Source: Acidimicrobiia bacterium (lineage in GTDB: Bacteria > Actinomycetota > Acidimicrobiia > Acidimicrobiales > Bin134). Taken from it: a DNA stretch of 64,000 nt. The translations under genes and the position numbers were made by a program. How positions within the stretch are numbered: the stretch's first letter is position 1; the number at the start of each line of letters is the position of its first letter. The stretch is from assembly GCA_022825005.1 (NCBI GenBank), contig JAJDYU010000046.1, forward strand, positions 18,140 to 82,139. The letters are read 5' to 3'. Shown here piece after piece: positions 1 to 64,000 of this stretch. Under the pieces are notes generated by a model. It had not been told where the DNA came from. It ran no database searches and was given only the letters and a program-made list of their open reading frames with translations.

Positions 1-523
1 GGGCGTGGATGTCGTCCTTGACTCGGAACCTCTGTATGTGCTCCCGGCTGGGCGGCGTGCGCTCGGTGCCCCACGGGGTGAGCGAGCGGAAGCTCTCCTC
101 GATTCGCTCGAAGATCTCCTCGTCGGAGGGATTGTCCTCGGCATCGTGGGTTTCGGTGGTCTCGCGGCGATCCCAGATCGGGCGAAAACTCTCGTGGGTC
201 AATATGTCGGCGCCAGCCTCTTCTCGCAATCGCTCGGCCCCGCCGAAGTGGTCGAAGTGGGAGTGGGTGATGATGGCGGTGTGTACGTCGCCCACCTTGT
301 AGCCAGCTCGGTTCAGCCGGTCGACCAATGCGTTCCAAGATTCGGGGCCGGGCAGTCCGGGGTCCACCACCGCCACCCCTCGCTCGTCTTCCATTATGTA
401 GCAGTTCACATGGCCTAACCCGGGCAGGTTGATCGGCAACATGGTGCGAAGCACACCGGGAACCACCTCGGTGATCTCGGTGGTGGCTTCCTCTTGTTCC
501 TGCTTGCGGGGCCGCTCGGTCAT
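1..523 (-). CDS. MBL-fold metallo-hydrolase (C-terminal end runs off the left window edge)
   Basis: Absent from the ORF track because it is open to the edge. Reverse translation from ATG 523-521 gives [10 protein letters not shown]...GHVNCYIMEDERGVAVVDPG...ITHSHFDHFGG (HxHxDH motif). Its ATG overlaps the orn stop (ATGA). Confidence 0.8.
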   Translation of the reverse strand, partial: MTERPRKQEQEEATTEITEVVPGVLRTMLPINLPGLGHVNCYIMEDERGVAVVDPGLPGPESWNALVDRLNRAGYKVGDVHTAIITHSHFDHFGGAERLREEAGADILTHESFRPIWDRRETTETHDAEDNPSDEEIFERIEESFRSLTPWGTERTPPSREHIQRFRVKDDIHA

Positions 524-1071
524 CCCCCCGCCTCAGATGCGACAGAGAAAAAACGGTCCCGGTAATGGCGCAGTTCGCTGAGGCTCTCGCGGATGTCGTC
601 GAGGGCCCGGTGGCCTTTGGCCTTCTTGGGCGCCTTGCGAAACACGTCATGATTCCACCGCCGAGCCAGCTCTTTCACGGTGGACACGTCGATGGAGCGG
701 TAGTGCAGAAAGTTCTCAACCTCGGGGAGCTGGGCGGCCAAGAAGCGGCGATCGACTCCAATGGAGTTGCCGCACAGTGGCACGGTGCGGGGTTTGTCTA
801 TGTGCTCTTTGAGAAAGGCCAAGGTCATCTGGCCTGCGTCTTCCAAGCTGAGCGTGGACGCCTTTATCGCCTCCATCAGCCCGCTATTGGTGTGCATCTC
901 CACCACTACGTCTTGCATGGAGTCCAATGCCTCTTGGGGTGCCGAAACCACCAAGTCGGGGCCTTCTGCCACCAATTCCAGGTTGTCGTCGGTGATGAGG
1001 GTGGCGATCTCCACGATCACGTCGGTGGCCGGGTCGAGGCCCGTCATCTCCAAGTCCATCCAAGCCAGCAT
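520..1071 (-). CDS. orn: oligoribonuclease
   Basis: 183 aa. [13 protein letters not shown]...VEIA (DEDD exonuclease motif I), [29 protein letters not shown] (Orn-typical C-terminus). Confidence 0.92.
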
Positions 1072-1145
1072 CTTGGGGCGAGGCTAGAGCCTTGCGCAGG
1101 CCAAACCCACACCGGCCGGTAATCGGCTCAGATAGGGAGAAGTGT

Positions 1146-1610
1146 GTGCTCTGGGCAGGTAGTGTCACCGCCGTGTTGGAAATTCCCATTGTTCGCAGCC
1201 GTCCTGACCTGCCATTTCCCCGCTACGCCACCGAAGGCGATGCTGGCGCCGACCTAGTGGCCAGCGAAGACGTGGAGCTGGCCCCGGGCGGTGGGCGGGG
1301 CCTTGTGTCCACCGGTACGTTCATCGCCATCCCCGAGGGGTATGCCGGCTTTGTGCAGCCCCGCAGCGGGTTGGCGCTGCGCCACGGGGTCACTTGTCTG
1401 AATACACCCGGACTGATTGATTCCGGCTATCGGGGCGAGTTGAAGGTGCTGCTGGTGAACACCGATCCGGCCGAGCCCTTCACCGTGCGCCGAGGAGACC
1501 GGATCGCCCAACTCGTGCTGCAAAGGGTGGAACAGGCCGACTTCGTCGAGGTGGAGGAACTGCCCCCTTCTTCCCGAGGATCGGGAGGATTCGGCTCTAC
1601 TGGGGCCTAG
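1146..1610 (+). CDS. dut: dUTP diphosphatase
   Basis: [41 protein letters not shown]-terminal [13 protein letters not shown] is open from 1092. SD-like AGGGAG lies 6 nt before GTG 1146. GTG 1173 is an alternative start. Confidence 0.88.
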
Positions 1611-2041
1611 TGCACGCCTGTGGCTGACTTTTGCAGCCACAGGCGGTGCTCATCGGGATCGAGCTTCCACGAATCCACCAGCGGTCCGGCAGTGGACTCG
1701 AACCGATCGATCCGACTGTGGGGGATGGGCCTGCATCCCCGGTCGTCCAGTTGGGCCTCCACGGTGACGATCCCCGCCTTGCTCTGATAGTCGAACGAGA
1801 TTGAACCGTCGGGTAGCTCGGGATCCAAGAGCAGCAGCACCGCCTCCTTGATGGCTTGGCTGAGTTCGGCGACTTCCTCGGTGGGGAATCCCTGATGGGT
1901 GGCAGCGTGGACGGCAGCGATTTCCGCCATTCGGCCATAACGCTTGAGCGCTGGCACCCGGACTCTCACGTCGCCGCCCAAGGTTCTCAGCCTGCCATGA
2001 CCGCCGGTCCCATGCCTTGAGGGTACCAATCGGGACATCAA
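1607..2041 (-). CDS. hypothetical protein, weak resemblance to the N-terminal part of RsbW-type anti-sigma/HATPase-like proteins
   Basis: 144-aa ORF convergent with dut (4-nt overlap). [46 protein letters not shown] resembles the first helices of anti-sigma regulatory factors. No N/G ATP boxes seen. Start uncertain. Confidence 0.45.
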
Positions 2042-2072
2042 TTGTTAGGGGCAAGGCGGATATCCTGGCTCG

Positions 2073-2852
2073 ATGTTTCGAGTCGGTCTGATCGGCTGCG
2101 GGGCCATCGGCTCCGTTGTGGCCCGCGAATTGTCGCAGGGGGCAGTCGATGGAGCCGAGCTTTCTGCGGTCTTCGATCTGGTGGTTGATCATCCCCTCCG
2201 GGTCGACGATCGGGAATCGCTGCTGGCCCGATCGGACGTGGTAGTGGAGGCGGCCGGTCATGGGGCGCTGCGGGAGCACGGAGTGGCGGTGAGGAAGGCG
2301 GGCACCGACCTGCTGGTGGTGAGCATCGGTGCCTTGGCCGACGAAGACCTCGAGAGCCGACTGCGACAAGCCGAGGGCGGGCGCCTCTTGCTGTGTACTG
2401 GGGCCATCGGAGGGTTCGACATCCTGCGGGCGGCCATGCTCTTCGGGCCGTTGGAGGAAGTGGCCATCACCAGCACCAAGCCCGCGGGGGCGCTGAGCCG
2501 GCCGTGGATGGACGAGTCGGTCAAAGGTGCCCTGGCCGGCGGGTCCGAGCCGGTGACGGTGTTCGACGGCCCGGCCCGAGAGGCCTGTGCGTTCTTCCCG
2601 GAGTCGGCCAACGTGACTGCCACCTTGTCGCTGGCCACGGTGGGATTCGACCAAGTGCGGGTGCGAATGGTGGGCGATCCGGCCGCCACCCGAGTGCGCC
2701 ATGTGGTGACCGCTTCTGGAGTAGCGGGCACATACGAGCTGTCATTCGAGAATGCCCCTTCCCCCGACAACCCCCGCACCAGCGCGGTCACCGCCTATTC
2801 GGTGCTGCGTGCCATAGGAGACTTGCGTCGGCCCTCGGTTGCTTTCCTCTAA
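2073..2852 (+). CDS. nadX: L-aspartate dehydrogenase
   Basis: 259 aa. N-terminal Rossmann VGLIGCGAIGS, SIGALAD, GAIGGFDILRAA, TSTKPAGAL, ESANVTATLSLAT. Length and order fit the NadX family. Confidence 0.8.
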   Translation: MFRVGLIGCGAIGSVVARELSQGAVDGAELSAVFDLVVDHPLRVDDRESLLARSDVVVEAAGHGALREHGVAVRKAGTDLLVVSIGALADEDLESRLRQAEGGRLLLCTGAIGGFDILRAAMLFGPLEEVAITSTKPAGALSRPWMDESVKGALAGGSEPVTVFDGPAREACAFFPESANVTATLSLATVGFDQVRVRMVGDPAATRVRHVVTASGVAGTYELSFENAPSPDNPRTSAVTAYSVLRAIGDLRRPSVAFL

Positions 2853-2861
2853 GCTCAAGCG

Positions 2862-4130
<1,269 letters not shown>

Positions 4131-4151
4131 CTCAACGGGATCAGGTACCGA

Positions 4152-4910
4152 TCAGGTGCAGGGCTCTCCGGGGGCAACCGCGGGGAGCCGTCCTGCCCTC
4201 ATCGAGGTTACCGACGTGCCGTCGGTCTCCCAGATCACCCGGTAGTCGACGTCGGCCTCGTCAACCGGGACGTACTGAATGGAGTTGCCGCTGCCGTCGG
4301 CATATGGGGACACCACGAGTCGCTCCCCGAACAGCTCATGAAGCTGAGCCTCGGTGCTGCCGACGCTGGCCCCCGACCGGGTAGTAATGCTCGGGTTGGT
4401 GACGTCGATTCGCTCGATGCTGCTGTTGTAAATGGTGAGCACCACGCCCGATGGTCCGCCCGCCGGGGCCAGCAGATAGCAGCGGGCGGTGCCTTCCCCT
4501 GGACCTCCGGTCCACAGGGTGGTGACCGCATCGGACGCCTCGTCTGGGGTCATGCCGAAGTAGACCTGGCCTAGGCCCACTGTGCTGAGCTTGTCGGCGC
4601 TGTCGAAGGCCGGATCGTCGTAGTTCTCCGGCTCAGGCCGTTCCACGGGCTCAGAGGTCAGCACGGGCACCGGCGTGGGCTCCTCCACCGGGGCGGGGGT
4701 GGGATCATCCTCTGGTGCCGGCTCGGGCTCGTCGTCCATGGGCTCCTCGTCTGCGGGCTCCTCGACAGGAGCCGGTGTGGAGACAGGTGCTGGCTCTTCG
4801 GCGGCGGTTGGTTCCGGCGTGGCCTCATCGGCGGATTCGTCGTCGCTCCCGCAGGCCGCGAAGAGCAGAACCAAGATGGCGATCAATGCTATAGAGCGTC
4901 GCATGGCCAT
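4152..4910 (-). CDS. secreted lipoprotein with Pro/Glu-rich linker, function unknown
   Basis: Signal peptide plus lipobox (LLFAAC GSDD), then about 70 aa of low-complexity P/E/A/V sequence, then a globular C-terminal domain of about 150 aa. Confidence 0.7.
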   Translation of the reverse strand: MAMRRSIALIAILVLLFAACGSDDESADEATPEPTAAEEPAPVSTPAPVEEPADEEPMDDEPEPAPEDDPTPAPVEEPTPVPVLTSEPVERPEPENYDDPAFDSADKLSTVGLGQVYFGMTPDEASDAVTTLWTGGPGEGTARCYLLAPAGGPSGVVLTIYNSSIERIDVTNPSITTRSGASVGSTEAQLHELFGERLVVSPYADGSGNSIQYVPVDEADVDYRVIWETDGTSVTSMRAGRLPAVAPGEPCT

Positions 4911-4941
4911 CAGCGTAGTAGGAAGATTGCTGCGAGTCTTG

Positions 4942-5014
4942 TAGGCCGCCTGGGACTCGAACCCAGCACCTTGAGATTAAAAGTCTCCTGCTCTACCTGA
5001 TGAGCTAGCGGCCC
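4942..5014 (-). tRNA. tRNA-Lys (anticodon UUU)
   Basis: Reverse complement reads GGGCCGCTAGCTCATCAGGTAGAGCAGGAGACTTTTAATCTCAAGGTGCTGGGTTCGAGTCCCAGGCGGCCTA. 7-bp acceptor stem (G1-U72 wobble), anticodon loop CTTTTAA, T-arm CTGGG-TTCGAGT-CCCAG, discriminator A. No encoded CCA. Confidence 0.9.
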
Positions 5015-5039
5015 GCCGTCACTGTATCGCCCAGACGCT

Positions 5040-5246
5040 TTGGCGCGGTCGGTAATATGCCCCACGGTGGAAGCCTGGGAAGCCCTGCTTAGCGACGTGG
5101 AGAGCGAGTTGATCGACGTTGAGGCCGTGCTGGCCGACCTCGAAGACCTCGACGCATTGCGCCATCGCATCCAGGCCGCCGAAGCCGACGGCAGCATCGA
5201 TCGCCGCCCCGTCTTACAGCGCTGCGCAGAGCTGATCCAGAGCTGA
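5040..5246 (+). CDS. small acidic hypothetical protein
   Basis: 68-aa ORF (TTG 5040, or GTG 5067). High GC3 and a helical acidic sequence, EALLSDVESELIDVEAVLADLEDLDALRHRIQAAEADG. The stop is created inside an 11-bp tandem duplication. Confidence 0.45.
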   Translation: MARSVICPTVEAWEALLSDVESELIDVEAVLADLEDLDALRHRIQAAEADGSIDRRPVLQRCAELIQS

Positions 5247-5251
5247 TCCAG
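5230..5251. repeat. perfect tandem duplication of an 11-bp unit (agctgatccag x2)
   Basis: Read directly: 5230-5240 and 5241-5251 are identical. The second copy supplies the TGA (5244-5246) of the small ORF. The array abuts the stop (5252-5254) of the convergent phosphatase gene. Confidence 0.9.
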
Positions 5252-5884
5252 CTACAGAAGATCCGCCGCCGGAACCTGAATGTCCAACCCCTCCAAGGGG
5301 TTGACTCGCTCACCGGGAACCATCTGGCCATTGGCAATCGTGACCCAGCGGCCGCTCATGTTGGTGACCCGGTCGGGCGGGCAGCCCAGGTGGTGTTCCA
5401 GGGAGTAGATCACCCCGCCGTGGGTCACCACCAACGCAGACTGGTCGCCGACGATGCCGGCCAATCGGTTGAGCCCGGCCACCACCCGGGCCAACAGGGC
5501 GTCGTCGTCCTCCCAGCCCGGCGGTCGTCTGCCGTCTTGGAGAAACCCAGGGAACTGCTCCTCAATCTGTGCTCGGGTCAGACCCGAGAACTCCCTCACA
5601 TCTCGCTCGATTAGCTCGGGCACCGGTATCGGCGGGTCGCAGCCCATGTGCTTGGCGATAATCTCCGCACTGGTCTGGGACCGTTGCAGCGTGGAGGACG
5701 CCACCACATCCACTGGTTCCAGTCGAGCCGCCGCCTCGGTGGCCTGTTGGCACCCAAGCGGCGACAAAGGGGGATCGGCCTGGCCCTGCCAGCGCCGCAT
5801 GGCATTCCATTCCGACTGCCCATGGCGGATCAGAAGCAGTCGAGACACGGCTGACAGGGTAATGGCCAGCGCATTCCCGCCCAT
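5252..5884 (-). CDS. histidine phosphatase family protein (phosphoglycerate-mutase-like)
   Basis: LLLIRHGQSEWN (RHG catalytic motif), SSTLQRSQTSAEII, VVTHGGVI. ORF is open to 6013, but upstream Mets would overlap the divergent moaD-like gene. Candidate starts are ATG 5884 or GTG 5848. Confidence 0.8.
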   Translation of the reverse strand: MGGNALAITLSAVSRLLLIRHGQSEWNAMRRWQGQADPPLSPLGCQQATEAAARLEPVDVVASSTLQRSQTSAEIIAKHMGCDPPIPVPELIERDVREFSGLTRAQIEEQFPGFLQDGRRPPGWEDDDALLARVVAGLNRLAGIVGDQSALVVTHGGVIYSLEHHLGCPPDRVTNMSGRWVTIANGQMVPGERVNPLEGLDIQVPAADLL

Positions 5885-5918
5885 GGCAGTAAACCGAGAT
5901 TCCCGTACACTTTCGGCC

Positions 5919-6155
5919 ATGGCCACGTTGCGCCTGTTCGCCCACGTCAGGGAGGCGGCGGGTACCGGCAAAGATGAGATCCCCGGCGCCACCGTTGACC
6001 AGGTGCTCGCCAACGCGGTGGACCGCTACGGAGCGGCGTTTGCGGAGCAGCTTCAGATCTGTCGGGTTTGGCTCAACGGGGAACCCGTTACCGGCTCGGA
6101 GTTGGTGGCCGACGGCGACGAGGTGGCTGTGCTGCCCCCAGTCTCCGGGGGGTAG
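5919..6155 (+). CDS. MoaD/ThiS-family ubiquitin-like sulfur-carrier protein
   Basis: 78 aa. MATLRLFAHVREAAG...VWLNGEPV...GDEVAVLPPVSGG, with the diagnostic C-terminal GG. Confidence 0.8.
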   Translation: MATLRLFAHVREAAGTGKDEIPGATVDQVLANAVDRYGAAFAEQLQICRVWLNGEPVTGSELVADGDEVAVLPPVSGG

Positions 6156-6182
6156 CCTTGTTTGGCGATGTCCTGTTGCCGG

Positions 6183-6290
6183 TTGCCTAACGTTCACGCC
6201 GTTAATCGGAGCCCGAGGCCATGACAGGCGCGTGGTTCCTGCTTCAGATTGCCCAGCATTCACGCCGTGACCGGCGCGCGGAGCCATGAC
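6183..6290 (+). repeat. imperfect direct repeat (about 43 bp, about 77% identity, period 65-66) duplicating the mshA start region
   Basis: Copy A 6183-6225 (ttgcctaacgttcacgccgttaatcggagcccgaggccatgac). Copy B 6249-6290 (ttgcccagcattcacgccgtgaccggcgcgcggagccatgac). Both end in gccATGAC. Confidence 0.8.
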
Positions 6291-7500
6291 TCAAAACGTG
6301 GCCGTGTTGTCGCTGCACACGTCGCCGTTAGCGCAGCCGGGCGTGGGCGACAGCGGGGGCATGAACGTCTACGTGCGGGAGATGGCCGCGGCGCTAGCTC
6401 ACCGCGGCAGTGAATGCCGGGTGTACGTGCGCCGGTCCCAAGGTGGCCTGCCCGATGAAGTGGCCATCGAGCCCGGCGTGACCGTGGTCCACATCGACGC
6501 CGGTCCCGTCGATCTGCACAAGGAGGATCTCTTCGGGACAGTGGACCAATTTGCCGACGGCGTGTTGGCTGACTTCCAGCGAACCGGACTGCCCGATGTG
6601 ATTCACGCCAACTATTGGCTGTCGGGTATCGCTGGCCACCGGGTCAAGCATGCGGTGGGGGTGCCGATGGCGGTGACCTTCCACACGCTGGCCCGGGTTA
6701 AGGCAGCCACCGGCGACCCCGAGTCGGAGCAGCGGGCCCAAGCCGAGTCCGAGGTGATTGGTTGCGCCGATGTGGTGATCGCCTCTTGCGAGCCGGAGGC
6801 CCAGCAGTTACGGAGCTTCTACGATGCCCCGCCGGAGCGGATAGAGCTGGCCCCTCCGGGGGTGGAGCATGCGCTGTTCTCTCCCGGCGACCGGGAAGGT
6901 GCTCGGGCCGCGCTGGGCATGGGCCCTGGTCCAATTCTGCTGTTCGTGGGCCGAATCCAGCCGCTGAAGCGGCCCCTGGTGGCGGTGGAGACTTTGGCTC
7001 TCCTAGAGCGCCAGGACGCTCGCCTGTTGGTGGTCGGCGGCCCCAGCGGCACCGAAGGGGAAATTGAGTACCGGCGCTTGCAAGACCGCATTCAGGCCCT
7101 GGGATTGGCCGATCGGGTGGCGCTGATCCCACCCCGCCCCCACCACTGGCTGTCCACGTACTACCGGGCCGCCGATGTAGTGGTGGTTCCCAGCCGAAGC
7201 GAGTCCTTCGGTTTGGTGGCCCTTGAAGCGGCAGCCAGTGGGACTCCGGTGGTGGCTGCTCCGGTAGGTGGGCTGCGCTCGGTGGTGGTTCACGGCCGCA
7301 CCGGGTTCCTGGTGGACGATGCCACTCCGGAGGCATTTGCCGCCCGGGTGGCCGCACTGATCGACAACCCTCTGCTGGCCGTAGAGATGGCCATGGATGC
7401 GGCCGAGCGGGCGCGGTTGTTCTCGTGGACGGCCATGGCCCGATCGCTTCGAGCCACCTATCGCCGGGTCCAGTCTCGAGTGCTCGTCGATTGCAAATGA
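6286..7500 (+). CDS. mshA: D-inositol-3-phosphate glycosyltransferase (mycothiol biosynthesis)
   Basis: 404 aa GT4. N-terminus VAVLSLHTSPLAQPGVGDSGGMNVYV is the MshA signature. ESFGLVALEAAASGTPVV (E-x7-E). Followed by a YbjN-like gene, as I recall for mycobacteria. Confidence 0.88.
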   Translation: MTQNVAVLSLHTSPLAQPGVGDSGGMNVYVREMAAALAHRGSECRVYVRRSQGGLPDEVAIEPGVTVVHIDAGPVDLHKEDLFGTVDQFADGVLADFQRTGLPDVIHANYWLSGIAGHRVKHAVGVPMAVTFHTLARVKAATGDPESEQRAQAESEVIGCADVVIASCEPEAQQLRSFYDAPPERIELAPPGVEHALFSPGDREGARAALGMGPGPILLFVGRIQPLKRPLVAVETLALLERQDARLLVVGGPSGTEGEIEYRRLQDRIQALGLADRVALIPPRPHHWLSTYYRAADVVVVPSRSESFGLVALEAAASGTPVVAAPVGGLRSVVVHGRTGFLVDDATPEAFAARVAALIDNPLLAVEMAMDAAERARLFSWTAMARSLRATYRRVQSRVLVDCK

Positions 7501-7528
7501 CGTCGCCGATGGCCTATAACCCTGTCGA

Positions 7529-7990
7529 TTGCCCATGATTCTGCGGGCCGAAGAGTTGGCCGCATTGGAATCGGACATCGACGCCTGGTTGGACGATCAG
7601 CTTCAGACCAACCCGACCGTGTTGACCGTGGACCGGGGCGAGCCTGGACAGCGCCGCTGGTACGTGCGGATGGTGGGGGAGGAGAAGACGGTGTCCACCG
7701 TCTGGTTCACGCTCGGCCAACGACAACTGCACTGCGAATGCCATTTCATGCCCGCACCCGAGGAGAACGAGGCCCAGCTCTACGAATACCTGCTGCGGCG
7801 CAACCGAGAGCTGGCCGGGCTGCGCTTCGCCATCGGGGTGGAAGACGCCGTGTTCTTGGTGGCCGAGCTGGCCGCCCACACAGTTACCGAAGCGGAGATC
7901 GACCGGCTCCTGGGCTCGTTTTACGCGTATTCGGAGCGGTGGTTTCGCCCCTGCATGAGAATCGGGTACGCCACCCGGTTCAAAAATTAG
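7529..7990 (+). CDS. YbjN-domain protein (putative sensory-transduction/chaperone-like)
   Basis: 153 aa. Position directly after mshA and overall sequence character fit the YbjN family. Assigned by recollection only, no strict motif. Confidence 0.6.
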   Translation: MPMILRAEELAALESDIDAWLDDQLQTNPTVLTVDRGEPGQRRWYVRMVGEEKTVSTVWFTLGQRQLHCECHFMPAPEENEAQLYEYLLRRNRELAGLRFAIGVEDAVFLVAELAAHTVTEAEIDRLLGSFYAYSERWFRPCMRIGYATRFKN

Positions 7991-8040
7991 GTTGTTTTAT
8001 CTAATTTCCATTGATTTCAATATACTTGAATTGTAGATTC
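7981..8040. promoter_or_regulatory. AT-rich island (14/60 G+C) with two palindromes between ybjN and proC
   Basis: Counted directly as about 23% GC. aaattag-N10-ctaattt (7984-8007) and ttcaa-tatac-ttgaa (8016-8030). Confidence 0.5.
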
Positions 8041-8142
8041 CTCGTGTAGAGCTCCTGGTCGGTGGGGGTGATCGGGGAAGTCCTCCCACCGGCCAGAGTT
8101 TTTTGACCGATAACACCCCCTCTGGCCTGCTATAGCAGGGAG

Positions 8143-8937
8143 GTGGCACTTCGATTGCAACTCATCGGCGGGGGTCGCATGGGTGAGGCCTTGCTCGGCG
8201 GCCTTCTGGCCGGCGGGTGGGCTCAGCCTGGCGAGCTCGCTGTGGTGGAAATGATCGCTGGTCGGCGGGCGGAGTTGGCCGATCGCTTCGACGGGGTGAC
8301 GGTGACCGACCATCCGCTAGAGCAAGCCGATGCGGTGCTGGCGGTCAAGCCCGACGCCGCCGCCTCCGCAGGAGGCAGCCTCAACGAGGCTGGGGTCGGC
8401 CGGGTTCTCAGTATCGCGGCCGGGGTCACCACCGCATCGCTGGAGGCCGTTCTAGGCGACGGCGCCCGGGTGGTTCGAGCCATGCCCAACACTCCTGCGC
8501 TGGTGGGGGCCGGGGCGGCGGCTATCGCCCCGGGCCGCTTAGCCGCCGAGGAGGATCTGGTTTGGGCCACCGGGATCCTCGAGGCGGTGGGCACGGTAGT
8601 GGTGTGCGAAGAGCGAATGCTCGACGCGGTTACCGGGCTCTCTGGATCCGGGCCTGCCTACGTGTTTTGGTTGGCAGAGACGCTGATGGCCGCAGGGGCA
8701 GAGGTTGGCCTTTCCCCCGACATGGCCGATGCGCTCACCCGCCAGACCCTTCTCGGCGCGGCCCGTCTGCTGGCCGAGTCGGGGGAGTCTCCCGCCGACC
8801 TGCGGGCCGCGGTCACGTCGCCAGGGGGCACCACTGCCCGGGGGATCGCTGAGCTTGAGGCTCGCGGGGCGGCCGCCGCGTTCATCGCCGCAGTGGTGGC
8901 CGCCACCGAGCGCAGCCGCGAACTGGGTGCTTCCTAA
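8143..8937 (+). CDS. proC: pyrroline-5-carboxylate reductase
   Basis: LIGGGRMGEALLGGL (NADP fold), MPNTPALVGAGAAAI, SGSGPAYVFWLAETL, VTSPGGTTARGIAELE. GTG start. The exact start is uncertain because the SD AGGGAGG abuts it. Confidence 0.9.
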   Translation: MALRLQLIGGGRMGEALLGGLLAGGWAQPGELAVVEMIAGRRAELADRFDGVTVTDHPLEQADAVLAVKPDAAASAGGSLNEAGVGRVLSIAAGVTTASLEAVLGDGARVVRAMPNTPALVGAGAAAIAPGRLAAEEDLVWATGILEAVGTVVVCEERMLDAVTGLSGSGPAYVFWLAETLMAAGAEVGLSPDMADALTRQTLLGAARLLAESGESPADLRAAVTSPGGTTARGIAELEARGAAAAFIAAVVAATERSRELGAS

Positions 8938-9075
8938 ACATGCCAAAAGCACACCCGAGGCCGGTTAACACAAGGTAAATCCACGTTTTCCTTGTTCTTT
9001 CGGAAGCGGGGTGGCACTGCACGGGCGGGGCCGCGTAAGGTGAGCGGCGCACAGCGGAGTGAGGGGTGTGTTGGC

Positions 9076-9270
9076 ATGGCAAAGCCAGAAGGGCGGGACA
9101 AACTCATGACCGTGGCAGAGGTTGCTGCCCTCATGAGAGTCTCAACGATGACGGTGTATCGGCTGATAAAGGCCCGAGATCTTCCCGCTGTGAGGATCGG
9201 CAAGTCGTATCGATTGCGCGAGGGCGACGTCGACCGCTATTTGGCCAGTCGCTACACGCAGGCAGGCTGA
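9076..9270 (+). CDS. excisionase-family helix-turn-helix DNA-binding protein (Rv0500A-like)
   Basis: LMTVAEVAALMRVSTMTVYRLIKARDLPAVRIGKSYRL is the conserved HTH_17-type core found next to proC in actinobacteria. ORF is open from 8992. First ATG at 9076. Confidence 0.8.
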   Translation: MAKPEGRDKLMTVAEVAALMRVSTMTVYRLIKARDLPAVRIGKSYRLREGDVDRYLASRYTQAG

Positions 9271-9313
9271 CGCTGCCACTCCCTCTTGGCCTCAACAACG
9301 TGGTGGCCAAGCG

Positions 9314-10177
9314 ATGACTTTGCGGTACGACACCATCTCGTTCCTCTCGGACTACGGGTTGGGCGACGAGTTCGTCGGCGTGGTGAAGTCGGTGATCCGC
9401 TCCATCGCCCCGGAGGTTGCGGTGGTGGACATCACCCACGACGTCGCCCCCCACGATGTACGAGCAGGGGGCTTGGCCTTGGCCCGCAGCGCTCAGTATC
9501 TGGTGCCCGGAGTCGTGCTGGCCGTTGTCGACCCCGGTGTGGGCGGCACTCGGCGAGCGGTGGCGGTGGAGGTGGGCGAGGGAACCTCGGTGCTGGTCGG
9601 CCCCGACAACGGTTTGTTGGCCCCGGCCGTGGCCATGGTGGGAGGGGCCTCTCGGGCGGTGGAGCTCACCGCCGAGAGCTATCACCTCCCTTCTCCCGGT
9701 CCCACCTTTGCCGGGCGCGATGTGTTTGCCCCCACGGCTGCCCACCTGTGTCTGGGCGCCGATCTCGAAGACGTGGGGACCCTGATCCCGGTGCATTCCC
9801 TGGTACCCGGGGTGGTGCCGGTGAGCCGAACCGAGGGCGAGCAGATCCACGCCGAGGTGCTGTGGATAGATCGGTTCGGCAACTTGCAGCTCAATCTGGA
9901 TCCCGCCGAGCTGGAGCCGTTGGGGAGTGCCCTCCGGCTCACTGTCGGCGACATCGGCCGCAACTCTCGTCGGGTCAACAGCTACAGCAGCCTGGAGAGT
10001 GGTGAATTGGGGGTGCTGGTAGACTCCTATGGCTTGGTGGCCATCGCCGTCAACCGGGGATCAGCAGCCATGGAGTTGAGCTGCGTAGAGGGAGACTCCA
10101 TCACCGTTGAATCCGGCGGGCCTGGTCCGGCCACCCCGGTCCAATTGCAATCCAAACGATCGGACGAACTGGCATGA
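9314..10177 (+). CDS. SAM hydroxide adenosyltransferase family protein (DUF62, chlorinase/fluorinase-like)
   Basis: ISFLSDYGLGDEFVGVVKSVI, VVDITHDV, VVDPGVGG, GPDNGLL, DRFGN. Confidence 0.8.
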   Translation: MTLRYDTISFLSDYGLGDEFVGVVKSVIRSIAPEVAVVDITHDVAPHDVRAGGLALARSAQYLVPGVVLAVVDPGVGGTRRAVAVEVGEGTSVLVGPDNGLLAPAVAMVGGASRAVELTAESYHLPSPGPTFAGRDVFAPTAAHLCLGADLEDVGTLIPVHSLVPGVVPVSRTEGEQIHAEVLWIDRFGNLQLNLDPAELEPLGSALRLTVGDIGRNSRRVNSYSSLESGELGVLVDSYGLVAIAVNRGSAAMELSCVEGDSITVESGGPGPATPVQLQSKRSDELA

Positions 10178-10263
10178 GACCAGGAACAACCATCGCCATT
10201 GCCATCTTGTTGTTGGCCATTCTCATCGCGGCGGTCATCCAGCTGTTCGTGCTGGCCCGTTAA
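10174..10263 (+). CDS. 29-aa single-TM micro-protein (not in ORF track)
   Basis: ATG 10174 overlaps the upstream stop (ATGA). Encodes MRPGTTIAIAILLLAILIAAVIQLFVLAR, ending TAA 10261-10263, 6 nt before the next gene. Confidence 0.45.
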   Translation: MRPGTTIAIAILLLAILIAAVIQLFVLAR

Positions 10264-10269
10264 TCGGCC

Positions 10270-10899
10270 ATGCCCATCGATGAGGTCCTTTATCCGGTGA
10301 ACTTGCGGGTTCGCGGCCACCGCTGCCTGGTGGTGGGAGGAGGACAGGTGGCATTGAACAAGGTCGATGGGTTGCTCGAAGCCGGGGCTGTAGTCGACGT
10401 GATCGCCCCAGACGCGGTTCCCGAACTGGACGACCGTCCCGGCGTCACCGTTTATCGCCGTCCCTACCGTTCGGGCGATGTCGAGGGCTACCGGCTGGCG
10501 GTGGCGGCCACTGGTTCGGCGGGGGTCAATGCTGAGGTCTACCGCGACGGCGAGGCAGTCGGGGTCTGGGTGAACAGCGCCGACGACCCTGACAATTGCT
10601 CGTTCACCCTGCCCAGCAAATTGCGTCGAGGGCCGCTAATGATCACCTGCTCCACGGGGGGTCATAGTCCGGCGTTGTCACGATGGTTGCGCCAGCGCCT
10701 GGAAGCAGAGATCGGCCCCGAATACGAGACCCTGTTATGCCTGCTCAGCGAAGCGCGAGAACGGATTCGAGCCGCAGGGATGCACACCGAGGACCGGGCT
10801 TGGCAAGATGTACTGGATTCGGGAATGCTGGAGTTGATCCGCTCCGGTGAAACCGGACGGGCAAAAGCGATGATCGACCAACTGGTCGACAACCCTTGA
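10270..10899 (+). CDS. precorrin-2 dehydrogenase / sirohydrochlorin ferrochelatase (SirC/Met8, CysG N-domain-like)
   Basis: LVVGGGQVALNKV (NAD fold), AATGSAGVNAEV, NSADDPDNCSFTLPS, STGGHSPALSRWLRQRLE. Confidence 0.8.
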   Translation: MPIDEVLYPVNLRVRGHRCLVVGGGQVALNKVDGLLEAGAVVDVIAPDAVPELDDRPGVTVYRRPYRSGDVEGYRLAVAATGSAGVNAEVYRDGEAVGVWVNSADDPDNCSFTLPSKLRRGPLMITCSTGGHSPALSRWLRQRLEAEIGPEYETLLCLLSEARERIRAAGMHTEDRAWQDVLDSGMLELIRSGETGRAKAMIDQLVDNP

Positions 10900-10906
10900 T
10901 GAACCA

Positions 10907-12157
10907 GTGTCAGTACTTGCGATAGGCCTCAACCACCGGTCGGCACCGCTCGGCCTTTTGGAGCGGATGACCATCGATGAGTCCAACCTGCCCAAAGCGC
11001 TGACCGACCTGATCGGTCGAGAGCATGTTTCTGAGGCAGTGGTGCTGTCCACCTGCAATCGCATCGAGGTCTACGTCTTTGCCGAGACCTTCCACGGGGC
11101 GTTTCAGAATGTGCGGGATTTCCTCTCCGAGAGCGCCCACGTGGCCCCTGAACAGTTTGGCGATGCGCTCTATGCCCACTATGAGGCCGACGCCGTGTCG
11201 CACCTTTTCTCGGTGGCCTGCGGCCTGGACTCAGCCGTGCTCGGCGAGAACGAGATCCAAGGGCAGGTCAAGAGCGCGTGGGAGACCGCTCGGTTGGAAG
11301 GCACCTGCGGCTCGTCGCTGAACAACCTTTTCCGCCATGCCACGGAAGTGGGCAAGCGGGCCCGTACCGAGACCGGCATATCCCGTCATATCACCTCGGT
11401 CTCCCAGGCGGCGGTGGCCTTGGCCACCGAGCGGCTGGGCGGTTTGGCCGGCCGCCGTCTGATGGTGCTGGGTGCCGGAGACATGGGTGAAGGCATGGCG
11501 GCCAGCCTGGCCAAGAGCGAGGCGACCGAAGTCGTGGTGGCCAATCGCACCACCGGTCGAGGCGAGGAATTGGCGCAGCGGATCGGAGGCCGAGCAGTGG
11601 GCCTCCACGAGATGTCCGCCGAGCTGGCGGTAGTGGACGTATTGCTCACATCCACCGGTGCCTCGTCGATGATTCTGGAGCATTGCGACGTGGCCGAGAT
11701 CATGGCCGAGCGGGCCAACCGCCCGCTTTTGATCGTGGACGTGGCGGTGCCCCGCGATGTGGATCCCGCGGCGGGCGACCTGGACGGGGTGACCCTGCTG
11801 GACATGGACGACCTGAGGGCCTTCGCCGATCGAGGATTGCGAGAGCGCCGCGCCGAGTTGGACCGGGTGCGGGGCATCATCGACGACGAGCTGAACCGCT
11901 ATCTAGACCACAGCTCGGCTCGCGAGGCGGCCCCCTTGATCGCCGCTTTCCGGACTCGGGCGGAGATTCTGCGCAAAGAGGAACTGGACCGCCATTTGAG
12001 CGGGCTGTCCCCGGCCGAGAGGGAAGCAGTGGAAGCGGCCACTCGGGGTTTGGTGGGCAAGCTCCTGCACGAGCCCACCGTCAGGCTGAAAGACGCGGCC
12101 GGATCACCGCGGGGCGACCGTCTGGCCGAAGCGCTCCGGGACCTCTTCGATCTCTAG
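10907..12157 (+). CDS. hemA: glutamyl-tRNA reductase
   Basis: GLNHRSAPLGLLE, LSTCNRIEVY, GENEIQGQVK, VLGAGDMGE. 416 aa. GTG start. Confidence 0.93.
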   Translation: MSVLAIGLNHRSAPLGLLERMTIDESNLPKALTDLIGREHVSEAVVLSTCNRIEVYVFAETFHGAFQNVRDFLSESAHVAPEQFGDALYAHYEADAVSHLFSVACGLDSAVLGENEIQGQVKSAWETARLEGTCGSSLNNLFRHATEVGKRARTETGISRHITSVSQAAVALATERLGGLAGRRLMVLGAGDMGEGMAASLAKSEATEVVVANRTTGRGEELAQRIGGRAVGLHEMSAELAVVDVLLTSTGASSMILEHCDVAEIMAERANRPLLIVDVAVPRDVDPAAGDLDGVTLLDMDDLRAFADRGLRERRAELDRVRGIIDDELNRYLDHSSAREAAPLIAAFRTRAEILRKEELDRHLSGLSPAEREAVEAATRGLVGKLLHEPTVRLKDAAGSPRGDRLAEALRDLFDL

Positions 12158-12167
12158 GGACATCCCC

Positions 12168-13028
12168 ATGCTGCGCGCCGCCACCCGAGGCAGCGCCTTG
12201 GCCCGCTGGCAGACCGCCCACATTGCTGAACTGTTGGGCCGCGCCGCCGATGTCCAACCGGTTTTGGTAACCACCACCGGCGACCAGTTGGCCGACGAGC
12301 CCATCTCGGCCATCGGCGGCAAAGGGGTATTCGTCAAAGAAGTGCAGGCCGCGGTGCTCGACGGCCGGGCCGACATCGCCGTCCACTCGGCCAAGGACCT
12401 GCCGGCGGCCACTCCCGACGGGCTGGTGATCGCCGCCGTGCCTCACCGGGCCGATCCCCGAGATGCGCTGGTGGGTTGCCGCTTGTCCGATCTTCCCGAA
12501 GGCGGGTTGGTGGCCACCGGCGCAGCCCGTCGCCGGATCCAGCTTCGGGAGATGCGCCCCAATCTGCGGTTCGCCGAACTGCGGGGCAACATCGGCACTC
12601 GGCTGGCCAAAGCGGCCGATTACGACGCCATAGTCATGGCCCAGGCCGCATTGGATCGCTTGGGCGAGCGTCCTCCGGTGGTCGAAGTACTGGGCTGCGA
12701 CCTCATGGTGCCCCAAGTGGGCCAAGGCGCCCTGGCGGTGGAGTGCCGAGCCGATGATGGCCGGGTGCGCGAATTGCTAGGCGCCATCGAAGACCCCACC
12801 GCCCGCTGGGCGGTCGACGCCGAGCGGGCCTTTCTGTCCACCCTGGGCGGCGACTGCACGCTGCCTGCCGGCGCCCACGCCCACGTCGAGGGTTCCACGC
12901 TGGCCATGCGGGCAGTGCTGGCCGACGGCCTCGACGGCCGGTGCCACACCGTGGCGGGTGAAGGAGAAGACGGGGAGGCTCTGGGACGGCGCTTGGCCCG
13001 CCAGTTGCTAGAGGCGGTGGCCTCATGA
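12168..13028 (+). CDS. hemC: hydroxymethylbilane synthase (porphobilinogen deaminase)
   Basis: LRAATRGSALARWQT, GGKGVFVKE, DIAVHSAKDLP, RGNIGTRL, ERAFLSTLGGDCTLP. Confidence 0.92.
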   Translation: MLRAATRGSALARWQTAHIAELLGRAADVQPVLVTTTGDQLADEPISAIGGKGVFVKEVQAAVLDGRADIAVHSAKDLPAATPDGLVIAAVPHRADPRDALVGCRLSDLPEGGLVATGAARRRIQLREMRPNLRFAELRGNIGTRLAKAADYDAIVMAQAALDRLGERPPVVEVLGCDLMVPQVGQGALAVECRADDGRVRELLGAIEDPTARWAVDAERAFLSTLGGDCTLPAGAHAHVEGSTLAMRAVLADGLDGRCHTVAGEGEDGEALGRRLARQLLEAVAS

Positions 13029-13070
13029 CCGTCTACTTGAAGCCGGCTTGGGTGGCCTCATGACCGTCTA
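13016..13070 (+). repeat. 20-bp perfect direct repeat (ggtggcctcatgaccgtcta), period 35, duplicating the hemC-stop/cobA-start ATGA junction
   Basis: Copies at 13016-13035 and 13051-13070, read directly from the sequence. Confidence 0.9.
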
Positions 13071-14523
13071 TCTGGTGGGCGCGGGGCCGGGCGACCCAGC
13101 CCTATTGACCCTGCGAGCGGCAGAGGTGCTGGCCACCGCCGATGTGGTGGTTTACGACCGGCTGTCGGTGGCGTCCCTGCTCGATTTGGCCCCGGCCGAC
13201 GCCGAGCGCATCTCGGTGGGCAAACAGCCCGGCGGGCCCCGCACCTCCCAAGAAGACATCAACGCCCTGCTGGTGGCCCGAGGCCGGGCCGGACAGCAGG
13301 TGGTGCGCCTCAAGGGCGGCGATCCCTTCGTGTTCGCCCGGGGAGGCGAGGAGGCCGCCGCGCTGGCCGCCGCCGGAGTGGCCTTCGAGGTGGTCCCTGG
13401 AATCACCTCGGCGGTGGCCGTTCCGGCCTACGCCGGGATCCCCGTGACCATGCGGTATTCCTCCACCTCTTTCACCGTGGTCACCGGCCACGAGGACCCG
13501 GCCAAAGGAGAGGGATCGGTCAACTGGGAAGCGGTCGCCGCTTTGGGAGGCACGGTGGTGGTGCTCATGGGTGCGGCCCGCTGCCGCGCCATCTGCGACC
13601 GGATCATCGCCGGGGGCATGGACCCCGACACCCCAGCGGCCGCCGTGCGGTGGGGCACCCGCCCCAACCAACGCACGTTGCGGGCCACCCTGGCCACCCT
13701 GGCCGACCTCGATCCCCAACCCCCGGCCACCATCGTCATCGGCGAGGTGGCTGCCGCTGATCTGGCCTGGTTTGAGAACCGGCCCCTGTTCGGCCGCCGC
13801 ATCGTGGTGACGCGGGCGCAGCCCCAAGCCGCCGCGCTGGCCGCCGATCTCCGCCGCCGGGGAGCAGAGGCCACCGAGTTGCCCGTCATCGCCTTTGAGC
13901 CCCCTGAGGATGTCGACCGCCTGGCCCGGGCCGCAGACGAGGTCGGCCAGTACGACTGGGTGGTGCTCACTTCGCCCACTGGAGTGGCCTGGTTCTTCGA
14001 GCAGTTGCGGGACGCTCGCAGCCTCGGGGGTGTGCGGGTGGCCGCCATCGGCCCCGGCACCGCCGCCGCGCTGGCCGAACGCAACGTGGTGGCCGACCTG
14101 GTCCCTGAGCAGTACGTGGCCGAATCCCTTCTGGAAGCCCTATCTGATGAGGTGGGACCCGACGGGCCGGGCCGGGTGCTCATCCCCCGGGCCCAGGCGG
14201 CCCGCGACGTGCTGCCCGATGGCTTGGCCGCCGCCGGCTGGGAGGTGGATGTGGTAGCCGCCTATTGCACCGTGGCACCGGCCGCCGACCCCGACGCGGC
14301 AGCCTTGCTGGCCAACGCCGAGGTCATCACCTTCACGTCGTCGTCCACCGTCACCAACTTCGTGGATGCCTACGGCGCCGACGCGGTGCCCGAGGTGGTG
14401 GCCACCATCGGCCCCATCACCACCGCCACCGCCCGAGACCGAGGCTTGGAGGTGGCGGTAGAGGCCGCCGAGCACACCATCGACGGCCTGATCGCCGCCC
14501 TCGAGGACTTCTTCACCCGCTGA
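13060..14523 (+). CDS. bifunctional uroporphyrinogen-III C-methyltransferase / uroporphyrinogen-III synthase
   Basis: N-domain MTVYLVGAGPGDPALLTLRA...VVRLKGGDPFVFARGGEE (CobA/SUMT). C-domain from RRIVVTRAQPQAAALA (HemD). ORF is open from TTG 13048. ATG 13060 gives the typical MTVYLVGAGPGD start. Confidence 0.88.
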   Translation: MTVYLVGAGPGDPALLTLRAAEVLATADVVVYDRLSVASLLDLAPADAERISVGKQPGGPRTSQEDINALLVARGRAGQQVVRLKGGDPFVFARGGEEAAALAAAGVAFEVVPGITSAVAVPAYAGIPVTMRYSSTSFTVVTGHEDPAKGEGSVNWEAVAALGGTVVVLMGAARCRAICDRIIAGGMDPDTPAAAVRWGTRPNQRTLRATLATLADLDPQPPATIVIGEVAAADLAWFENRPLFGRRIVVTRAQPQAAALAADLRRRGAEATELPVIAFEPPEDVDRLARAADEVGQYDWVVLTSPTGVAWFFEQLRDARSLGGVRVAAIGPGTAAALAERNVVADLVPEQYVAESLLEALSDEVGPDGPGRVLIPRAQAARDVLPDGLAAAGWEVDVVAAYCTVAPAADPDAAALLANAEVITFTSSSTVTNFVDAYGADAVPEVVATIGPITTATARDRGLEVAVEAAEHTIDGLIAALEDFFTR

Positions 14524-14579
14524 GGCCCACCGGGTTCTCGCTGCCGAAATGGGAGAACTCAAACTCTAGGATCGCAGGC

Positions 14580-15833
14580 ATGGTCACCAACCGGGGGTTG
14601 TTCGAGCGGGCGCAGCGGGTGATACCCGGAGGAGTTAACTCTCCGGTGCGCTCGTTTCGCTCGGTGGGGGGCACCCCGTACTTTGTGGCCCGAGCCGAGG
14701 GGCCATACGTGTGGGACGTGGAGGGGCGCCGCTACATCGACTACGTGCAGAGCTATGGCCCCGGCATATTGGGCCATGCCCACCCCGCGGTGACCGAGGC
14801 GGTGGCCAAGGCCGCGGCCGACGGCACCAGCTATGGAGCGCCCACCGAGCGCGAGGTGCTGCTGGCCGAGGTGCTCTGCGACCGCGTGCCCGGAATGGAT
14901 TGGACCCGGCTCACGTCCAGCGGCACCGAGGCGGCCATGGCCGCCATCCGGCTGGCCCGGGGCGCCACCGGCCGCACCAAGATCATCAAGTTCGCCGGCT
15001 GCTACCACGGCCACAGCGATGCCCTCCTGGCCGCCGGCGGCAGCGGAGTGGCCAACCAGGGACTGGCCGACTCGGCCGGCGTCACCCCCGGAGCGGTGGC
15101 CGACACCGTGGTGGCCCCCTACAACCAGGTTCCCGAAGTGAACCACGATGTGGCCGCAGTGGTGGTGGAGCCGGTGGCGGCCAACATGGGGGTTGTGGCC
15201 CCGGTTCCCGGTTTCCTGGAGGGGCTGCGAACAGCCTGCGACCAAGCTGGGGCCCTGCTGGTGTTCGACGAGGTCATCACCGGATTCCGCATGGCCCCCG
15301 GCGGGGCCACCGAGTGGTTCGGGGTGACCCCCGACCTGTGGTGCTTCGGCAAGGTGGTGGGCGGCGGCCTGCCCATCGGCGTGTTCGGCGGGCGAGCCGA
15401 TCTCATGGACCACCTCGCCCCCCTGGGCGGCGTGTACCAGGCCGGAACCCTCTCGGGGAACCCCTTGGCCACTGCCGCCGGTTTGGCCACCCTGGAACAG
15501 CTCACCCCCGACGCCTACCGCACCCTCACCGACACCGCGGCCCGCCTGGCCGACGGCATGACCAAAGCAGCCAACGCCGCCGGCACCTCATGCACTGTGC
15601 CCCGGGTGGGGTCGCTGCTCGGGGTGTTCTTCTGCGATGAAGCTCCAGCCGACTTCGACCAAGCCAAAGCCGCCGCGGAAAACGGTGTCTACCCCCGGGT
15701 GTTCCACGCCCTCCTCGAGTCCGGCGTGGCCTTCGCCCCCGGCCCTTACGAAGCCCTGTTCCCCAGCCTGGCCCACTCCGACGACCACATCGACACCACG
15801 GTGGAGGCCTTCGCCGCGGCGCTGGGAACCTAG
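14580..15833 (+). CDS. hemL: glutamate-1-semialdehyde 2,1-aminomutase
   Basis: FERAQRVIPGGVNSPVRSF, DYVQSYGP, LVFDEVITGFR, FGKVVGGGLPIG (PLP lysine). The ORF-track entry 14265.. is an out-of-gene extension that overlaps cobA-hemD. Confidence 0.92.
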   Translation: MVTNRGLFERAQRVIPGGVNSPVRSFRSVGGTPYFVARAEGPYVWDVEGRRYIDYVQSYGPGILGHAHPAVTEAVAKAAADGTSYGAPTEREVLLAEVLCDRVPGMDWTRLTSSGTEAAMAAIRLARGATGRTKIIKFAGCYHGHSDALLAAGGSGVANQGLADSAGVTPGAVADTVVAPYNQVPEVNHDVAAVVVEPVAANMGVVAPVPGFLEGLRTACDQAGALLVFDEVITGFRMAPGGATEWFGVTPDLWCFGKVVGGGLPIGVFGGRADLMDHLAPLGGVYQAGTLSGNPLATAAGLATLEQLTPDAYRTLTDTAARLADGMTKAANAAGTSCTVPRVGSLLGVFFCDEAPADFDQAKAAAENGVYPRVFHALLESGVAFAPGPYEALFPSLAHSDDHIDTTVEAFAAALGT

Positions 15834-15852
15834 AAGCCTGAGGCTCTCCCCC

Positions 15853-17106
15853 TCACGGCGAAGCGGCCATGGTGGCCCGGGCGGCTGCCTTGTAGATGTA
15901 CTCGGCCGGTCCGGGGTCGTCGGGGTCCATGAGGTTGGCCATGATCCGCAGGGCCCATTCCATGGCCGGGCGAGACTGCATGCCGATCCTGGTGAGCTCC
16001 CTCAGCAGCGCGGGCTTGCCGATCAGCCGGGCGAAAATCCGGGCCACCCGGAAATAGGCCCCGTAGTTCTCCTCCAGCAGGTTCGGGTATTGCCAGATCA
16101 CCCCGCCGTCGCCAGTGGCAATGGCCTCGGCCACCAGGTCGGCGGCCATCTTCCCGGTCTCGTAGGCGTAGTCGATGCCCTCTCCGTTGAACGGATTCAC
16201 CGAGCCGGCCGCGTCTCCCACCACCAGGTAGTTCGGCCCCACCTTGGGGTGCACCGATCCGGCCATGGGCAGGCGCCCTCCCACCGGCTCCATGAGCGGC
16301 CGGTCGGGATCGATCTCCCAGTAGGCGGGCAGGGTGGCCGCAAACTCCCGCATCAGATGCGAGGTGTTCACCGAGGTGTAGTCGCGGAAGGTGGACAACA
16401 GCCCCACGCCCACGTTCACGCAGCCGTCGCCCAGCGGAAAGATCCAGCCGTAGCCGGGCAGCGAGTTCCCGTTGCGGTCCCGCATGTCCAGCGCGCTCTC
16501 GATCCACGGCGTGTCGTGCAGCGGGCTCTCGAAGTAGGTGCGGATGGCCATCCCCTGGGGGTAGGCCCGGTCTCGGGCGGTTCCCAGAGCCCGGCCGAAC
16601 CGGGAGTTGGCCCCGTCGGCCACCGCCACATAGCGGGCCCGGATCTGGCTGGTGCGCCCGGTGGTCTTGTTCACCACCTCGGCCCCGTCGAGCAGCCCGT
16701 TGACCAGAATCGGCTGGGTGGCCTCGGTGGCCAGCAGCATCTCAGCGCCGGCGGCCACCGCGTGGTCGGCCACCATCTGGTCGAGTTCCCGGCGTCGCAC
16801 CACATAGCCGTAGTCGGGAAACTCCGGGTGCAGGGGCCAGTCCAGTTCCATGGTGCGCTTGTGGGCCACTGCCCGCAGGCCCCGGTAGCGGTGGTAGCGG
16901 GAGAGACGGTCTTCCAAGCCCATGTCGCAAAGCGACTTGACCGCCCGAGGGGTCAGCCCGTCGCCGCACGTCTTGTCGCGGGGGAACTCCTTGCGCTCAA
17001 CCACCACCACGTCGAGGCCGTGGCGGGCAGCCCAGTAGGCGGTGGCTGCTCCCGCCGGACCTCCGCCGACCACCAGCAGGTCGAGGCGAGGCGTCATCGA
17101 CAACAT
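15853..17106 (-). CDS. geranylgeranyl reductase family FAD oxidoreductase (MenJ-like menaquinone side-chain reductase candidate)
   Basis: LLVVGGGPAGAATA, RDKTCGDGLTPRAV, GDAAGSVNPFNGEGIDYA. 417 aa. Confidence 0.8.
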   Translation of the reverse strand: MLSMTPRLDLLVVGGGPAGAATAYWAARHGLDVVVVERKEFPRDKTCGDGLTPRAVKSLCDMGLEDRLSRYHRYRGLRAVAHKRTMELDWPLHPEFPDYGYVVRRRELDQMVADHAVAAGAEMLLATEATQPILVNGLLDGAEVVNKTTGRTSQIRARYVAVADGANSRFGRALGTARDRAYPQGMAIRTYFESPLHDTPWIESALDMRDRNGNSLPGYGWIFPLGDGCVNVGVGLLSTFRDYTSVNTSHLMREFAATLPAYWEIDPDRPLMEPVGGRLPMAGSVHPKVGPNYLVVGDAAGSVNPFNGEGIDYAYETGKMAADLVAEAIATGDGGVIWQYPNLLEENYGAYFRVARIFARLIGKPALLRELTRIGMQSRPAMEWALRIMANLMDPDDPGPAEYIYKAAARATMAASP

Positions 17107-17145
17107 TCGCGGTTGATCACGCTGCCATCTTGGCTCGCGAGGGGA

Positions 17146-17922
17146 TCAGCCCGCTCCGATCCCGGCGCTCGCCATCAGCCCGTTCAACGTGCTAGGGAAG
17201 GTCCCTCCGATGTCGAACCGATTGGGCAGCACTGCCTCGGCCTCAAACAGCTCTTCAAGGTCGTGCAGATCGGCTTCGGCGGCCCCGCCCAGCTCGACTC
17301 GCTCGAAATAGGTCACGGCCAAGATCTCCCGAGCGGAGAGCTTGTCGCCGTTGGAGGGCATGCCTGCGGTGGAGACATCGCCTTCGTCGTTGTACACCTG
17401 TCCGGCGGGGGGAGAGCCGTTGACCACCCAGATCACGTGGTTGCGCCAGTCGACGAAGGAGTTGAGGACTTGGCCGTCGACCATTGCCGGGCCGATCCCG
17501 CCGCCGCCGTCGGCCCCGTGGCAGCCGGCGCACCCGCCGTTGCCTTCGTAGACCTCCCGGCCCAGGGCGATGATCTCGCTGTCATGCTCCGGCGACTCCA
17601 GCGTGCCCGCGAAGATGATGGCCCAAAACGGCAGAAAGATGAGCACCGGCACGGCCCACACTGGGATCTTCTTGCGGGTGAGTGCGGCGTGCACCCACGG
17701 CTTGACCGGTTCGGGCTGGGGTTCGGGCTCGGGTTCCAGGTCGGGAAGCTCGGGTAAAGAGGGCCCCGTGGCGGCCGCCGGAGCCTCAGCCTGAGCCACC
17801 GCAGGAGCGGCGCTGGTCTCCGATGGCGGAACCTCCGCGGCCGGCTCGTCGCCCGTGGTCGCGCCGAGATCACGGCGACGATCTGCCGATCGTTGCAGCA
17901 GATGCTCGGGTACTTCTACCAA
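17146..17922 (-). CDS. membrane-anchored monohaem c-type cytochrome
   Basis: TTG start preceded by GGAGGA. Cytoplasmic N-tail (M)VEVPEHLLQRS, P/E-rich linker, TM helix IPVWAVPVLIFLPFWAIIFAG, haem motif CAGCH, candidate Met ligand in TAGMPS. Confidence 0.8.
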   Translation of the reverse strand: MVEVPEHLLQRSADRRRDLGATTGDEPAAEVPPSETSAAPAVAQAEAPAAATGPSLPELPDLEPEPEPQPEPVKPWVHAALTRKKIPVWAVPVLIFLPFWAIIFAGTLESPEHDSEIIALGREVYEGNGGCAGCHGADGGGGIGPAMVDGQVLNSFVDWRNHVIWVVNGSPPAGQVYNDEGDVSTAGMPSNGDKLSAREILAVTYFERVELGGAAEADLHDLEELFEAEAVLPNRFDIGGTFPSTLNGLMASAGIGAG

Positions 17923-18017
17923 CGCTCCTCCGGTATGACTCTGGGCCGGATCAGCCTCCGGCCCCGTGCCACAATACGCTCGCTTGACGCTAGCGGCCTA
18001 ACCATTGCCGGCAGTGG

Positions 18018-18033
18018 TTTTGGTCGGCCAAAA
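18018..18033. promoter_or_regulatory. near-perfect 16-bp palindrome TTTTGGTCGGCCAAAA in a divergent promoter region
   Basis: Read directly. Arms TTTTGG/CCAAAA. Lies between the cytochrome c gene (minus strand) and the bc-type operon (plus strand). Confidence 0.35.
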
Positions 18034-18122
18034 CGGGGGGTGAGGAGGGGGCACTTTGATGTGTAGAAGTGCAGGGTGGGGCTACTACTATCAATCGCGA
18101 CCGCACCCATAAAGGGAGGACC

Positions 18123-18707
18123 GTGGCCGCGCAAAGGCCCATAGACATCGCCGTCACCAATTTCTACAAGGCCCTCGGAGGATGCTTCGTCCTCTACTTG
18201 GCCCTGTGGGCCTTCATCGCCGTCCACCAGTACGACGAAGGCTTGGGGGCGCCGTACTTCAACGTGGCCCTCACCGCCTCCTTGGTGGTCACCGTGCTGG
18301 GCATCGTTGCCTTCCTGGAGTACGCCCGTCGCCGGCCGGTGGGCAAGTACCACACCTGGGGCGAGGCCATGTTCGGCGCCGCATTGGTCTTCTTCCTGCT
18401 GTTCTGGATCTATGGCGTGGTGCCCCACCAGTGGCTGGTGTACGCCGACAGCGAGCTGGGCTGGCGCAAGGACCGCTTGGTTGAGGGTTACTACGTGGGC
18501 AACCAGGGCATCATCTCCTGGGCGCTGCCCTTCGACCTGCCCTATTTGGTATTGCGCGATGTGGTGGCGGTGTTGATCTACGGTTTGGCGTTGGCCGGGA
18601 ACATTGCCGGCTGGATGGTATGGCAGAACCGGGGCAAGACCGCTCCGGTCGAGGTGGAGAAGTCCGAGTATGGACGACCGATCGTGAGAGAGGGGGCGAC
18701 AAGCTAA
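18123..18707 (+). CDS. 4-TM membrane protein of unknown function (first gene of the bc-type operon)
   Basis: SD AAGGGAGGA lies 4 nt before GTG 18123 (ORF open from 18069). Four hydrophobic helices. Stop overlaps the next ATG (TAATG). No family recognised. Confidence 0.65.
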   Translation: MAAQRPIDIAVTNFYKALGGCFVLYLALWAFIAVHQYDEGLGAPYFNVALTASLVVTVLGIVAFLEYARRRPVGKYHTWGEAMFGAALVFFLLFWIYGVVPHQWLVYADSELGWRKDRLVEGYYVGNQGIISWALPFDLPYLVLRDVVAVLIYGLALAGNIAGWMVWQNRGKTAPVEVEKSEYGRPIVREGATS

Positions 18708-19123
18708 TGGCCAGCAGTGATGCCAACCCCCCCATGCCGGAGTTCCGCGATGACTACGTGTTGGTCGAGGTGGACAACGACTACCTCCAGAGCAAGGTCA
18801 AGCCCAAGCAGTTCATCCACATCGACCAGTCCGAGTGCATTATGTGCGAGGGATGCGTGGACATCTGTCCGTGGAAGTGCATCCACATGGTCACTCCCGA
18901 AGCGGTCGACGTGGCCGTGGGCGCCGAGCAGCCCGGCATCGACCCCAGCGACCATGTGATCTTCACCATCGACGAGGACGCCTGCACCCGCTGCGCATTG
19001 TGCGTGGACCGGTGCCCCACCGGGGTGATCACCCTGGGTCGATTGGGCGACCCCGGAGGCGACGGCGACCCGCATCAGCGAATGACCAGCTACGGCTACG
19101 GCTACGGCATGCGGTTGACCTAG
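18707..19123 (+). CDS. 2x[4Fe-4S] ferredoxin-like protein
   Basis: 138 aa. CIMCEGCVDICP and CTRCALCVDRCP (two CxxCxxCxxxCP motifs). No signal peptide or TM. ATG 18707 overlaps the upstream TAA. Confidence 0.8.
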   Translation: MASSDANPPMPEFRDDYVLVEVDNDYLQSKVKPKQFIHIDQSECIMCEGCVDICPWKCIHMVTPEAVDVAVGAEQPGIDPSDHVIFTIDEDACTRCALCVDRCPTGVITLGRLGDPGGDGDPHQRMTSYGYGYGMRLT

Positions 19124-19162
19124 AACTAAGGCCCGGAACGGATAAGAGGACTCAGGAGCAAC

Positions 19163-19948
19163 GTGGCAAAGCAGCCCAGACCACCGGCGAGCGAGCGGGC
19201 CAAGCAGGCCGCGAGCCAAATGATGAGCGACATGCAGGGGTCGCAGGCTTGGTCGTCCATCTTCCGTCCCGGCTCGATCTTCCGCAAGGGCTACAGCGAC
19301 AGCCCCAGAAACCGCAGCTACGTGATCATGAACAGCGTGCTGTACCACCTTCACCCGGTGAAGGTGAAGCGCCACGCGGTGAAGGTCAGCTACACCCTGT
19401 GCTTGGGCGGCCTCAGCTTCTTCTTGTTCATCCTGCTCACCGTGACCGGCATCTTCTTGATGTTCTTCTACCGGCCCACCGCGGCCCAGGCCTGGGATGA
19501 CATCTACACCCTCCAAACCTCGGTTGCCTTCGGGCTGCTGGTGCGCAACATGCACCGATGGGCCGCGCACCTCATGGTCATCACCGTGTTCTTGCACATG
19601 GCCCGGGTCTTCTACCACGGGGCCTACAAACCACCCCGGGAGTTCAACTGGGTAATTGGCGTAATACTGCTGACCCTCACCCTGCTGCTGTCGTTCACCG
19701 GCTATCTGCTTCCCTGGGACCAGCTGGCCCTATGGGCGGTGACGGTGGGAACCAACATGATGGGGTTCACCCCTGTATTCGGCGATCAAGTGCGCTTCGT
19801 ATTGCTCGGAAGCGTGGAGATCGGCACCGACACGCTGCTGCGATGGTATGTGCTGCACGTGCTGATGCTGCCCTTTGTGATCGTCATATTCATGGCCATC
19901 CACTTCTGGCGAGTAAGAAAGGACGGAGGCATATCCGGGCCGCTCTAG
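19163..19948 (+). CDS. cytochrome b6-type protein (N-terminal four-helix half of cytochrome b)
   Basis: 261 aa. LGGLSFFLFILLTVTGIFLMFFY, RNMHRWAAHLMVITVFLHMARVFYHGAY (haem-ligand His pairs), LLPWDQLALWAVTVGTN, HFWRVRKDGG. Confidence 0.88.
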   Translation: MAKQPRPPASERAKQAASQMMSDMQGSQAWSSIFRPGSIFRKGYSDSPRNRSYVIMNSVLYHLHPVKVKRHAVKVSYTLCLGGLSFFLFILLTVTGIFLMFFYRPTAAQAWDDIYTLQTSVAFGLLVRNMHRWAAHLMVITVFLHMARVFYHGAYKPPREFNWVIGVILLTLTLLLSFTGYLLPWDQLALWAVTVGTNMMGFTPVFGDQVRFVLLGSVEIGTDTLLRWYVLHVLMLPFVIVIFMAIHFWRVRKDGGISGPL

Positions 19949-19972
19949 AAGCGACGTCGCAACGACGCTTCT
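19947..19972 (+). promoter_or_regulatory. intercistronic stem-loop between the cytochrome b6 and subunit IV genes
   Basis: AGAAGCG-A-CGT [CGCA] ACG-A-CGCTTCT. 7 bp plus an A/A mismatch plus 3 bp, tetraloop. Starts inside the b6 stop codon. Confidence 0.4.
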
Positions 19973-19990
19973 GGCCCGATCTGAGAGCCC

Positions 19991-20776
19991 ATGGCGGAAG
20001 TTCCTGAACACCTCCTGAAGCGAGCCCAAGAGGCCCGTGAGCGCGCCGAAGCCCAACAGGGCGGCGGCGGAGCGCCCGCGCCCGAATCCTCTGGCGCGGA
20101 GCCGGCCGAGGCTGCTGGCGAGGGCGACTCGGGCGGTCCCAAGATCCCCGACCACCTGCTCGACCGGTCGAAGTCGGCCCGTGATCAAGCCGCTGGTGGC
20201 GGCGGCGCCCAAGCAGCCGCCGCGGTGGCCACTGCGCCCATGCCGGCCGGACCGGCCCAGCCCGAGCCCACCGGTCCCGGCGGTGCTACCCAGCGACTGC
20301 TCACCGTGGTCAAGTCGGGCTCCATCCAAGACGTCAAGGCAACCCCCACCGACAAGGTCCACGTCTGGCCCCACCTGCTGGTGGTGGAGTTCGTGGCCGC
20401 GCTGATCTTCACCGCCTTCACCCTGATCTTCTCCATTTTCGTGAACGCCCCGCTGCTGGAGCTGGCCAACTTCAACGAGACCCCCAACCCGTCCAAGGCT
20501 CCGTGGTACTTCCTCGGCCTCCAGGAGCTGCTCACCATGTTCCACCCGATGGTGGCCGGAGTGACCATCCCCGGAATCGCGCTGTTCCTGTTGATCTTGG
20601 CCCCCTACGTCGACCGCAACCCCAACAAGAAGCCCGAAGATCGCAAGTTCGCCATCTCGCTCATGACCATCCACCTGATGTTCTGGGCGATCCTGGTGCT
20701 GATCGGCTCGTTCTTCCGAGGCCCCGGATTCAACTTCGTCTTCCCGTGGGAAGTCGGCCTCTTCTTCGATCTGTAG
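19991..20776 (+). CDS. cytochrome b C-terminal-domain protein (subunit IV-like) with long low-complexity N-terminal extension
   Basis: C-terminal 140 aa: VWPHLLVVEFVAALIF, NPSKAPWYFLGLQELL (Qo-loop motif position), three TM. N-terminal about 120 aa is rich in A/G/P/E. Confidence 0.82.
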   Translation: MAEVPEHLLKRAQEARERAEAQQGGGGAPAPESSGAEPAEAAGEGDSGGPKIPDHLLDRSKSARDQAAGGGGAQAAAAVATAPMPAGPAQPEPTGPGGATQRLLTVVKSGSIQDVKATPTDKVHVWPHLLVVEFVAALIFTAFTLIFSIFVNAPLLELANFNETPNPSKAPWYFLGLQELLTMFHPMVAGVTIPGIALFLLILAPYVDRNPNKKPEDRKFAISLMTIHLMFWAILVLIGSFFRGPGFNFVFPWEVGLFFDL

Positions 20777-20785
20777 GGACTGACT

Positions 20786-21658
20786 ATGGGCGTCGCACTC
20801 TCCATCGCCATTCCCATCATCGTGGTGGCCGCAGTGATCGTTCTGATCGGCGCGGCCCGACGCCGGGAGACCATGGCAGCCGAAGGCCGTTTGACTCGGG
20901 AGACCCGCCGGAGGGACCGGGGTCGGGTGGACATCGAAGACGCGGCCGGAGCGCCCGACGCCCCCACTGGGCGAGAGGTGGAGCGGGCTGCGGTGTTGGC
21001 CCGTCAGACCGCGGGCACCGAGTTGGTGGAGGCGGCCGATGCGTCGATTGAGGAGTGGACCCCACCAGATCCCGACGCTGTCGGAGTGAGCCGCCGCCAG
21101 TTCTTGAACCGCAGCACGGTGGCCATGATGGGCTTCAGCCTCACCGGCTTCGGCGCGGCCTGCGTGGCATTTCTATGGCCACCGTTCGTCACTGGATTCG
21201 GCGCCGACGTGAACGCCGGCCTGGTGGACGATGTGAAGTCGAAGATCAGGGACGAGAACGGCTTCCTGTACCTTCCCGAGGGGCGCGCCTGGGTCACCGA
21301 ATATCCAGCAGCGGCCCTGCCGAAAGCTCAGGCCACCTACAGCGCGCCGGAGTTGACCGGCATGGAGGCGGGGCTGGTGGCCCTGTTCCAAAAATGCCCC
21401 CATCTGGGATGCCGGGTGCCGAATTGCCTGACCTCGCAGTGGTTCGAGTGTCCCTGCCACGGGTCCCGCTACAACCAGGTGGGGGAGAAGCGGGGCGGAC
21501 CCGCCCCCCGGGGCATGGACCGGTTCGCCATGTCGGTGAACGCCAAGGGCGAGTTCATCATCCGCACCGGCACCGTCATTCAAGGGCCGCCCATCGGGGT
21601 GAACACCACCGGCCAAGAGCCTGAGGGGCCGAGCTGTCTTGGGGGAGCATCGCACTGA
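20786..21658 (+). CDS. Rieske [2Fe-2S] subunit
   Basis: CPHLGCRV...CPCHGSRY. SRRQFLNRS twin-arginine-like anchor plus an extra N-terminal TM. Confidence 0.88.
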   Translation: MGVALSIAIPIIVVAAVIVLIGAARRRETMAAEGRLTRETRRRDRGRVDIEDAAGAPDAPTGREVERAAVLARQTAGTELVEAADASIEEWTPPDPDAVGVSRRQFLNRSTVAMMGFSLTGFGAACVAFLWPPFVTGFGADVNAGLVDDVKSKIRDENGFLYLPEGRAWVTEYPAAALPKAQATYSAPELTGMEAGLVALFQKCPHLGCRVPNCLTSQWFECPCHGSRYNQVGEKRGGPAPRGMDRFAMSVNAKGEFIIRTGTVIQGPPIGVNTTGQEPEGPSCLGGASH

Positions 21659-22989
21659 TGCACCTGCTTGCCGCCTCAACCCAGCGCAACCTGGGCATGG
21701 CCATCGCGGTGGTGGCCATCGTGGGCTTTGCCATCTACCTCATCTACAACGTGTTGTGGGCCGGCCGTGGCGAGAAGGGCTCAGAGGTGGATCTGGCCCC
21801 CAACCGCAAGCCCTACCTGAGCGACGAGGAGCTGGAGACCTCCAAGCTCGACCTCGCCCTGGTCAGCGGCCTGGTCACCCTGGTGATTATCGGCGTGGCC
21901 CTGCCCCTGTACTGGTTGGGCGAGCCCGGCCGCCAACAGGGCTACTTGGAGTTCTCCCGCGACCAGTTCACCAGCCGGGGTGCCGGGCAGTACGAGGAAC
22001 GATGTGCCAGTTGCCACGGCGGCGGCGGTTTGGGCGGCACCACCGCCACTTCGGTCACCGACGACGCGGGCAACTTCATCGCCGCCATCGAGTGGGAGGT
22101 TCCCGCTCTCACCACCGTTCTCTACCGCTTCTCCGAAGAAGAGGTGCGCCACATCCTCGACTACGGCCGGCCCCCCACCCCCATGCAGGCTTGGGGCGCG
22201 CCCGGCGGCGGTCCGCTCACCACCCAGCAGGTGGATGAGCTCATCCAGTACATCCAGAGCATTCAGCTCGATCCGCACGAGGTAGAGCAAGAGGTGTTGA
22301 ACGGCCTCGTTGTCCAAGTGCGCGGCGATGTCTTGGCCGCCAATTCTGATCTGGCCGATCGCCTTGATGCCGCCAACGCCGCGGTGAGCGCCGCGGGGGC
22401 CGACGATGCCGCCGCAGAGGCCGCCGCCCGGAACCTTGCCGCGGTGGAGCAGGAGATTCGGGAGACCAGCGAGCAGTACATCCGCGACCTGGCATCGCCC
22501 GACCGGGGTGAGCTGCTGTTCAACAACGAGGAGTACGGCTGCGCCCGGTGCCACACTCCGCGGGACTCGTGGCGATTCACCGGACCGGAGGCCACCCCCG
22601 GCGCAGGCCCAGTGGTTTTGGCCAAAGGCTCCCCCGAAGAGGCCGCAGAGGTCGCCCGGCTGGGCAACTTGATACCGGTGAACATTCCCGGCGGCGGGGC
22701 GTTCGGACCCAACCTCACCAATGGGGCCACCCTCCGGCAGTTCGACTCCGCCGAGGGCCACGAAGGCTTTGTCACCATCGGCTCGCAAGAGGGCATCGGC
22801 TACGGCAACTTCGGCCAAGGCGACGGCGGCGGCCAGATGCCGGCCTTCGGGGTGTGCGTGGGCGACCGGGACTCCAGCGAGCGCAGCGCCATCCATGGAT
22901 TCTGCACCCTCGAAGACGGCAGCGTTAGACCGGGCATGCTGACCGCCGAGCAGATCGCCGACATCGTGGCCTACGAGCGGGGGTTGTGA
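21658..22989 (+). CDS. membrane-anchored dihaem c-type cytochrome (QcrC-like)
   Basis: Two TM helices, then CASCH and CARCH haem motifs separated by an Ala-rich helical insert. ATG overlaps the Rieske stop (TGATG). Confidence 0.82.
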   Translation: MHLLAASTQRNLGMAIAVVAIVGFAIYLIYNVLWAGRGEKGSEVDLAPNRKPYLSDEELETSKLDLALVSGLVTLVIIGVALPLYWLGEPGRQQGYLEFSRDQFTSRGAGQYEERCASCHGGGGLGGTTATSVTDDAGNFIAAIEWEVPALTTVLYRFSEEEVRHILDYGRPPTPMQAWGAPGGGPLTTQQVDELIQYIQSIQLDPHEVEQEVLNGLVVQVRGDVLAANSDLADRLDAANAAVSAAGADDAAAEAAARNLAAVEQEIRETSEQYIRDLASPDRGELLFNNEEYGCARCHTPRDSWRFTGPEATPGAGPVVLAKGSPEEAAEVARLGNLIPVNIPGGGAFGPNLTNGATLRQFDSAEGHEGFVTIGSQEGIGYGNFGQGDGGGQMPAFGVCVGDRDSSERSAIHGFCTLEDGSVRPGMLTAEQIADIVAYERGL

Positions 22990-24125
22990 GCATGGGCTCG
23001 GTTCTCGCCGCAGTGAACACCCTGGCCGCCATCTCGTTCGACAACGAGATTCGCGGCCTGCTGACGGTGCTTTTGGGCTCGGCCATTCTCATGGGGTCGG
23101 TGTGGCTCATCATCTCCACCAACACTGGCTTCCGCCTGGGAAGCCTCATCGCCATCTCGGCCATCTTCGGGTGGACGGTGATGATGGCGTTCATCTGGTC
23201 GCTGTATGGCATCGGCCTCCAAGGGGCCCGGCCCACTTGGGAGGTGCAGGCCATCCACATCGGCAATCCGTCGGTGACCGACAACGAGGCCAACCCGCCC
23301 CCGGAGATCCTCGACGATCTCCCCAACCCGATCACCTGTGCAACCTTGGGCGACAAAGACTGCCTGCCCAAGGCCATTCAGATCGTCCGGGTGATGGGTA
23401 ACAGCGCCCAGAAGGCCGAGCTCGACTCCATCGACGCAGGGGCCATTCGCGCTGAGATCACCGCCTTCAACGACGCCTTGGCCGCCGACGACCCCCGCAA
23501 GCTCACCGACGACGAGGTCGAAGAAGAAGTGGATCGCCTGGCCGAAGAGGAGCGCATCCGAAACGAAGACCTCACCCTGAGCGAGTTGAAGGGTGTTGCC
23601 CCCGAGCTGACCGATGAAGTCGAGCGCAGAGGGTGGTTGGAGTTGGGCGACTGGAATCTGGAGACCACCCAGGCGGCCGGCGAGGCCATCACCGCGGCCA
23701 GCGACTATCTCGGCAATGCCAATTTGGGATTCGGCGCGACCGACGAGCAGAGCAACACCTTCGTGGTGCTCGACGCCTTCCAGCAGGGAGGCAAGCCCGA
23801 CCGGCTCAACAACGGGGTGTGGGAGCGGGTCAGCAACAAGGTCATCACCAGCGCCATGCCCCGCCACCCCACCAACTACACCGTTGTGCAGGTGCAGCGG
23901 TCGATCTACGAAGCCCCGGTGGCCGGACAGGCCCCACCCCCGGCCCAGGTCGATCCCAACGAGCCGGTCATCTCCGTGCTCTTGCAGCGCAACCTGGGCC
24001 GCTTCCGGCTGCCCAGTATCCTGGTGACCATCGGCTCCGGACTGTTGTTCTTGGCGTCGCTGCTGATGCTCCACACCCGCGACCTGGAAGTCCGCCGTCG
24101 CCTGGAAGGCGAGGGTTCGGGGTAG
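22986..24125 (+). CDS. membrane protein of unknown function (last gene of the bc-type operon)
   Basis: 379 aa. GTG overlaps the cytochrome c stop (GTGA); ATG 22992 is an alternative. Two N-terminal TM, an acidic loop of about 250 aa, one C-terminal TM (LPSILVTIGSGLLFLASLLML). Confidence 0.65.
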   Translation: MSMGSVLAAVNTLAAISFDNEIRGLLTVLLGSAILMGSVWLIISTNTGFRLGSLIAISAIFGWTVMMAFIWSLYGIGLQGARPTWEVQAIHIGNPSVTDNEANPPPEILDDLPNPITCATLGDKDCLPKAIQIVRVMGNSAQKAELDSIDAGAIRAEITAFNDALAADDPRKLTDDEVEEEVDRLAEEERIRNEDLTLSELKGVAPELTDEVERRGWLELGDWNLETTQAAGEAITAASDYLGNANLGFGATDEQSNTFVVLDAFQQGGKPDRLNNGVWERVSNKVITSAMPRHPTNYTVVQVQRSIYEAPVAGQAPPPAQVDPNEPVISVLLQRNLGRFRLPSILVTIGSGLLFLASLLMLHTRDLEVRRRLEGEGSG

Positions 24126-24131
24126 ACCGCG

Positions 24132-24599
24132 ATGACCGGCCAATACCTGCCGATCTTCGCCCTCGGGGTCTTGGCCGTGCTGTTCGCCGCCTTGAGCTTC
24201 GGCGCCTCCCGTCTGCTGGCCCCCCGGCGCCAGACCAAGGCCAAGATCGCCCCCTACGAGTGCGGCGTGGAGGAGAGCACCGACGCCCCAGAGCGATTCG
24301 GGGTCCGGTTCTTCCTCATCGCCATGATCTTCATCGTCTTCGACATCGAGATCATCTTCTTGTACCCCTGGGCGGTGTCCTACCGGGGACTGGGGTTGTT
24401 CGGACTAGTGGCCATGGGGATATTCGCCCTGGCGGTGTTCGAGTCGTTCGTCTACCTCATCGGCAACGGCGCCCTCGACTGGGGTCCGTCCCGGCCAATG
24501 TGGCGGCGCGACCCCCGGGTGTCGGCCCGCCGCACCAGCGACACCACCATCCGCCGAGTGGGACTCGACGGACGAAGCGCCCCGGAGGAAGCAGCATGA
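24132..24599 (+). CDS. nuoA: NADH-quinone oxidoreductase subunit A
   Basis: [30 protein letters not shown]. Carries a basic C-terminal extension of about 35 aa. Confidence 0.9.
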
Positions 24600-24609
24600 G
24601 ATTCCCGCG

Positions 24610-25233
24610 ATGCCGGCAACGACGGTGGGGCCACCAATGAAGCTGCCATTGCTGGGTGATCCCAAGGCTGTCATCGACCAAGGGCTTGAGGGGGTCGACC
24701 ACAACTTCGTGACCGGCAAACTCGAAGACCTGGTCAAGTGGTCTCGGGCCCGGAGCTGCTGGCCGGCCACCTTCGGCCTGGCCTGCTGCGCCATCGAGAT
24801 GATGGCTACCGGCGGGGCCCACTACGACTTGGCCCGCTACGGCATGGAGGTGTTCCGGGCCTCTCCCCGCCAAGCCGACCTGATGATCGTGGCCGGCCGG
24901 GTCTCCCAGAAGATGGCCCCCATCCTGCGCCGCATCTACGACCAGATGATGGAGCCCAAATGGGTGATCTCCATGGGGGTGTGCGCCTCCAGTGGCGGCA
25001 TGTTCAACAACTACGCCATCGTGCAGGGGGTGGACCAGATCGTGCCGGTGGACGTCTACGCCCCCGGCTGCCCGCCCGGCCCGGAGACCCTCATGCACGC
25101 CATCTTGACCCTCCACGACAAGATCACCAGCGGGGAGATCACCCGCCGCCGCGACGAGACCGGCGCCGGGGCCAACCTCACCGTCGACCAACGCGACGGC
25201 CAAACCTCAACGGGCGTGGTAATCCGTAAATGA
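24610..25233 (+). CDS. nuoB: NADH-quinone oxidoreductase subunit B
   Basis: [31 protein letters not shown]. Alternative start ATG 24637 (MKLPLLG). Confidence 0.92.
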
Positions 25234-25664
25234 CCGACTCGGTGCTGCATGTGTCCCGCGACCAGTTCACCGAGACGGTGGCCGGCTTGCGGGACGACGG
25301 CTATGTGTCGGTCCTCGATGTGACCGCCGTGGACTACCTGGAGCACCCCGGCCGCACCGACCTGCCCGCCGAGGTAACCCCTGAGCGGTTCGAGCTGGTG
25401 GTCACCCTCATCTCCCACACTGCCCCAGGCCGCACCAGGCTGAGGGTTCAAGTGCCGGATGACGATCCCACCGTCCCCACCCTGTTCGACCTGTATCCCG
25501 GCACCGAGGCCCTGGAGCGGGAGGTGGCCGACATGTTCGGCATCGTCTTCGAAGGCCACCCCGACCCCAGCCGCATCCTGATGCCCCCCGACTGGGAAGG
25601 CCACCCTCTGCGGAAAGACTTCGCTGTTGGACAAATACCAGTGCAGTTCAAGGCGACGAGATGA
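25230..25664 (+). CDS. nuoC: NADH-quinone oxidoreductase subunit C (short form)
   Basis: [34 protein letters not shown]. 144 aa. ATGA overlaps on both sides. Confidence 0.88.
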
Positions 25665-26950
25665 GCGCCGCCGACACCACGGTGGAAGTCGCTACCGACG
25701 AGGCTGTTCGCCGCCGCGACGACAGCGCGGTGCTTCGCATCGGCGAGGACGACGGCGAGCGCTTGGAGGCCGAAGCCGGCACCAGCGACACCAGCATGGT
25801 CATGAACATGGGGCCCCAGCACCCCAGCACCCACGGCGTGCTGCGGCTCATGCTGGAGATGGAGGGGGAGACCGTGATGCGGTCCAAGCCGGTCATCGGC
25901 TACCTCCACACCGGCATGGAGAAGACCGCCGAAACCCTCACCTACCTTCAGGGCCCCACCAACGTCACTCGCATGGACTACGCCGCCCCGCTGTTCAGCG
26001 AGCTGGCCTTCTCGATGGCCACCGAGGCGCTTTTGGGCCTGGAGGTTCCCCCTCGGGCCACATGGATCAGGATGCTGATGTGCGAGCTGAACCGCATCAG
26101 CTCGCACCTGCTATTCCAGGCCACCAACGGCATGGACATCGGCGCGGTGTCGATGATGATCTACGGCTGGCGGGAACGGGAGGAGGCCCTTCGCCTGCTG
26201 GAGACCATCACCGGCCTGCGGATGAACCACAACTTCATCCGGCCCGGCGGCGTGGCCGCCGACCTGCCCGACGGCTGGCGCGACGAGGTGCTCACCCTTA
26301 TCGACGCCCTGCCCGCCCGGCTCAACGAGTTCGACACCCTGCTCACCGGCCAGCCCATTTACCGGGAGCGGCTCCAGGGCGTCGGCGTCATCAACACCGC
26401 CGAGTGCCTGGCCCTGGGTGTCACCGGACCCATCCTGCGCTCCACGGGCTACGCCTGGGACCTGCGCCGGGACATGCCCTATCTGGCCTACGACCAGGTG
26501 GACTTCGACGTGGTGGTGGGCACCTACGGCGACTGCTTCGACCGCTACGCCATCCGGCTGAACGAGATCAGGGAGTCGATCCGCATCCTGGCCCAGATCC
26601 TGCACCAGATGCCCTCGGGCGATTACCGAGTGCAGGACAAGAAGGTCACCCCGCCGCCCCGAGCCCGCATCGACGAGTCGATGGAAGCCCTGATCCACCA
26701 CTTCAAGATCTTCACCGAGGGGTTCAAGGTGCCTGCCGGCGAGGTGTACGCCGCGGTGGAGTCCCCCCGGGGCGAGCTGGGCTGCTACATGGTGTCGGAC
26801 GGCTCGGCGGTGCCCTACCGAATGCACATCCGCGGCCCCAGCTTTGTGAACCTGCAAACCCTGCCCCACATGATGCAGGGCGGCATGGTGGCCGACGCGG
26901 TGGCCATCATCTCCTCAGTCGATCCCATCATGGGGGAGGTGGACCGCTAG
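25661..26950 (+). CDS. nuoD: NADH-quinone oxidoreductase subunit D
   Basis: NMGPQHPSTHGVLRL, IGYLHTGMEK, ESPRGELG, IRGPSF. Confidence 0.93.
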   Translation: MSAADTTVEVATDEAVRRRDDSAVLRIGEDDGERLEAEAGTSDTSMVMNMGPQHPSTHGVLRLMLEMEGETVMRSKPVIGYLHTGMEKTAETLTYLQGPTNVTRMDYAAPLFSELAFSMATEALLGLEVPPRATWIRMLMCELNRISSHLLFQATNGMDIGAVSMMIYGWREREEALRLLETITGLRMNHNFIRPGGVAADLPDGWRDEVLTLIDALPARLNEFDTLLTGQPIYRERLQGVGVINTAECLALGVTGPILRSTGYAWDLRRDMPYLAYDQVDFDVVVGTYGDCFDRYAIRLNEIRESIRILAQILHQMPSGDYRVQDKKVTPPPRARIDESMEALIHHFKIFTEGFKVPAGEVYAAVESPRGELGCYMVSDGSAVPYRMHIRGPSFVNLQTLPHMMQGGMVADAVAIISSVDPIMGEVDR

Positions 26951-26952
26951 CC

Positions 26953-27573
26953 ATGGCCCGCCTCAACGCCAACAACCTCACGGTTGCCCAGGAGATCTTG
27001 AGCCGGTATCCGGTTCCCCGCTCCGCTCTCATCCCCCTGCTGCACTTGGCCCAAGAACAAGACGGCTACGTCGCCGAGGACGCCATGGCCCACATCGCCG
27101 AACTGGTGGGTGTGACCCCCGCCGAGGTGATGGGCACGTGCAGCTTCTACGAGATGCTCAAGCGGGAGCCGGTGGGCCAATACATGGTCAACATCTGCAA
27201 CGGCATCTCCTGTCATCTGCTGGGCTCGTCCGATCTGATCCATCACGCTGAGGCCACCCTGGGGGTGAGGCCCGGCGGAACCACCGACGACGGCAAGATC
27301 ACCCTGGAAGCGGTGGAGTGCATCGCCGCCTGCACCGAGGCTCCTTGCCTCCAGGTCAACTACCGCTACCGCAACCAAGTCACCGCCGACGACTTCGACC
27401 AGCTGGTTGACGACTTGCGGGCTGGAACCGCCGGAGTGGCCCCCCACGGCCAGTTGGCCAAGGTGCGCCAGCACATCGGCGACGACCGCCGGGCCGGAGT
27501 GTCGCCCCCCGACGGCCAGGGCGAGCCCGCCTGGATGGCCCGCAATCCCTCCGACAACGGGGACGGCTCATGA
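26953..27573 (+). CDS. nuoE: NADH-quinone oxidoreductase subunit E
   Basis: SALIPLLHLAQEQDGY, NICNGISCHLLG, ECIAACTEAP ([2Fe-2S] cysteines). Internal ATG of track ORF 25627..27573. Confidence 0.9.
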   Translation: MARLNANNLTVAQEILSRYPVPRSALIPLLHLAQEQDGYVAEDAMAHIAELVGVTPAEVMGTCSFYEMLKREPVGQYMVNICNGISCHLLGSSDLIHHAEATLGVRPGGTTDDGKITLEAVECIAACTEAPCLQVNYRYRNQVTADDFDQLVDDLRAGTAGVAPHGQLAKVRQHIGDDRRAGVSPPDGQGEPAWMARNPSDNGDGS

Positions 27574-28898
27574 CCGCGCCTGCTCCCCAAGACCTGCGCA
27601 TCATCACCTCCCGCTTCGGCATCGAAGACGGCCACACCCTGGCCGGCTATGAACGCACCGGGGGCTATGCCGGGCTGAGGCGGGCGCTGGAGATGGCCCC
27701 CGCCGACGTCCACGGCGAGGTTCGCACCGCCAGCCTTTTGGGCCGGGGCGGCGCCGGGTTCCCCGCCGGGGTCAAGTGGGGGTTCTGCCCGCCCGGCGTG
27801 TGGCCCCGCTATTTGGTGGTCAACGGCGACGAGTCCGAGCCCGGCACCTACAAAGACCGACTCCTCATGGAGCGCGACCCCCATCAGCTCATCGAGGGCT
27901 GTTTGATCGCCTGCTACGCCCTCGGGCTCTCCCAGTGCTTCTTGTATGTGCGCGGCGAGATGGCCCACGCCCAAGAGCGGTTGGCCGCCGCCCTCAACGA
28001 GGCCTACGAGGCGGGCTACGTGGGCGCCAACGTGTTGGGCGCCGAGGACTTCTCGGTGGACATAACCCTGCACTGGGGGGCCGGGGCCTACATCGTGGGG
28101 GAGGAGACCGCCCTCATCGAGAGCCTGGAGGGCGACCGGGGTATGCCCCGGCTCAAGCCTCCTTATTTCCCGGCGTCTATCGGCCTCTACGGCAAACCCA
28201 CCATCGTCAACAACGTGGAAACCCTGGCCAACCTGCCGTGGATCGTGTCCAACGGCGGGGAGGCGTTTGCCGCTATGGGCGCCGACAGCTCCACCGGCAC
28301 CCGGGTGTTCGCGGTGTCGGGCCATGTGGCCAACCCGGGGGTGTTCGAGGTTCCCTTCGGCACCACCACCTTCCGCGACATCATCTTCGATCCCCTCTAC
28401 GCCGGCGGCATGCGCCCCGGCCGCACCCTCAAGACGTTCATCCCCGGCGGCGCGTCAGCGCCCTGGTTCTTTGAGGAACACCTCGACCTCCCCCTGGAGA
28501 AGACCACCGTCGATCAGGCCGGGTCGATGCTGGGCTCGGGGGCCATCGTGGTCATGGACGACACCACCGACGTGGTGAAGGCCTGCCACAACGTGGTGCG
28601 GTTCTTCGCCCGGGAGTCTTGCGGCAAGTGCACGCCGTGCCGGGAGGGCACATCCTGGCTGGAGAAAATCCTCAGCCGCATCCTGGCCGGCCAAGGCCGT
28701 CCCCAGGACCTGGACCTGCTCATGGATGTGTGCGACAACATCAGCCCCGGCATCGCCTGGCCACCCCGCCAGACCACCATCTGCCCGCTGGGACCTTCTG
28801 CCGTATCGCCCATCGCCTCGGCTTTGGAGCGGTTCCGCGGCGAGTTCGAGGCCTATCTGCCCGCCACCGCGGTGACTGTTGCGGGGGTGGCGTCGTGA
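27570..28898 (+). CDS. nuoF: NADH-quinone oxidoreductase subunit F
   Basis: GRGGAGFPAGVKW (FMN), NGDESEPGTYKDR, ESCGKCTPCREG (N3 cluster). Confidence 0.94.
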   Translation: MTAPAPQDLRIITSRFGIEDGHTLAGYERTGGYAGLRRALEMAPADVHGEVRTASLLGRGGAGFPAGVKWGFCPPGVWPRYLVVNGDESEPGTYKDRLLMERDPHQLIEGCLIACYALGLSQCFLYVRGEMAHAQERLAAALNEAYEAGYVGANVLGAEDFSVDITLHWGAGAYIVGEETALIESLEGDRGMPRLKPPYFPASIGLYGKPTIVNNVETLANLPWIVSNGGEAFAAMGADSSTGTRVFAVSGHVANPGVFEVPFGTTTFRDIIFDPLYAGGMRPGRTLKTFIPGGASAPWFFEEHLDLPLEKTTVDQAGSMLGSGAIVVMDDTTDVVKACHNVVRFFARESCGKCTPCREGTSWLEKILSRILAGQGRPQDLDLLMDVCDNISPGIAWPPRQTTICPLGPSAVSPIASALERFRGEFEAYLPATAVTVAGVAS

Positions 28899-31438
28899 GC
28901 GAGAACGAGACCGTGGTCAACATCACCGTCAACGGTAAGCCGGTGCAGGCTGAACCTGGCGAGTGGGTCATTGCCGCCGCCGAGCGGGCCGGGGTGTACA
29001 TCCCCCACTTCTGCTACCACCCCCGCATGAATTCGGTGGGCATGTGCCGCATGTGCATCGTGGACATCGACACCGGGCGAGGCCCCGCCTTGCAACCCTC
29101 CTGCATGGTGGCGGTGAGCGAGGGCATGGTGGTGGACACCACCTCCGAGCAAACCCGCAAGGCCCAAGACGGGGTGTTGGAGTTCTTGCTGCTGAACCAC
29201 CCGCTGGACTGCCCGGTGTGCGACAAGGGCGGCGAGTGCCCCCTCCAAGACCAGACCATGGCCTACGGCCCCGGCGAGAGCCGGTTCGTGGAGGAGAAGC
29301 GCCACTTCGAAAAGCCCATCCCGGTGAACGACTTTGTGTACCTCGACCGGGAGCGCTGCATCCTGTGCGACCGTTGCACCCGTTTCGCCGACGAGGTGGC
29401 CGGCGACCCGCTGATCACATTCCAAGACCGGGGCGACCAGACCCAGGTGAACACCTTCCCCGAACTGCCTTTCTCCTCCTACTTCAGCGGCAACACCGTG
29501 CAGATCTGCCCGGTGGGCGCGCTCACCGCGGTGCCCTATCGGTTCAAGGCCCGCCCTTGGGACCTCACCGAGGTGGAGTCCACCTACCCCAACCCGATGG
29601 GCGACCGGGTGGTGGTGCAGGCCTCGCGTGATCAGGTGCTGCGCTATCAGGGGGTGGACAGCGACGCGGTCAACTGGGGGTGGCTCACCGACAAGGACCG
29701 ATTCTCGTTCGAGGCCACCGCCAGCGAGCTGCGGCTTCAGACCCCGCTTATTCGAGGCACGCCTTTGGGCCGGCCCGACCCCGGCGGCAGCGAGCTGGTG
29801 GAAACCACCTGGCGCCAAGCCCTCACCCAAGCAGCCGATGCCATCAAGGCGGCGGTGGCCGACAAGGGTCCCCAATCGGTGGCGGTTCTGGGGGGCGCCC
29901 GGCTCACCAACGAGGACCAGTACACATGGGCCCGGCTGGCCAAGGCAGTGATCGGCACCGACAACGTCGACGCCCAGCTCGACGACGGCCTTCCCGCCGA
30001 TGCGGTGCTCGGCCTGCCCCGGGCCACCATCAACCGGGCCTGCACCCCCGGCGGCACCGTGATACTGCTGGCCCCCGATCCCAAAGAGGAGCAGGGCACG
30101 CTGTACCTGCGCCTGCGCCACGCCGTGGTCAACGACGGGGTGCAGCTCATCGAGATCACCCCCCGGGCCACCGGGCTCAGCCATCTGGCGGCCCACGGGC
30201 TGCACCACCGCCCCGGAGAGGCCGCCGCGGTGGCCGCGGCGCTGGTGGGCGGCGACATCGATTCTGGACCCGACGGAGACATCGGCGGTGTCCCCTCCGC
30301 AGACGTGGCGGCCGCGGCGGCGGCACTGGCCGACCGCGCCGACCAGCCGATCACCGTGATCCTGGGCCGCCCCTCGCTGGCCGAGTCGGCCGACTTCACC
30401 TTGGACGCGGTGGCTGAGCTGGCCCGGTTCGCCAACCTTCTAAACGCCGGCGGGCGGCCGGGCATCGCGTTCTTGCCCGCACTGCACCGGGGCAACGTGC
30501 TGGGCGCGCTCGACATGGGACTGGCCCCGGGCCTGCTGCCCGGTCGGACCACCCTGGCCGACGGCGGACGGTCACTGGCCGAATCGTGGGGCTCGGTGCC
30601 CTCTGCCCCGGGCGCGGGTACCCGCGACATCCTGAAAGCCGCCGCCGAAGGCCGCATCGACGTGCTGATCCTGCTGGGGGCCGATCCGCTGGGCGACTTC
30701 CCCAATTCCGAGCAGGCCGAAGAGGCCCTCAGCCAGGTGGGCACGATCATCGCCTCGGATCTGTTCCTCAACCCCTCTGCGGGCCGGGCCCACGTCGTGT
30801 TCCCCGCGGCCGGGTTTGCCGAGCGCCGGGGCACCCACACCAACCTGGAAGGGCGGGTAACCGTCCAGCGTCAGATCATCACCCCGCCGGGCACCGCCCG
30901 GGCTGACTGGGCCATCGCCACCGAACTGGCCCGACAGCTAGGCGCTGACTTCGGTCTCGGCTCTCCCGAGGAGGTGTGGGAAGAGATCGCCGCGGTGGCC
31001 CCGTCGCACCGGGGCCTGTCCATCGAGGCCATCGACGCTTCCGACGACGGCGTGGTGGTGGCCGACAGCTCCATCGCCTTCACCCCGCCCGAATCCTCCG
31101 CCTCGGCCCCGCCGACCGACGCCTACTCCCTGCGGCTGGTGTCGGCCCGGAGGATGTACGACCGGGGCACCCTGGTCCAGCACACCGGTTCGCTGGCCGG
31201 CTTGGCCCCGGCCGCCGTTCTGTCGGTCAATCCCTACGACTTCTCGCGGGTCGGCGTAGAGACGGGCACCGATGTGAAGGTGATCTCCAACGTGGGCGAG
31301 ATGGACATGCCGGTGGTGGCCGACCCCGGTGTGCCCCGGGGAACCGCGGCGTTCGGCTACAACCACCCCGACCTGGATGTGCGTGATCTGGTAGATCCCA
31401 ACGCGGCGGTCACCGACCTGAGGATCCAAACCCGATGA
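28895..31438 (+). CDS. nuoG: NADH-quinone oxidoreductase subunit G
   Basis: GTG overlaps the nuoF stop (GTGA). IPHFCYHPRMNSVGMCRMCIV, HPLDCPVCDKGGECPLQD, CILCDRCTRF, then a molybdopterin-oxidoreductase-like domain. Confidence 0.92.
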   Translation: MSENETVVNITVNGKPVQAEPGEWVIAAAERAGVYIPHFCYHPRMNSVGMCRMCIVDIDTGRGPALQPSCMVAVSEGMVVDTTSEQTRKAQDGVLEFLLLNHPLDCPVCDKGGECPLQDQTMAYGPGESRFVEEKRHFEKPIPVNDFVYLDRERCILCDRCTRFADEVAGDPLITFQDRGDQTQVNTFPELPFSSYFSGNTVQICPVGALTAVPYRFKARPWDLTEVESTYPNPMGDRVVVQASRDQVLRYQGVDSDAVNWGWLTDKDRFSFEATASELRLQTPLIRGTPLGRPDPGGSELVETTWRQALTQAADAIKAAVADKGPQSVAVLGGARLTNEDQYTWARLAKAVIGTDNVDAQLDDGLPADAVLGLPRATINRACTPGGTVILLAPDPKEEQGTLYLRLRHAVVNDGVQLIEITPRATGLSHLAAHGLHHRPGEAAAVAAALVGGDIDSGPDGDIGGVPSADVAAAAAALADRADQPITVILGRPSLAESADFTLDAVAELARFANLLNAGGRPGIAFLPALHRGNVLGALDMGLAPGLLPGRTTLADGGRSLAESWGSVPSAPGAGTRDILKAAAEGRIDVLILLGADPLGDFPNSEQAEEALSQVGTIIASDLFLNPSAGRAHVVFPAAGFAERRGTHTNLEGRVTVQRQIITPPGTARADWAIATELARQLGADFGLGSPEEVWEEIAAVAPSHRGLSIEAIDASDDGVVVADSSIAFTPPESSASAPPTDAYSLRLVSARRMYDRGTLVQHTGSLAGLAPAAVLSVNPYDFSRVGVETGTDVKVISNVGEMDMPVVADPGVPRGTAAFGYNHPDLDVRDLVDPNAAVTDLRIQTR

Positions 31439-31480
31439 CCGCGGGTTTGTCGAACCAAGGGGTCAAAACCCGATGACCGC
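31428..31480 (+). repeat. 15-bp perfect direct repeat (aaacccgatgaccgc), period 38, duplicating the nuoG-stop/nuoH-start ATGA junction
   Basis: Copies at 31428-31442 and 31466-31480, read directly. Confidence 0.9.
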
Positions 31481-32690
31481 CGCTCTCGGTCCCACCGTGT
31501 TTGGCATCGACCCCCTGTATGTGGGCGGGGCGGGCCTGGCCGAAGTGCTCATCACCCTGCTCAAGGTGGGAGTGGCCTTCGCGGTGCTGTTGGTGGCCGT
31601 CATGTTGATGATCTGGTTCGAGCGCAAGCTCATTAGCGACATGCAGAACCGCATCGGCCCCAACCTGGCCGGCCCGTTCGGCATCTTCCAAACGCTGGCC
31701 GACGGCATCAAGCTGTTCTTCAAAGAAGACCTCATCCCCGAGCAGTCCGACCGCTTGGTCTTCAAGCTGGCCCCCTACCTGTCGCTGGTGCCTGCCTTCT
31801 TGGTGTTCGCCGTGGTCCCGGTGGGGGGAGACTTCAGCGGCGGCAACGGCCGGGTCTCCTTATTCGGACACGAGACCTTCCTCCAGGTGTCCGACCCACC
31901 GGTGGGCATCCTGCTGGTGCTGGCCATGTCGTCGGTGGCGGTATACGGGGTCATGCTGGCCGGGTGGTCGTCGGGCTCCAAGTATCCGCTGCTGGCGTCG
32001 GTGCGGGCCTCGGCCCAGATGGTTTCGTATGAGGCCGCCCTGGGGCTGTCGCTGGCCGCAGTGCTGTTGAAGTCGGGCAGCTTGTCCACCAACCAGATCG
32101 TGGCCGAGCAGTCGGTGTGGAACTGGAACCTGTGGGTTACCTGGGTGGTGCCCATGGTGATCTTCTTGATCGCGGCCACCGCCGAGCTCAACCGGCCCCC
32201 GTTCGATTTGGTGGAGGCCGAGCAGGAGCTGGTCGGGGGCTTCCACACCGAGTACAGCTCCATCCGGTTCGCCTTGTTCTTCCTGGCCGAGTTCATGAAC
32301 ACCATCACCATGTCGGCCATCATCGTCACGCTGTTCTTGGGCGGTCCCAACGGCCCCGACTTCACCACGGTGGGCTGGCTGTCGGGCCTGCTGTGGTTCT
32401 TCATCAAGCTGATGCTGTTCCTGTTTGCCTTCGTGTGGCTGCGGGCCACCCTGCCCCGCTTCCGCTACGACCAGCTCATGGATTTGGGCTGGAAGCTGCT
32501 CATCCCCCTGTCGCTGGGCTGGCTGCTGGTGCTGGCCTCTTATGACGTGGCCGGCGACCGGGGTTGGAACCGAGCCGCCGCGGTGATCGTGATGCTGGCC
32601 ATCATGGCCGCACTGGCCGGGCTCTTGGCCCTGGCCCTGCGGGCCGCCCGCCAACGCCGGGAGCTCGACCCCCAAGGAGGATTCGCGTGA
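31473..32690 (+). CDS. nuoH: NADH-quinone oxidoreductase subunit H
   Basis: ERKLISDMQNRIGPN, DGIKLFFKED, AELNRPPFDLVEAEQELVGGFHTEYS. Confidence 0.93.
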   Translation: MTAALGPTVFGIDPLYVGGAGLAEVLITLLKVGVAFAVLLVAVMLMIWFERKLISDMQNRIGPNLAGPFGIFQTLADGIKLFFKEDLIPEQSDRLVFKLAPYLSLVPAFLVFAVVPVGGDFSGGNGRVSLFGHETFLQVSDPPVGILLVLAMSSVAVYGVMLAGWSSGSKYPLLASVRASAQMVSYEAALGLSLAAVLLKSGSLSTNQIVAEQSVWNWNLWVTWVVPMVIFLIAATAELNRPPFDLVEAEQELVGGFHTEYSSIRFALFFLAEFMNTITMSAIIVTLFLGGPNGPDFTTVGWLSGLLWFFIKLMLFLFAFVWLRATLPRFRYDQLMDLGWKLLIPLSLGWLLVLASYDVAGDRGWNRAAAVIVMLAIMAALAGLLALALRAARQRRELDPQGGFA

Positions 32691-32746
32691 GCCGTTGCTT
32701 GATCGCCAAGCGCGAAGTCTCGTCAATCGTTGGAGAGGGCCGATAA

Positions 32747-33424
32747 ATGGGATACCTCCGAGGATTTGCGGTAACTCTGCGCAAGATGCTCAAGGGCACC
32801 GAGTCGGGCCGGGTGGTCACCACCCAATACCCCGACGAGAAGCGCCCCAAGCCCGAGCGCTTCCACGGCCGCCACGTGCTCAACCGCTACGAGGACGGCA
32901 TGGAGAAGTGCATCGGGTGCGAACTGTGCGCCGGCGTGTGCCCGGCCCGCTGCATCTATGTGCGGGGGGCCGACAACCCGCCCGACGATCCGGTGTCGCC
33001 CGGCGAGCGCTTCGGCTATGTCTACGAGATCAACTACTTGCGGTGCATCCACTGCGACCTGTGCGTGGAGGCCTGCCCCACTGAGGCCATCACCGAGACG
33101 AAGCTGTTCGAGTTCTCGTTCACCAACCGGTCCGACGCCATCTACACCAAAGACGAGCTGGTGGTGGGCGACGACGGCCGACCCCAGCAGCTTCCCTGGG
33201 AGCACTGGGAGCCCGGCGACGACGAGCACACCTCGGCGTGGGTACGGGCCACTTCGCCATCGGGTCAGGCCGCCTACGAGGGCAAGGTGGCCTGGTCGGG
33301 CGAGCTGGGCTACGGCATCCGCTCCCCGGAGCGGGGCCAGTCGGAGGAAGAGCCCGAAGATGCCGCCGAAGCTGCCGAGGACCACAGCCCGCACGATGAC
33401 GACGACCACGGAGGCCACCACTGA
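32747..33424 (+). CDS. nuoI: NADH-quinone oxidoreductase subunit I
   Basis: [12 protein letters not shown] and [13 protein letters not shown]-terminal extension of about 90 aa ending [15 protein letters not shown]. Confidence 0.92.
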
Positions 33425-33987
33425 TGGAGACTGCGGTCTTCATAGTGTGCGCGGCCATAGTGCTGGCTGGGGCGCTGGGCGTGGTGCTGGCCCGCAACCC
33501 GGTACACGCCGCGTTGAGCCTGGTGGGAACCCTGTTCGGCATGGCCGTGCTGTTCTTGAACTTGGAGGCCCACTTCCTGGCCGCAGTGCAGATCATCGTG
33601 TACGCCGGCGCCATCGTGGTGCTGTTCTTGTTCGTGATCATGCTGCTGGGCGTCGATCGGCTGGAAGACCTGTCGGTGGAGCCCATCACCGGCCAGCGCA
33701 CCCTGGCCATCCTGGCCGGCGTAGGCACCTTTGTGCTGGCGGTGGCGTTTCTCCTGGGCAGCGGCATCGGCCCATCGGATCCCGGCCCCAAGATCCTCAC
33801 GCTGGACATCACCGACCAATCCACCTACTCCAATCTGCGCCAGATCGCCGACTTTTTGTTCACCGATTACGTGTACGCCTTTGAGGCCACTGCCGCCCTG
33901 CTCACCATCTCGGTGGTGGGCGCGGTGGTCATGTCCCGCCGCATGGCCTGCAGTGACGAGGCCCAAGAGAGCGCGGGAGACGACTGA
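33424..33987 (+). CDS. nuoJ: NADH-quinone oxidoreductase subunit J
   Basis: Five [35 protein letters not shown] coupling on both sides. Confidence 0.88.
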
Positions 33988-34289
33988 TGGTCACCGCCTC
34001 CTGGTACCTGATCCTGGCCGCCGGTCTGTTCACCATCGGCGCGGTGGGCCTTTTGGTGCGGCGCAACCCGCTGATCATGTTCATGTGCGTGGAGCTGATG
34101 CTCAACGCCGTCAACCTCACCTTCATCACCTTCGGTCGGGAGCTCAACGACATCGGCGGGCAGGTGTCGGTGTTCTTTGTGCTGGTGGTGGCCGCCGCCG
34201 AAGTGGTGGTGGGCCTGGCCATCGTGGTGGCCATCAACCGCCGCCGCCCCCAAGCCACCGCCGACGACCTATCGGCGCTGAGGGGATAG
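33987..34289 (+). CDS. nuoK: NADH-quinone oxidoreductase subunit K
   Basis: 100 aa, three [31 protein letters not shown]. Confidence 0.9.
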
Positions 34290-34296
34290 CGCCGCC

Positions 34297-36267
34297 ATGA
34301 GCACGCTCGTTGACCTCGTCTGGTTGGTCCCCGCTTTCCCGCTGGCCGGGGTGCTGATCTTGATGGCGCTGGGCCGTCGCCTGGGCGAGCCCCGGGCCGG
34401 TTGGCTGGCCACCGCCATGATGGGCGGCTCGTTCGTGGCCACGCTTTTGGTGTTCATCGGGCTCATCGGCCACGAGGGCGACGAACGGGAGACGGTGGTC
34501 ACCCTGTTCGAGTGGGTGCCGGCCGGGAAGCTGGCGGTGGACATCGGCTTTCTGGCCGACCCCCTGTCCATCACCATGGCCCTGTTCGTGACCGGGGTGG
34601 GCGCCCTCATCCACCTCTATTCCATCGGCTACATGCACGGCGACGAGGGCTTTTCCAAGTTCTTCATCTACCTCAACCTGTTCGCCTTCTCCATGCTCAT
34701 GCTGGTGCTGGGCGACAACCTGCTGCTCACCTTCCTGGGCTGGGAGGGAGTGGGAGCCTGCTCCTACCTGCTGATCTCGTTCTGGTTCACCGACGAGGCC
34801 AATGCCTCGGCGGGCAAGAAGGCGTTCGTCACCAACCGGGTGGGTGACTGGGGCTTTCTGGTGGCCATGTTCCTGGCGTTTCTCACCTTCGGGTCGCTCC
34901 AGTACGGGGAGATCTTCTTCGAGGTCGAATCGCATGGCGTGGCCGCGGGCACCGCGTCGGCCATCGTGGTGCTGCTGCTGGTGGGCGCGGCCGGCAAGTC
35001 GGCCCAGTTCCCGCTGCACATCTGGCTGCCTGACGCCATGGCCGGCCCCACCCCGGTGTCGGCCCTCATCCACGCTGCCACCATGGTCACCGCCGGGGTT
35101 TATCTGCTCACCCGGATGAACCCGATCATCGCCGAGGCCCATGGCTGGGTGCCCGACCTCATCATGTGGGTGGGCCTGGGCACCGCGCTGATGGCCGCCA
35201 CCATAGCGGTGGCCCAAAACGACATCAAGAAGGTGCTGGCCTACTCCACAGTCAGCCAGCTCGGATTCATGTTCGTGGCCGTCGGCTCATGCGCCTACGT
35301 GGCCGCCATCTTCCACATGGTCACCCATGCTTTCTTCAAGGCGCTGCTGTTCCTGGGGGCCGGGTCGGTGATCCACGGCATGGACGGCGACCAGGACATC
35401 CGCCGCTACGGCGGACTGGCCCGGTTGCTGCCCATCACCTCGATGACCTTCGTGGCCGGGTGGTTGGCCATCGCCGGCGTGCCGCCGTTCTCGGGCTTCT
35501 GGTCGAAGGACGAGATCCTGGCCTACGCCTACGGCGAGAACAAGGTGCTGTGGGTGCTGCTTTTGGCCACCGCCATCCTCACCGCCTTCTACATGACCCG
35601 GCTGGTGCTCATGACCTTCTTCGGCCCGCCCCGCTGGGTTGAGGCTGAGGCTCAAGTTGAAGCTGAGGCTGATGAGGAGCCGGAAGATTCGGCCGAAGCC
35701 GCCTCCGAGGCTGGCCCGCCCCACCGACACCCACACGAGTCGCCCTGGACCATGACCGTCCCGCTGATGGCGCTGGCCGGATTAGCCATTGTCGCTGGAA
35801 TGTTCAATCTTCCGTTCACCTCCGATGTCCACTTCTTGGGCAACTGGCTGAAGCCGTCGCTGTTCGGCAACTCCGGCCATCTTCCCTTCGGCGGGGGCAC
35901 CCAGTGGATATTGGCCATCGTGGCCATTGTCGGAAGCCTGGGCGGGGTGTCGGCCGGGGCTGCGGTGTACATCCGCCGCCGGATCGACCCGGCCCGCATC
36001 GAGCACCCCTTCTTGGCCCGGGCGTGGCGCATCGACGAGACCGTCACCAACTTCATGGGCGGCCCCGGCCGTCGGGCCTTCGAGCGAACCACCGAGTTCG
36101 ATGAGCAGGTGGTGGACGGTGCGGTCAACGCCACCGGCACCCTGATCCGCCGGGCCGGAACCAAGCTGCGGGTGTCGCAAACTGGCCTGGTGCGCAGCTA
36201 CGCCCTGGGCATCGCCATCGGCGCAGTGGGGCTACTGGCCTGGTTCATATATAGGGCAGGGTTGTAA
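34297..36267 (+). CDS. nuoL: NADH-quinone oxidoreductase subunit L
   Basis: FLGWEGVGACSYLLISFW, GKSAQFPLHIWLPDAMAGPTPVSALIHAATMV. 656 aa with an acidic insert, EAEAQVEAEADEEPEDS. Confidence 0.92.
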   Translation: MSTLVDLVWLVPAFPLAGVLILMALGRRLGEPRAGWLATAMMGGSFVATLLVFIGLIGHEGDERETVVTLFEWVPAGKLAVDIGFLADPLSITMALFVTGVGALIHLYSIGYMHGDEGFSKFFIYLNLFAFSMLMLVLGDNLLLTFLGWEGVGACSYLLISFWFTDEANASAGKKAFVTNRVGDWGFLVAMFLAFLTFGSLQYGEIFFEVESHGVAAGTASAIVVLLLVGAAGKSAQFPLHIWLPDAMAGPTPVSALIHAATMVTAGVYLLTRMNPIIAEAHGWVPDLIMWVGLGTALMAATIAVAQNDIKKVLAYSTVSQLGFMFVAVGSCAYVAAIFHMVTHAFFKALLFLGAGSVIHGMDGDQDIRRYGGLARLLPITSMTFVAGWLAIAGVPPFSGFWSKDEILAYAYGENKVLWVLLLATAILTAFYMTRLVLMTFFGPPRWVEAEAQVEAEADEEPEDSAEAASEAGPPHRHPHESPWTMTVPLMALAGLAIVAGMFNLPFTSDVHFLGNWLKPSLFGNSGHLPFGGGTQWILAIVAIVGSLGGVSAGAAVYIRRRIDPARIEHPFLARAWRIDETVTNFMGGPGRRAFERTTEFDEQVVDGAVNATGTLIRRAGTKLRVSQTGLVRSYALGIAIGAVGLLAWFIYRAGL

Positions 36268-37850
36268 TGGACGGCTCTATGGTGCTTCCGGTCATCATCT
36301 TTTTGCCCCTGGTGGGCGCGGCGGCCATCGCGCTGATCGCCCCGTCTCGCTCGATGGTGCTCAAGCCGGTGGCGGTGGCCACCTCGGCGGCTACCGGGGC
36401 GCTCACCCTGTGGCTGATGGCCGCGTTCGAGGCCGGCGACGGCGGCTTCCAGTTCACCCAGTTCGCCGAGTGGATCGGCTCAGCCGGCATCTCCTGGCAC
36501 GTCGGGGTGGACGGCATCTCGCTGTTCTTGGTGGTGCTCACCGGTTTTCTGTTCCCCATCGCCATCGTGGCCTGCGACCCGCCCCACGACGCCAAGGCCT
36601 ATTACATCTGGATGCTGGTGCTGGAAACCGGCTGCCTCGGGGTGTTCCTGGCGCTCGATCTGGTGCTGTTCTTCTTGTTCTTCGAGGTCGTGCTGATCCC
36701 CATGTACTTCCTCATCGGTAAGTGGGGCCACGAGAACCGCAAGTACGCGGCCACCAAGTTCTTCTTGTTCACCATGCTGGGCTCAGCCCTCATGTTGGTG
36801 GGGATGCTGGCCCTGGCGCTGCTCACCGCCCGGGAAACCGGCGGAGCGGTCACGTTTAACCTCGTAGAGCTGGCCGAAGACGCCGGGGCGCTTCCCACCA
36901 TCACCGCTCGCTGGATCTTCTTGTCGTTCGCGCTGGCCTTTGCGGTGAAGGTGCCCATATTCCCAGTACACACCTGGTTGCCCGACGCCCACACCGAGGC
37001 CCCCACCGCCGGGTCGGTGATCCTGGCCGGGGTGCTGCTCAAGCTGGGCACCTACGGGCTGGTCCGCTTCGGCCTGTATCTGTTCCCCGAGGCGTCCCGC
37101 TACTTCGCCCCGCTGCTGTTCACCCTCGGGGTGATCGGCATTTTGTACGGCGCGGTGGTGGCCACCATGCAGCGCGACCTGAAACGCCTGGTGGCCTACT
37201 CCTCGGTGGCCCACCTCGGATTCATCGTGCTGGGCATCTTCTCCATCAACACCGAGGGCATCGAAGGCGGGCTGCTCCAGATGGTGAACCACGGCCTGTC
37301 CACCGGGGCGCTGTTCTTGCTGGTGGGGTTCATCTACGAGCGCCGCCACACCCGCCAGATCTCCGAGATGATCGGGCTCCAGAAGGCCGCCCCAGTGCTG
37401 GCCGCGGTGTTCACCGTGGTGATGCTGTCGTCGGTGGGCCTGCCCGGCCTCAACGGTTTTGTGGGTGAGTTCTTGATCCTGGCCGGGGCTTTCGTGGCTC
37501 ACCGCTGGTGGGCGGTGGTGGCCGCCTCCGGGGTTATCCTGGCCGCGCTGTATCTGCTGTGGGCCTACCAGAGGGTGTTTCACGGCACTCCCGACGACGC
37601 CAACCGGTCAATGCCCGATCTCAACTGGCAGGAGAAGCTGGTGATGGCGCCGCTGGTCGGGCTCATCGTGTTCTTGGGGGTATACCCCAAGCCGGTGATC
37701 GAGCGTATGGAGCCCGCTGTCAACCAGCTCATCTCCCACATGGAGCAAGTCGAGGGATTCCAGTCGCCCACCGTGGGTGACCGGCCCGAGGGCAGCTTCG
37801 AGGAGCTCCGCGAGCTCAAGGCCCACTACGGCGAGGAGGAGGGCCACTGA
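36267..37850 (+). CDS. nuoM: NADH-quinone oxidoreductase subunit M
   Basis: AFAVKVPIFPVHTWLPDAHTEAPTAGSVILAG, AYSSVAHLGF. Confidence 0.92.
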   Translation: MDGSMVLPVIIFLPLVGAAAIALIAPSRSMVLKPVAVATSAATGALTLWLMAAFEAGDGGFQFTQFAEWIGSAGISWHVGVDGISLFLVVLTGFLFPIAIVACDPPHDAKAYYIWMLVLETGCLGVFLALDLVLFFLFFEVVLIPMYFLIGKWGHENRKYAATKFFLFTMLGSALMLVGMLALALLTARETGGAVTFNLVELAEDAGALPTITARWIFLSFALAFAVKVPIFPVHTWLPDAHTEAPTAGSVILAGVLLKLGTYGLVRFGLYLFPEASRYFAPLLFTLGVIGILYGAVVATMQRDLKRLVAYSSVAHLGFIVLGIFSINTEGIEGGLLQMVNHGLSTGALFLLVGFIYERRHTRQISEMIGLQKAAPVLAAVFTVVMLSSVGLPGLNGFVGEFLILAGAFVAHRWWAVVAASGVILAALYLLWAYQRVFHGTPDDANRSMPDLNWQEKLVMAPLVGLIVFLGVYPKPVIERMEPAVNQLISHMEQVEGFQSPTVGDRPEGSFEELRELKAHYGEEEGH

Positions 37851-39385
37851 TGCTTCCGATCCTCGCCCAGGCCGAAATTCCCGACATCCACTGGCTGCCG
37901 CTCATCCCCCACATAGTGATGGCGGGGGCCGCAGTGGTGCTATTGACCATCGTGTCGGTGGCCGGTCGCTGGCTGCCGGGTTGGTTCGCGGCTGCGTGGA
38001 CAGTGGCCGCCGGGCTAGGAGTGCTGGCCACCGCCATCCCGGTGTGGATACGGGTTGACCAATGGGGTCCCCACTCGACCATTGCCGGTTCGATCGGGGT
38101 GGACCAGTTCTCGGTGTTCATCATCGGTGTGCTGGCCTGCACCGTGGTGCTGACCGCGCTGGTGGCCGACGGGTTCCTGCACCGGGAGAGCCTCGATGGC
38201 CCGGCCTTCTACGTGCTGTTGATGCTGTCGGCCGCCGGCGGCATCACCATGGCCTCGGCCAACAACCTCATCGTGTTGTTCTTAGGGCTAGAGATCCTGT
38301 CCCTGGCGGTATACGTGCTGGTGGCCATGCACCTGCGCCGGGCCGAGTCGCAGGAAGCGGGTATCAAGTACTTCGTGTTGGGAGCGTTCGCGTCGGCTTT
38401 CCTGCTCTACGGCATCGCCCTGGTGTACGGGTCCACCGGATCGATCAACCTGGCCGAGATCGAGAACATTCTCAGCAGCAACGACCTGAGCGACAACGGC
38501 CTGCTGCTGGCCGGGATGGCCATGCTGCTGGTGGGATTCGGATTCAAGGTGGCCGCGGTGCCGTTCCACGCCTGGACCCCCGACGTGTACCAGGGGGCGC
38601 CATCGCCGGTGGTGTCGTACATGGCCGCCGGGGTGAAGGCCGCCGGATTCGCCGCCCTCCTGCGGGTGTTCTTTGGTGCTTTCGGACCGATTTACGAGGA
38701 AGGACAGCTTGCCGATTTCAGACAGGTGACCGACGACTGGCAGCCGGTGGTGTTCGGCCTGGCCATCGCCAGCTTGGCGGTGGGGTCGATGCTGGCCATC
38801 GTCCAGACCGACGTAAAGCGGATCTTGGCCTACTCCTCGATAAGCCACGCAGGATTCATTCTCGTCGGCGTGCAGGCCGCAACCGATGACGGTGTGGCCA
38901 GCGTGCTGTTCTACTTGGCTGCCTACGCGGCCATGGCAATCGGCAGCTTTGCGGTGATCACCGTGGTGAGCGGCCCGGGCGACGAGGGCACCGCCCTCGA
39001 CAACCTCCGGGGCCTGGCCGCCCGCCGCCCGCTTTTGGCTGCCGCCTTCACCGTGCTGTTGCTGTCGCAGGCCGGCATCCCGTTCACCGCGGGGTTCTGG
39101 GCCAAGTTCGAGGTGATTACCGCAGCGGTGGACGCCCGCTCCTTCTGGCTGGCGGTGATCGCCATGCTGGCCGCGGTGGTGGCCGCCTTCTTGTACTTGC
39201 GCATCGTGGTGGCCATGTTCCTGGATGCCCCTGATGCTGATGCTCCTCGCCTTCGTGTCCCCCCCGGCCCCGCCATTGCCATCGCCATTGTGGTGCTGTT
39301 CACCCTGGCCTTTGGCATTTACCCCGAACCCCTCCTCAAACTTGCAGACGACGCCTGGCTCAACCTCCGCCTCTGGGCCCACTAA
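37850..39385 (+). CDS. nuoN: NADH-quinone oxidoreductase subunit N
   Basis: GFKVAAVPFHAWTPDVYQGAPSPV, LAYSSISHAGF. TGATG coupling to nuoM. Confidence 0.92.
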   Translation: MLPILAQAEIPDIHWLPLIPHIVMAGAAVVLLTIVSVAGRWLPGWFAAAWTVAAGLGVLATAIPVWIRVDQWGPHSTIAGSIGVDQFSVFIIGVLACTVVLTALVADGFLHRESLDGPAFYVLLMLSAAGGITMASANNLIVLFLGLEILSLAVYVLVAMHLRRAESQEAGIKYFVLGAFASAFLLYGIALVYGSTGSINLAEIENILSSNDLSDNGLLLAGMAMLLVGFGFKVAAVPFHAWTPDVYQGAPSPVVSYMAAGVKAAGFAALLRVFFGAFGPIYEEGQLADFRQVTDDWQPVVFGLAIASLAVGSMLAIVQTDVKRILAYSSISHAGFILVGVQAATDDGVASVLFYLAAYAAMAIGSFAVITVVSGPGDEGTALDNLRGLAARRPLLAAAFTVLLLSQAGIPFTAGFWAKFEVITAAVDARSFWLAVIAMLAAVVAAFLYLRIVVAMFLDAPDADAPRLRVPPGPAIAIAIVVLFTLAFGIYPEPLLKLADDAWLNLRLWAH

Positions 39386-39469
39386 GTCGCCGCGGTTCTG
39401 CCCAGCAGTTCGATCTTGGAAACAGGCCGGGTAGCCTTTTTTGTCATTCGCCATATGAAGGGTGGAAGG

Positions 39470-40003
39470 ATGATGAAGCGCATCATCGGAAGCAAGTGCC
39501 GAGCGAGTGTCACTGCGGTGGTGCTTCTACTGGCAATCGGCCTGATGGCCGCGGCGTGCGGCAACGATGACGACGGTGGCGCGACGGCCGGCCCGCCGCC
39601 TAAGACCGAGCCCGGTGCCTATACCCAGGCATTTGTGGATGACGCCGTGGAGTTCTATGAGTCCAACGGGCGCAGCGCCCTGATCGAGCACTTGCATTCT
39701 CCCGACAGCACCGATCCCCCCAGCGTGGACGGCCAGTGGTACGGGTTCGCCTTTGATCTCGATGGCGTGGTGCTGGCCCATCCCACGGTTCCCGACAACG
39801 TGGGCCAGACCCTCCACGAGATTCTCGGTGGCACCCCCGAGGGCTTGGCTGCCGCCGATGAGATGGTGACGGCCACCGAGACCGGCAAGTGGGTGGACTA
39901 CACCTATCTCAACCCCCAGAGCGGAGATTGGGAGACCAAGCACACTTGGATCGTCAAGCGAGACGACATCCACATCGCCTCCGGCTGGTACGAATCCGGC
40001 TAG
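39470..40003 (+). CDS. lipoprotein with Cache-like extracellular sensing fold
   Basis: SD GGAAGGA before ATG 39470. Lipobox LMAAAC GNDD. YGFAFDLDGVVLAHP...WVDYTYLNP...KHTWIVKRDDIHIASGWY resembles single-Cache domains. Confidence 0.6.
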   Translation: MMKRIIGSKCRASVTAVVLLLAIGLMAAACGNDDDGGATAGPPPKTEPGAYTQAFVDDAVEFYESNGRSALIEHLHSPDSTDPPSVDGQWYGFAFDLDGVVLAHPTVPDNVGQTLHEILGGTPEGLAAADEMVTATETGKWVDYTYLNPQSGDWETKHTWIVKRDDIHIASGWYESG

Positions 40004-40026
40004 GTCGGCCGCTCGACGGTTGGGCC

Positions 40027-41712
40027 CTAGGACGAGATCAGTCCCTCCTGGGGATGGGTCCAGGGCAGTTTGGGCACATGTTCGATCTGCTTGGGCCGGG
40101 GCAGAGGAATATGGCTGATGGGGACGTCGATGACCACCGGGGCCTGCCGTTCGAGCGCAGCGGGAATCAAGGCTTCTAGGTCCATGGGATCGTTCGCCCT
40201 CATGCCGATGGCGCCGAACGACTCGGCGAACTTCACGAAGTCGGGGTTGGCGAGGTCGGTTCCGTAGGTGCCGTCGAAGAAATCATCCAGGTCGCGGGCC
40301 ACGTTGCCGTAGCTGTCGTCCCTGAATACGACGGTGGTGACATTGATTCCATATTTCATGGCGGTCGACAACTCAGGTGAGTTGAACATGAAACTGCCGT
40401 CCCCGGCGAAGCACACGACAGGGCTATCTGGTTTGGCGAGCTTTGCCCCCAGCGCTGACGGGAACGCAAAGCCCAAATTAAACGAGTACCCAGAGTCGAT
40501 GTAGGTGTTCGGATGGTTGACCGGCCAGTGGGTTCGGGCGTAGAAGCCGAACTGGGTGACATCCCACACGGTGTATGCGTCTTCGGGAGTGCCCCTTCTG
40601 ATTGCTTCCAAAATGGGGTACTGCGGTTCTTTGGATCGAATGTCGTAGTAGGCGATCAGACGGCGGGCGGCGGACACGGCTTGAGCAGGGGACGGGCGGT
40701 CCTGACACCCGGCTTCGACAAGGAGCGGCACGAGCGACTTGATGATTGCTTTGGCGTCGCCGTGCAGGGGGATGGTGTTGTCTTGAATCCGGGTGAGGTC
40801 GAAGTCGTCGATGTTGATGTTCACGAGCGTCGACGACTCCCCGGCGGGGTTGCCCAAAGAAAAGCGTGTTCCAATCCCGATGACCACATCGGCGGTCTTC
40901 ATAACGTCCAAGAGCTGATTCATCTCGTGCCGTTCGCCGCCGGGGCTGACGCATGAGCCGTAGCACAGAGGATGGTTGTCGGAGACGGCGCCCTTTCCAC
41001 CGCCCGACGTCACCACCGGGATGTTCGAGGCTTCCACCAAATCGAGGAGTGCCTGCTCTGCACCGGAGAGAGCTACCCCGCCTCCGGCGACGATCAGAGG
41101 AAGCCGGGATTGCGAAATGGCCGAGGCGGCTTCTTGCAGCCGCTCGCGGCTGGGCATTGTTGGCGAGGAAGAAGCGGGATTCCGCAGTTCGACATTATCT
41201 CGTTCCACCAGGGCATCGGGTGGGCATTCGATGTAGGTCGGCCGGGGTCGGCCGGTGCGCATTTGTCGAAATGCCTCGGATACGGCCGGGGGAATCTCTG
41301 TTGGCGTCAGGGCTTGCTGGCGCCATTTGGTGACGGGTCGCAAAGTGTCCATCTGGTCTTCAATCTCATGGACCCCGCCGAGGTTCTTCCCTATCTGCCC
41401 CCGGGGAATCTGCCCGGCAATGAGCAAGACAGGACAAGAGCGAGCGTAAGCCGTGGCCAATCCGGCAGCTGCGTTGTATACGCCGACGCCGGGAACGACG
41501 AGGGCCACCCCCGGTTTGCCTGAGGCCCGGGCGTATCCGTAGGCCATGTAAGTGGCGGCCTGCTCATGACGGGTGGCGATCATCCGAATGCCGGGCTCGT
41601 CGCGCAGCGCAGCCACAACCCCGTATATCTGGATGCCAGGGATACCGAATACGACCTCAGTGCCTTCTCGGACCAGCGATTTTGTGAGAGCTTCCCCCCC
41701 GCTCAACTTCAC
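40027..41712 (-). CDS. thiamine-diphosphate-dependent enzyme (acetolactate synthase large-subunit-like)
   Basis: GGEALTKSLVREGTEVVFGIPG, HEQAATYMAYGYARASG, GDGSFMFNSPELSTA (ThDP-binding GDGx24-27N region). Confidence 0.8.
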   Translation of the reverse strand: MKLSGGEALTKSLVREGTEVVFGIPGIQIYGVVAALRDEPGIRMIATRHEQAATYMAYGYARASGKPGVALVVPGVGVYNAAAGLATAYARSCPVLLIAGQIPRGQIGKNLGGVHEIEDQMDTLRPVTKWRQQALTPTEIPPAVSEAFRQMRTGRPRPTYIECPPDALVERDNVELRNPASSSPTMPSRERLQEAASAISQSRLPLIVAGGGVALSGAEQALLDLVEASNIPVVTSGGGKGAVSDNHPLCYGSCVSPGGERHEMNQLLDVMKTADVVIGIGTRFSLGNPAGESSTLVNINIDDFDLTRIQDNTIPLHGDAKAIIKSLVPLLVEAGCQDRPSPAQAVSAARRLIAYYDIRSKEPQYPILEAIRRGTPEDAYTVWDVTQFGFYARTHWPVNHPNTYIDSGYSFNLGFAFPSALGAKLAKPDSPVVCFAGDGSFMFNSPELSTAMKYGINVTTVVFRDDSYGNVARDLDDFFDGTYGTDLANPDFVKFAESFGAIGMRANDPMDLEALIPAALERQAPVVIDVPISHIPLPRPKQIEHVPKLPWTHPQEGLISS

Positions 41713-41727
41713 CGGTTCATTCTTGCA

Positions 41728-43080
41728 TTAGTTGACTGATGACGACGACCGGGCAAGCTCCAGGCGGTACACGGTGTCGTCGAAGCTCAGCACGTAGAGC
41801 TCGCCAGCAGCGTCTTCGCCGAATGAGACCAATGTGCCTCTGGGGACGGAGAGGCCGAGTTCTGTTCTGGTGGCCTCTCCTTGGGCATCAACGGTGAGCC
41901 CCCACAGGCGGCCCTGGCAGAAGTCGCCGAACACGTAGGTGCCCACCAGGCCGGGCATGGCCGAGCCCCGGTACACGTGGCCGCCGGTTATGGAGCAGCC
42001 GGTGTCGTGGTCGTACACGTGAATGGGGAAGTCCAAGTCTTCAGGAGTCTCGGTGCCGGAGAACCTAACGTGGCCTTCGAATAGGGGCCATCCCAGGTTG
42101 GCCCCTGGCTTCCAGCCGTCGGCGGCCCGTAGTACGTGGATTTCCTCCCACTCGTTTTGTCCCACATCGGCGATCCACAGGTCGTCGGTGGACCGGTCGA
42201 AGGAGAATCGCCACGGATTGCGTGCTCCGTAATGCCAGATCTCGGCTCGCCCGCCGCCGTCGGCAAACGGGTTGTCAGCGGGAATGGAGTAAGCCGAGCC
42301 CCCGTCGGCCTCGGGGTCGATGCGGAGCATGGTGGCTAGCAGGGTGTCCAGGTCTTGACCCTGGTTGAACATGTCATCGCGACCGCCGCCGTCGCCAAAC
42401 CCGATCCACAGGTAGCCGTCGGGTCCGAAGGCGATATGGCCGCCATTGTGGTTGCAGGCCGGCTGGACAACGCTGAGCACTTCCCGGCCGGCATCGCCTT
42501 GCACCCACTGCCCGCTCATGGGGTACTCCACGATCAAGCTGTCGCCCCTCAAGTCGGTGAAGCTCACATAGAGCTTCGATCCGTCGGGGGAGAAGGCGAT
42601 GCCCAACAGCCCTTCCTCGCACTCTGGATTGGTCTGGTCGCTGATATCCAGCACCATCTCGGGAGGTTCGTCCCCGTCGGCGTCCATGAGCCACACCTGA
42701 CCTTCCCGGGTGGCCACGTAGAGGTCTCCACTGGCGCCGCCGGTGCCCGGTCGGGCGACGAGTGCCATGGGGTCGGACAGTGATGCCACCGGTGTCAGCA
42801 CCAATACTGCCTCTTCGGGCTGGGGGGCAGGCGCCGGCTGGTTCTCCTCACCCTGCTCGAGGGCTTGGCCGACAGTGGGGGTGGCCATGGGCTGCGCTGC
42901 GGAGGATGGGCTGGCGGTGGGGGCGGCGGTGCCGAACTCGATCGTGGGGCCGGGGGTGGTATCCGGAACCGTGGTGCCTTGAAATCCAAAGCCGGGCCGG
43001 TCGTCGTTGCCGCTCCCGCAGGAACTGGCCAGCAGGGATACTGCGGCAACCGCCACCGCAGCTCGTGACCACCAGCTCAC
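41728..43080 (-). CDS. PQQ-dependent sugar dehydrogenase (SGDH-type beta-propeller) lipoprotein
   Basis: LLGIAFSPDG, HNGGHIAFGPDGYLWIGFGDGG, GARNPWRFSFD, lipobox LLASSC GSGND. ORF is open to 43248. GTG 43080 overlaps the tesB stop (GTGA) and gives a normal signal peptide. Confidence 0.78.
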   Translation of the reverse strand: MSWWSRAAVAVAAVSLLASSCGSGNDDRPGFGFQGTTVPDTTPGPTIEFGTAAPTASPSSAAQPMATPTVGQALEQGEENQPAPAPQPEEAVLVLTPVASLSDPMALVARPGTGGASGDLYVATREGQVWLMDADGDEPPEMVLDISDQTNPECEEGLLGIAFSPDGSKLYVSFTDLRGDSLIVEYPMSGQWVQGDAGREVLSVVQPACNHNGGHIAFGPDGYLWIGFGDGGGRDDMFNQGQDLDTLLATMLRIDPEADGGSAYSIPADNPFADGGGRAEIWHYGARNPWRFSFDRSTDDLWIADVGQNEWEEIHVLRAADGWKPGANLGWPLFEGHVRFSGTETPEDLDFPIHVYDHDTGCSITGGHVYRGSAMPGLVGTYVFGDFCQGRLWGLTVDAQGEATRTELGLSVPRGTLVSFGEDAAGELYVLSFDDTVYRLELARSSSSVN

Positions 43081-43922
43081 GGCTTTTTCCGCAGTGGCCG
43101 GATCAATCCCTCCTGCACGACAGAGGCCACCAGCTCGCCGGTGCGGTTCCACGCCGTGCCCCATGCCAGGCCCCGGGCATTGGATGCCGAGTGGGACACC
43201 TGGTCCAAGAAGATCCAGTCGTCCATGCGCAACGGGCGGTGAAACCACATGGCGTGGTCAAGGCTGGCTGCCTGGATGTCGATCTCGTTGCCCCGAACCG
43301 GCAGCGCCTTGGTGGCCGTGTCCAGCACGGTCATGTCGCTGGCGTAGGTGAACATGCAGGTGTGCAGCACAGGGTTTTCGGGCAGAGTGCCGGTGGCCCG
43401 CAGCCACACTCGCAAGCGGGGCTCTCGGCTCTGGCCCCGTTCTGCGGGCGAGCCGGTCACATAGCGCAGCTCAATCGGGCGGATCATTCGGCCCTGGTCG
43501 TCCACCGGGAAACCGTCCCATACAAACGGCTCCAACTCTTCGGGGTCGGGGATGCCTGCGGGAAGGTCGGTCTGGTGCTCGAAGCCCTCCTCTTCTTTGT
43601 GGAAGGAGGCCGACATGGCGAAGATGGGCTGGCCGTGCTGGATGGCGGTCACCCTGCGGGTGGTGAATGATCGGCCGTCGCGCACCCGCTCCACCAGATA
43701 CACCAGGGGGGCGGCCACGTCGCCGGGTCGTATGAAGTAGGCCTGGAGGCTGTGAACCGAGCGGTCTTCCACCGTGCGGGTGGCGGCCACTAGGGCTTGG
43801 CCGGCCACTTGGCCGCCGAACACCCGCTGGCGGTCTTCTTGGGGGCTGACTCCCCTGAAGATGTCTTCCTCGATGGGCTCCAGATCCAGCAGTTCGATGA
43901 GCGCATCTACCTCAGCCTGCAT
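43077..43922 (-). CDS. tesB: acyl-CoA thioesterase II
   Basis: LLDLEPIEEDIFRG, FGGQVAGQALVAA, HSLQAYFIRPGD, SLDHAMWFHRP. Confidence 0.88.
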   Translation of the reverse strand: MQAEVDALIELLDLEPIEEDIFRGVSPQEDRQRVFGGQVAGQALVAATRTVEDRSVHSLQAYFIRPGDVAAPLVYLVERVRDGRSFTTRRVTAIQHGQPIFAMSASFHKEEEGFEHQTDLPAGIPDPEELEPFVWDGFPVDDQGRMIRPIELRYVTGSPAERGQSREPRLRVWLRATGTLPENPVLHTCMFTYASDMTVLDTATKALPVRGNEIDIQAASLDHAMWFHRPLRMDDWIFLDQVSHSASNARGLAWGTAWNRTGELVASVVQEGLIRPLRKKP

Positions 43923-44019
43923 GACCGATTGATCCTACCGTCCGCCCCCGAGTTTTCTCGCTGCCGTGGCCTTGCCGTATTCGATATTGAGAGGCGCTGG
44001 GGTACGCTTATTTCTCCCC

Positions 44020-44517
44020 ATGCCGCTTCTTGTCTCCGCTCGCGCTCACGTCTTGGACAACTGGCACCGCCTGTTGCGCTATTGCGGCACCTCCGCGGTG
44101 GGGGTGGTGCTGGGCCAGACCATTCTTCGGGTGTGCTACGACCTGTTCGGCTGGTCGGGTCTGGTGTCCAACCTGGTGGCCTTCGTCATCGCCAACATCC
44201 CGGTCTACTTCCTGTATCGGGGGTGGGTGTGGGACAGCAGCGGTCCCACCCAGTGGGGCCGGGTGGTGTTGCCCTTCTGGCTAGTCTCGCTGGCCGGGCT
44301 GGCCCTGTCGTCGCTGGCCGTGGGTTTGGTGGATGCCGCCACCGACAACGGCTGGTTCATCACCGCGGCGTCGGTGGGCGCCTTCGGCACGGTGTGGCTG
44401 GTGAAGTACGCGGTGTGCGACCGTTACCTGTTCGGCACCCTGGCAGAAGGCGAAGGACCCTCAATGGCACCTCTGGAGACTGCTGACGATGGAACCCAGT
44501 CGGCGGGCGTTCGCTGA
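44020..44517 (+). CDS. GtrA-family membrane protein
   Basis: LLRYCGTSAVGVVLGQTILRV, VAFVIANIPVYFLYRGWVW, KYAVCDRYLF. Four TM. ORF open from 43966. Confidence 0.72.
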   Translation: MPLLVSARAHVLDNWHRLLRYCGTSAVGVVLGQTILRVCYDLFGWSGLVSNLVAFVIANIPVYFLYRGWVWDSSGPTQWGRVVLPFWLVSLAGLALSSLAVGLVDAATDNGWFITAASVGAFGTVWLVKYAVCDRYLFGTLAEGEGPSMAPLETADDGTQSAGVR

Positions 44518-45118
44518 GGCCGCCCGGGGGTTCATGCCCCTCGATGAGGGGCTGGCCCTGCACCAGGCGGCCTGCGATCTAGAAATTGAAGGTCCACTGC
44601 TGGAGGTGGGCAGCTACTGCGGCAAGTCGTCGGTGTATCTGGGCGATGCCGCCCAATCCCAGCGCAGGGTGCTGTTCGCCCTCGACCACCACCGGGGGTC
44701 GGAGGAGAACCAGCCGGGCTGGGAGTGGCACGAGCCCGATCTCGTGGACCCCGCCGTCGGCCTGATCGACACCCTGCCCCACTTCCGCCGCACCGTGTAT
44801 GAGGCCGGATTGGAGGCCAGCGTGGTGGCCCTGGTGGGCGACTCGGTGGCCATCGCCCAAAACTGGTCTACCCCGCTGGCCTTCTTGTTCATCGACGGCG
44901 GTCACGGCACCGAACCGGCCCACGCCGACTACGAGAACTGGGTGCCCCACGTGGCCGTCGGCGGTCGCTTGGCCATCCACGACGTGTTTCCCAACCCCGC
45001 CGACGGCGGCCGCCCGCCCTATGAGATCTACTGCCGAGCTATGGATTCCGGCGCTTTCGATGAGTGCTCCGTCACCGGTTCCCTCAGGGTCCTCACCCGC
45101 GTCGCCCCCGGTATCTGA
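44489..45118 (+). CDS. class I SAM-dependent methyltransferase (Methyltransf_24-like)
   Basis: LLEVGSYCGKSSVYL, FLFIDGGHG, GGRLAIHDVF. Overlaps the GtrA gene by 29 nt unless it starts at ATG 44534. Confidence 0.7.
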   Translation: MEPSRRAFAEAARGFMPLDEGLALHQAACDLEIEGPLLEVGSYCGKSSVYLGDAAQSQRRVLFALDHHRGSEENQPGWEWHEPDLVDPAVGLIDTLPHFRRTVYEAGLEASVVALVGDSVAIAQNWSTPLAFLFIDGGHGTEPAHADYENWVPHVAVGGRLAIHDVFPNPADGGRPPYEIYCRAMDSGAFDECSVTGSLRVLTRVAPGI

Positions 45119-45264
45119 TCTGCCCTTCGATCCCAGTCCCGCCCCCGAGGGCCAAGTGGTCCCCTTCACGGAGATTGGTGATCACCTTCCCGACTTCGTC
45201 ACCCGCGTCACCCCCGACCAACGCGCCGCTCAAATCGCTACCCGCCGCCAATCCCGAGCCCACC

Positions 45265-45286
45265 GCTTCCGCTGCTAGCGGGAAGC
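45265..45286. terminator. hairpin between convergent methyltransferase and vapC genes (possible bidirectional terminator)
   Basis: GCTTCCGC-TGCTA-GCGGGAAGC (one bulge), followed by aGTTTGCTTTa on the plus strand. The T-tract is weak. Confidence 0.3.
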
Positions 45287-45294
45287 AGTTTGCT

Positions 45295-45681
45295 TTACAT
45301 GATGCGGATGGGGCCTGGGTAACGGGCAACGGTGGTGTCGGCGGTGAGAAGTGTGTGCGCTTCGGCTTGGGCTTGGGCAACGAGGAGTCGGTCGAAGGGG
45401 TCGCTGTGAATGGGGGGCAGTAGGTCTACCGCGGCGGCGTGGGTGGCTGTGACCGGAAGTTCTTGGTAGCCGTTTTCCCGCAGCCCCCGCAGCAGGAGTC
45501 GGGGATCGACATTAAAGTCGGCCCGGCCCAAGCCGTTCTTGATGGCCACCTCCCAGATAGACACGGCACTGAAGATCAACTCCGTTTTTGGATCTTCGAT
45601 CATGGCACGGACTTCGCCGGGCAGACGCTCGGGGACGCCGGCAGCCCATAGCAGAACGTGGGTATCGAGCAGAAAGCTCAC
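45295..45681 (-). CDS. vapC: type II toxin VapC (PIN-domain ribonuclease)
   Basis: FLLDTHVLLW (PIN Asp), SAVSIWEVAIK, DPFDRLLVAQA, LLTAD. 4-nt overlap with the upstream antitoxin gene. Confidence 0.88.
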   Translation of the reverse strand: MSFLLDTHVLLWAAGVPERLPGEVRAMIEDPKTELIFSAVSIWEVAIKNGLGRADFNVDPRLLLRGLRENGYQELPVTATHAAAVDLLPPIHSDPFDRLLVAQAQAEAHTLLTADTTVARYPGPIRIM

Positions 45682-45920
45682 TCATGTCCTTCAAAGAGCG
45701 CCTTGATCTCTGGGGTGCCCATCTGGTCAAAGTCGGCGGGCACTGAGATGCCGGGTAGGAACCCGGTCCGGCTCATTGCGCCTGTCTCCGGTGCGTCTAG
45801 GGACACCACCTTCACCAGTGGCTTGCCGGCTCGGGCAATGACAAAAGGTTCACCCTGGACCGCGCCCTCAACGAGTTTCGAGAGGTGGGTCTTTGCTTCA
45901 TGCATATTGACAACCTGCAC
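45678..45920 (-). CDS. vapB: type II antitoxin (Phd/YefM-type N-terminus)
   Basis: (V)QVVNMHEAKTHLSKLVEGAVQGEPFVIARAGKPLVKVV. GTG start with AAGGAGG 5 nt upstream. Confidence 0.85.
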   Translation of the reverse strand: MQVVNMHEAKTHLSKLVEGAVQGEPFVIARAGKPLVKVVSLDAPETGAMSRTGFLPGISVPADFDQMGTPEIKALFEGHE

Positions 45921-45942
45921 AGCGACCTCCTTGCTGAGGAAA

Positions 45943-45968
45943 ACTTAGCTTAGTTCGATAAACTAAGT
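45943..45968. promoter_or_regulatory. inverted/direct repeat cluster upstream of vapB (candidate autoregulatory operator)
   Basis: ACTTAG-CTTAG-TTCGATAAA-CTAAGT, 23-48 nt upstream of the vapB start. Confidence 0.5.
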
Positions 45969-46027
45969 CTAGTGGCTTTCTGGGGTTTTGCCCGTTCTTG
46001 CCCGAGGGCTGCAATGGAACATGACCT

Positions 46028-46612
46028 ATGATCATCGCCATGGCCTCTTGGAGCACCTGGAAAGCACCTAGTCTTGTTGCCTTGATCTTCTTGGTGGCCG
46101 CAGCCTGCGGGGGTGACGGCGATGGGCAGGTATACGAGGCCGACGGGGTTGGTGGCACATCCTCAGCCAACCTTGTCAACCCAGATGGCGACGTTGTGGG
46201 CAGCGCCGAGTTTGAGCAGGGGCCGACTGGGGTACTGATTACGATGTCGATGAACGGCCTCACCCCCGGCGCGCACGGCATTCATCTGCACGAATTCGGC
46301 GCCTGCACTCCCGACTTCAAAGCGGCTGGCGGTCACCTCACAGCTACCGATGAGGCGCAACACGGCTTGAAGAACCCTGAGCGCACTGTGGACAACCACG
46401 ACAACGGCGACCTGCCCAACCTGTACGCGGCGGCTGATGGCATCGCCCAAGCGGAGTTCTTCACCTCGCTGGTGACCATTTCCGGAGGGTCAATGCCCGC
46501 ACTGCTCGATGCCGACGGCTCCACTTTGGTCATCCACGAGAACCCAGACGATCACCTCACCCAGCCCATCGGCGGCGCCGGCGGCCGCGTCGGCTGCGGC
46601 ATCATCCGCTAA
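46028..46612 (+). CDS. sodC: Cu/Zn superoxide dismutase lipoprotein
   Basis: Lipobox LVAAAC GGDG. HGIHLHEFGAC, HDNGDLPNL, LVIHENPDD, GGAGGRVGCGII. Confidence 0.9.
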   Translation: MIIAMASWSTWKAPSLVALIFLVAAACGGDGDGQVYEADGVGGTSSANLVNPDGDVVGSAEFEQGPTGVLITMSMNGLTPGAHGIHLHEFGACTPDFKAAGGHLTATDEAQHGLKNPERTVDNHDNGDLPNLYAAADGIAQAEFFTSLVTISGGSMPALLDADGSTLVIHENPDDHLTQPIGGAGGRVGCGIIR

Positions 46613-46626
46613 CCGGCGAGCAGTTC

Positions 46627-47070
46627 TCAGCAATTCCCCAGCCGCAAGGCCGCCCGCACCGATCGCTCCACCGCATCGGCAACAGTTTCCGGGTTTTCGT
46701 GTTCCCAGAAGCGCAGCACGGTCCAGCCGGCTTCTTGGAGGTGGGCGTCGGTGTCCTGGTCGCGGGCAATGTTGCCGGTGATCTTGTTGGACCAGTATTC
46801 GGGGTTGGTGGCCGGCTGGGTGTGGTGTTCCGGGCAGCCGTGCCAGTAGCAGCCGTCTACGAACACCGCGATCTTGGCCTTGCGGAATACCAGATCGGCC
46901 GTCCGCCGCAGCTCCGGCAGCGGCCGAGCCGCCACCCGATAACGCAATCCCCGCCGATGCACCGCCGAGCGAACCGCCAATTCCGGCTTGGTGTCGCGGC
47001 TGCGGTTCCCCTGCATCGACTTTCGGGTTGCCACCGAAGAAGCCCAAGAGTCGTCCGGCAACCCGCTCAT
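46627..47070 (-). CDS. vsr: very-short-patch repair endonuclease
   Basis: MQGNRSRDTKPELAVRSAVHRRGLRYR, ADLVFRKAKIAVFVDGCYWHGCPEH, NIARDQDTDAHLQEAGWTVLRFWEHE. Confidence 0.9.
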   Translation of the reverse strand: MSGLPDDSWASSVATRKSMQGNRSRDTKPELAVRSAVHRRGLRYRVAARPLPELRRTADLVFRKAKIAVFVDGCYWHGCPEHHTQPATNPEYWSNKITGNIARDQDTDAHLQEAGWTVLRFWEHENPETVADAVERSVRAALRLGNC

Positions 47071-47105
47071 GAGGCGATGGTATCCATACCCCGCGAAGGG
47101 CGTCC

Positions 47106-48224
47106 TCAGCCGATGGTGATTAGTTCGGGGAGGGTGCGGTGGTTGGAGAACAGGGTGGAGGCGGGGGTGGCGCCGGAGAGGGCGTCGGCGGCCAGGATGA
47201 CGGCGGCGGCGGTGTAAGAGGTGCGCTCATCGGCGGGGAAGTGGACGCGTTCGGGGTGGACCATGCCGGTGAAGTAGGAGCCGTCGTCGGCTCGCAGGTT
47301 TTGCACCCACTCGAACATCTCGGCGGCGATATCTCGTCGGCCCACGCCGAGATGGGCGATAACGCTTTCGCAGGTCTCCGCGGCGGTGACCCAGGGCCTG
47401 TCCGACACGCAGCGAACCCCGAGGCCGTCCATCACGAAGGTGTCGAAGCGGGAGGCCAGCATGGTGCGGCCCTCTTGGCCGGTGACCACACCGGCCAAAA
47501 CGGGGTAGTACCAGTCCATGGCCCAGCGGTGCTTGGGGGCGAAGGCGTCGGGCTGGGTGCGGATCACGTCGGCCAGCCGGGCGGCGCTCAGCTCCCAGTC
47601 GGGCCGCTCGTGGCCCAACTCCTCGCCGGTGGCGATGGCCGCTCGCAGGCTGTGGCAGATGCTGGACGAACCCGTGAGCAGAGCGAACGACCAAGGTGTG
47701 CCGTCGTTGTGGCGGGCCCAACGAATCTCGCCGCGGGGGAGCTGCAAATCGAGCACGAAGTCCACGGCCCGCTCCACCACCGGCCACATGCTCTCCAAGA
47801 AGCTCCGCTCGCGGGTACACAGGTAGTGGTGCCACACACCGGCAGCCACGTAGGCCACGCAGTTGGCGTCTAGCTTGTCTTGCTCCACGCCGTCGGCCAC
47901 GTAGTACTGGTGCCAGGCACCGTCGGGGCGCTGGTGGTCCGCCAACCACTGGTAGGCCCGCTCGGCTTCGGTCCGGCGGCCCATCACGGTGAGGGCCATG
48001 GCGGCTTCCACGTGATTCCACGGGTCGGCATGGCCGCCGGGGAACCAGGGGATCATCCCGTTGGACAATTGCCAATCGGCGATGCTGTCGGCCGTTTGCG
48101 CCAATTCGGATGCCGACAAGACGCCGGCCACGCAAGGCCCGTCGGAATCGCTGCCTCCGGGGGTGGGGGAGCCAGCATCGGCAAGCTCGGTCTCCCTGTG
48201 GTTGTGGGGTTCAGACGGCGACAA
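47106..48224 (-). CDS. alpha/alpha-toroid protein (prenyltransferase/squalene-oxidase-repeat-like or glycoside-hydrolase-like)
   Basis: Repeated aromatic-rich helical hairpins: WQLSNGMIPWF, QRPDGAWHQYY, DGTPWSF, WAMDWYYPVL, RADDGSYFTG. Fold assignment is by pattern only. Confidence 0.55.
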   Translation of the reverse strand: MSPSEPHNHRETELADAGSPTPGGSDSDGPCVAGVLSASELAQTADSIADWQLSNGMIPWFPGGHADPWNHVEAAMALTVMGRRTEAERAYQWLADHQRPDGAWHQYYVADGVEQDKLDANCVAYVAAGVWHHYLCTRERSFLESMWPVVERAVDFVLDLQLPRGEIRWARHNDGTPWSFALLTGSSSICHSLRAAIATGEELGHERPDWELSAARLADVIRTQPDAFAPKHRWAMDWYYPVLAGVVTGQEGRTMLASRFDTFVMDGLGVRCVSDRPWVTAAETCESVIAHLGVGRRDIAAEMFEWVQNLRADDGSYFTGMVHPERVHFPADERTSYTAAAVILAADALSGATPASTLFSNHRTLPELITIG

Positions 48225-48963
48225 GCTCGGTCTCCCTTGAACTCTGTGATCCTGGCTTCCGGCTATAAAGAACCAGGCTCTTGCCCAGCACTGGACTCAG
48301 GACCCGTTCGGCTAATTGGGTGATTCTCGGTTGGCGAACAATATCCCATTCCAATAGCCGGCGATAAGCCGCCACCAGCCGGTGGTCGTCGCGGTTGGGG
48401 CCGACCGCGCACCGCAACCACCAATAGGGGCTGTGCAGCGCGTGGGCGTGATGACCCGAGTAGGGGGCCAGGCCGGCGCGTCGCAACCGGTTGCGGAGCT
48501 CGCTGCGCCGGTAAATTCGCACATGCCCGCCCACCGCCTTGGGGGCGTGATACTCATCCGACAGGGCCCAGCACACCTTCTCGGGGAACCAGGTGGGCAC
48601 CGTCACCGCCAGTACCCCGCCGGGGCGCAGGATCCGGGTCAGCTCGGCCAGCGCCTGCTCGTCGGAGTCCACGTGCTCCAGCACCTCGGAGGCGATGACC
48701 CGGTCGAACGACTGGTCGGGAAACGGCAGGCGGGTGGCATCGCCCTGAGTCGCCTGACAGGTTCCGTGGTACTGCTCGCCAGAGTCGGACATGGCCGCGA
48801 AAGTGGCCCGAACCTCGGCCAATTCGGCCGACGCCAGGTCGCAGGCCACCACATGGGCGCCCCGCCGGGCGGCCTCATAGGCATGACGCCCGAACCCGCA
48901 TCCCAGATCGAGCAGCCGTTCGTCCGGCTTCAAGCCCAAGCGGTTGTAGTCAACGGTCAGCAT
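48211..48963 (-). CDS. class I SAM-dependent methyltransferase (Methyltransf_11-like)
   Basis: LLDLGCGFGRH (motif I), VVACDL, DRVIASEVLEHV, LRPGGVLAVTVP. Confidence 0.82.
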   Translation of the reverse strand: MLTVDYNRLGLKPDERLLDLGCGFGRHAYEAARRGAHVVACDLASAELAEVRATFAAMSDSGEQYHGTCQATQGDATRLPFPDQSFDRVIASEVLEHVDSDEQALAELTRILRPGGVLAVTVPTWFPEKVCWALSDEYHAPKAVGGHVRIYRRSELRNRLRRAGLAPYSGHHAHALHSPYWWLRCAVGPNRDDHRLVAAYRRLLEWDIVRQPRITQLAERVLSPVLGKSLVLYSRKPGSQSSRETELVAV

Positions 48964-49011
48964 GGCCAGTTCCCAGGGTGCAGTCTCAGAAGCCGCCGAA
49001 AGAAGTCGTCG

Positions 49012-50277
49012 TTATCGGCCAGGCCGCCACTCGTCGAGCAGCGCCCGGTAGTGCTCCACCGTCTGCTCGGCGGTGTGGCGCCAGCTCCACCGGCTGATCA
49101 CCCGCTCCCGCCCGGCTGCGCCGATGCGGGCGGCCATGGCCGGATCATCAAGCACCCGGTTCAGCGCGGCGGCCAGCGCTTCGCTGTCGCCGGGCAGTAC
49201 CGAAACGCAGGTCTCGCCGTCGGTACCGGCCACCTCGGGCAGCGCCCCACCAGTGGTGGCCACCAGCGGCGTGCCGCTGCACATGGCCTCGATGGCCGGC
49301 AGCGAGAACCCCTCGTACAGCGACGGCACCACCGCCACCGAGCTGGTGGCGTACAGCTCCACGATGCGCTCGTCGGGCACCCCGGAGATGAACTCCACCA
49401 CCTGGCTCAGGCCCAGGCTGTGGATGGCTTCGGCAGAAGTGCCCCCTTCGCGGGGTTTGCCAATGACGATAAGGCGTACGTCCCGCTCGGTACGCAACTT
49501 GGCCACTGCTTCCAACAGGTAGCGCAGCCCCTTCATGGGTACATCCGCGCTGGCGGTGGTGATGATCTGCTGTGGGTTGCGGTCCACGCCGGGCAGCGGG
49601 CGGAACTGCTCGGGGTCCACACCCACCGGAACCACATGCATCAGGTGGCGGGGCACCTTTTGGTCTCGGGCGATGTCGTCGCGTGACGACTCCGACACGG
49701 TGATGATGCGCCGCAGGCGCTTGGCCACCCGAGCCTGCATGCGGGTGAAGGAGTACCAGCGCCGCTTGCCCAGCCGCTCCACCGGGCCCCGGGCGTGCTC
49801 GAGCTCTAGTTGGCGGTCGACGGTGATGGGGTGGTGGATGGTGCCCAGAACCGGCAGCCCATCCCGTTCCATGGCCAGCAGCCCGTAGCCCAGCGACTGG
49901 TTGTCGTGAACCAGGTCGAAGTCCCCGATCCGGGAGCGCAGCATCTGCCACGCCCGGATGGAGAAGGCCAGCGGCTCCGAGAATGCCCCGGTCATGAACG
50001 AACCCACCTCTGCGGCGTCGGCCCAAGACTTGATCTCCCAGAATCCGGGCATCCGTCCTGGGTAGGCGTCGTTGAAGATGTCCAGGCTGGGGAGCTGGTG
50101 CAGCGGAACTCGGTCGTCAAGCACGGGATAGGGCTGCCCGCTCAGCACTTCCACATGGTGGCCGAGGTCGGTCAACGCCCGGCTCAGGTGGTGGACGTAC
50201 ACCCCCTGTCCGCCGCAGTGGGGCTTGCCCCGATACGACAAAAGGGCGATTTTCAGAGGCTGATCGGCCGGGGCCAT
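49012..50277 (-). CDS. GT4-family glycosyltransferase
   Basis: KPHCGGQGVYVHHLSRAL, GKPREGG, YEGFSLPAIEAMCSGTPLVAT (E-x7-E). Confidence 0.85.
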   Translation of the reverse strand: MAPADQPLKIALLSYRGKPHCGGQGVYVHHLSRALTDLGHHVEVLSGQPYPVLDDRVPLHQLPSLDIFNDAYPGRMPGFWEIKSWADAAEVGSFMTGAFSEPLAFSIRAWQMLRSRIGDFDLVHDNQSLGYGLLAMERDGLPVLGTIHHPITVDRQLELEHARGPVERLGKRRWYSFTRMQARVAKRLRRIITVSESSRDDIARDQKVPRHLMHVVPVGVDPEQFRPLPGVDRNPQQIITTASADVPMKGLRYLLEAVAKLRTERDVRLIVIGKPREGGTSAEAIHSLGLSQVVEFISGVPDERIVELYATSSVAVVPSLYEGFSLPAIEAMCSGTPLVATTGGALPEVAGTDGETCVSVLPGDSEALAAALNRVLDDPAMAARIGAAGRERVISRWSWRHTAEQTVEHYRALLDEWRPGR

Positions 50278-50352
50278 AACCCTACAAGGCTCTCGGAATT
50301 GAGCGGGTTTGGCAAATGCTCAACTACCGAAAAGGGCCGCTATCTTGGCGCC

Positions 50353-50790
50353 GTGCGAGCGTTAGTGCAGCGGGCCGCGGAGGCCCGGGTTCGGGTGGAC
50401 GGCGAGGTGATCGGGGAGATCGGCCCCGGCCTGTGCTGCTTGATCGGCGTGACCCATGACGACGACGCCGACACGGTGAAAAAGATGGCTGGCAAGCTCT
50501 GGAACCTGCGCATCTTCACCGACGAAAACGGCCACATGAACCTCTCGGCGGCCGACACCGGCGGCGAACTGCTGGTGGTGAGCCAGTTCACCCTTTACGG
50601 CGACACCAGCCGGGGCCGCCGCCCCTCATTCCTGGCCGCTGCCGCCCCCGACCAAGCCGCCGGACTGATTGACAACCTCGTAACCGAGCTCCGCACCCTC
50701 GGCGCCACCGTGGCTATCGGCTCCTTTGGCGCCATGATGGCCGTAGAGCTGATCAACGACGGCCCCGTCACCCTGATGGTGGAGGTCTAG
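50353..50790 (+). CDS. dtd: D-aminoacyl-tRNA deacylase
   Basis: (V)RALVQRA, GLCCLIGVTHDD, VVSQFTLYGDT, RRPSF, INDGPVTL. GTG start inside track ORF 49810..50790. Confidence 0.9.
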   Translation: MRALVQRAAEARVRVDGEVIGEIGPGLCCLIGVTHDDDADTVKKMAGKLWNLRIFTDENGHMNLSAADTGGELLVVSQFTLYGDTSRGRRPSFLAAAAPDQAAGLIDNLVTELRTLGATVAIGSFGAMMAVELINDGPVTLMVEV

Positions 50791-50801
50791 TACGCCCCTA
50801 G

Positions 50802-52286
50802 TCAGCGGGCTTTTCGGCGTGGAGCTGTGGTGTCCCGTGAATGGAATGCCCATGCCGCGGCCAGGGCGGCCAGTGCTAGGGCGATCATGGGCCAGGGGCC
50901 GGCTCTCGTGGCGAGGGTTTGGCCGGTGCGGAGTTCGATTTCGGCCTGGATGACCTTGCGCTCGGAGACGGCGGTGCGCTGGTAGACGTTGCCGTCGGGG
51001 TCGACGAAGGCGCTGAACCCGGTGGGGGCCGACTGCACTACCCAGCGGCCGCTCTCCATGGCTCGCAGTCGGGAGCTGGCGATTTGCTGGGTCTGCACGA
51101 TGGTGAGCCAGTAGCTGGCCCCGTTGGTGGGGTTCAACAGCACTTCGCCGCCGTTGCCGATGGCGTCTCGGGCCCGGTCCTCGAAGAAGATCTCCCAGCT
51201 TATGGACACCCCGAGGCGGCCCACGGGGGTGTCCACCACCGCGGGGGTGTCACCCCGGCGCATGTCTCGGGCCGGCAGGTAGTCGGGGGCCAGGGGCTCG
51301 ATCATCGACCGCAGGGGTACGTACTCCCCGAACGGCACCAGCCTCACCTTGTCGTAGCGGCCTACTTGGGTGCCGTCGGGAGCGAACACCGCGGCGAAGT
51401 TGGCCGCCTCGGTGGCCGACACGTCCTCAACCACGCCGGCCACCACTGTGGCGTTGAGTTCTTGGGCCAGCTCAGCCAGCCGGATCCGCTCCTCGCTGCT
51501 GGCGAACAGACCATGCACGTCCACCACGTCTTCGGGCCACACCACCAAATCCACCGGCGTTTGCACCAGTTGGCTGGCCTCCAAGTGTCTTTCGAACACC
51601 ACCCCCGGTTCAGTGTTCGCGGCCCGAGTCCGCTGCGGCCCGCCGCCCTGAACCACGGCGACGTCGATGGTGCCGTTGGCTGATCCCCGGGGGGCCAGCG
51701 ACCCCCAGCCCCAAAACCCCAACACCACCACCGCCAGGGCCAGCGCCGCCTGCCACCGGCGATCTAGCGCGGCGGCCAGCACCATGGCGATGGTCACACA
51801 CACGCCCACCAGCAGCAACGGCCCGAGCACCCGCACGGTGGTGGCCCACGGGGTATCCACCTGACTCATGGGCAAAGTGGCCAGCGGCACACCGCCGAAC
51901 GGCCACCGCCACCGGATGGCTCCGGCCAGCACAAACAGACCGGGCAGCGCCACCCACCGGGTGCGACCCGGCGGGCAAGCCGCCCCGGCTAGGCCGTACA
52001 GCGCGGAGAACACCACACACACCGCCAGATAGCCGGGCAGGGTGAAATCCACCATCCAGAACGTGGCCGGGAACAGCCAGCCTGCCCCGAACCCGAGACC
52101 TCGCCATGCTCGGGCCCATACCGGCTGGTCGGCAATCAGGCGCTCAAGGGCCACCAGCCCGACCAGGGCCAGAGGCCACCATCCCCACGGCGGCATCGAC
52201 AGCGACACCAGCCCGCCCGCGGCCAAAGAGCCTGCCGCGGTCCAGCCGCTGGTGCGGGCCCAGACCGCCAACTTCGGACTGCTCAT
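50802..52286 (-). CDS. lnt: apolipoprotein N-acyltransferase
   Basis: Multi-TM N-domain plus a CN-hydrolase domain (VAVVQGG, VVWPE, ISWEIFF). 494 aa. Confidence 0.82.
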   Translation of the reverse strand: MSSPKLAVWARTSGWTAAGSLAAGGLVSLSMPPWGWWPLALVGLVALERLIADQPVWARAWRGLGFGAGWLFPATFWMVDFTLPGYLAVCVVFSALYGLAGAACPPGRTRWVALPGLFVLAGAIRWRWPFGGVPLATLPMSQVDTPWATTVRVLGPLLLVGVCVTIAMVLAAALDRRWQAALALAVVVLGFWGWGSLAPRGSANGTIDVAVVQGGGPQRTRAANTEPGVVFERHLEASQLVQTPVDLVVWPEDVVDVHGLFASSEERIRLAELAQELNATVVAGVVEDVSATEAANFAAVFAPDGTQVGRYDKVRLVPFGEYVPLRSMIEPLAPDYLPARDMRRGDTPAVVDTPVGRLGVSISWEIFFEDRARDAIGNGGEVLLNPTNGASYWLTIVQTQQIASSRLRAMESGRWVVQSAPTGFSAFVDPDGNVYQRTAVSERKVIQAEIELRTGQTLATRAGPWPMIALALAALAAAWAFHSRDTTAPRRKAR

Positions 52287-52293
52287 TGGAGAC

Positions 52294-53628
52294 TCATCGG
52301 GCCACCGCGCCGTCAGACACGCTGGCCCGAGCCGCCTGTCGGCCCTGGTTGATGCAGGCCGGAATCCCCAACCCCCGAGCCCAGGCCCCAGTCACTTGCA
52401 ACCAGGGAGCATCTTGAGCCAGCGCCCGCTCGATGTTGGCCACCAACTCCAGATGGCCGGGCCGGAACTGGGGCAGCGACCGCTCCCAGCGACTGATGCG
52501 CACCTCGTGAGGCTCGGCGTTCAAGCCCATAGTCGCCCCCAAATCGGTCCGCACCGCAGCCAAAACAGCATCATCATCCATGAGCATGGGCCGATTGTCG
52601 CGGTACCGCCCCGCCGATACCCGCAGCACCACCGCGTCGGGGGAGCCCACATGGGCCCATTTGCTCGACGCCCACGAGCAGGCGGTGATGGTCCGCCCTT
52701 CGGCCGCGGGCACCAGATAACCCGACCCCGGCATGGGGTGGTGTACATCGGCGGCATTGAACGCCAGCGACACCAGCACCACCGAGGCGTAGTCGATGCC
52801 GCCCAGCAACTCGGCGGCAGTCGCCGACACCGGGGCCACCAGCGCACTTGCCGCGTCCGCGGGCAGCGTCACGATCACTTGGTCGGCGTCCACCTCACCC
52901 AAGTTGACTACCGGGGACGACAACCGAAGCCGGTGGCCCAGTCGGTCGGCCAACTCGTCGGTCAATCGTCCCACGCCATCGGGCAGCGAGTAGAACACCG
53001 GCGCATTGGGGTCAGCCGTCGATGATGCGGCCAGCTGACGAAGCTCCCGAACCAAGCTGGGGCTCCGGGAAGCGGCTTCGGCCAACTGAGGCACCGCCGC
53101 TCGCACGCTCAGGTCGTCGATTGAAGAGGCGTTGATGCCCCCGATCAGAGGATCCACCAGCCGGTCGGCCACCTCGTCGCCCAAGCGCCGCCGCACCAGC
53201 CCACCCACCGACTCGTCATCGGCCAACGGCGACCCGGCTAGATCGGGTTCCTGGCGGGCCCGGTCCACTCCTTCGGCCGACACGATTCCCGAGGCGGCCA
53301 AGGCATCGAAGTCCAGCGGCACTCCCAGCACATTGGGCTGGGGGATTGCTCGCAGCGCCCCTCGGGAGTACACGAACGCCGCCCGCTGGGCCGGCGAAAC
53401 CAGTTCGCCGGCCAACCCCAGCTCCTGGCACAGTTCCACCGCCCACGGCACCCGGGCCAAGAACGCATCCGCCCCCTCGTCCAGCCGCTGACCGGCCAAC
53501 TCGGTGGAGAGAATCCGCCCGCCAGCCCGCTCGGCCGCCTCGTACACCACCACCTCGGCACCGGCCTTGGCCGCCTCATAGCCCGCGGCCAACCCGGTGA
53601 TGCCCGCCCCGACAACGGCAACTCTCAC
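52294..53628 (-). CDS. hemY: protoporphyrinogen/coproporphyrinogen III oxidase (HemY/CgoX type)
   Basis: VAVVGAGITGLAAGYEA, YEAAERAGGRI. 444 aa. Sits directly downstream of hemE. Confidence 0.85.
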   Translation of the reverse strand: MRVAVVGAGITGLAAGYEAAKAGAEVVVYEAAERAGGRILSTELAGQRLDEGADAFLARVPWAVELCQELGLAGELVSPAQRAAFVYSRGALRAIPQPNVLGVPLDFDALAASGIVSAEGVDRARQEPDLAGSPLADDESVGGLVRRRLGDEVADRLVDPLIGGINASSIDDLSVRAAVPQLAEAASRSPSLVRELRQLAASSTADPNAPVFYSLPDGVGRLTDELADRLGHRLRLSSPVVNLGEVDADQVIVTLPADAASALVAPVSATAAELLGGIDYASVVLVSLAFNAADVHHPMPGSGYLVPAAEGRTITACSWASSKWAHVGSPDAVVLRVSAGRYRDNRPMLMDDDAVLAAVRTDLGATMGLNAEPHEVRISRWERSLPQFRPGHLELVANIERALAQDAPWLQVTGAWARGLGIPACINQGRQAARASVSDGAVAR

Positions 53629-53685
53629 CGGCGCACCCTCATGGCGCGGCCATGCCCTGGGGTACCGCCTCTCCTCCCGCGATTC

Positions 53686-54738
53686 TCACGGCGTGGCCCT
53701 GTACCCGTGTACCAGCTCCACCACCCATTCCAGGGTCTCAGGGTCGGTCTCGGGCAGCACGCCGTGGCCCAGGTTGAACACGTGGCCCGGCTGGCCGGCG
53801 TTGCGGTCGAGCACGTTGGTGGCCCGGTCGGCCACCACCGGCCACGGCGCCAGCACCGCGGCCGGATCCAAGTTGCCCTGCACGGCCACGTCGGGGCCCA
53901 GCCGCTCCCGAGCGTCGTTGAGGTGAACCCTCCAGTCCACCCCCACCACATCGGCTCCGGCCTTGGCCAACAGCTCCAGCAACTCGCCGGTGCCCACCCC
54001 GAAGTGGATGCCCGGCGTCCCATCGTCCCGATTGCCCAGCTCGGCGAATATCCGCTGGCTGGCGGGCAGCACGAACTGCCGGTACTCATCGGGGGCCAGC
54101 GCCCCGGCCCAAGAATCGAACAATTGGAACGCCGATGCCCCCGCGTCGAGCTGCGAGCCGATAGAGGCGATAGCCAGATCGGCCAGACGATCCAACAGCC
54201 CAGCCCACAGGTCGGGCTCGCTGTGCATCAACCGCTTGGTGAGGGCGTGGGTGCGCGACGGCCCCCCCTCCACCAAGTAAGAGGCCATGGTGAAGGGCGC
54301 ACCGGCAAAGGCGATCAGCGGCACATCCAGCTCCACCACCAGGTTGCGAACCGTTTCCAGCACATAGGGGGTGTCGGCATCGGGGTCGAGCGGGCGCAGC
54401 CGATCTAGGTCGCGGGCCTCGCGGAAGGGTCGCTCCACCACCGGCCCCACCCCGGGCACGATGTCGACGCCGAACCCGATGGCGTGGGTGGGAACCACGA
54501 TGTCGGAGTACAAAATGGCCGCGTCCACCCCGTAGCGGCGCACCGGCTGAAGGGTGATCTCGGTGGCCACCTCCGGGCGGGCGATGGTGTCGAGCATCGA
54601 GCCCTCCCCCCGAATGGAGCGGTACTCAGGGAGCGACCGCCCCGCCTGGCGCATGAACCACACCGGCACCCGCTCCACCGGCAGCCCGCGACACGCCCGC
54701 AGAAAAGTGTCGTTGGCGATGGAGGAACCGGCAGCCAC
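53686..54738 (-). CDS. hemE: uroporphyrinogen decarboxylase
   Basis: NDTFLRACRG, VPVWFMRQAGRSLPEY, ITLQPVRRYGVDAAILYSDI. ORF open to 54963. GTG 54738 preferred because codons between ATG 54780 and 54738 have low GC3. Confidence 0.88.
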   Translation of the reverse strand: MAAGSSIANDTFLRACRGLPVERVPVWFMRQAGRSLPEYRSIRGEGSMLDTIARPEVATEITLQPVRRYGVDAAILYSDIVVPTHAIGFGVDIVPGVGPVVERPFREARDLDRLRPLDPDADTPYVLETVRNLVVELDVPLIAFAGAPFTMASYLVEGGPSRTHALTKRLMHSEPDLWAGLLDRLADLAIASIGSQLDAGASAFQLFDSWAGALAPDEYRQFVLPASQRIFAELGNRDDGTPGIHFGVGTGELLELLAKAGADVVGVDWRVHLNDARERLGPDVAVQGNLDPAAVLAPWPVVADRATNVLDRNAGQPGHVFNLGHGVLPETDPETLEWVVELVHGYRATP

Positions 54739-54762
54739 GCATAAACGGTACTGACTTATGGG

Positions 54763-55044
54763 TTGGCCGGTACCATCCATGCGGTGCGCCGGTCTATAGA
54801 CGATTACCCCTTCGACCCTGCCGACCTGCCCCCAAGCGACGACGACGAGTTCTCCCCGGTGTCGTGGGCGGTGGCCATCGCCGACGACTACGAAGACGCC
54901 ATTCCCCGGGTGGTGCTCACCGTGGAGGAGGTGGGCCAGGCCGGGTACGGATTGGTGGCCCACCTGCCCCCCAATCTGGCCCGCCGCCTCCGAGCGGCCA
55001 TCGGCGACGCCCTCAAAGAGATCGGCGAGTCTGTCACGCCATAA
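54763..55044 (+). CDS. small acidic hypothetical protein
   Basis: 93-aa ORF (TTG 54763 or GTG 54784) with coding-like GC3. DDYPFDPADLPPSDDDEFSPVSWAVAIADDYED. Confidence 0.5.
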   Translation: MAGTIHAVRRSIDDYPFDPADLPPSDDDEFSPVSWAVAIADDYEDAIPRVVLTVEEVGQAGYGLVAHLPPNLARRLRAAIGDALKEIGESVTP

Positions 55045-55201
55045 CGGATCAATTTCGTACTAGACTTGAACGTTCACTGATTTCGCGCTCAGTCTGAGGA
55101 GCATCCCGATTCATCCCGATCACACCGCGGAGCAGACCTACATCGATCGGGCCCACCAAGCCCTTGAAACAGCCAGAGAGCGAGCCCTGTCGCTGAAAGA
55201 C

Positions 55202-57235
55202 ATGGTGGAGGTGGGCGCTGGCGGCACCCACCAGGCCCGCTACGAGCGCGAGATCATCTGGGATTCCATCAGCAACCGCCTCAGCGCCCTGGACATCGGC
55301 GACTCTTCGCTGGTGTTCGGACGCCTCGACTGGGCCGACGAGCAGGGTGGTGACCAGCTCTATGTGGGGCGGGTGGCGGTTTGGGATGACGAACAGGAAC
55401 CAGTGACCATCGATTGGCGGGCTCCTGCGGCCGAGGCCTTTTACCGGGCCACCGGCGGCGAGCCCATGGGCCTTTCCCGTAGACGCCACTTCGTAACCCG
55501 AGGCCGGGAGCTGTTGGGGGTGGAAGACGAGTACTTCGGCGAGAGCAACGGCCGCGGCCGCCTGCCCCTAGTGGGGGAGGCCACTCTGAGAGCCACACTG
55601 GAGGCCGGGCGCACCGGTCGCCTCGCCGACGCCGCCGCCACGATCCAAGCCGAGCAGGACGCCATCATCCGCTCCCCGCTGCCGGGCGTGCTGGTAGTAC
55701 AGGGCGGACCCGGCACCGGCAAGACGGTGGCCGCCCTCCACCGAGCCGCCTACCTTCTTTACACCCACCGTTTCCCCCTCGAAGGCCAGGGGATGCTGGT
55801 GCTCGGACCCAACCGCTTGTTCCTCACCTATATCGAGCAGGTGCTGCCATCGCTGGGCGAGGCCGGGGTGGAGGTGTCGATGCTGGCCGACCTGCTGCCC
55901 GGCACTCGCGTGAAGGGGCTTGACGACTCCCGAGTGTCTCGAATCAAGGGTGATTTGCGCATGATTTCTTTCCTGCGCCGAGCCCGCCGGGACCGCCAGC
56001 GCCCGCTGCGCTCCGACGTGTCGGTGGGTTTTGGCCTGCGCCGGCTCCGACTGTCGGTTGAGCAGAGTGAAGAGATCGTGCGCCAAGCTCGCAAGCGATT
56101 CCGCACCCACAATCGAGCCCGCCGTTACGTAGAAGAGCAGATGTACCAGTATCTGGCCGACAGCGGGTCGCGCACCGACAGCCCGGGCCCCGATGTCGAA
56201 ACGGTGCGCGAGAGGCTTCACGGCAGCATCGAGCTGCGGGAGGCCCTGGAGTGGATGTGGCCGGTGTTGACCCCCACTCACTTCCTCCACGACTTGTTCG
56301 GTTCTCCGGCCCTGCTTCGCTCGGCGGCCGGATCCCAGATCACCTCCAAGGAGACCGATCTGCTCTACCGTCCCCGGGCCGACCACGCCTCCGATGTGGT
56401 GTGGACGGCCGACGACGCCCCCCTTCTCGATGAGGCTCTGGCCCTGCTGGGGCCCCGTCCCGGCCACAAGCTGTCCGACTCGATTCGCACCTACGGCCAC
56501 ATCGTGGTGGACGAGGCCCAAGATCTATCGCCCATGCAACTTCGGATGATCAGCCGCCGCTCGCTCAACGGTTCGATGACAGTGGTGGGTGACATCGCCC
56601 AGGCCACCTCGGCGTGGGGGCACGACTCCTGGGACAGCGTGGTCGAGCATCTTCCCGGTGACGAAGACCCCCGCTTCTCGGAGCTGTCCATCGGCTATCG
56701 CCTGCCCGAGCCGATCATGGAGGTGGCGTCTCGGGTGCTCGACGCGGCCATGCCCGGATTGGTTCCGCCCCAGTCGATCCGCACCGAGGGCCAGCTTCCC
56801 CGCTTCGTGCCAGTCCTCGGCCACTCAGTGGTGGCCACGGGAAACGGGCAGGGTCGCGAATCCGGTCACAACAGCCTGTTTTCCGTTGTGGCCCAAGAGG
56901 TGAAGACCGAGTTGGGCGCGCTGGCCAACGGCAATCTGGCGGTGATTTGCCACAACCCAGTGGTGGAGGCCCTATCTGAGGCGCTGGCCGACGCTGAGGT
57001 TGACCATGGGCTGGTGTACGAGCGGGGTTTGGAGTCGCAGGTGACGATCGTCCCGGTGGAGTTGGTCAAGGGCCTAGAGGTGGACACCGCGGTAGTCGTG
57101 GAGCCGGCCGACATCTGCGAGAAGCTCCCCAAGGGGATGCGGGCCCTGTATGTAGCCATGACCCGGGCCACCCAGCGCCTGGTGGTGGTACACGAGCGTC
57201 CGCTGCCCGAGCCGCTGATGCCCAAGGAAAAGTGA
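55202..57235 (+). CDS. helD: HelD-type UvrD-like helicase (RNA polymerase recycling ATPase family)
   Basis: GGPGTGKTVAALHRAAYLLY (Walker A), HIVVDEAQDLSPMQ (Walker B), MTVVGDIAQ, LYVAMTRATQRL. Homology-like sequence continues upstream of the first ATG (see findings). Confidence 0.85.
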   Translation: MVEVGAGGTHQARYEREIIWDSISNRLSALDIGDSSLVFGRLDWADEQGGDQLYVGRVAVWDDEQEPVTIDWRAPAAEAFYRATGGEPMGLSRRRHFVTRGRELLGVEDEYFGESNGRGRLPLVGEATLRATLEAGRTGRLADAAATIQAEQDAIIRSPLPGVLVVQGGPGTGKTVAALHRAAYLLYTHRFPLEGQGMLVLGPNRLFLTYIEQVLPSLGEAGVEVSMLADLLPGTRVKGLDDSRVSRIKGDLRMISFLRRARRDRQRPLRSDVSVGFGLRRLRLSVEQSEEIVRQARKRFRTHNRARRYVEEQMYQYLADSGSRTDSPGPDVETVRERLHGSIELREALEWMWPVLTPTHFLHDLFGSPALLRSAAGSQITSKETDLLYRPRADHASDVVWTADDAPLLDEALALLGPRPGHKLSDSIRTYGHIVVDEAQDLSPMQLRMISRRSLNGSMTVVGDIAQATSAWGHDSWDSVVEHLPGDEDPRFSELSIGYRLPEPIMEVASRVLDAAMPGLVPPQSIRTEGQLPRFVPVLGHSVVATGNGQGRESGHNSLFSVVAQEVKTELGALANGNLAVICHNPVVEALSEALADAEVDHGLVYERGLESQVTIVPVELVKGLEVDTAVVVEPADICEKLPKGMRALYVAMTRATQRLVVVHERPLPEPLMPKEK

Positions 57236-57239
57236 GCTG

Positions 57240-57638
57240 ATGGCCCACGACCCTTACAGCCTTACCGACGAGATGAACGGCTTTCTCCGGGATCGCCATC
57301 TGGCGTCGCTCACTGTCCTTCGCCCCGACGGCACCCCCCATGTGACCCCGGTGGGGTTCACCTGGGATCCCGACACCGCCACTGCCCGCATCATCACCTG
57401 GGCCGGGGCCAAGAAGGTGCGCATGTTGGAGGCGGCCGGGGGCGGTCGGGCTGCCTTGTGCCAGGTTGACGGCGGTCGATGGGTCACCCTGGAGGGACAC
57501 GCCACCGTTACCGCCGATCCCGATGAGTGCGCTGATGCGGTGGCCCGCTACGGCGAGCGCTACAGCCCGGCCAAAGACCGGGGAGCCGACCGCCGGGCCA
57601 TCATCATTGCGGTGGATTCAGTGCTGGGTCGGGCCTGA
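57240..57638 (+). CDS. PPOX-class (F420-dependent-type) pyridoxamine 5'-phosphate oxidase family protein
   Basis: 132 aa. HLASLTVLRPDGTPHVTPVGFTWD...VTLEGHATV. Typical split-barrel family layout. Confidence 0.72.
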   Translation: MAHDPYSLTDEMNGFLRDRHLASLTVLRPDGTPHVTPVGFTWDPDTATARIITWAGAKKVRMLEAAGGGRAALCQVDGGRWVTLEGHATVTADPDECADAVARYGERYSPAKDRGADRRAIIIAVDSVLGRA

Positions 57639-58306
57639 TGGCCCCCAAGGGCATCGGCCTCAGCGCCAATGTGCATGAATACCTGGTGGCCCACGGCGCA
57701 GGTATCGACCCCATCGCCCAAGAGCTGATCGACGTCACCGCCGAGCTGGGCCGCATCTCCGGGATGCAGGTCGCCCCTGAGCAGGGTGCGTTCATGACCA
57801 TGCTCACCCGCCTGCTCGACGTACGGTTCGCGGTGGAGGTGGGGACCTTCACCGGCTACTCGGCCTTGTCCATCGCCCGGGGACTGGCCCCCGGTGGGCG
57901 GCTGCTGTGCTGCGACGTTAGCGACGAGTGGGTGAGCCTCGGCCGCCCATTCTGGGAGCGGGCCGGGGTGGCCGACAGCATCGAGGTGGTTATCGCCCCC
58001 GCAGCCGAAACCCTGGCCGCCCTGCCCGATGATCCGCCCATCGATCTGGCCTTCATCGACGCCGACAAGCGGTCGTACAAGACCTACTACGAGGAGATCG
58101 TGCCCCGCCTCAGCCCCAAGGGCATCATCTTGGTGGACAACGTGCTGTGGGCGGGCCGGGTGGCCGATCCCGATGCCGACATCGAAGAGAACCCCGATAC
58201 CGCCAACATTCGAGAGTTCAACGCCTCCGTGGTCGCCGACCCCCGCACCACCCAAGTGATGCTCCCCATTTCCGACGGGCTGACGCTCATAACTCTGGCT
58301 TCATAA
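57638..58306 (+). CDS. class I SAM-dependent O-methyltransferase (caffeoyl-CoA OMT-like, Methyltransf_3)
   Basis: AVEVGTFTGYSALSIA, FIDADKRSYKTYYE, LVDNVLWAGRV. Confidence 0.85.
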   Translation: MAPKGIGLSANVHEYLVAHGAGIDPIAQELIDVTAELGRISGMQVAPEQGAFMTMLTRLLDVRFAVEVGTFTGYSALSIARGLAPGGRLLCCDVSDEWVSLGRPFWERAGVADSIEVVIAPAAETLAALPDDPPIDLAFIDADKRSYKTYYEEIVPRLSPKGIILVDNVLWAGRVADPDADIEENPDTANIREFNASVVADPRTTQVMLPISDGLTLITLAS

Positions 58307-59066
58307 GGTGCGCCACCGGGCCACGGCCCGCGCCCAAGTCCCAATCAGCCGAGCGTTCGATGCGTCTGCGGACGAAGCTTTTGGCTGCTTTGATCGCATC
58401 CAAGGGCATCAAACCCGCGGCCAAGGCCGCGGCCACCGCGGCCGAGAAAGTGCAGCCTGTGCCATGGTCGTTGTCAGTATCGATCACATCGGCAGACAGC
58501 TCGACCCAACCGCCGTCGTGGAACACGAAGTCGATAGCGGTGGATTCTCCTGTCATCACAAATGAGCCTGGGCACGATGCAGCAAGATCGGATGGTTCCT
58601 CAAAGCTGCCCACCTCGCGGAACACCAATGCCTCTCGGGCATTGGGAGTGGCCACTGTTGCGTGCCCCAGTAGCTCCAAATAAGCAAACTCAGCCTCAGC
58701 CTCAAGCAGCCGGTCTCCGGTGGACGACACCATCACCGGATCGACCACCAGGTTGGGGAGCCGCCCCGCCGCAGCGTAGTCGCCTACCAAGGCGACGATG
58801 TCCCGGTTGGCCAGCATCCCGGTCTTCACTGCGGCAATTGGCAGGTCATCCAGCACTGAGTCGATCTGGCGGGCCACAAATTCGGCCGGCACGGGATGAA
58901 CTCCCTGCACGCCCACCGTGTTTTGGGCGGTCACCGCGGTGATAACCGCGGTTCCGTGAACTCCGAGGGCGGCGAAGGTGGCCAAATCGGCGGCAATCCC
59001 CGCGCCACCAGAAGAGTCCGACCCAGCAATGCTCAGCGCCACGGGTGGGTTCATCACGAGTGCCAC
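58287..59066 (-). CDS. thiD: hydroxymethylpyrimidine/phosphomethylpyrimidine kinase
   Basis: ALSIAGSDSSGGAGIAADL, AAVKTGML, DPVMVS, HGTGCTFSAAVAAAL. GTG 59066, or ATG 59054 (TGATG with the upstream stop). Confidence 0.9.
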   Translation of the reverse strand: MALVMNPPVALSIAGSDSSGGAGIAADLATFAALGVHGTAVITAVTAQNTVGVQGVHPVPAEFVARQIDSVLDDLPIAAVKTGMLANRDIVALVGDYAAAGRLPNLVVDPVMVSSTGDRLLEAEAEFAYLELLGHATVATPNAREALVFREVGSFEEPSDLAASCPGSFVMTGESTAIDFVFHDGGWVELSADVIDTDNDHGTGCTFSAAVAAALAAGLMPLDAIKAAKSFVRRRIERSADWDLGAGRGPVAHLMKPEL

Positions 59067-59612
59067 TCAGCCAGCAGAGCAGCGATGGTCTCTTGGGGAT
59101 TGGGGCTGCGGGCCACTGCCCCCTGCACTGCCACCCCGGCCGCCCCGGCATCCCGGCAAGCAGCCACCCGGCCCAGGTCTATCCCCCCCAAGGCGTACAC
59201 CGGAACATGGGCCTGTCGGACTATTCGTCCCAGACCACCAAGTCCCAACGGCGGCCCGTAGCCCGGCTTCGACTCCGTCTCGAACACAGGGGAGAGGGTC
59301 ACGTAGTCCACCCCCTCGATCTCGGCCTGGCGCACCTCGTCGAGTCCGTGGCACGACCTCCCTACCAGCCCCGTATACACCTTGGGATAGCGGTCGAACC
59401 CGGCCAGATGAACCCCGTCGGCCACTGGGTCGATCATCGACGCCAGGATCAAGCATTTGGTTTGCTCTCTCATCAACCTGGCCAGCTCACGCCTGATCTG
59501 CGGCGGGTGGTCTTTGCCCCGAAAGATCACCGCGGGGGCCTTCACCACCACGTCGGTGAGAACGAGCACCTCAGAGGCCAGTGCCCGCTTCGGGCTAAAC
59601 GGCCGGCGGTGG

Positions 59613-59626
<14 letters not shown>
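59054..59626 (-). CDS. second thiamine-phosphate-synthase-family protein (ThiE/TenI-like paralog)
   Basis: VLVLTD...AVIFRGKD...ADGVHLAG...GRSCHG...GVDYVTLSPVFETESKPG...VYALGGI...GAAGVAV. In-frame candidate starts are GTG 59569, 59626 or 59692. Confidence 0.65.
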
Positions 59627-60455
<829 letters not shown>

Positions 60456-60487
60456 CTACCGTCTGAGGGTTTGCCCGGGTTGCCCAC

Positions 60488-60676
60488 TTATCCCCCCTTG
60501 GCCGCTTCGAGGATTTCGATTCGGTCGCCCTCAGCCAGGTGAGCCTCACCCCACCGGCTGCGGGGGACGATCTCGCGGTTGACCGCCACCGCCACCCCTC
60601 GCTGGTTGGGCGCCAGCGTTCCAACCGTGCAATCGGCCGGTACGTCGCGGGTCTCGCCGTTGACGATCACGATCAT
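60488..60676 (-). CDS. thiS: sulfur-carrier protein ThiS
   Basis: 62 aa. MIVIVNGETRDV...AVNREIVPRSRW...GDRIEILEAAKGG. C-terminal GG. ATGA overlap with the thiO stop. Confidence 0.88.
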   Translation of the reverse strand: MIVIVNGETRDVPADCTVGTLAPNQRGVAVAVNREIVPRSRWGEAHLAEGDRIEILEAAKGG

Positions 60677-61809
60677 GCTGGCACCTCGCTGAGGTGCTCG
60701 GGGTCGGGGGTGTGGTCCCCTGGTTTGGCGTCGAACCGGTTCGGACTGAATGGCGCCAGGTCTACCGGCGGCTCGTGTCCTTGCACCACCGCAGCTACCG
60801 CAGCCGCGGTGACGGGCGCGGTGAGTATGCCGTTGCGGTAGTGGCCGGTGGCGTACACGATGCCGTCTTCCCCGGTGCCGATGATGGGGGCGTTGTCGGG
60901 GGCGCCGGGGCGCAGGCCAGCCCACGTCTCCACCAGGTCGATCTCGCTGAGCCCCGGCAGCAGGGCCAGCACGTCGCGGAGCAGCTCGTATACGCCACCC
61001 GCGGTAACCCGGGTGTCAAAGCCCTGCTCCTCTTGGGTGGCGCCCACCACTATTTCGCCGTCGCTGCGGGGCACCGCGTACACGCTCGATCCCCGCACCA
61101 CCCCCCGCACCGGCAGCCGCAACAACCCTTCGGGGCCGCTCAGGCGCAGGATCTGCCCTTTGATGGGGCGGATGGGCACTCCCAGCAGTCGGCCGGTCCA
61201 CGCCCCGGCGGCCACAACCACCTGCTGGCAGGTCATCACCCGGCCGTCGTCAGCCACCACCCGGTTCCGGCTCACCTCGGTGGCCGAGGCCGCAATGGCG
61301 GGCACCCGGCTCAACAGCTCGGCCACCACCCGACGGGGGTTCACCTGATGGTCGAGCGGGGAGTACACCCCGCCCCGCACGCCAGGAGCAAGCAGCGGCT
61401 CCCGGGCCCGGCATTCCCGGCTGCGCAACCGTTCCACCGGCAGGCCCTCCTGCTCGTGCAGGTCGCCCAAGTTGTCGAGCAGCGCCTTGTCGTCGGCGTC
61501 ATAGGCAGCCATCAGCATCCCGTGGCGGCGATAGTCAACCGCGTCAACCCCGATCTTGTCGGCGAACGCCGGCCACGCCTGGCTGGCAGCCAGATTCAGC
61601 CGAAGGATATGGCTCTCGCCCCAGTAGGCCTCGTGGATGGGCGCCAGCATCCCCGCCGCCGCGTGACTGGCCCCGGTGCCCGGCGCAGGGTCGAGCACCA
61701 CTGCCTCAGTGCCTTCCTGAAGGAGCTGCCATGCGGTCGACAAGCCGATGATGCCGCCCCCCACGATGATGACGTCGGGGTTTGGAGACACGTCGGGCCT
61801 GGCGGGCAC
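60673..61809 (-). CDS. thiO: glycine oxidase
   Basis: DVIIVGGGIIGLSTAW (FAD fold), DAO family throughout, operon context. ORF open to 61869, but that would overlap thiE. GTG 61809 or 61791 are likelier starts. Confidence 0.85.
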   Translation of the reverse strand: MPARPDVSPNPDVIIVGGGIIGLSTAWQLLQEGTEAVVLDPAPGTGASHAAAGMLAPIHEAYWGESHILRLNLAASQAWPAFADKIGVDAVDYRRHGMLMAAYDADDKALLDNLGDLHEQEGLPVERLRSRECRAREPLLAPGVRGGVYSPLDHQVNPRRVVAELLSRVPAIAASATEVSRNRVVADDGRVMTCQQVVVAAGAWTGRLLGVPIRPIKGQILRLSGPEGLLRLPVRGVVRGSSVYAVPRSDGEIVVGATQEEQGFDTRVTAGGVYELLRDVLALLPGLSEIDLVETWAGLRPGAPDNAPIIGTGEDGIVYATGHYRNGILTAPVTAAAVAAVVQGHEPPVDLAPFSPNRFDAKPGDHTPDPEHLSEVPA

Positions 61810-61828
61810 ATCGGGACTCGAAGGCCCG

Positions 61829-64000
<2,172 letters not shown>

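What the first reader, a model, noticed from the sequence alone, without database searches (positions are those of the whole stretch)
18123..24125. Seven-gene split cytochrome b6/subunit IV-Rieske-dihaem c operon with a ferredoxin-like subunit and two unassigned membrane proteins, directly ahead of nuoA-N
Seen in sequence: seven co-directional genes with very short or overlapping junctions (TAATG, TGATG, GTGA). In order they encode a 4-TM protein; a cytoplasmic 2x[4Fe-4S] protein; a cytochrome b6-type half; a subunit-IV-type half; a Rieske protein (CPHLGC/CPCHGS); a TM-anchored dihaem cytochrome c (CASCH, CARCH); and a 379-aa protein with 3 TM and a large acidic loop. nuoA starts 7 nt after the last stop. 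Established knowledge: actinobacterial complex III is normally QcrCAB with one long, unsplit cytochrome b. Split b6/SUIV forms are known from b6f complexes and from Firmicutes-type complexes. Inference: a split-b complex that recruits an n-side iron-sulfur protein and two extra membrane subunits would be a complex III variant I do not recognise as characterised.
Basis: partly seen in the sequence, partly recalled or inferred. Interest (0 to 1): 0.7.

Follow-up and report, generated by a model that had tools for sequence, protein, structure and literature searches.

The report
Ferredoxin-linked b6-type complex III operon
A seven-gene operon in sponge-associated Acidimicrobiia, and in many other deep-branching Actinomycetota, encodes a chloroplast-like (b6-type) respiratory complex III plus an iron-sulfur protein and two unknown membrane proteins that always accompany it, which points to an uncharacterised variant of a central respiratory enzyme.

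Summary
Window 18123-24125 (+) holds seven tightly packed genes:
- g1, a 4-TM protein
- g2, a cytoplasmic 2x[4Fe-4S] protein
- g3, cytochrome b6 with the haem-ci cysteine
- g4, subunit IV with an APWY Qo motif
- g5, a Rieske protein
- g6, a membrane-anchored dihaem cytochrome c
- g7, a 3-TM protein with a large loop

nuoA-N follows 6 nt later.

The three "extra" genes are not passengers. The order g1-g7-nuoA is kept in every sufficiently long locus of 80 Acidimicrobiia genomes. The same seven-gene module, without nuo, recurs in distant Actinomycetota where g2 is only 34-46% identical. In 80 metagenome loci, co-occurrence was 65/66 for g1 and 19/19 to 54/54 for the others.

g1 and g7 match no Pfam or NCBIfam family, no PDB sequence and no PDB fold. 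g2 is far more conserved than g1, g6 or g7, second only to cytochrome b6. Sponge metatranscriptome contigs span most of the gene junctions.

The literature I could search already records split, APWY-type cytochrome b in Ilumatobacter. It also records anammox b6-like complexes with an n-side NAD(P) oxidoreductase. It does not describe this ferredoxin-bearing module.

Best reading: a new variant of the Rieske/cytochrome b6 complex. That the extra proteins are subunits, and which way electrons pass through the Fe-S protein, remain inferences.

The parts
17146..17922 (-). Divergently transcribed, membrane-anchored monohaem cytochrome c (CAGCH). It has one TM helix and an N-terminal cytoplasmic 'VPEHLLQRS' motif. 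It is a likely electron acceptor or carrier next to the complex.
   Evidence: Weak Pfam cytochrome c hits. One TM helix and CAGCH. Kept at this position in the Acidimicrobiia loci at 36-47% identity. PEHLL motif.
18123..18707 (+). g1: a 194-aa, four-helix membrane protein of unknown family. It carries the invariant motifs TWGEAM, FWIYGVVPHQWL and NWRxDR, and a conserved cytoplasmic tail YGRP(L/I)V(R/K)EG. It is a candidate accessory subunit.
   Evidence: No Pfam, NCBIfam or PDB hit. 303 relatives found. Alignment. AF2 model with pLDDT 81 and four helices, with no fold match. Homologous to the small TM proteins of the distant modules: hhalign probability 97.5%, E 8.6e-12.
18707..19123 (+). g2: a 138-aa cytoplasmic 2x[4Fe-4S] ferredoxin-like protein. 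It has nine conserved Cys, including an extra one in CPWxC. About 38 residues lie between the two cluster motifs. Its start overlaps the g1 stop (TAATG).
   Evidence: Fer4 families, E 1e-12. Below the cut-off of NuoI and every other specific NCBIfam model. Best PDB hits are polyferredoxins. 74-80% identical across Acidimicrobiia. Family of at least 2617 clusters; every named one among the members listed is Actinomycetota. CPWxC found 79 times in the 80 metagenome loci.
19163..19948 (+). g3: cytochrome b6-type half (4 helices by alignment). It has four haem-b His ligands and the CxGG haem-ci cysteine (YTLCLGG). A ~45-residue n-side N-terminal extension is present.
   Evidence: PF00033, E 3.5e-46. 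167 bits to b6 of b6f, against about 85 to actinobacterial QcrB. Residue alignment. CLGG found 70 times in the metagenome loci.
19991..20776 (+). g4: subunit-IV-type half (3 TM helices) with the invariant Qo motif PSKAPWYF. It has a ~125-residue n-side N-terminal extension carrying two PEHLL motifs. It has no cysteine, so it is not fused to a cytochrome c.
   Evidence: PF00032. Motifs. All 44 PSK-xPW[Y/F]-F motif matches in the metagenome ORFs read APWY.
20786..21658 (+). g5: Rieske [2Fe-2S] protein (CPHLGC ... CPCHGSRY). It has an extra N-terminal TM helix and an internal TAT-like SRRQF motif before the anchoring helix.
   Evidence: PF00355. Closest NCBIfam model is b6f PetC, below cut-off. 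Motifs.
21658..22989 (+). g6: dihaem class-I cytochrome c (CASCH, CARCH). It is anchored by an N-terminal two-helix hairpin. The two haem domains are joined by an Ala/Asp/Glu-rich linker.
   Evidence: PF13442 and PF00034 for the first domain. Both CxxCH motifs. Not QcrC: 18.7 bits against a cut-off of 200. Monohaem in two of the distant lineages.
22986..24125 (+). g7: a 379-aa protein of unknown family. It has two N-terminal TM helices followed by an invariant G-x-x-G-x-x-P-x-W motif. A large, acidic, probably extracytoplasmic domain with a conserved Cys pair comes next. It ends with a C-terminal TM helix and a basic tail. It is a candidate p-side accessory subunit.
   Evidence: No Pfam, NCBIfam or PDB hit. 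167 relatives. Alignment. AF2 model with pLDDT 74.6, with no fold match. Homologous to the last gene of the distant modules: hhalign probability 98.8%, E 9.8e-17.
24132..39385 (+). nuoA-N (complex I). It starts 6 nt after the g7 stop and is apparently co-transcribed in Acidimicrobiia. It is context, not part of the seven-gene module.
   Evidence: Pfam hits for NuoA, B, D, E, F, G, H, I, L, M and N. The order is the same in L001-L083. Metatranscriptome contigs span g7-nuoA. Absent after g7 in the distant lineages.

Best explanation
The seven genes encode one membrane complex. It is the b6c-type quinol (presumably menaquinol):cytochrome c oxidoreductase (complex III) of Acidimicrobiia and of a large set of other non-Actinomycetia Actinomycetota.

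The proposed core works as a Q-cycle enzyme:
- Quinol is oxidised at a Qo site built by b6/SUIV (motif APWY).
- One electron goes to the Rieske cluster, whose CPCHGS-x-Y signature is of the high-potential type.
- It then passes to the membrane-anchored cytochrome c (g6) and on to the neighbouring monohaem cytochrome c or a terminal oxidase.
- The other electron crosses the membrane through haems bL and bH to haem ci at the Qi site.

Three lineage-specific partners are added:
- g1, a 3-4-helix protein whose conserved cytoplasmic tail is a candidate docking site.
- g7, held by conserved TM helices with a variable domain on the outer side.
- g2, a soluble 2x[4Fe-4S] protein on the cytoplasmic (n) side.

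I propose that g2 docks on the n-side extensions of b6, SUIV and g1. It would then wire the haem ci/Qi pocket to the cytoplasm as a one-electron port or buffer. The direction I favour is entry of low-potential cytoplasmic electrons into the quinone pool at Qi, a ferredoxin:quinone route like the one long postulated for b6f.

What is shown:
- the gene content and the cofactor motifs
- strict co-inheritance and gene order
- transcription across the junctions
- the absence of any known family for g1 and g7

What is inferred:
- that g1, g2 and g7 are stoichiometric subunits
- the cytoplasmic and periplasmic placements
- haem ci attachment
- the direction of electron flow through g2
For: - Core identity. 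Pfam and NCBIfam hits, conserved His ligands, the CxGG cysteine, APWY, Rieske boxes and CxxCH motifs.
- Co-inheritance. The order cytochrome c(-) | g1-g7 | nuoA-nuoB is kept in the Acidimicrobiia loci wherever the contig is long enough. The same seven-gene module appears in distant lineages where g2 is only 34-46% identical, in different neighbourhoods: haem-copper oxidase genes, Ccs or Ccm cytochrome c maturation, haem synthesis and Rex. Co-occurrence in metagenome loci was 65/66, 54/54, 40/40, 25/25, 20/20 and 19/19.
- Homology of g1 and g7 across lineages.
- Translational coupling. g1/g2 and g6/g7 overlap by 1-4 nt here and in most lineages.
- Constraint. Where g1 is 45-55% and g7 34-40% identical, g2 is 74-80% identical. 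That is second only to b6 (86-92%) and above SUIV (63-72%) and Rieske (57-68%), as expected for a redox subunit.
- g2 has no export signal, and complex I has its own NuoI.
- b6 and SUIV carry conserved n-side extensions that solved b6f chains lack.
- Expression. Sponge metatranscriptome contigs cover 18114-20001, 19699-20811, 21041-22028 and 22951-24516.
- Precedent. Anammox b6-like complexes have an n-side Fe-S flavoprotein (PMC12954380). Ferredoxin input at haem cn has been proposed for b6f (PMC5600118).
Against: - Nothing here tests physical association. No multimer model could be run and there are no proteomic data.
- The longer 'fusion' proteins among the g2 relatives are frameshift artefacts, not natural fusions.
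- g2 has no membrane anchor and no catalytic domain, so a donor or acceptor partner is missing from the model.
- Fold searches for g1 and g7 returned nothing, so their roles rest on topology alone.
- I could not check whether these genomes also carry QcrCAB, so 'the' complex III is an assumption.
- Kao and Hunte suggested that APWY-type complexes run in reverse.
- The metatranscriptome contigs carry no strand information and may include DNA.
- The quinone type (menaquinone) comes from general knowledge of Actinomycetota. It was not tested.
Confidence: 0.55

Rival explanations
1. g1, g2 and/or g7 are biogenesis factors rather than subunits. One example would be an n-side system that attaches haem ci to the CxGG cysteine, a job done by the CCB proteins in chloroplasts and by unknown factors in Firmicutes. 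Another would be help with inserting the unusual two-helix Rieske and cytochrome c proteins. In this reading g2 would supply reducing equivalents for the thioether bond.
For: - Every module with g2 has the CxGG cysteine.
- The modules often sit next to cytochrome c maturation and haem synthesis genes.
- g1 has a Trp/His-rich conserved loop.
- Assembly factors are commonly encoded in the operon of their client.
Against: - g2 is much more conserved than g1, g6 or g7 and second only to b6, which is unusual for an assembly factor.
- Cyanobacteria, Firmicutes and Geobacter-type APWY complexes have the CxGG cysteine without a g2-like gene.
- No similarity to CCB, Ccm or Ccs families was found.
- By the positive-inside rule, the conserved g1 loop lies on the outer side, away from haem ci.
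Confidence: 0.18
2. The complex is a quinol-based electron-bifurcating or reverse-running enzyme. In the bifurcating form, the high-potential Rieske/cytochrome c branch pulls the second electron through the b haems and haem ci into the 2x[4Fe-4S] protein. That would generate low-potential reductant in the cytoplasm instead of recycling it at Qi, as proposed for the anammox complexes. In the reverse form, electrons flow from cytochrome c to quinone, as proposed for APWY complexes.
For: - APWY replaces the PEWY/PDWY motif, and that clade has been suggested to run in reverse.
- All Rieske proteins carry the Ser/Tyr (CPCHGS-x-Y) signature. Baymann et al. use this signature as a marker of a potential of about +300 mV or more. 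Combined with a low-potential quinone, that leaves a very reducing semiquinone.
- Anammox precedent.
Against: - The module sits with complex I, terminal oxidases and cytochrome c biogenesis, as expected for the main aerobic chain.
- g2 has no flavin or NAD(P) domain to deliver electrons.
- The electron would have to move against the membrane potential to reach roughly -400 mV clusters (inference).
- No APWY complex has been characterised.
Confidence: 0.17
3. g1-g2 form an independent membrane-tethered ferredoxin, and g7 is an unrelated membrane protein. They are merely co-transcribed with complex III (and, in Acidimicrobiia, with complex I) and serve another enzyme.
For: - There is no direct evidence of contact.
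- g2 resembles generic polyferredoxin and NuoI-type domains.
- Respiratory 'superoperons' do bundle separate complexes, as with nuo here.
Against: - The position immediately before b6 and immediately after cytochrome c is invariant across lineages that share nothing else in the neighbourhood.
- nuo linkage is confined to Acidimicrobiia, so g2 does not track complex I.
- The overlapping start and stop codons tie g1 to g2 and g6 to g7.
Confidence: 0.08

Closest known systems
Cytochrome b6f complex of cyanobacteria and chloroplasts (PetB/PetD/PetC/PetA)
   Same: - Split cytochrome b6 plus subunit IV.
- b6 is the best solved relative of g3 (167 bits).
- All four His ligands and the haem-ci cysteine (CxGG) are kept.
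- The Rieske protein has a CPCHGS-x-Y box and is closest to PetC models.
- Ferredoxin has been proposed to feed haem cn in b6f.
   Different: - There is no cytochrome f. A class-I dihaem cytochrome c takes its place.
- The Qo motif is APWY, not PEWY.
- No PetG/L/M/N-like genes are evident.
- b6 and SUIV have long n-side extensions.
- Three extra genes (g1, g2, g7) are present, with an Fe-S protein encoded in the operon itself.
- The setting is respiratory and non-photosynthetic, next to nuo or oxidase genes.
APWY clade of Rieske/cytochrome b complexes (Kao and Hunte 2014), including Geobacter ExtOPQ and the split cytochrome b of Ilumatobacter coccineum
   Same: - APWY Qo motif, split b and the CxGG cysteine.
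- g3 even scores above the NCBIfam ExtP cut-off (306 against 290).
- Actinobacteria, including one Acidimicrobiia isolate, were listed among the carriers of split cytochrome b.
   Different: - The published clade description concerns cytochrome b and Rieske only. No ferredoxin, g1 or g7 partner is mentioned.
- The Geobacter ext cluster has multihaem cytochromes, a porin and a rhodanese, and no Fer4 gene.
- g4 is far below the ExtQ cut-off (49.6 against 150).
- The CxGG context here is YT(L/F)CLGG, not the WCMGG typical of that clade.
Anammox (Kuenenia) Rieske/cytochrome b complexes Kuste4569-4574 and Kustd1480-1485
   Same: A b6-like split core is combined with an extra Fe-S-containing protein placed on the cytoplasmic side. 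This is the only published case I found of a b6-type complex with an n-side redox module. It has been proposed to divert the low-potential electron.
   Different: - The anammox partner is a putative NAD(P) oxidoreductase, whereas g2 is a bare 138-aa 2x[4Fe-4S] protein.
- The anammox complexes use hexa- or octahaem cytochromes and an HAO-like protein.
- There is no g1 or g7 counterpart.
- The organisms and metabolism are different.
Actinobacterial QcrCAB (cytochrome bcc) of Mycobacterium and Corynebacterium supercomplexes
   Same: - Same phylum and same role in the chain.
- Both use a dihaem cytochrome c as the built-in acceptor.
- In both, the Rieske protein has extra N-terminal helices preceding a TAT-like motif.
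   Different: - QcrB is one long unsplit protein without the CxGG cysteine.
- g3, g5 and g6 score far below the QcrB, QcrA and QcrC cut-offs (117/500, 21.5/275 and 18.7/200).
- The gene order differs.
- There is no Fe-S partner.
Firmicute b6c complex (Bacillus QcrABC, heliobacterial PetABCD)
   Same: A respiratory or photosynthetic split b6/SUIV complex with haem ci in a Gram-positive, menaquinone-using organism.
   Different: - In Bacillus, SUIV is fused to cytochrome c. Here g4 has no cysteine and g6 is a separate gene.
- The Qo motif there is PDWY.
- There are no g1, g2 or g7 equivalents.

Membership tests
Rieske/cytochrome b complexes (general) | Cytochrome b with four His ligands for haems bL and bH | tested here: met
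   All four His align with H86, H100, H187 and H202 of spinach b6. PF00033, E 3.5e-46.
Rieske/cytochrome b complexes (general) | Rieske [2Fe-2S] protein with CxHxGC and CxCH boxes, encoded next to cytochrome b | tested here: met
   CPHLGC and CPCHGS in g5. PF00355. Kept in all lineages.
Rieske/cytochrome b complexes (general) | Quinol:cytochrome c oxidoreductase activity with a Q cycle | not testable with these tools
   Needs biochemistry.
b6f-type ('green') complexes | Cytochrome b split into a b6 half and a subunit IV half | tested here: met
   Separate genes g3 (PF00033) and g4 (PF00032), 42 nt apart.
b6f-type ('green') complexes | CxGG cysteine for covalent haem ci/cn | tested here: met
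   C80 in TLCLGG aligns with Cys35 of b6. CLGG was found 70 times in the metagenome loci. Actual haem attachment is not testable here.
b6f-type ('green') complexes | Cytochrome f (PetA) as the high-potential haem subunit | tested here: not met
   g6 is a class-I dihaem cytochrome c (PF13442 and PF00034). No cytochrome f gene lies in the operon.
APWY clade (Kao and Hunte 2014) | APWY at the Qo motif of the C-terminal half | tested here: met
   PSKAPWYF in g4 and in all six compared lineages. All 44 PSK-xPW[Y/F]-F motif matches in the metagenome ORFs read APWY.
APWY clade (Kao and Hunte 2014) | Phylogenetic placement of cytochrome b inside that clade | not tested
   No tree was built. The only indirect support is the above-cut-off hit to the Geobacter ExtP model.
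Geobacter Ext (selenite/tellurite reduction) cluster ExtP/ExtQ | ExtP and ExtQ equivalog scores above the NCBIfam cut-offs | tested here: inconclusive
   ExtP 306.3, above 290. ExtQ 49.6, far below 150.
Geobacter Ext (selenite/tellurite reduction) cluster ExtP/ExtQ | Operon context extHIJKLMNOPQS (porin, rhodanese, multihaem cytochromes) | tested here: not met
   None of these is in the window or in related loci. Cluster composition taken from PMC5877670.
Actinobacterial QcrCAB | Unsplit QcrB, QcrA and QcrC reaching the NCBIfam cut-offs | tested here: not met
   QcrB 117/500, QcrA 21.5/275, QcrC 18.7/200. Cytochrome b is split.
Firmicute b6c (QcrABC) | Subunit IV fused to a cytochrome c domain | tested here: not met
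   g4 has no cysteine and g6 is a separate gene.
Anammox-type b6-like complexes with n-side oxidoreductase | NAD(P)-oxidoreductase (flavin/NAD-binding) subunit in the cluster | tested here: not met
   g2 is 138 aa with Fer4 domains only. No flavoprotein gene lies in the module.
Complex I subunit NuoI | TIGR01971 or NuoI equivalog score above cut-off, and a position inside nuo | tested here: not met
   40.9 against 113. A separate nuoI lies at 32747-33424. g2 occurs without nuo in the distant lineages.
2x[4Fe-4S] bacterial-type ferredoxin domain (Pfam Fer4 clan) | Two CxxCxxCxxxCP motifs | tested here: met
   C45-C55 and C94-C104. Fer4 families above their gathering scores. Cluster binding itself is not testable here.

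The most novel reading that the evidence does not exclude
g2 is a genuine n-side subunit whose two [4Fe-4S] clusters lie within electron-transfer distance of haem ci. That would make this a naturally 'hard-wired' ferredoxin-coupled b6-type complex. It would be the first case in which the long-debated electron path between cytoplasmic or stromal ferredoxin and the Qi/haem-ci site is built into the enzyme. Electrons could flow either way: as ferredoxin:menaquinone reduction, or as quinol-driven bifurcation to a low-potential acceptor. g1 and g7 would be two new families of complex III subunits.
Probability: 0.3. Interest if true: 0.85.

Novelty: new variant of a known kind. Interest (0 to 1): 0.62.

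Why it matters
The role of haem ci is a long-standing open question in bioenergetics. So is whether b6-type complexes exchange electrons with ferredoxin on the n side.

In this module a 2x[4Fe-4S] protein is inherited together with a haem-ci-type b6 core:
- across a very large, mostly uncultured part of Actinomycetota, with at least 2617 protein clusters
- in soils, sediments, the ocean and sponge symbionts
- in every locus examined

If the protein is a subunit, these organisms offer a respiratory, non-photosynthetic system in which that connection can be isolated and measured.

The result also corrects the textbook picture that actinobacterial complex III is always QcrCAB. It defines two new membrane-protein families tied to complex III. 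It flags a likely misnaming: g3 passes the NCBIfam 'ExtP selenite/tellurite' equivalog cut-off.

Tried and rejected
- **Geobacter Ext lead.** g3 scores above the ExtP cut-off, but the ext cluster has no ferredoxin and an unrelated context. I rejected membership and kept it only as a sign of an APWY-type b6.
- **g2 as a stray NuoI.** Rejected. The score is far below the cut-off, nuo has its own NuoI, and g2 occurs without nuo elsewhere.
- **Natural gene fusions as evidence of contact.** The longer g2-containing proteins (P0246, P0253, P0262, P0292, P0320 and others) are out-of-frame read-throughs from error-prone assemblies.
- **Sequence and fold searches of g1 and g7 against the PDB.** There was no hit better than E 0.6.
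- **Multimer prediction.** It cannot be run with these tools, which accept only single window proteins.
- **Finding a cultured carrier.** The genome scan returned only the 80 closest loci, all of them MAGs. Cluster look-ups gave names no finer than 'Acidimicrobiales' or 'Actinomycetota bacterium'.
- **Promoter and terminator consensus scan.** It found nothing meaningful.
- **Hairpin after g3.** It is unremarkable (z = -1.8).
- **Literature searches** for the operon in Acidimicrobiia, Poriferisocius or Hopanoidivorans found no description.

Full report
**1. The observation.** Window 18123-24125 carries seven co-directional ORFs. All have the high third-position GC of real genes in this ~66% GC genome.

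Pfam and NCBIfam identify five of the seven:
- g2: two Fer4 motifs
- g3: cytochrome b N-terminal domain, E 3.5e-46
- g4: cytochrome b C-terminal/PetD domain
- g5: Rieske
- g6: class-I cytochrome c
- g1 and g7: no hit in either library

Direct reading of the sequence gives the rest:
- The junctions TAATG, TGATG and GTGA.
- The motifs CIMCEGCVDICP and CTRCALCVDRCP in g2, CPHLGC and CPCHGS in g5, and CASCH and CARCH in g6.
- Four, three and three hydrophobic helices in g1, g4 and g7.
- A 6-nt gap before nuoA.

nuoA-N follows and includes its own NuoI. The g1 start at 18123 is supported by a strong AAAGGGAGGA site and by the aligned N-termini of homologues. The g2 start is the ATG at 18707.

**2. 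The organism.** The closest relatives of g1 and g7 (up to 98% identity) come from sponge-associated Acidimicrobiia labelled Candidatus Poriferisocius. DNA runs that hold the region are sponge metagenomes.

**3. The core is a b6-type Rieske/cytochrome b complex.**
- Among solved structures, g3 is closest to b6 of b6f complexes (167 bits). Actinobacterial QcrB scores about 85 bits.
- The alignment with spinach b6 keeps all four haem-b histidines and Cys35, the residue that binds haem ci (TLCLGG).
- g4 carries KAPWYF, which is the APWY Qo motif.
- The Rieske second box reads CPCHGSRY.
- The motifs YT(L/F)CLGG, PSKAPWYF and CPCHGS(K/R)Y are kept in every lineage examined.
- QcrB, QcrA and QcrC models score far below their cut-offs, so this is not the QcrCAB of Actinomycetia.
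- g3 exceeds the cut-off of the NCBIfam 'ExtP' equivalog (306 against 290). The Geobacter ext cluster, however, has multihaem cytochromes, a porin and no ferredoxin (PMC5877670), and g4 is far below the ExtQ cut-off. The hit only says 'APWY-type b6'.

**4. The three extra genes are inherited with the core.**

*Acidimicrobiia genomes.* A scan of one genome per GTDB species with a g1 profile found 387 genomes with a relative. The best 80 loci were all Acidimicrobiia MAGs. I ran tblastn with the window proteins against these loci and three further loci. Wherever the contig is long enough, the order is: cytochrome c (- strand), g1, g2, g3, g4, g5, g6, g7, nuoA, nuoB.

Identities in the more distant Acidimicrobiia:

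| Gene | % identity |
|---|---|
| g1 | 45-55 |
| g2 | 74-80 |
| g3 | 86-92 |
| g4 | 63-72 |
| g5 | 57-68 |
| g6 | 40-50 |
| g7 | 34-40 |

The ferredoxin-like protein is therefore second only to b6 in conservation, ahead of SUIV and Rieske.

*Distant g2 relatives.* An exhaustive HMMER search with g2 against 1.84 billion cluster representatives found full-length relatives at 34-46% identity. A profile of these found 2617 clusters. Every named one among the members listed is 'Actinomycetota bacterium'.

Their genomic contexts all show the same module:
- a small TM protein of 115-154 aa
- Fer4
- b6
- SUIV
- Rieske
- a mono- or dihaem cytochrome c
- a 245-341-aa protein without a Pfam hit

These modules are not next to nuo. 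They lie beside haem-copper oxidase genes, Ccs or Ccm cytochrome c maturation, haem biosynthesis and, twice, Rex.

*Homology of the flanking genes.* Profile-profile comparison shows that the first and last genes of these modules are homologous to g1 and g7. The probabilities are 97.5% (E 8.6e-12) and 98.8% (E 9.8e-17).

*Systematic sample.* I took 80 metagenome loci fetched with the distant g2 profile and scanned them with HMMs of all seven genes. Where the contig leaves room, the counts were g1 65/66, g3 54/54, g4 40/40, g5 25/25, g6 20/20 and g7 19/19.

g1/g2 and g6/g7 overlap by 1-4 nt here and in most lineages.

**5. Expression.** Contigs from four sponge metatranscriptomes (85-99% identical) cover these stretches:
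- 18114-20001, from g1 into g4
- 19699-20811, from g3 into g5
- 21041-22028, across g5/g6
- 22951-24516, from the end of g6 through g7 into nuoA

This fits one long transcript that continues into nuo. Such contigs carry no strand information and may contain some DNA.

**6. What g1, g2 and g7 look like.**

*g1.*
- The AF2 model (pLDDT 81) is a four-helix bundle.
- It has no sequence or fold relative in the PDB.
- Its best-conserved parts are the third helix, the following loop (FWIYGVVPHQWL..AD.EL.WR.DR) and a C-terminal tail (YGRP(L/I)V(R/K)EG).
- By the positive-inside rule, the loop faces outward and the tail faces the cytoplasm.

*g2.*
- It has no signal or TAT motif, so it should stay in the cytoplasm.
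- All eight cluster cysteines plus a ninth (CPWxC) are conserved.
- Its nearest solved relatives are polyferredoxin domains.

*g7.*
- The AF2 model has pLDDT 74.6.
- It has no sequence or fold relative in the PDB.
- The conserved parts are the two N-terminal helices, the motif after them (G-x-x-G-x-x-P-x-W) and the last helix.
- The middle domain varies from about 130 to 270 residues. In many members it contains a conserved Cys pair, and it is acidic. That fits an extracytoplasmic position.

*n-side extensions.* b6 and SUIV have N-terminal, n-side extensions of about 45 and 125 residues that solved b6f chains lack. These are the obvious docking surface for g2.

**7. Mechanism.**

The best-supported reading is a single complex. 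It would be a b6c-type menaquinol:cytochrome c oxidoreductase with haem ci and a built-in membrane-anchored cytochrome c, plus three lineage-specific accessory proteins. Its association with complex I, terminal oxidases, cytochrome c maturation and haem synthesis suggests it is part of the main aerobic chain.

For g2, I favour an n-side redox subunit that connects haem ci/Qi with the cytoplasm. This is an inference. It rests on co-inheritance, strong constraint, cytoplasmic location and two precedents:
- The anammox b6-like complexes have an n-side NAD(P) oxidoreductase (PMC12954380).
- Ferredoxin input at haem cn has been proposed for b6f (PMC5600118).

The direction of electron flow is open.
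- Entry of low-potential electrons to reduce quinone at Qi is energetically easy.
- Exit by quinol-based bifurcation is suggested by the APWY motif and by the high-potential-type Rieske signature (rule in PMC3509893; APWY discussion in PMC4122944). It must, however, work against the membrane potential, and g2 has no flavin domain.

A biogenesis role remains a serious rival, for example in haem ci attachment. An independent ferredoxin module is unlikely given the invariant positions.

**8. Comparison with what is known.**
- Kao and Hunte (2014) listed five split cytochromes b in Actinobacteria, from Rubrobacteridae and Ilumatobacter coccineum. They defined an APWY clade that carries the CxGG motif and stated that no member had been characterised.
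- Dibrova et al. (2017) discuss CxGG-bearing short cytochromes b in many lineages.
- In the passages I read or term-searched, none of these papers mentions a ferredoxin-like partner, g1 or g7. My full-text searches found no paper that does.

The core is therefore a known kind. The conserved seven-gene composition is, as far as I can tell, undescribed, so I rate it a new variant of a known kind.

**9. Limits.**
- No test of physical association was possible.
- The taxonomy of the distant carriers is known only to phylum level.
- I could not check whole genomes for a second complex III.
- The quinone type is assumed from general knowledge of Actinomycetota.

Noticed in passing
window 20003-20030 and 20147-20175 (+), 17910-17885 (-); also L001, L048, L052: A short motif, (V/I)P(E/D)HLLxR(S/A), sits at the very N-terminus of subunit IV, where it occurs twice. 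It also sits at the N-terminus of the divergent monohaem cytochrome c. These are its only occurrences in all six frames of the window. It is conserved in other Acidimicrobiia. In the distant lineages the SUIV extension instead carries a different conserved basic helix (FD..L.AE.AKG..RVAEGRA.SA.RA.RK). It could be a shared cytoplasmic docking motif, possibly for g2.
   Followed up: partly
window 19163-19948 (+): g3 scores 306 bits on the NCBIfam equivalog NF040969, 'selenite/tellurite reduction operon b-type cytochrome ExtP' (cut-off 290), although no ext operon is present. Automatic annotation may therefore misname this gene.
   Followed up: yes
window 10907-14523 (+), 15853-17106 (-), 52294-54963 (-); L084-L086, L090, L091: The b6c-nuo cluster is flanked by haem biosynthesis genes: hemA, hemC and cobA-hemD upstream, and hemE and a hemY-like oxidase downstream. 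A geranylgeranyl-reductase-type FAD protein (MenJ-like) also lies upstream. In the distant lineages the module sits beside hem genes, Ccs or Ccm cytochrome c maturation, haem-copper oxidase genes and, twice, a Rex-type regulator.
   Followed up: partly
window 20786-21200 (+): The Rieske protein has an extra N-terminal TM helix. A roughly 90-residue basic cytoplasmic stretch follows, and then a TAT-like SRRQF motif comes before the anchoring helix. The same layout is seen in all six compared lineages.
   Followed up: partly
L085 8007-8681, L090 12810-13553: In two distant lineages the cytochrome c of the module has only one CxxCH motif (224-247 aa). The 'dihaem' character is therefore not universal to the module.
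   Followed up: partly
window 18839-18883 (+) and g2 relatives: g2 carries a ninth conserved cysteine directly after the first cluster motif (CPWxC). It was found 79 times in the 80 metagenome loci. Its role is unknown.
   Followed up: no
window 19946-19974 (+): A 9+3-bp hairpin (-19 kcal/mol, z = -1.8) starts at the g3 stop codon, in the 42-nt gap before g4. It has no T-tract, so it is not terminator-like and is statistically unremarkable.
   Followed up: yes
window 39416-40003 (+): A 195-aa ORF with gene-like codon bias lies directly after nuoN and has no Pfam hit.
   Followed up: no
proteins P0246, P0253, P0262, P0292, P0320, P0332, P0346: Public metagenome gene calls that look like g1-g2 or g2-b6 fusions contain long out-of-frame stretches. 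They are frameshift artefacts of error-prone assemblies and should not be read as natural fusions.
   Followed up: yes

Follow-up and report, generated by a model that had tools for sequence, protein, structure and literature searches.

Likely retention for translational coupling of a locus-specific duplicated stop/start overlap at the nuoG/nuoH junction in Acidimicrobiia

The window analyzed here is a stretch of 64,000 nt from an Acidimicrobiia bacterium, in which nuoG and nuoH lie within a run of co-oriented nuo genes. Between the two sits a mini-ORF, hereafter the relay, whose start overlaps the nuoG stop and whose stop overlaps the nuoH start. The features of this junction are as follows.

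28619..31438, + strand: nuoG ORF (NuoG match), in longest-ORF coordinates
31420..31424, + strand: Shine-Dalgarno-like GAGGA in the nuoG 3' end, 10 nt upstream of the relay ATG (putative function)
31428..31442, + strand: junction copy 1, AAACCCGATGACCGC, with the nuoG stop TGA (31436-31438) and the relay start ATG (31435-31437)
31428..31448, + strand: short hairpin aaacccg/cgggttt with a 7-nt loop, spanning the nuoG stop and the relay start
31435..31476, + strand: relay mini-ORF of 13 codons plus stop, reading MTAGLSNQGVKTR, with a 4-nt ATGA overlap at each end
31457..31462, + strand: Shine-Dalgarno-like AAGGGG within the relay, 10 nt upstream of the nuoH ATG
31466..31480, + strand: junction copy 2, again AAACCCGATGACCGC, with the relay stop TGA (31474-31476) and the nuoH start ATG (31473-31475)
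31473..32690, + strand: nuoH, 405 aa (NuoH match)

The relay codons are atg acc gcg ggt ttg tcg aac caa ggg gtc aaa acc cga tga, and both ends carry the 4-nt stop/start overlap (ATGA) of termination-reinitiation coupled gene pairs. Read directly, the nuoH frame holds no start codon other than ATG 31473 between the stop at 31419 and that position. The real nuoG start is probably near 28.9 kb, downstream of the longest-ORF start, given that the NuoG profiles match from residue 95-102 onward and that the 442-aa ORF before it closes at 28898. The first-pass annotation had described a perfect 15-bp duplication at a spacing of 38 enclosing a 13-codon ORF with ATGA at both ends, and each of these elements is present at the junction. 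The repeat can be extended to 21 nt at 90% identity (31422-31442 vs. 31460-31480).

We also considered an RNA element of the leader-peptide attenuator or riboswitch type. Part of the hairpin is retained in two other genomes (G009 and G002) and it is missing in a third (G017), and a long-range pairing is predicted between GGCGGUCA (31405-31412) and UGACCGCC (31474-31481). Folding of 31405-31500 gave no significant gain in stability over shuffled sequences (z = -1.65), a scan of 31000-31900 found no terminator-like and no promoter-like site, and no Rfam family matched near the junction. On these grounds the RNA element was rejected.

The junction was then compared across 41 genomes of the genus, which comprises sponge-associated Acidimicrobiia of the 'Ca. 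Poriferisocius' group. nuoG and nuoH meet directly, with no unit between them, in 24 of the 41; a single 38-nt relay is found in 11, four have a relay of another length (14, 50 or 62 nt), and one (G034, the nearest relative) has two 38-nt units that differ from each other by 1 nt, with the proviso that most of these genomes are metagenome-assembled and unit counts may have collapsed in some. Genomes assembled as a single contig carry zero units (G001) or one (G015, G017, G041), and the closest genomes, G034 and G035, differ in unit number. The stop/start chain is intact in every genome with a complete junction; in G012 the available sequence stops inside nuoH. Within the 38-nt period of the source genome, 15 of 38 nt are identical, and the 38-nt unit recurs with another interior in distant congeners, which leads us to reject a fresh tandem duplication in the source genome. 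Rather, the 38-nt unit is old, variable in copy number and common to many species.

The relay diverges faster than its surroundings, with a mean pairwise identity within the genus of 0.62, compared with 0.83 over the 60 nt that flank it, and yet its length of 38 nt is constant. In most relays of the genus the only interior feature retained is a G-run 10 nt upstream of the nuoH ATG; the ATGA ends are retained as well. These observations bear on whether the 13-residue peptide might itself be functional, for example as a small accessory or regulatory peptide of complex I. The ORF is indeed intact in 12 genomes. However, the peptides differ among genomes (MTAGLSNQGVKTR in the source, MTAGRPLQGVQV, MMVYLLLQGGQNR, MSAGVRGRWGES and MTMLPRLSGISNR elsewhere), interior identity is 0.56, and most congeners lack the ORF altogether, so that a functional peptide is in our view scarcely credible.

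On a local tree of 37 genomes, the presence of the relay requires 11 changes, at least eight of them forced by well-supported branches, and is spread over the tree about as haphazardly as shuffled labels would be. A single origin followed by one loss is thereby ruled out. The relay may have arisen long ago and been precisely deleted several times, or it may have moved by recombination between species; the two may also have acted together.

The nuoG/nuoH junction is not the only site of its kind in the window, and the first-pass annotation had counted it as the third. Both of the other instances, at hemC/cobA-hemD (d = 35) and in a leader ORF ahead of an mshA-like gene (ATGs 6221 and 6286, d = 65), were recovered. 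A further relay follows the mshA-like gene.

7497..7537, + strand: relay after the mshA-like gene, d = 38; the mshA-like stop (7498-7500) overlaps ATG 7497
13016..13070, + strand: hemC/cobA-hemD junction repeat of 20 nt, d = 35, between hemC (12168..13028) and cobA-hemD (start 13060)
13025..13063, + strand: hemC/cobA-hemD relay ORF, reading MTVYLKPAWVAS and then a stop

The relay at 7497..7537 is again a 13-codon ORF, its TGA overlapping ATG 7535 of the next ORF, and all that remains of its repeat is 8 nt on the left-hand side. At hemC/cobA-hemD, units of 35 nt occur across the genus in zero, one or two copies (two in the single-contig G038), and none of the 29 genomes has a break in the stop/start chain. 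A spacing of 2 mod 3 holds for 17 of 17 relay intervals at nuoG/nuoH and for 20 of 20 at hemC/cobA-hemD, though these are not independent events and represent about 9-10 distinct forms. In both surveys the downstream start always overlaps the relay stop, by either 4 nt or 1 nt.

The same frame preference extends over the whole genome, as the first-pass annotation had anticipated; the two checks that it proposed, on genome-wide spacing classes and on the junctions of relatives, were both carried out and both favored it. We defined a duplicated NTGA junction as an exact repeat of at least 11 nt with the same NTGA motif in both copies, the first copy ending and the second opening a long coding ORF. 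Of 13 such junctions, 12 are spaced 2 mod 3, one 0 mod 3 and none 1 mod 3 (P ~2e-5 for 12 of 13; binomial, our own arithmetic). Considering all NTGA-to-NTGA gene pairs, class 2 outnumbers class 1 by 119:43 in the source genome (G000; p = 1.9e-9), by 27:11 in G001 and by 26:9 in G029; the excess is found in a congener and in another family as well. The genes behind these genome-wide counts were called by our own crude codon-score caller. Spacing of 2 mod 3 is not the single permissive class that the first-pass annotation had supposed. In-frame outcomes also survive, by extending the N-terminus: examples are the repeat at the thiG end with d = 66 and the NuoH N-termini that are 3 residues longer in four genomes (G010, G049, G031 and G039).

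Could such repeats arise by chance or through faulty assembly? The source genome is a 92-contig assembly, and nothing else speaks for this explanation. After subtraction of a constant 11 ascribed to unmasked N runs, three triplet-shuffled genomes contained no exact repeats of at least 15 nt whose spacing was at most 150 and not divisible by 3, whereas the real genome holds 19 and 29 in the two non-zero spacing classes. The structure is found, moreover, in many independent assemblies, those in a single contig among them. We therefore attach next to no weight to chance or artifact, in keeping with the first-pass view that the recurrence is not coincidental.

Another possible source is a mobile intercistronic element akin to the MIRUs of the Mycobacterium tuberculosis complex, inserted at the start codon so that the 15-nt repeat would be a target-site duplication. 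By published accounts, a MIRU inserts at a start codon, which it overlaps at -4, and is bordered by tetranucleotide direct repeats (Supply et al., 1997, summarized in PMC12548453 and PMC3184786). The patchy distribution of the relay among close relatives would suit such an insertion, as would the weak similarity between spacer and flanks in the source genome (11 of 23 positions, by hand count). Against it, an all-against-all comparison of relay interiors from 67 loci gave 44 weak matches where shuffled interiors gave 36, the only genuine match being one pair of paralogous loci; interiors are thus unrelated between loci. Several relays were plainly copied from the adjacent nuoG 3' end: those of G015 and G041 are near-copies of it (4 mismatches in 38 for G015), and G043 uses a separate 50-nt copy. 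The repeated junction also ranges from 11 to 29 nt across loci, unlike a fixed target duplication. With interiors unrelated between loci, a mobile-element origin is largely refuted, and we judge it very improbable here.

Our reading of the anatomy, phyletic pattern, frame rule and genome-wide excess observed here is that the nuoG/nuoH stop/start overlap was likely duplicated as a locus-specific, minisatellite-like unit and retained for translational coupling. An ancestral ATGA junction, the form that 24 of the 41 genomes still have, would have been duplicated in tandem with a 38-nt period. As 38 equals 3n+2, the duplicated start would open a frame running into the duplicated stop, and the added DNA would therefore read as a 13-codon ORF with one ATGA overlap per neighbor. 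A ribosome finishing nuoG would reinitiate at the overlapping AUG, translate the filler ORF, terminate on the nuoH AUG and reinitiate there. An untranslated spacer of ~20 nt nearly abolishes termination-reinitiation coupling (PMC10666635), and the relay would hold nuoH coupled to nuoG over a gap otherwise too long for this process. The peptide itself would not be the relevant product. Unit number could shift by slippage or unequal recombination between junction copies, consistent with the zero, one or two units of close relatives, and the same processes may homogenize the junction copies as the spacer, being single-copy, drifts. To persist, a duplication or a later indel would need to keep 2 mod 3 spacing or to fuse in frame to the downstream N-terminus. 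We infer that ribosomes translate the relay and that selection acts on coupling.

Two points speak against this reading. nuoH retains a Shine-Dalgarno-like motif of its own, and independent initiation is possible. The 2 mod 3 rule, for its part, would be equally expected if 3n+2 were simply the least harmful result of copying a live start site.

The relay might alternatively be a tolerated scar that adds nothing to the expression of nuoH, which would initiate from its own Shine-Dalgarno site; a copied start would then be harmful when reading out of frame into nuoH and harmless when stopping at the nuoH start. Nearly all relays preserve the Shine-Dalgarno-like G-run, most genomes of the genus lack the relay, and its phylogenetic scatter is what a near-neutral length polymorphism would produce. 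Yet the chain is unbroken at two junctions (in 41 and 29 genomes), the downstream start overlaps the relay stop rather than merely following any stop, and every direct junction at nuoG/nuoH and at hemC/cobA-hemD is an overlap, a sign that coupling is important at both sites. A tolerated scar and coupling predict an identical sequence pattern, and sequence data alone therefore cannot tell them apart; we consider the scar unlikely, with a small but real chance of being correct. The first-pass proposal that a duplication is kept only when coupling survives is supported by the frame rule and the unbroken chain, with the corrections that in-frame N-terminal extensions also survive, that the 38-nt unit is old and that MIRUs are a published counterpart of the architecture.

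In many respects the relay is comparable to the MIRUs as portrayed in published accounts. In both, short intra-operon units are oriented with the genes, a small ORF overlaps the flanking stop and start codons at -4, and tandem repetition varies in copy number between close relatives; the benefit proposed for both is that downstream expression is spared through translational coupling (PMC12548453; PMC3184786). The same accounts present MIRUs as a dispersed family of ~40-50 related copies, thought to be mobile (PMC12548453; PMC3184786). The Acidimicrobiia units, in contrast, are locus-specific, each derived from its own junction with an unrelated interior; they measure 35-38 nt rather than the ~40-100 bp of MIRUs, form no dispersed family at tens of loci, and reside in an Acidimicrobiia lineage instead of Mycobacterium. 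MIRU units measure 77, 53 and 62 bp, and these lengths too are all 2 mod 3.

Both ends of the relay likewise show the canonical -4 overlap of ATGA/TGATG termination-reinitiation (Huber et al., 2019, PMC6728339; 2023, PMC10666635). Genes for the subunits of heteromeric complexes, the class to which nuoG and nuoH belong, are enriched in short overlaps (PMC10666635). Known cases, however, join two real genes directly, whereas here a filler cistron is interposed and two successive reinitiation events would be needed. Mycobacterial uORFs also overlap the main start codon by 4 nt at their end and serve by being translated rather than through their peptide, as we predict for the relay; they differ in lying in 5' leaders and relying on de novo initiation, whereas the relay would be fed by the upstream stop and born of junction copying (PMC12548453; bioRxiv 10.1101/2022.06.01.494293). 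Full-text literature searches returned MIRUs and uORF coupling, and no paper on junction duplications that are locus-specific and follow a 3n+2 rule.

A bolder extension, which we rate as doubtful, is that relay units act as a heritable, reversible dial and that frame-filtered junction duplication is a general route to MIRU-like coding minisatellites. If so, each reinitiation step would pass on a fraction of ribosomes and unit count would tune the ratio of downstream to upstream subunits; the route would span the Acidimicrobiia and probably other high-GC lineages, and could be the origin of MIRU families. Unit counts of zero, one or two occur between near-identical genomes.

More immediately, the comparative evidence suggests that selection maintains an unbroken stop/start chain at operon junctions, where an insertion of 14 to 104 nt survives only if it reads as a cistron that exactly fills the space between the two genes. 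Local sequence can repeatedly give rise to MIRU-like architecture, and no mobile repeat family is required. The 3.3-Mb genome holds ~75-100 candidate unannotated mini-ORFs, some part of them due to chance, and candidates of the relay type would escape annotation pipelines. The natural series of zero, one and two units provides material for gauging the efficiency of ribosome transfer at successive reinitiation sites.

The genome under study (G000) is a 3.33 Mb assembly in 92 contigs with 65% G+C, in which the window spans C81:18140-82139. Among named genomes, those closest to it are sponge-associated MAGs of the Acidimicrobiales ('Candidatus Poriferisocius', Sva0996 group). At the junction of its complex I genes nuoG and nuoH, AAACCCGATGACCGC is read directly from the sequence twice, at 31428-31442 and 31466-31480, with a spacing of 38 nt; a repeat search lengthens the match to 21 nt (90% identity). 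Between the two genes lies a relay, by which we mean a filler mini-ORF joined to its neighbors by a stop/start overlap at both ends. The junction is composed as follows.

Features of the nuoG/nuoH junction
31420-31424: SD-like purine run GAGGA, 10 nt before the relay ATG
31438, plus strand: end of the nuoG ORF, identified by NuoG profile matches
31435, plus strand: ATG of the relay ORF MTAGLSNQGVKTR, overlapping the nuoG TGA (31436-31438)
31457-31462: SD-like purine run AAGGGG, 10 nt before the nuoH ATG
31473-32690, plus strand: nuoH (NuoH match), its ATG overlapped by the relay TGA (31474-31476)

From the stop at 31419 to 31473, the nuoH frame contains no start codon besides 31473. No terminator, promoter or Rfam family was found at the junction, and the stability of the predicted local structure there is not significant. 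At the other end of nuoG (28619-28900 region), the longest ORF opens 94 codons ahead of the NuoG profile start and overlaps the preceding 442-aa ORF (27570-28898); the true start is probably near 28.9 kb. The duplicated junction and relay ORF described in the first-pass annotation are thus confirmed by the sequence, and chance is excluded by triplet-shuffled genomes. Exact repeats of at least 15 nt with a spacing of up to 150 nt number 19 and 29 in the two non-zero mod 3 classes of the real genome; shuffled genomes hold zero such repeats at spacings not divisible by 3, after subtraction of a constant 11 attributed to unmasked runs of N. Since repeats of this kind are absent from shuffled genomes, the observation is real.

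Across the genus, 41 genomes were examined at this junction, and a script traced the succession of overlapping stop and start codons.

Relay state at the nuoG/nuoH junction in the genus
No relay, direct 4-nt or 1-nt overlap: 24 genomes (in G012 the sequence breaks off within nuoH)
One 38-nt relay: 11 genomes
Two 38-nt relays, differing by one base: 1 genome (G034, the closest relative)
14-nt relay: 2 genomes (G005 and G033)
50-nt relay: 1 genome (G043)
62-nt relay: 1 genome (G039)

Every one of the 17 relay intervals is 2 mod 3. Wherever the junction is complete, stop and start overlap, so that the comparison of relatives proposed in the first pass comes out with every complete chain intact. 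The 38-nt relays of G015 and G041 plainly reproduce the final 29 nt of nuoG followed by the initial 9 nt of nuoH (4 mismatches in 38 between relay and source in G015), and G043 clearly carries a separate 50-nt duplicate of the nuoG end. Because these relays copy adjacent sequence, we conclude that they arose when the local junction was tandemly duplicated. NuoH is extended by three N-terminal residues at loci L012 (G010), L151 (G049), L153 (G031) and L157 (G039), for example MIVGVPLPGPTVFGL. The extra codons in G010 resemble the 5' part of a sister genome's relay, which suggests from sequence resemblance that a relay was absorbed in frame into nuoH, as if via a 29-nt deletion.

The distribution of relays across the genus is patchy. 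A maximum-likelihood tree built for 37 genomes from the flanking 3 kb calls for 11 changes in relay presence, of which well-supported branches impose at least 8; with the labels shuffled, the mean is 12.2. The sister genomes G001/G017 and G016/G002 are discordant. The 38-nt relays of distant clades have derived features in common, namely a CCAGGGGG(T/G)T run and a Q-G-V/G peptide segment, and are therefore homologous. The simplest history is that of an old 38-nt unit repeatedly lost by precise deletion between the junction copies, supplemented by sporadic expansion (G034), fresh duplications and perhaps interspecies recombination.

Nine relay carriers were compared. Their mean pairwise identity is 0.62 in the relay and 0.56 in its interior, compared with 0.83 in the 60 nt on either side; relay length is constant, and conservation is confined to the ATGA ends and a G-run lying 10 nt ahead of the nuoH ATG. 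What is constrained is therefore the reading frame, the length and the signals for initiation rather than the peptide. A fresh tandem duplication in G000 would be repeated in full; only 15 of the 38 nt are, with 11 of the other 23 agreeing with the upstream unit when counted by hand, and this origin was rejected. The comparison with relatives settles the matter: the spacer is an old single-copy interior of a minisatellite of the form (junction+spacer)n+junction, with n = 1 in G000, whose junction copies plausibly stay alike through exchange during expansion and contraction. The junction repeat is 11 nt in the two nearest genomes vs. 15 nt in G000, because nuoH begins ATGAGCGCT there. At nuoH codons 2-5 (31473-31490), G000 differs from those two genomes (L141/L142) at 3 clustered positions of 11, the genomes being some 1-2% diverged elsewhere; the cluster may represent a short conversion or recombination tract.

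A second junction, between hemC (12168-13028) and cobA-hemD (start 13060; both NCBIfam), carries a 20-nt perfect repeat at a spacing of 35 nt and a 12-codon relay between the genes. Compared in 29 genomes, it contains no unit in 13, one 35-nt unit in nine, two in four, and relays of 44, 68 and 104 nt in one genome each. G034, one of the 13, has the same first 200 CobA-HemD residues as G000. The 20 intervals are without exception 2 mod 3, and the stop/start chain is intact in each of the 29 genomes. The 104-nt case (L124, G006) is a single 35-codon relay, its total still 2 mod 3, which by its sequence looks like three 35-nt units minus the internal stop/start overlaps and one base.

Genome-wide, exact repeats of at least 11 nt with a spacing of up to 150 nt were sought in which the copy-1 stop ends a coding ORF of at least 70 codons and the copy-2 start opens one. 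Of 17 matches, 13 repeat the same NTGA motif, with 12 at 2 mod 3, one at 0 mod 3 and none at 1 mod 3 (P ~2e-5 for at least 12 of 13 at one-third each, by our own arithmetic; a triple copy spaced 35+35 was entered once). The filter is independent of spacing class and hence not biased, and the enrichment anticipated in the first pass is borne out. Two other matches, with ancestral overlaps of 13 and 11 nt, likewise give relays ending on the downstream start. A repeat-independent count required one NTGA ending a gene, another starting the next within 120 nt, a short first-opened ORF and a best-scoring downstream frame. It gave class 2 (3n+2) to class 1 ratios of 119:43 in G000 (p=1.9e-9), 27:11 in the congener G001 and 26:9 in G029, a genome from another family of the order (800 kb each). 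In G000, some 74-98 open relays overlap a neighbor at each end; their lengths peak at 35-41 nt, and part of them will be due to chance, as GTG and TTG starts were allowed. The 3n+2 rule is clean and general-looking.

Several related arrangements were noted. At 7497-7537, the TGA (7498-7500) of an mshA-like glycosyltransferase overlaps ATG 7497 of the 13-codon ORF MTSPMAYNPVDCP, whose TGA overlaps ATG 7535 of the next ORF (spacing 38); merely an 8-nt left-hand repeat, tcgattgc, is retained, and the site looks like an older relay of the nuoG/nuoH kind. An imperfect repeat at 6183-6290, with gccATGAC at its end, sets ATG 6221 65 nt ahead of the mshA-like start (6286), opening a 22-codon ORF that ends in ATGA on that start; since no co-oriented upstream gene feeds it, it counts as a leader ORF rather than a relay. 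On the minus strand at 59613-59693, the 15-nt thiG-end repeat CGTGCCGAGTTCTGA has a spacing of 66 with the GTG of both copies in frame and no stop between, so that the downstream gene may carry a 22-residue N-terminal extension; it is an in-frame way of preserving the overlap. Outside the window, three copies of CGGGCATGATCCGAC (35 + 35 nt) lie between two long ORFs on the minus strand of contig C68 (~8160), and their recognisably related spacers mark a two-relay array inside G000. At C81:123436, also outside the window, an 18-nt repeat is the whole mini-ORF ATGAACAGGTTCAACTGA (spacing 40), copy 1 being the upstream gene end and copy 2 ending in TGATG on the downstream start; fed by no overlapping start, it represents a different, non-relay solution.

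Experiments in E. coli and Haloferax have demonstrated that an untranslated spacer of ~20 nt almost abolishes termination-reinitiation coupling, and short overlaps are enriched among subunits of heteromeric complexes (PMC10666635). A 38-nt insertion would therefore uncouple the complex I genes unless translated from stop to start, which 3n+2 spacing alone would achieve for an ATGA or TGATG overlap. With 3n spacing, the copy-1 start would be in frame with that of copy 2 and give an N-terminal extension, an outcome seen in the thiG-end repeat and the extended N-termini of NuoH; under 3n+1, the added ORF would run out of frame into the downstream gene. It is conceivable, though we think it rather improbable, that 3n+2 simply does the least damage when a live start site is copied. 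Both readings predict one and the same sequence pattern. We consider it likely that coupling is needed and that the frame rule follows from this need. The initial proposal that duplications are kept only where coupling survives is supported overall by the spacing-class excess and the unbroken chains, except that in-frame extensions (0 mod 3) also survive.

The closest published analogue is the MIRUs of the M. tuberculosis complex, intercistronic units with ORFs that overlap their neighbors at both ends with -4 spacing; they form tandem arrays of varying copy number and are believed to integrate at start codons without much disturbing expression (PMC12548453; PMC3184786). The units of G000 and its relatives share this architecture and copy-number variation. 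In contrast to MIRUs, they lack the defining feature of a dispersed family of related repeats, each unit being derived from its own locus. By analogy, they would work like MIRUs without being MIRUs, with relay translation presumed. No description of locus-specific junction duplication with a 3n+2 filter was found in the literature searched, and it is the local derivation of the units that is new relative to MIRUs.
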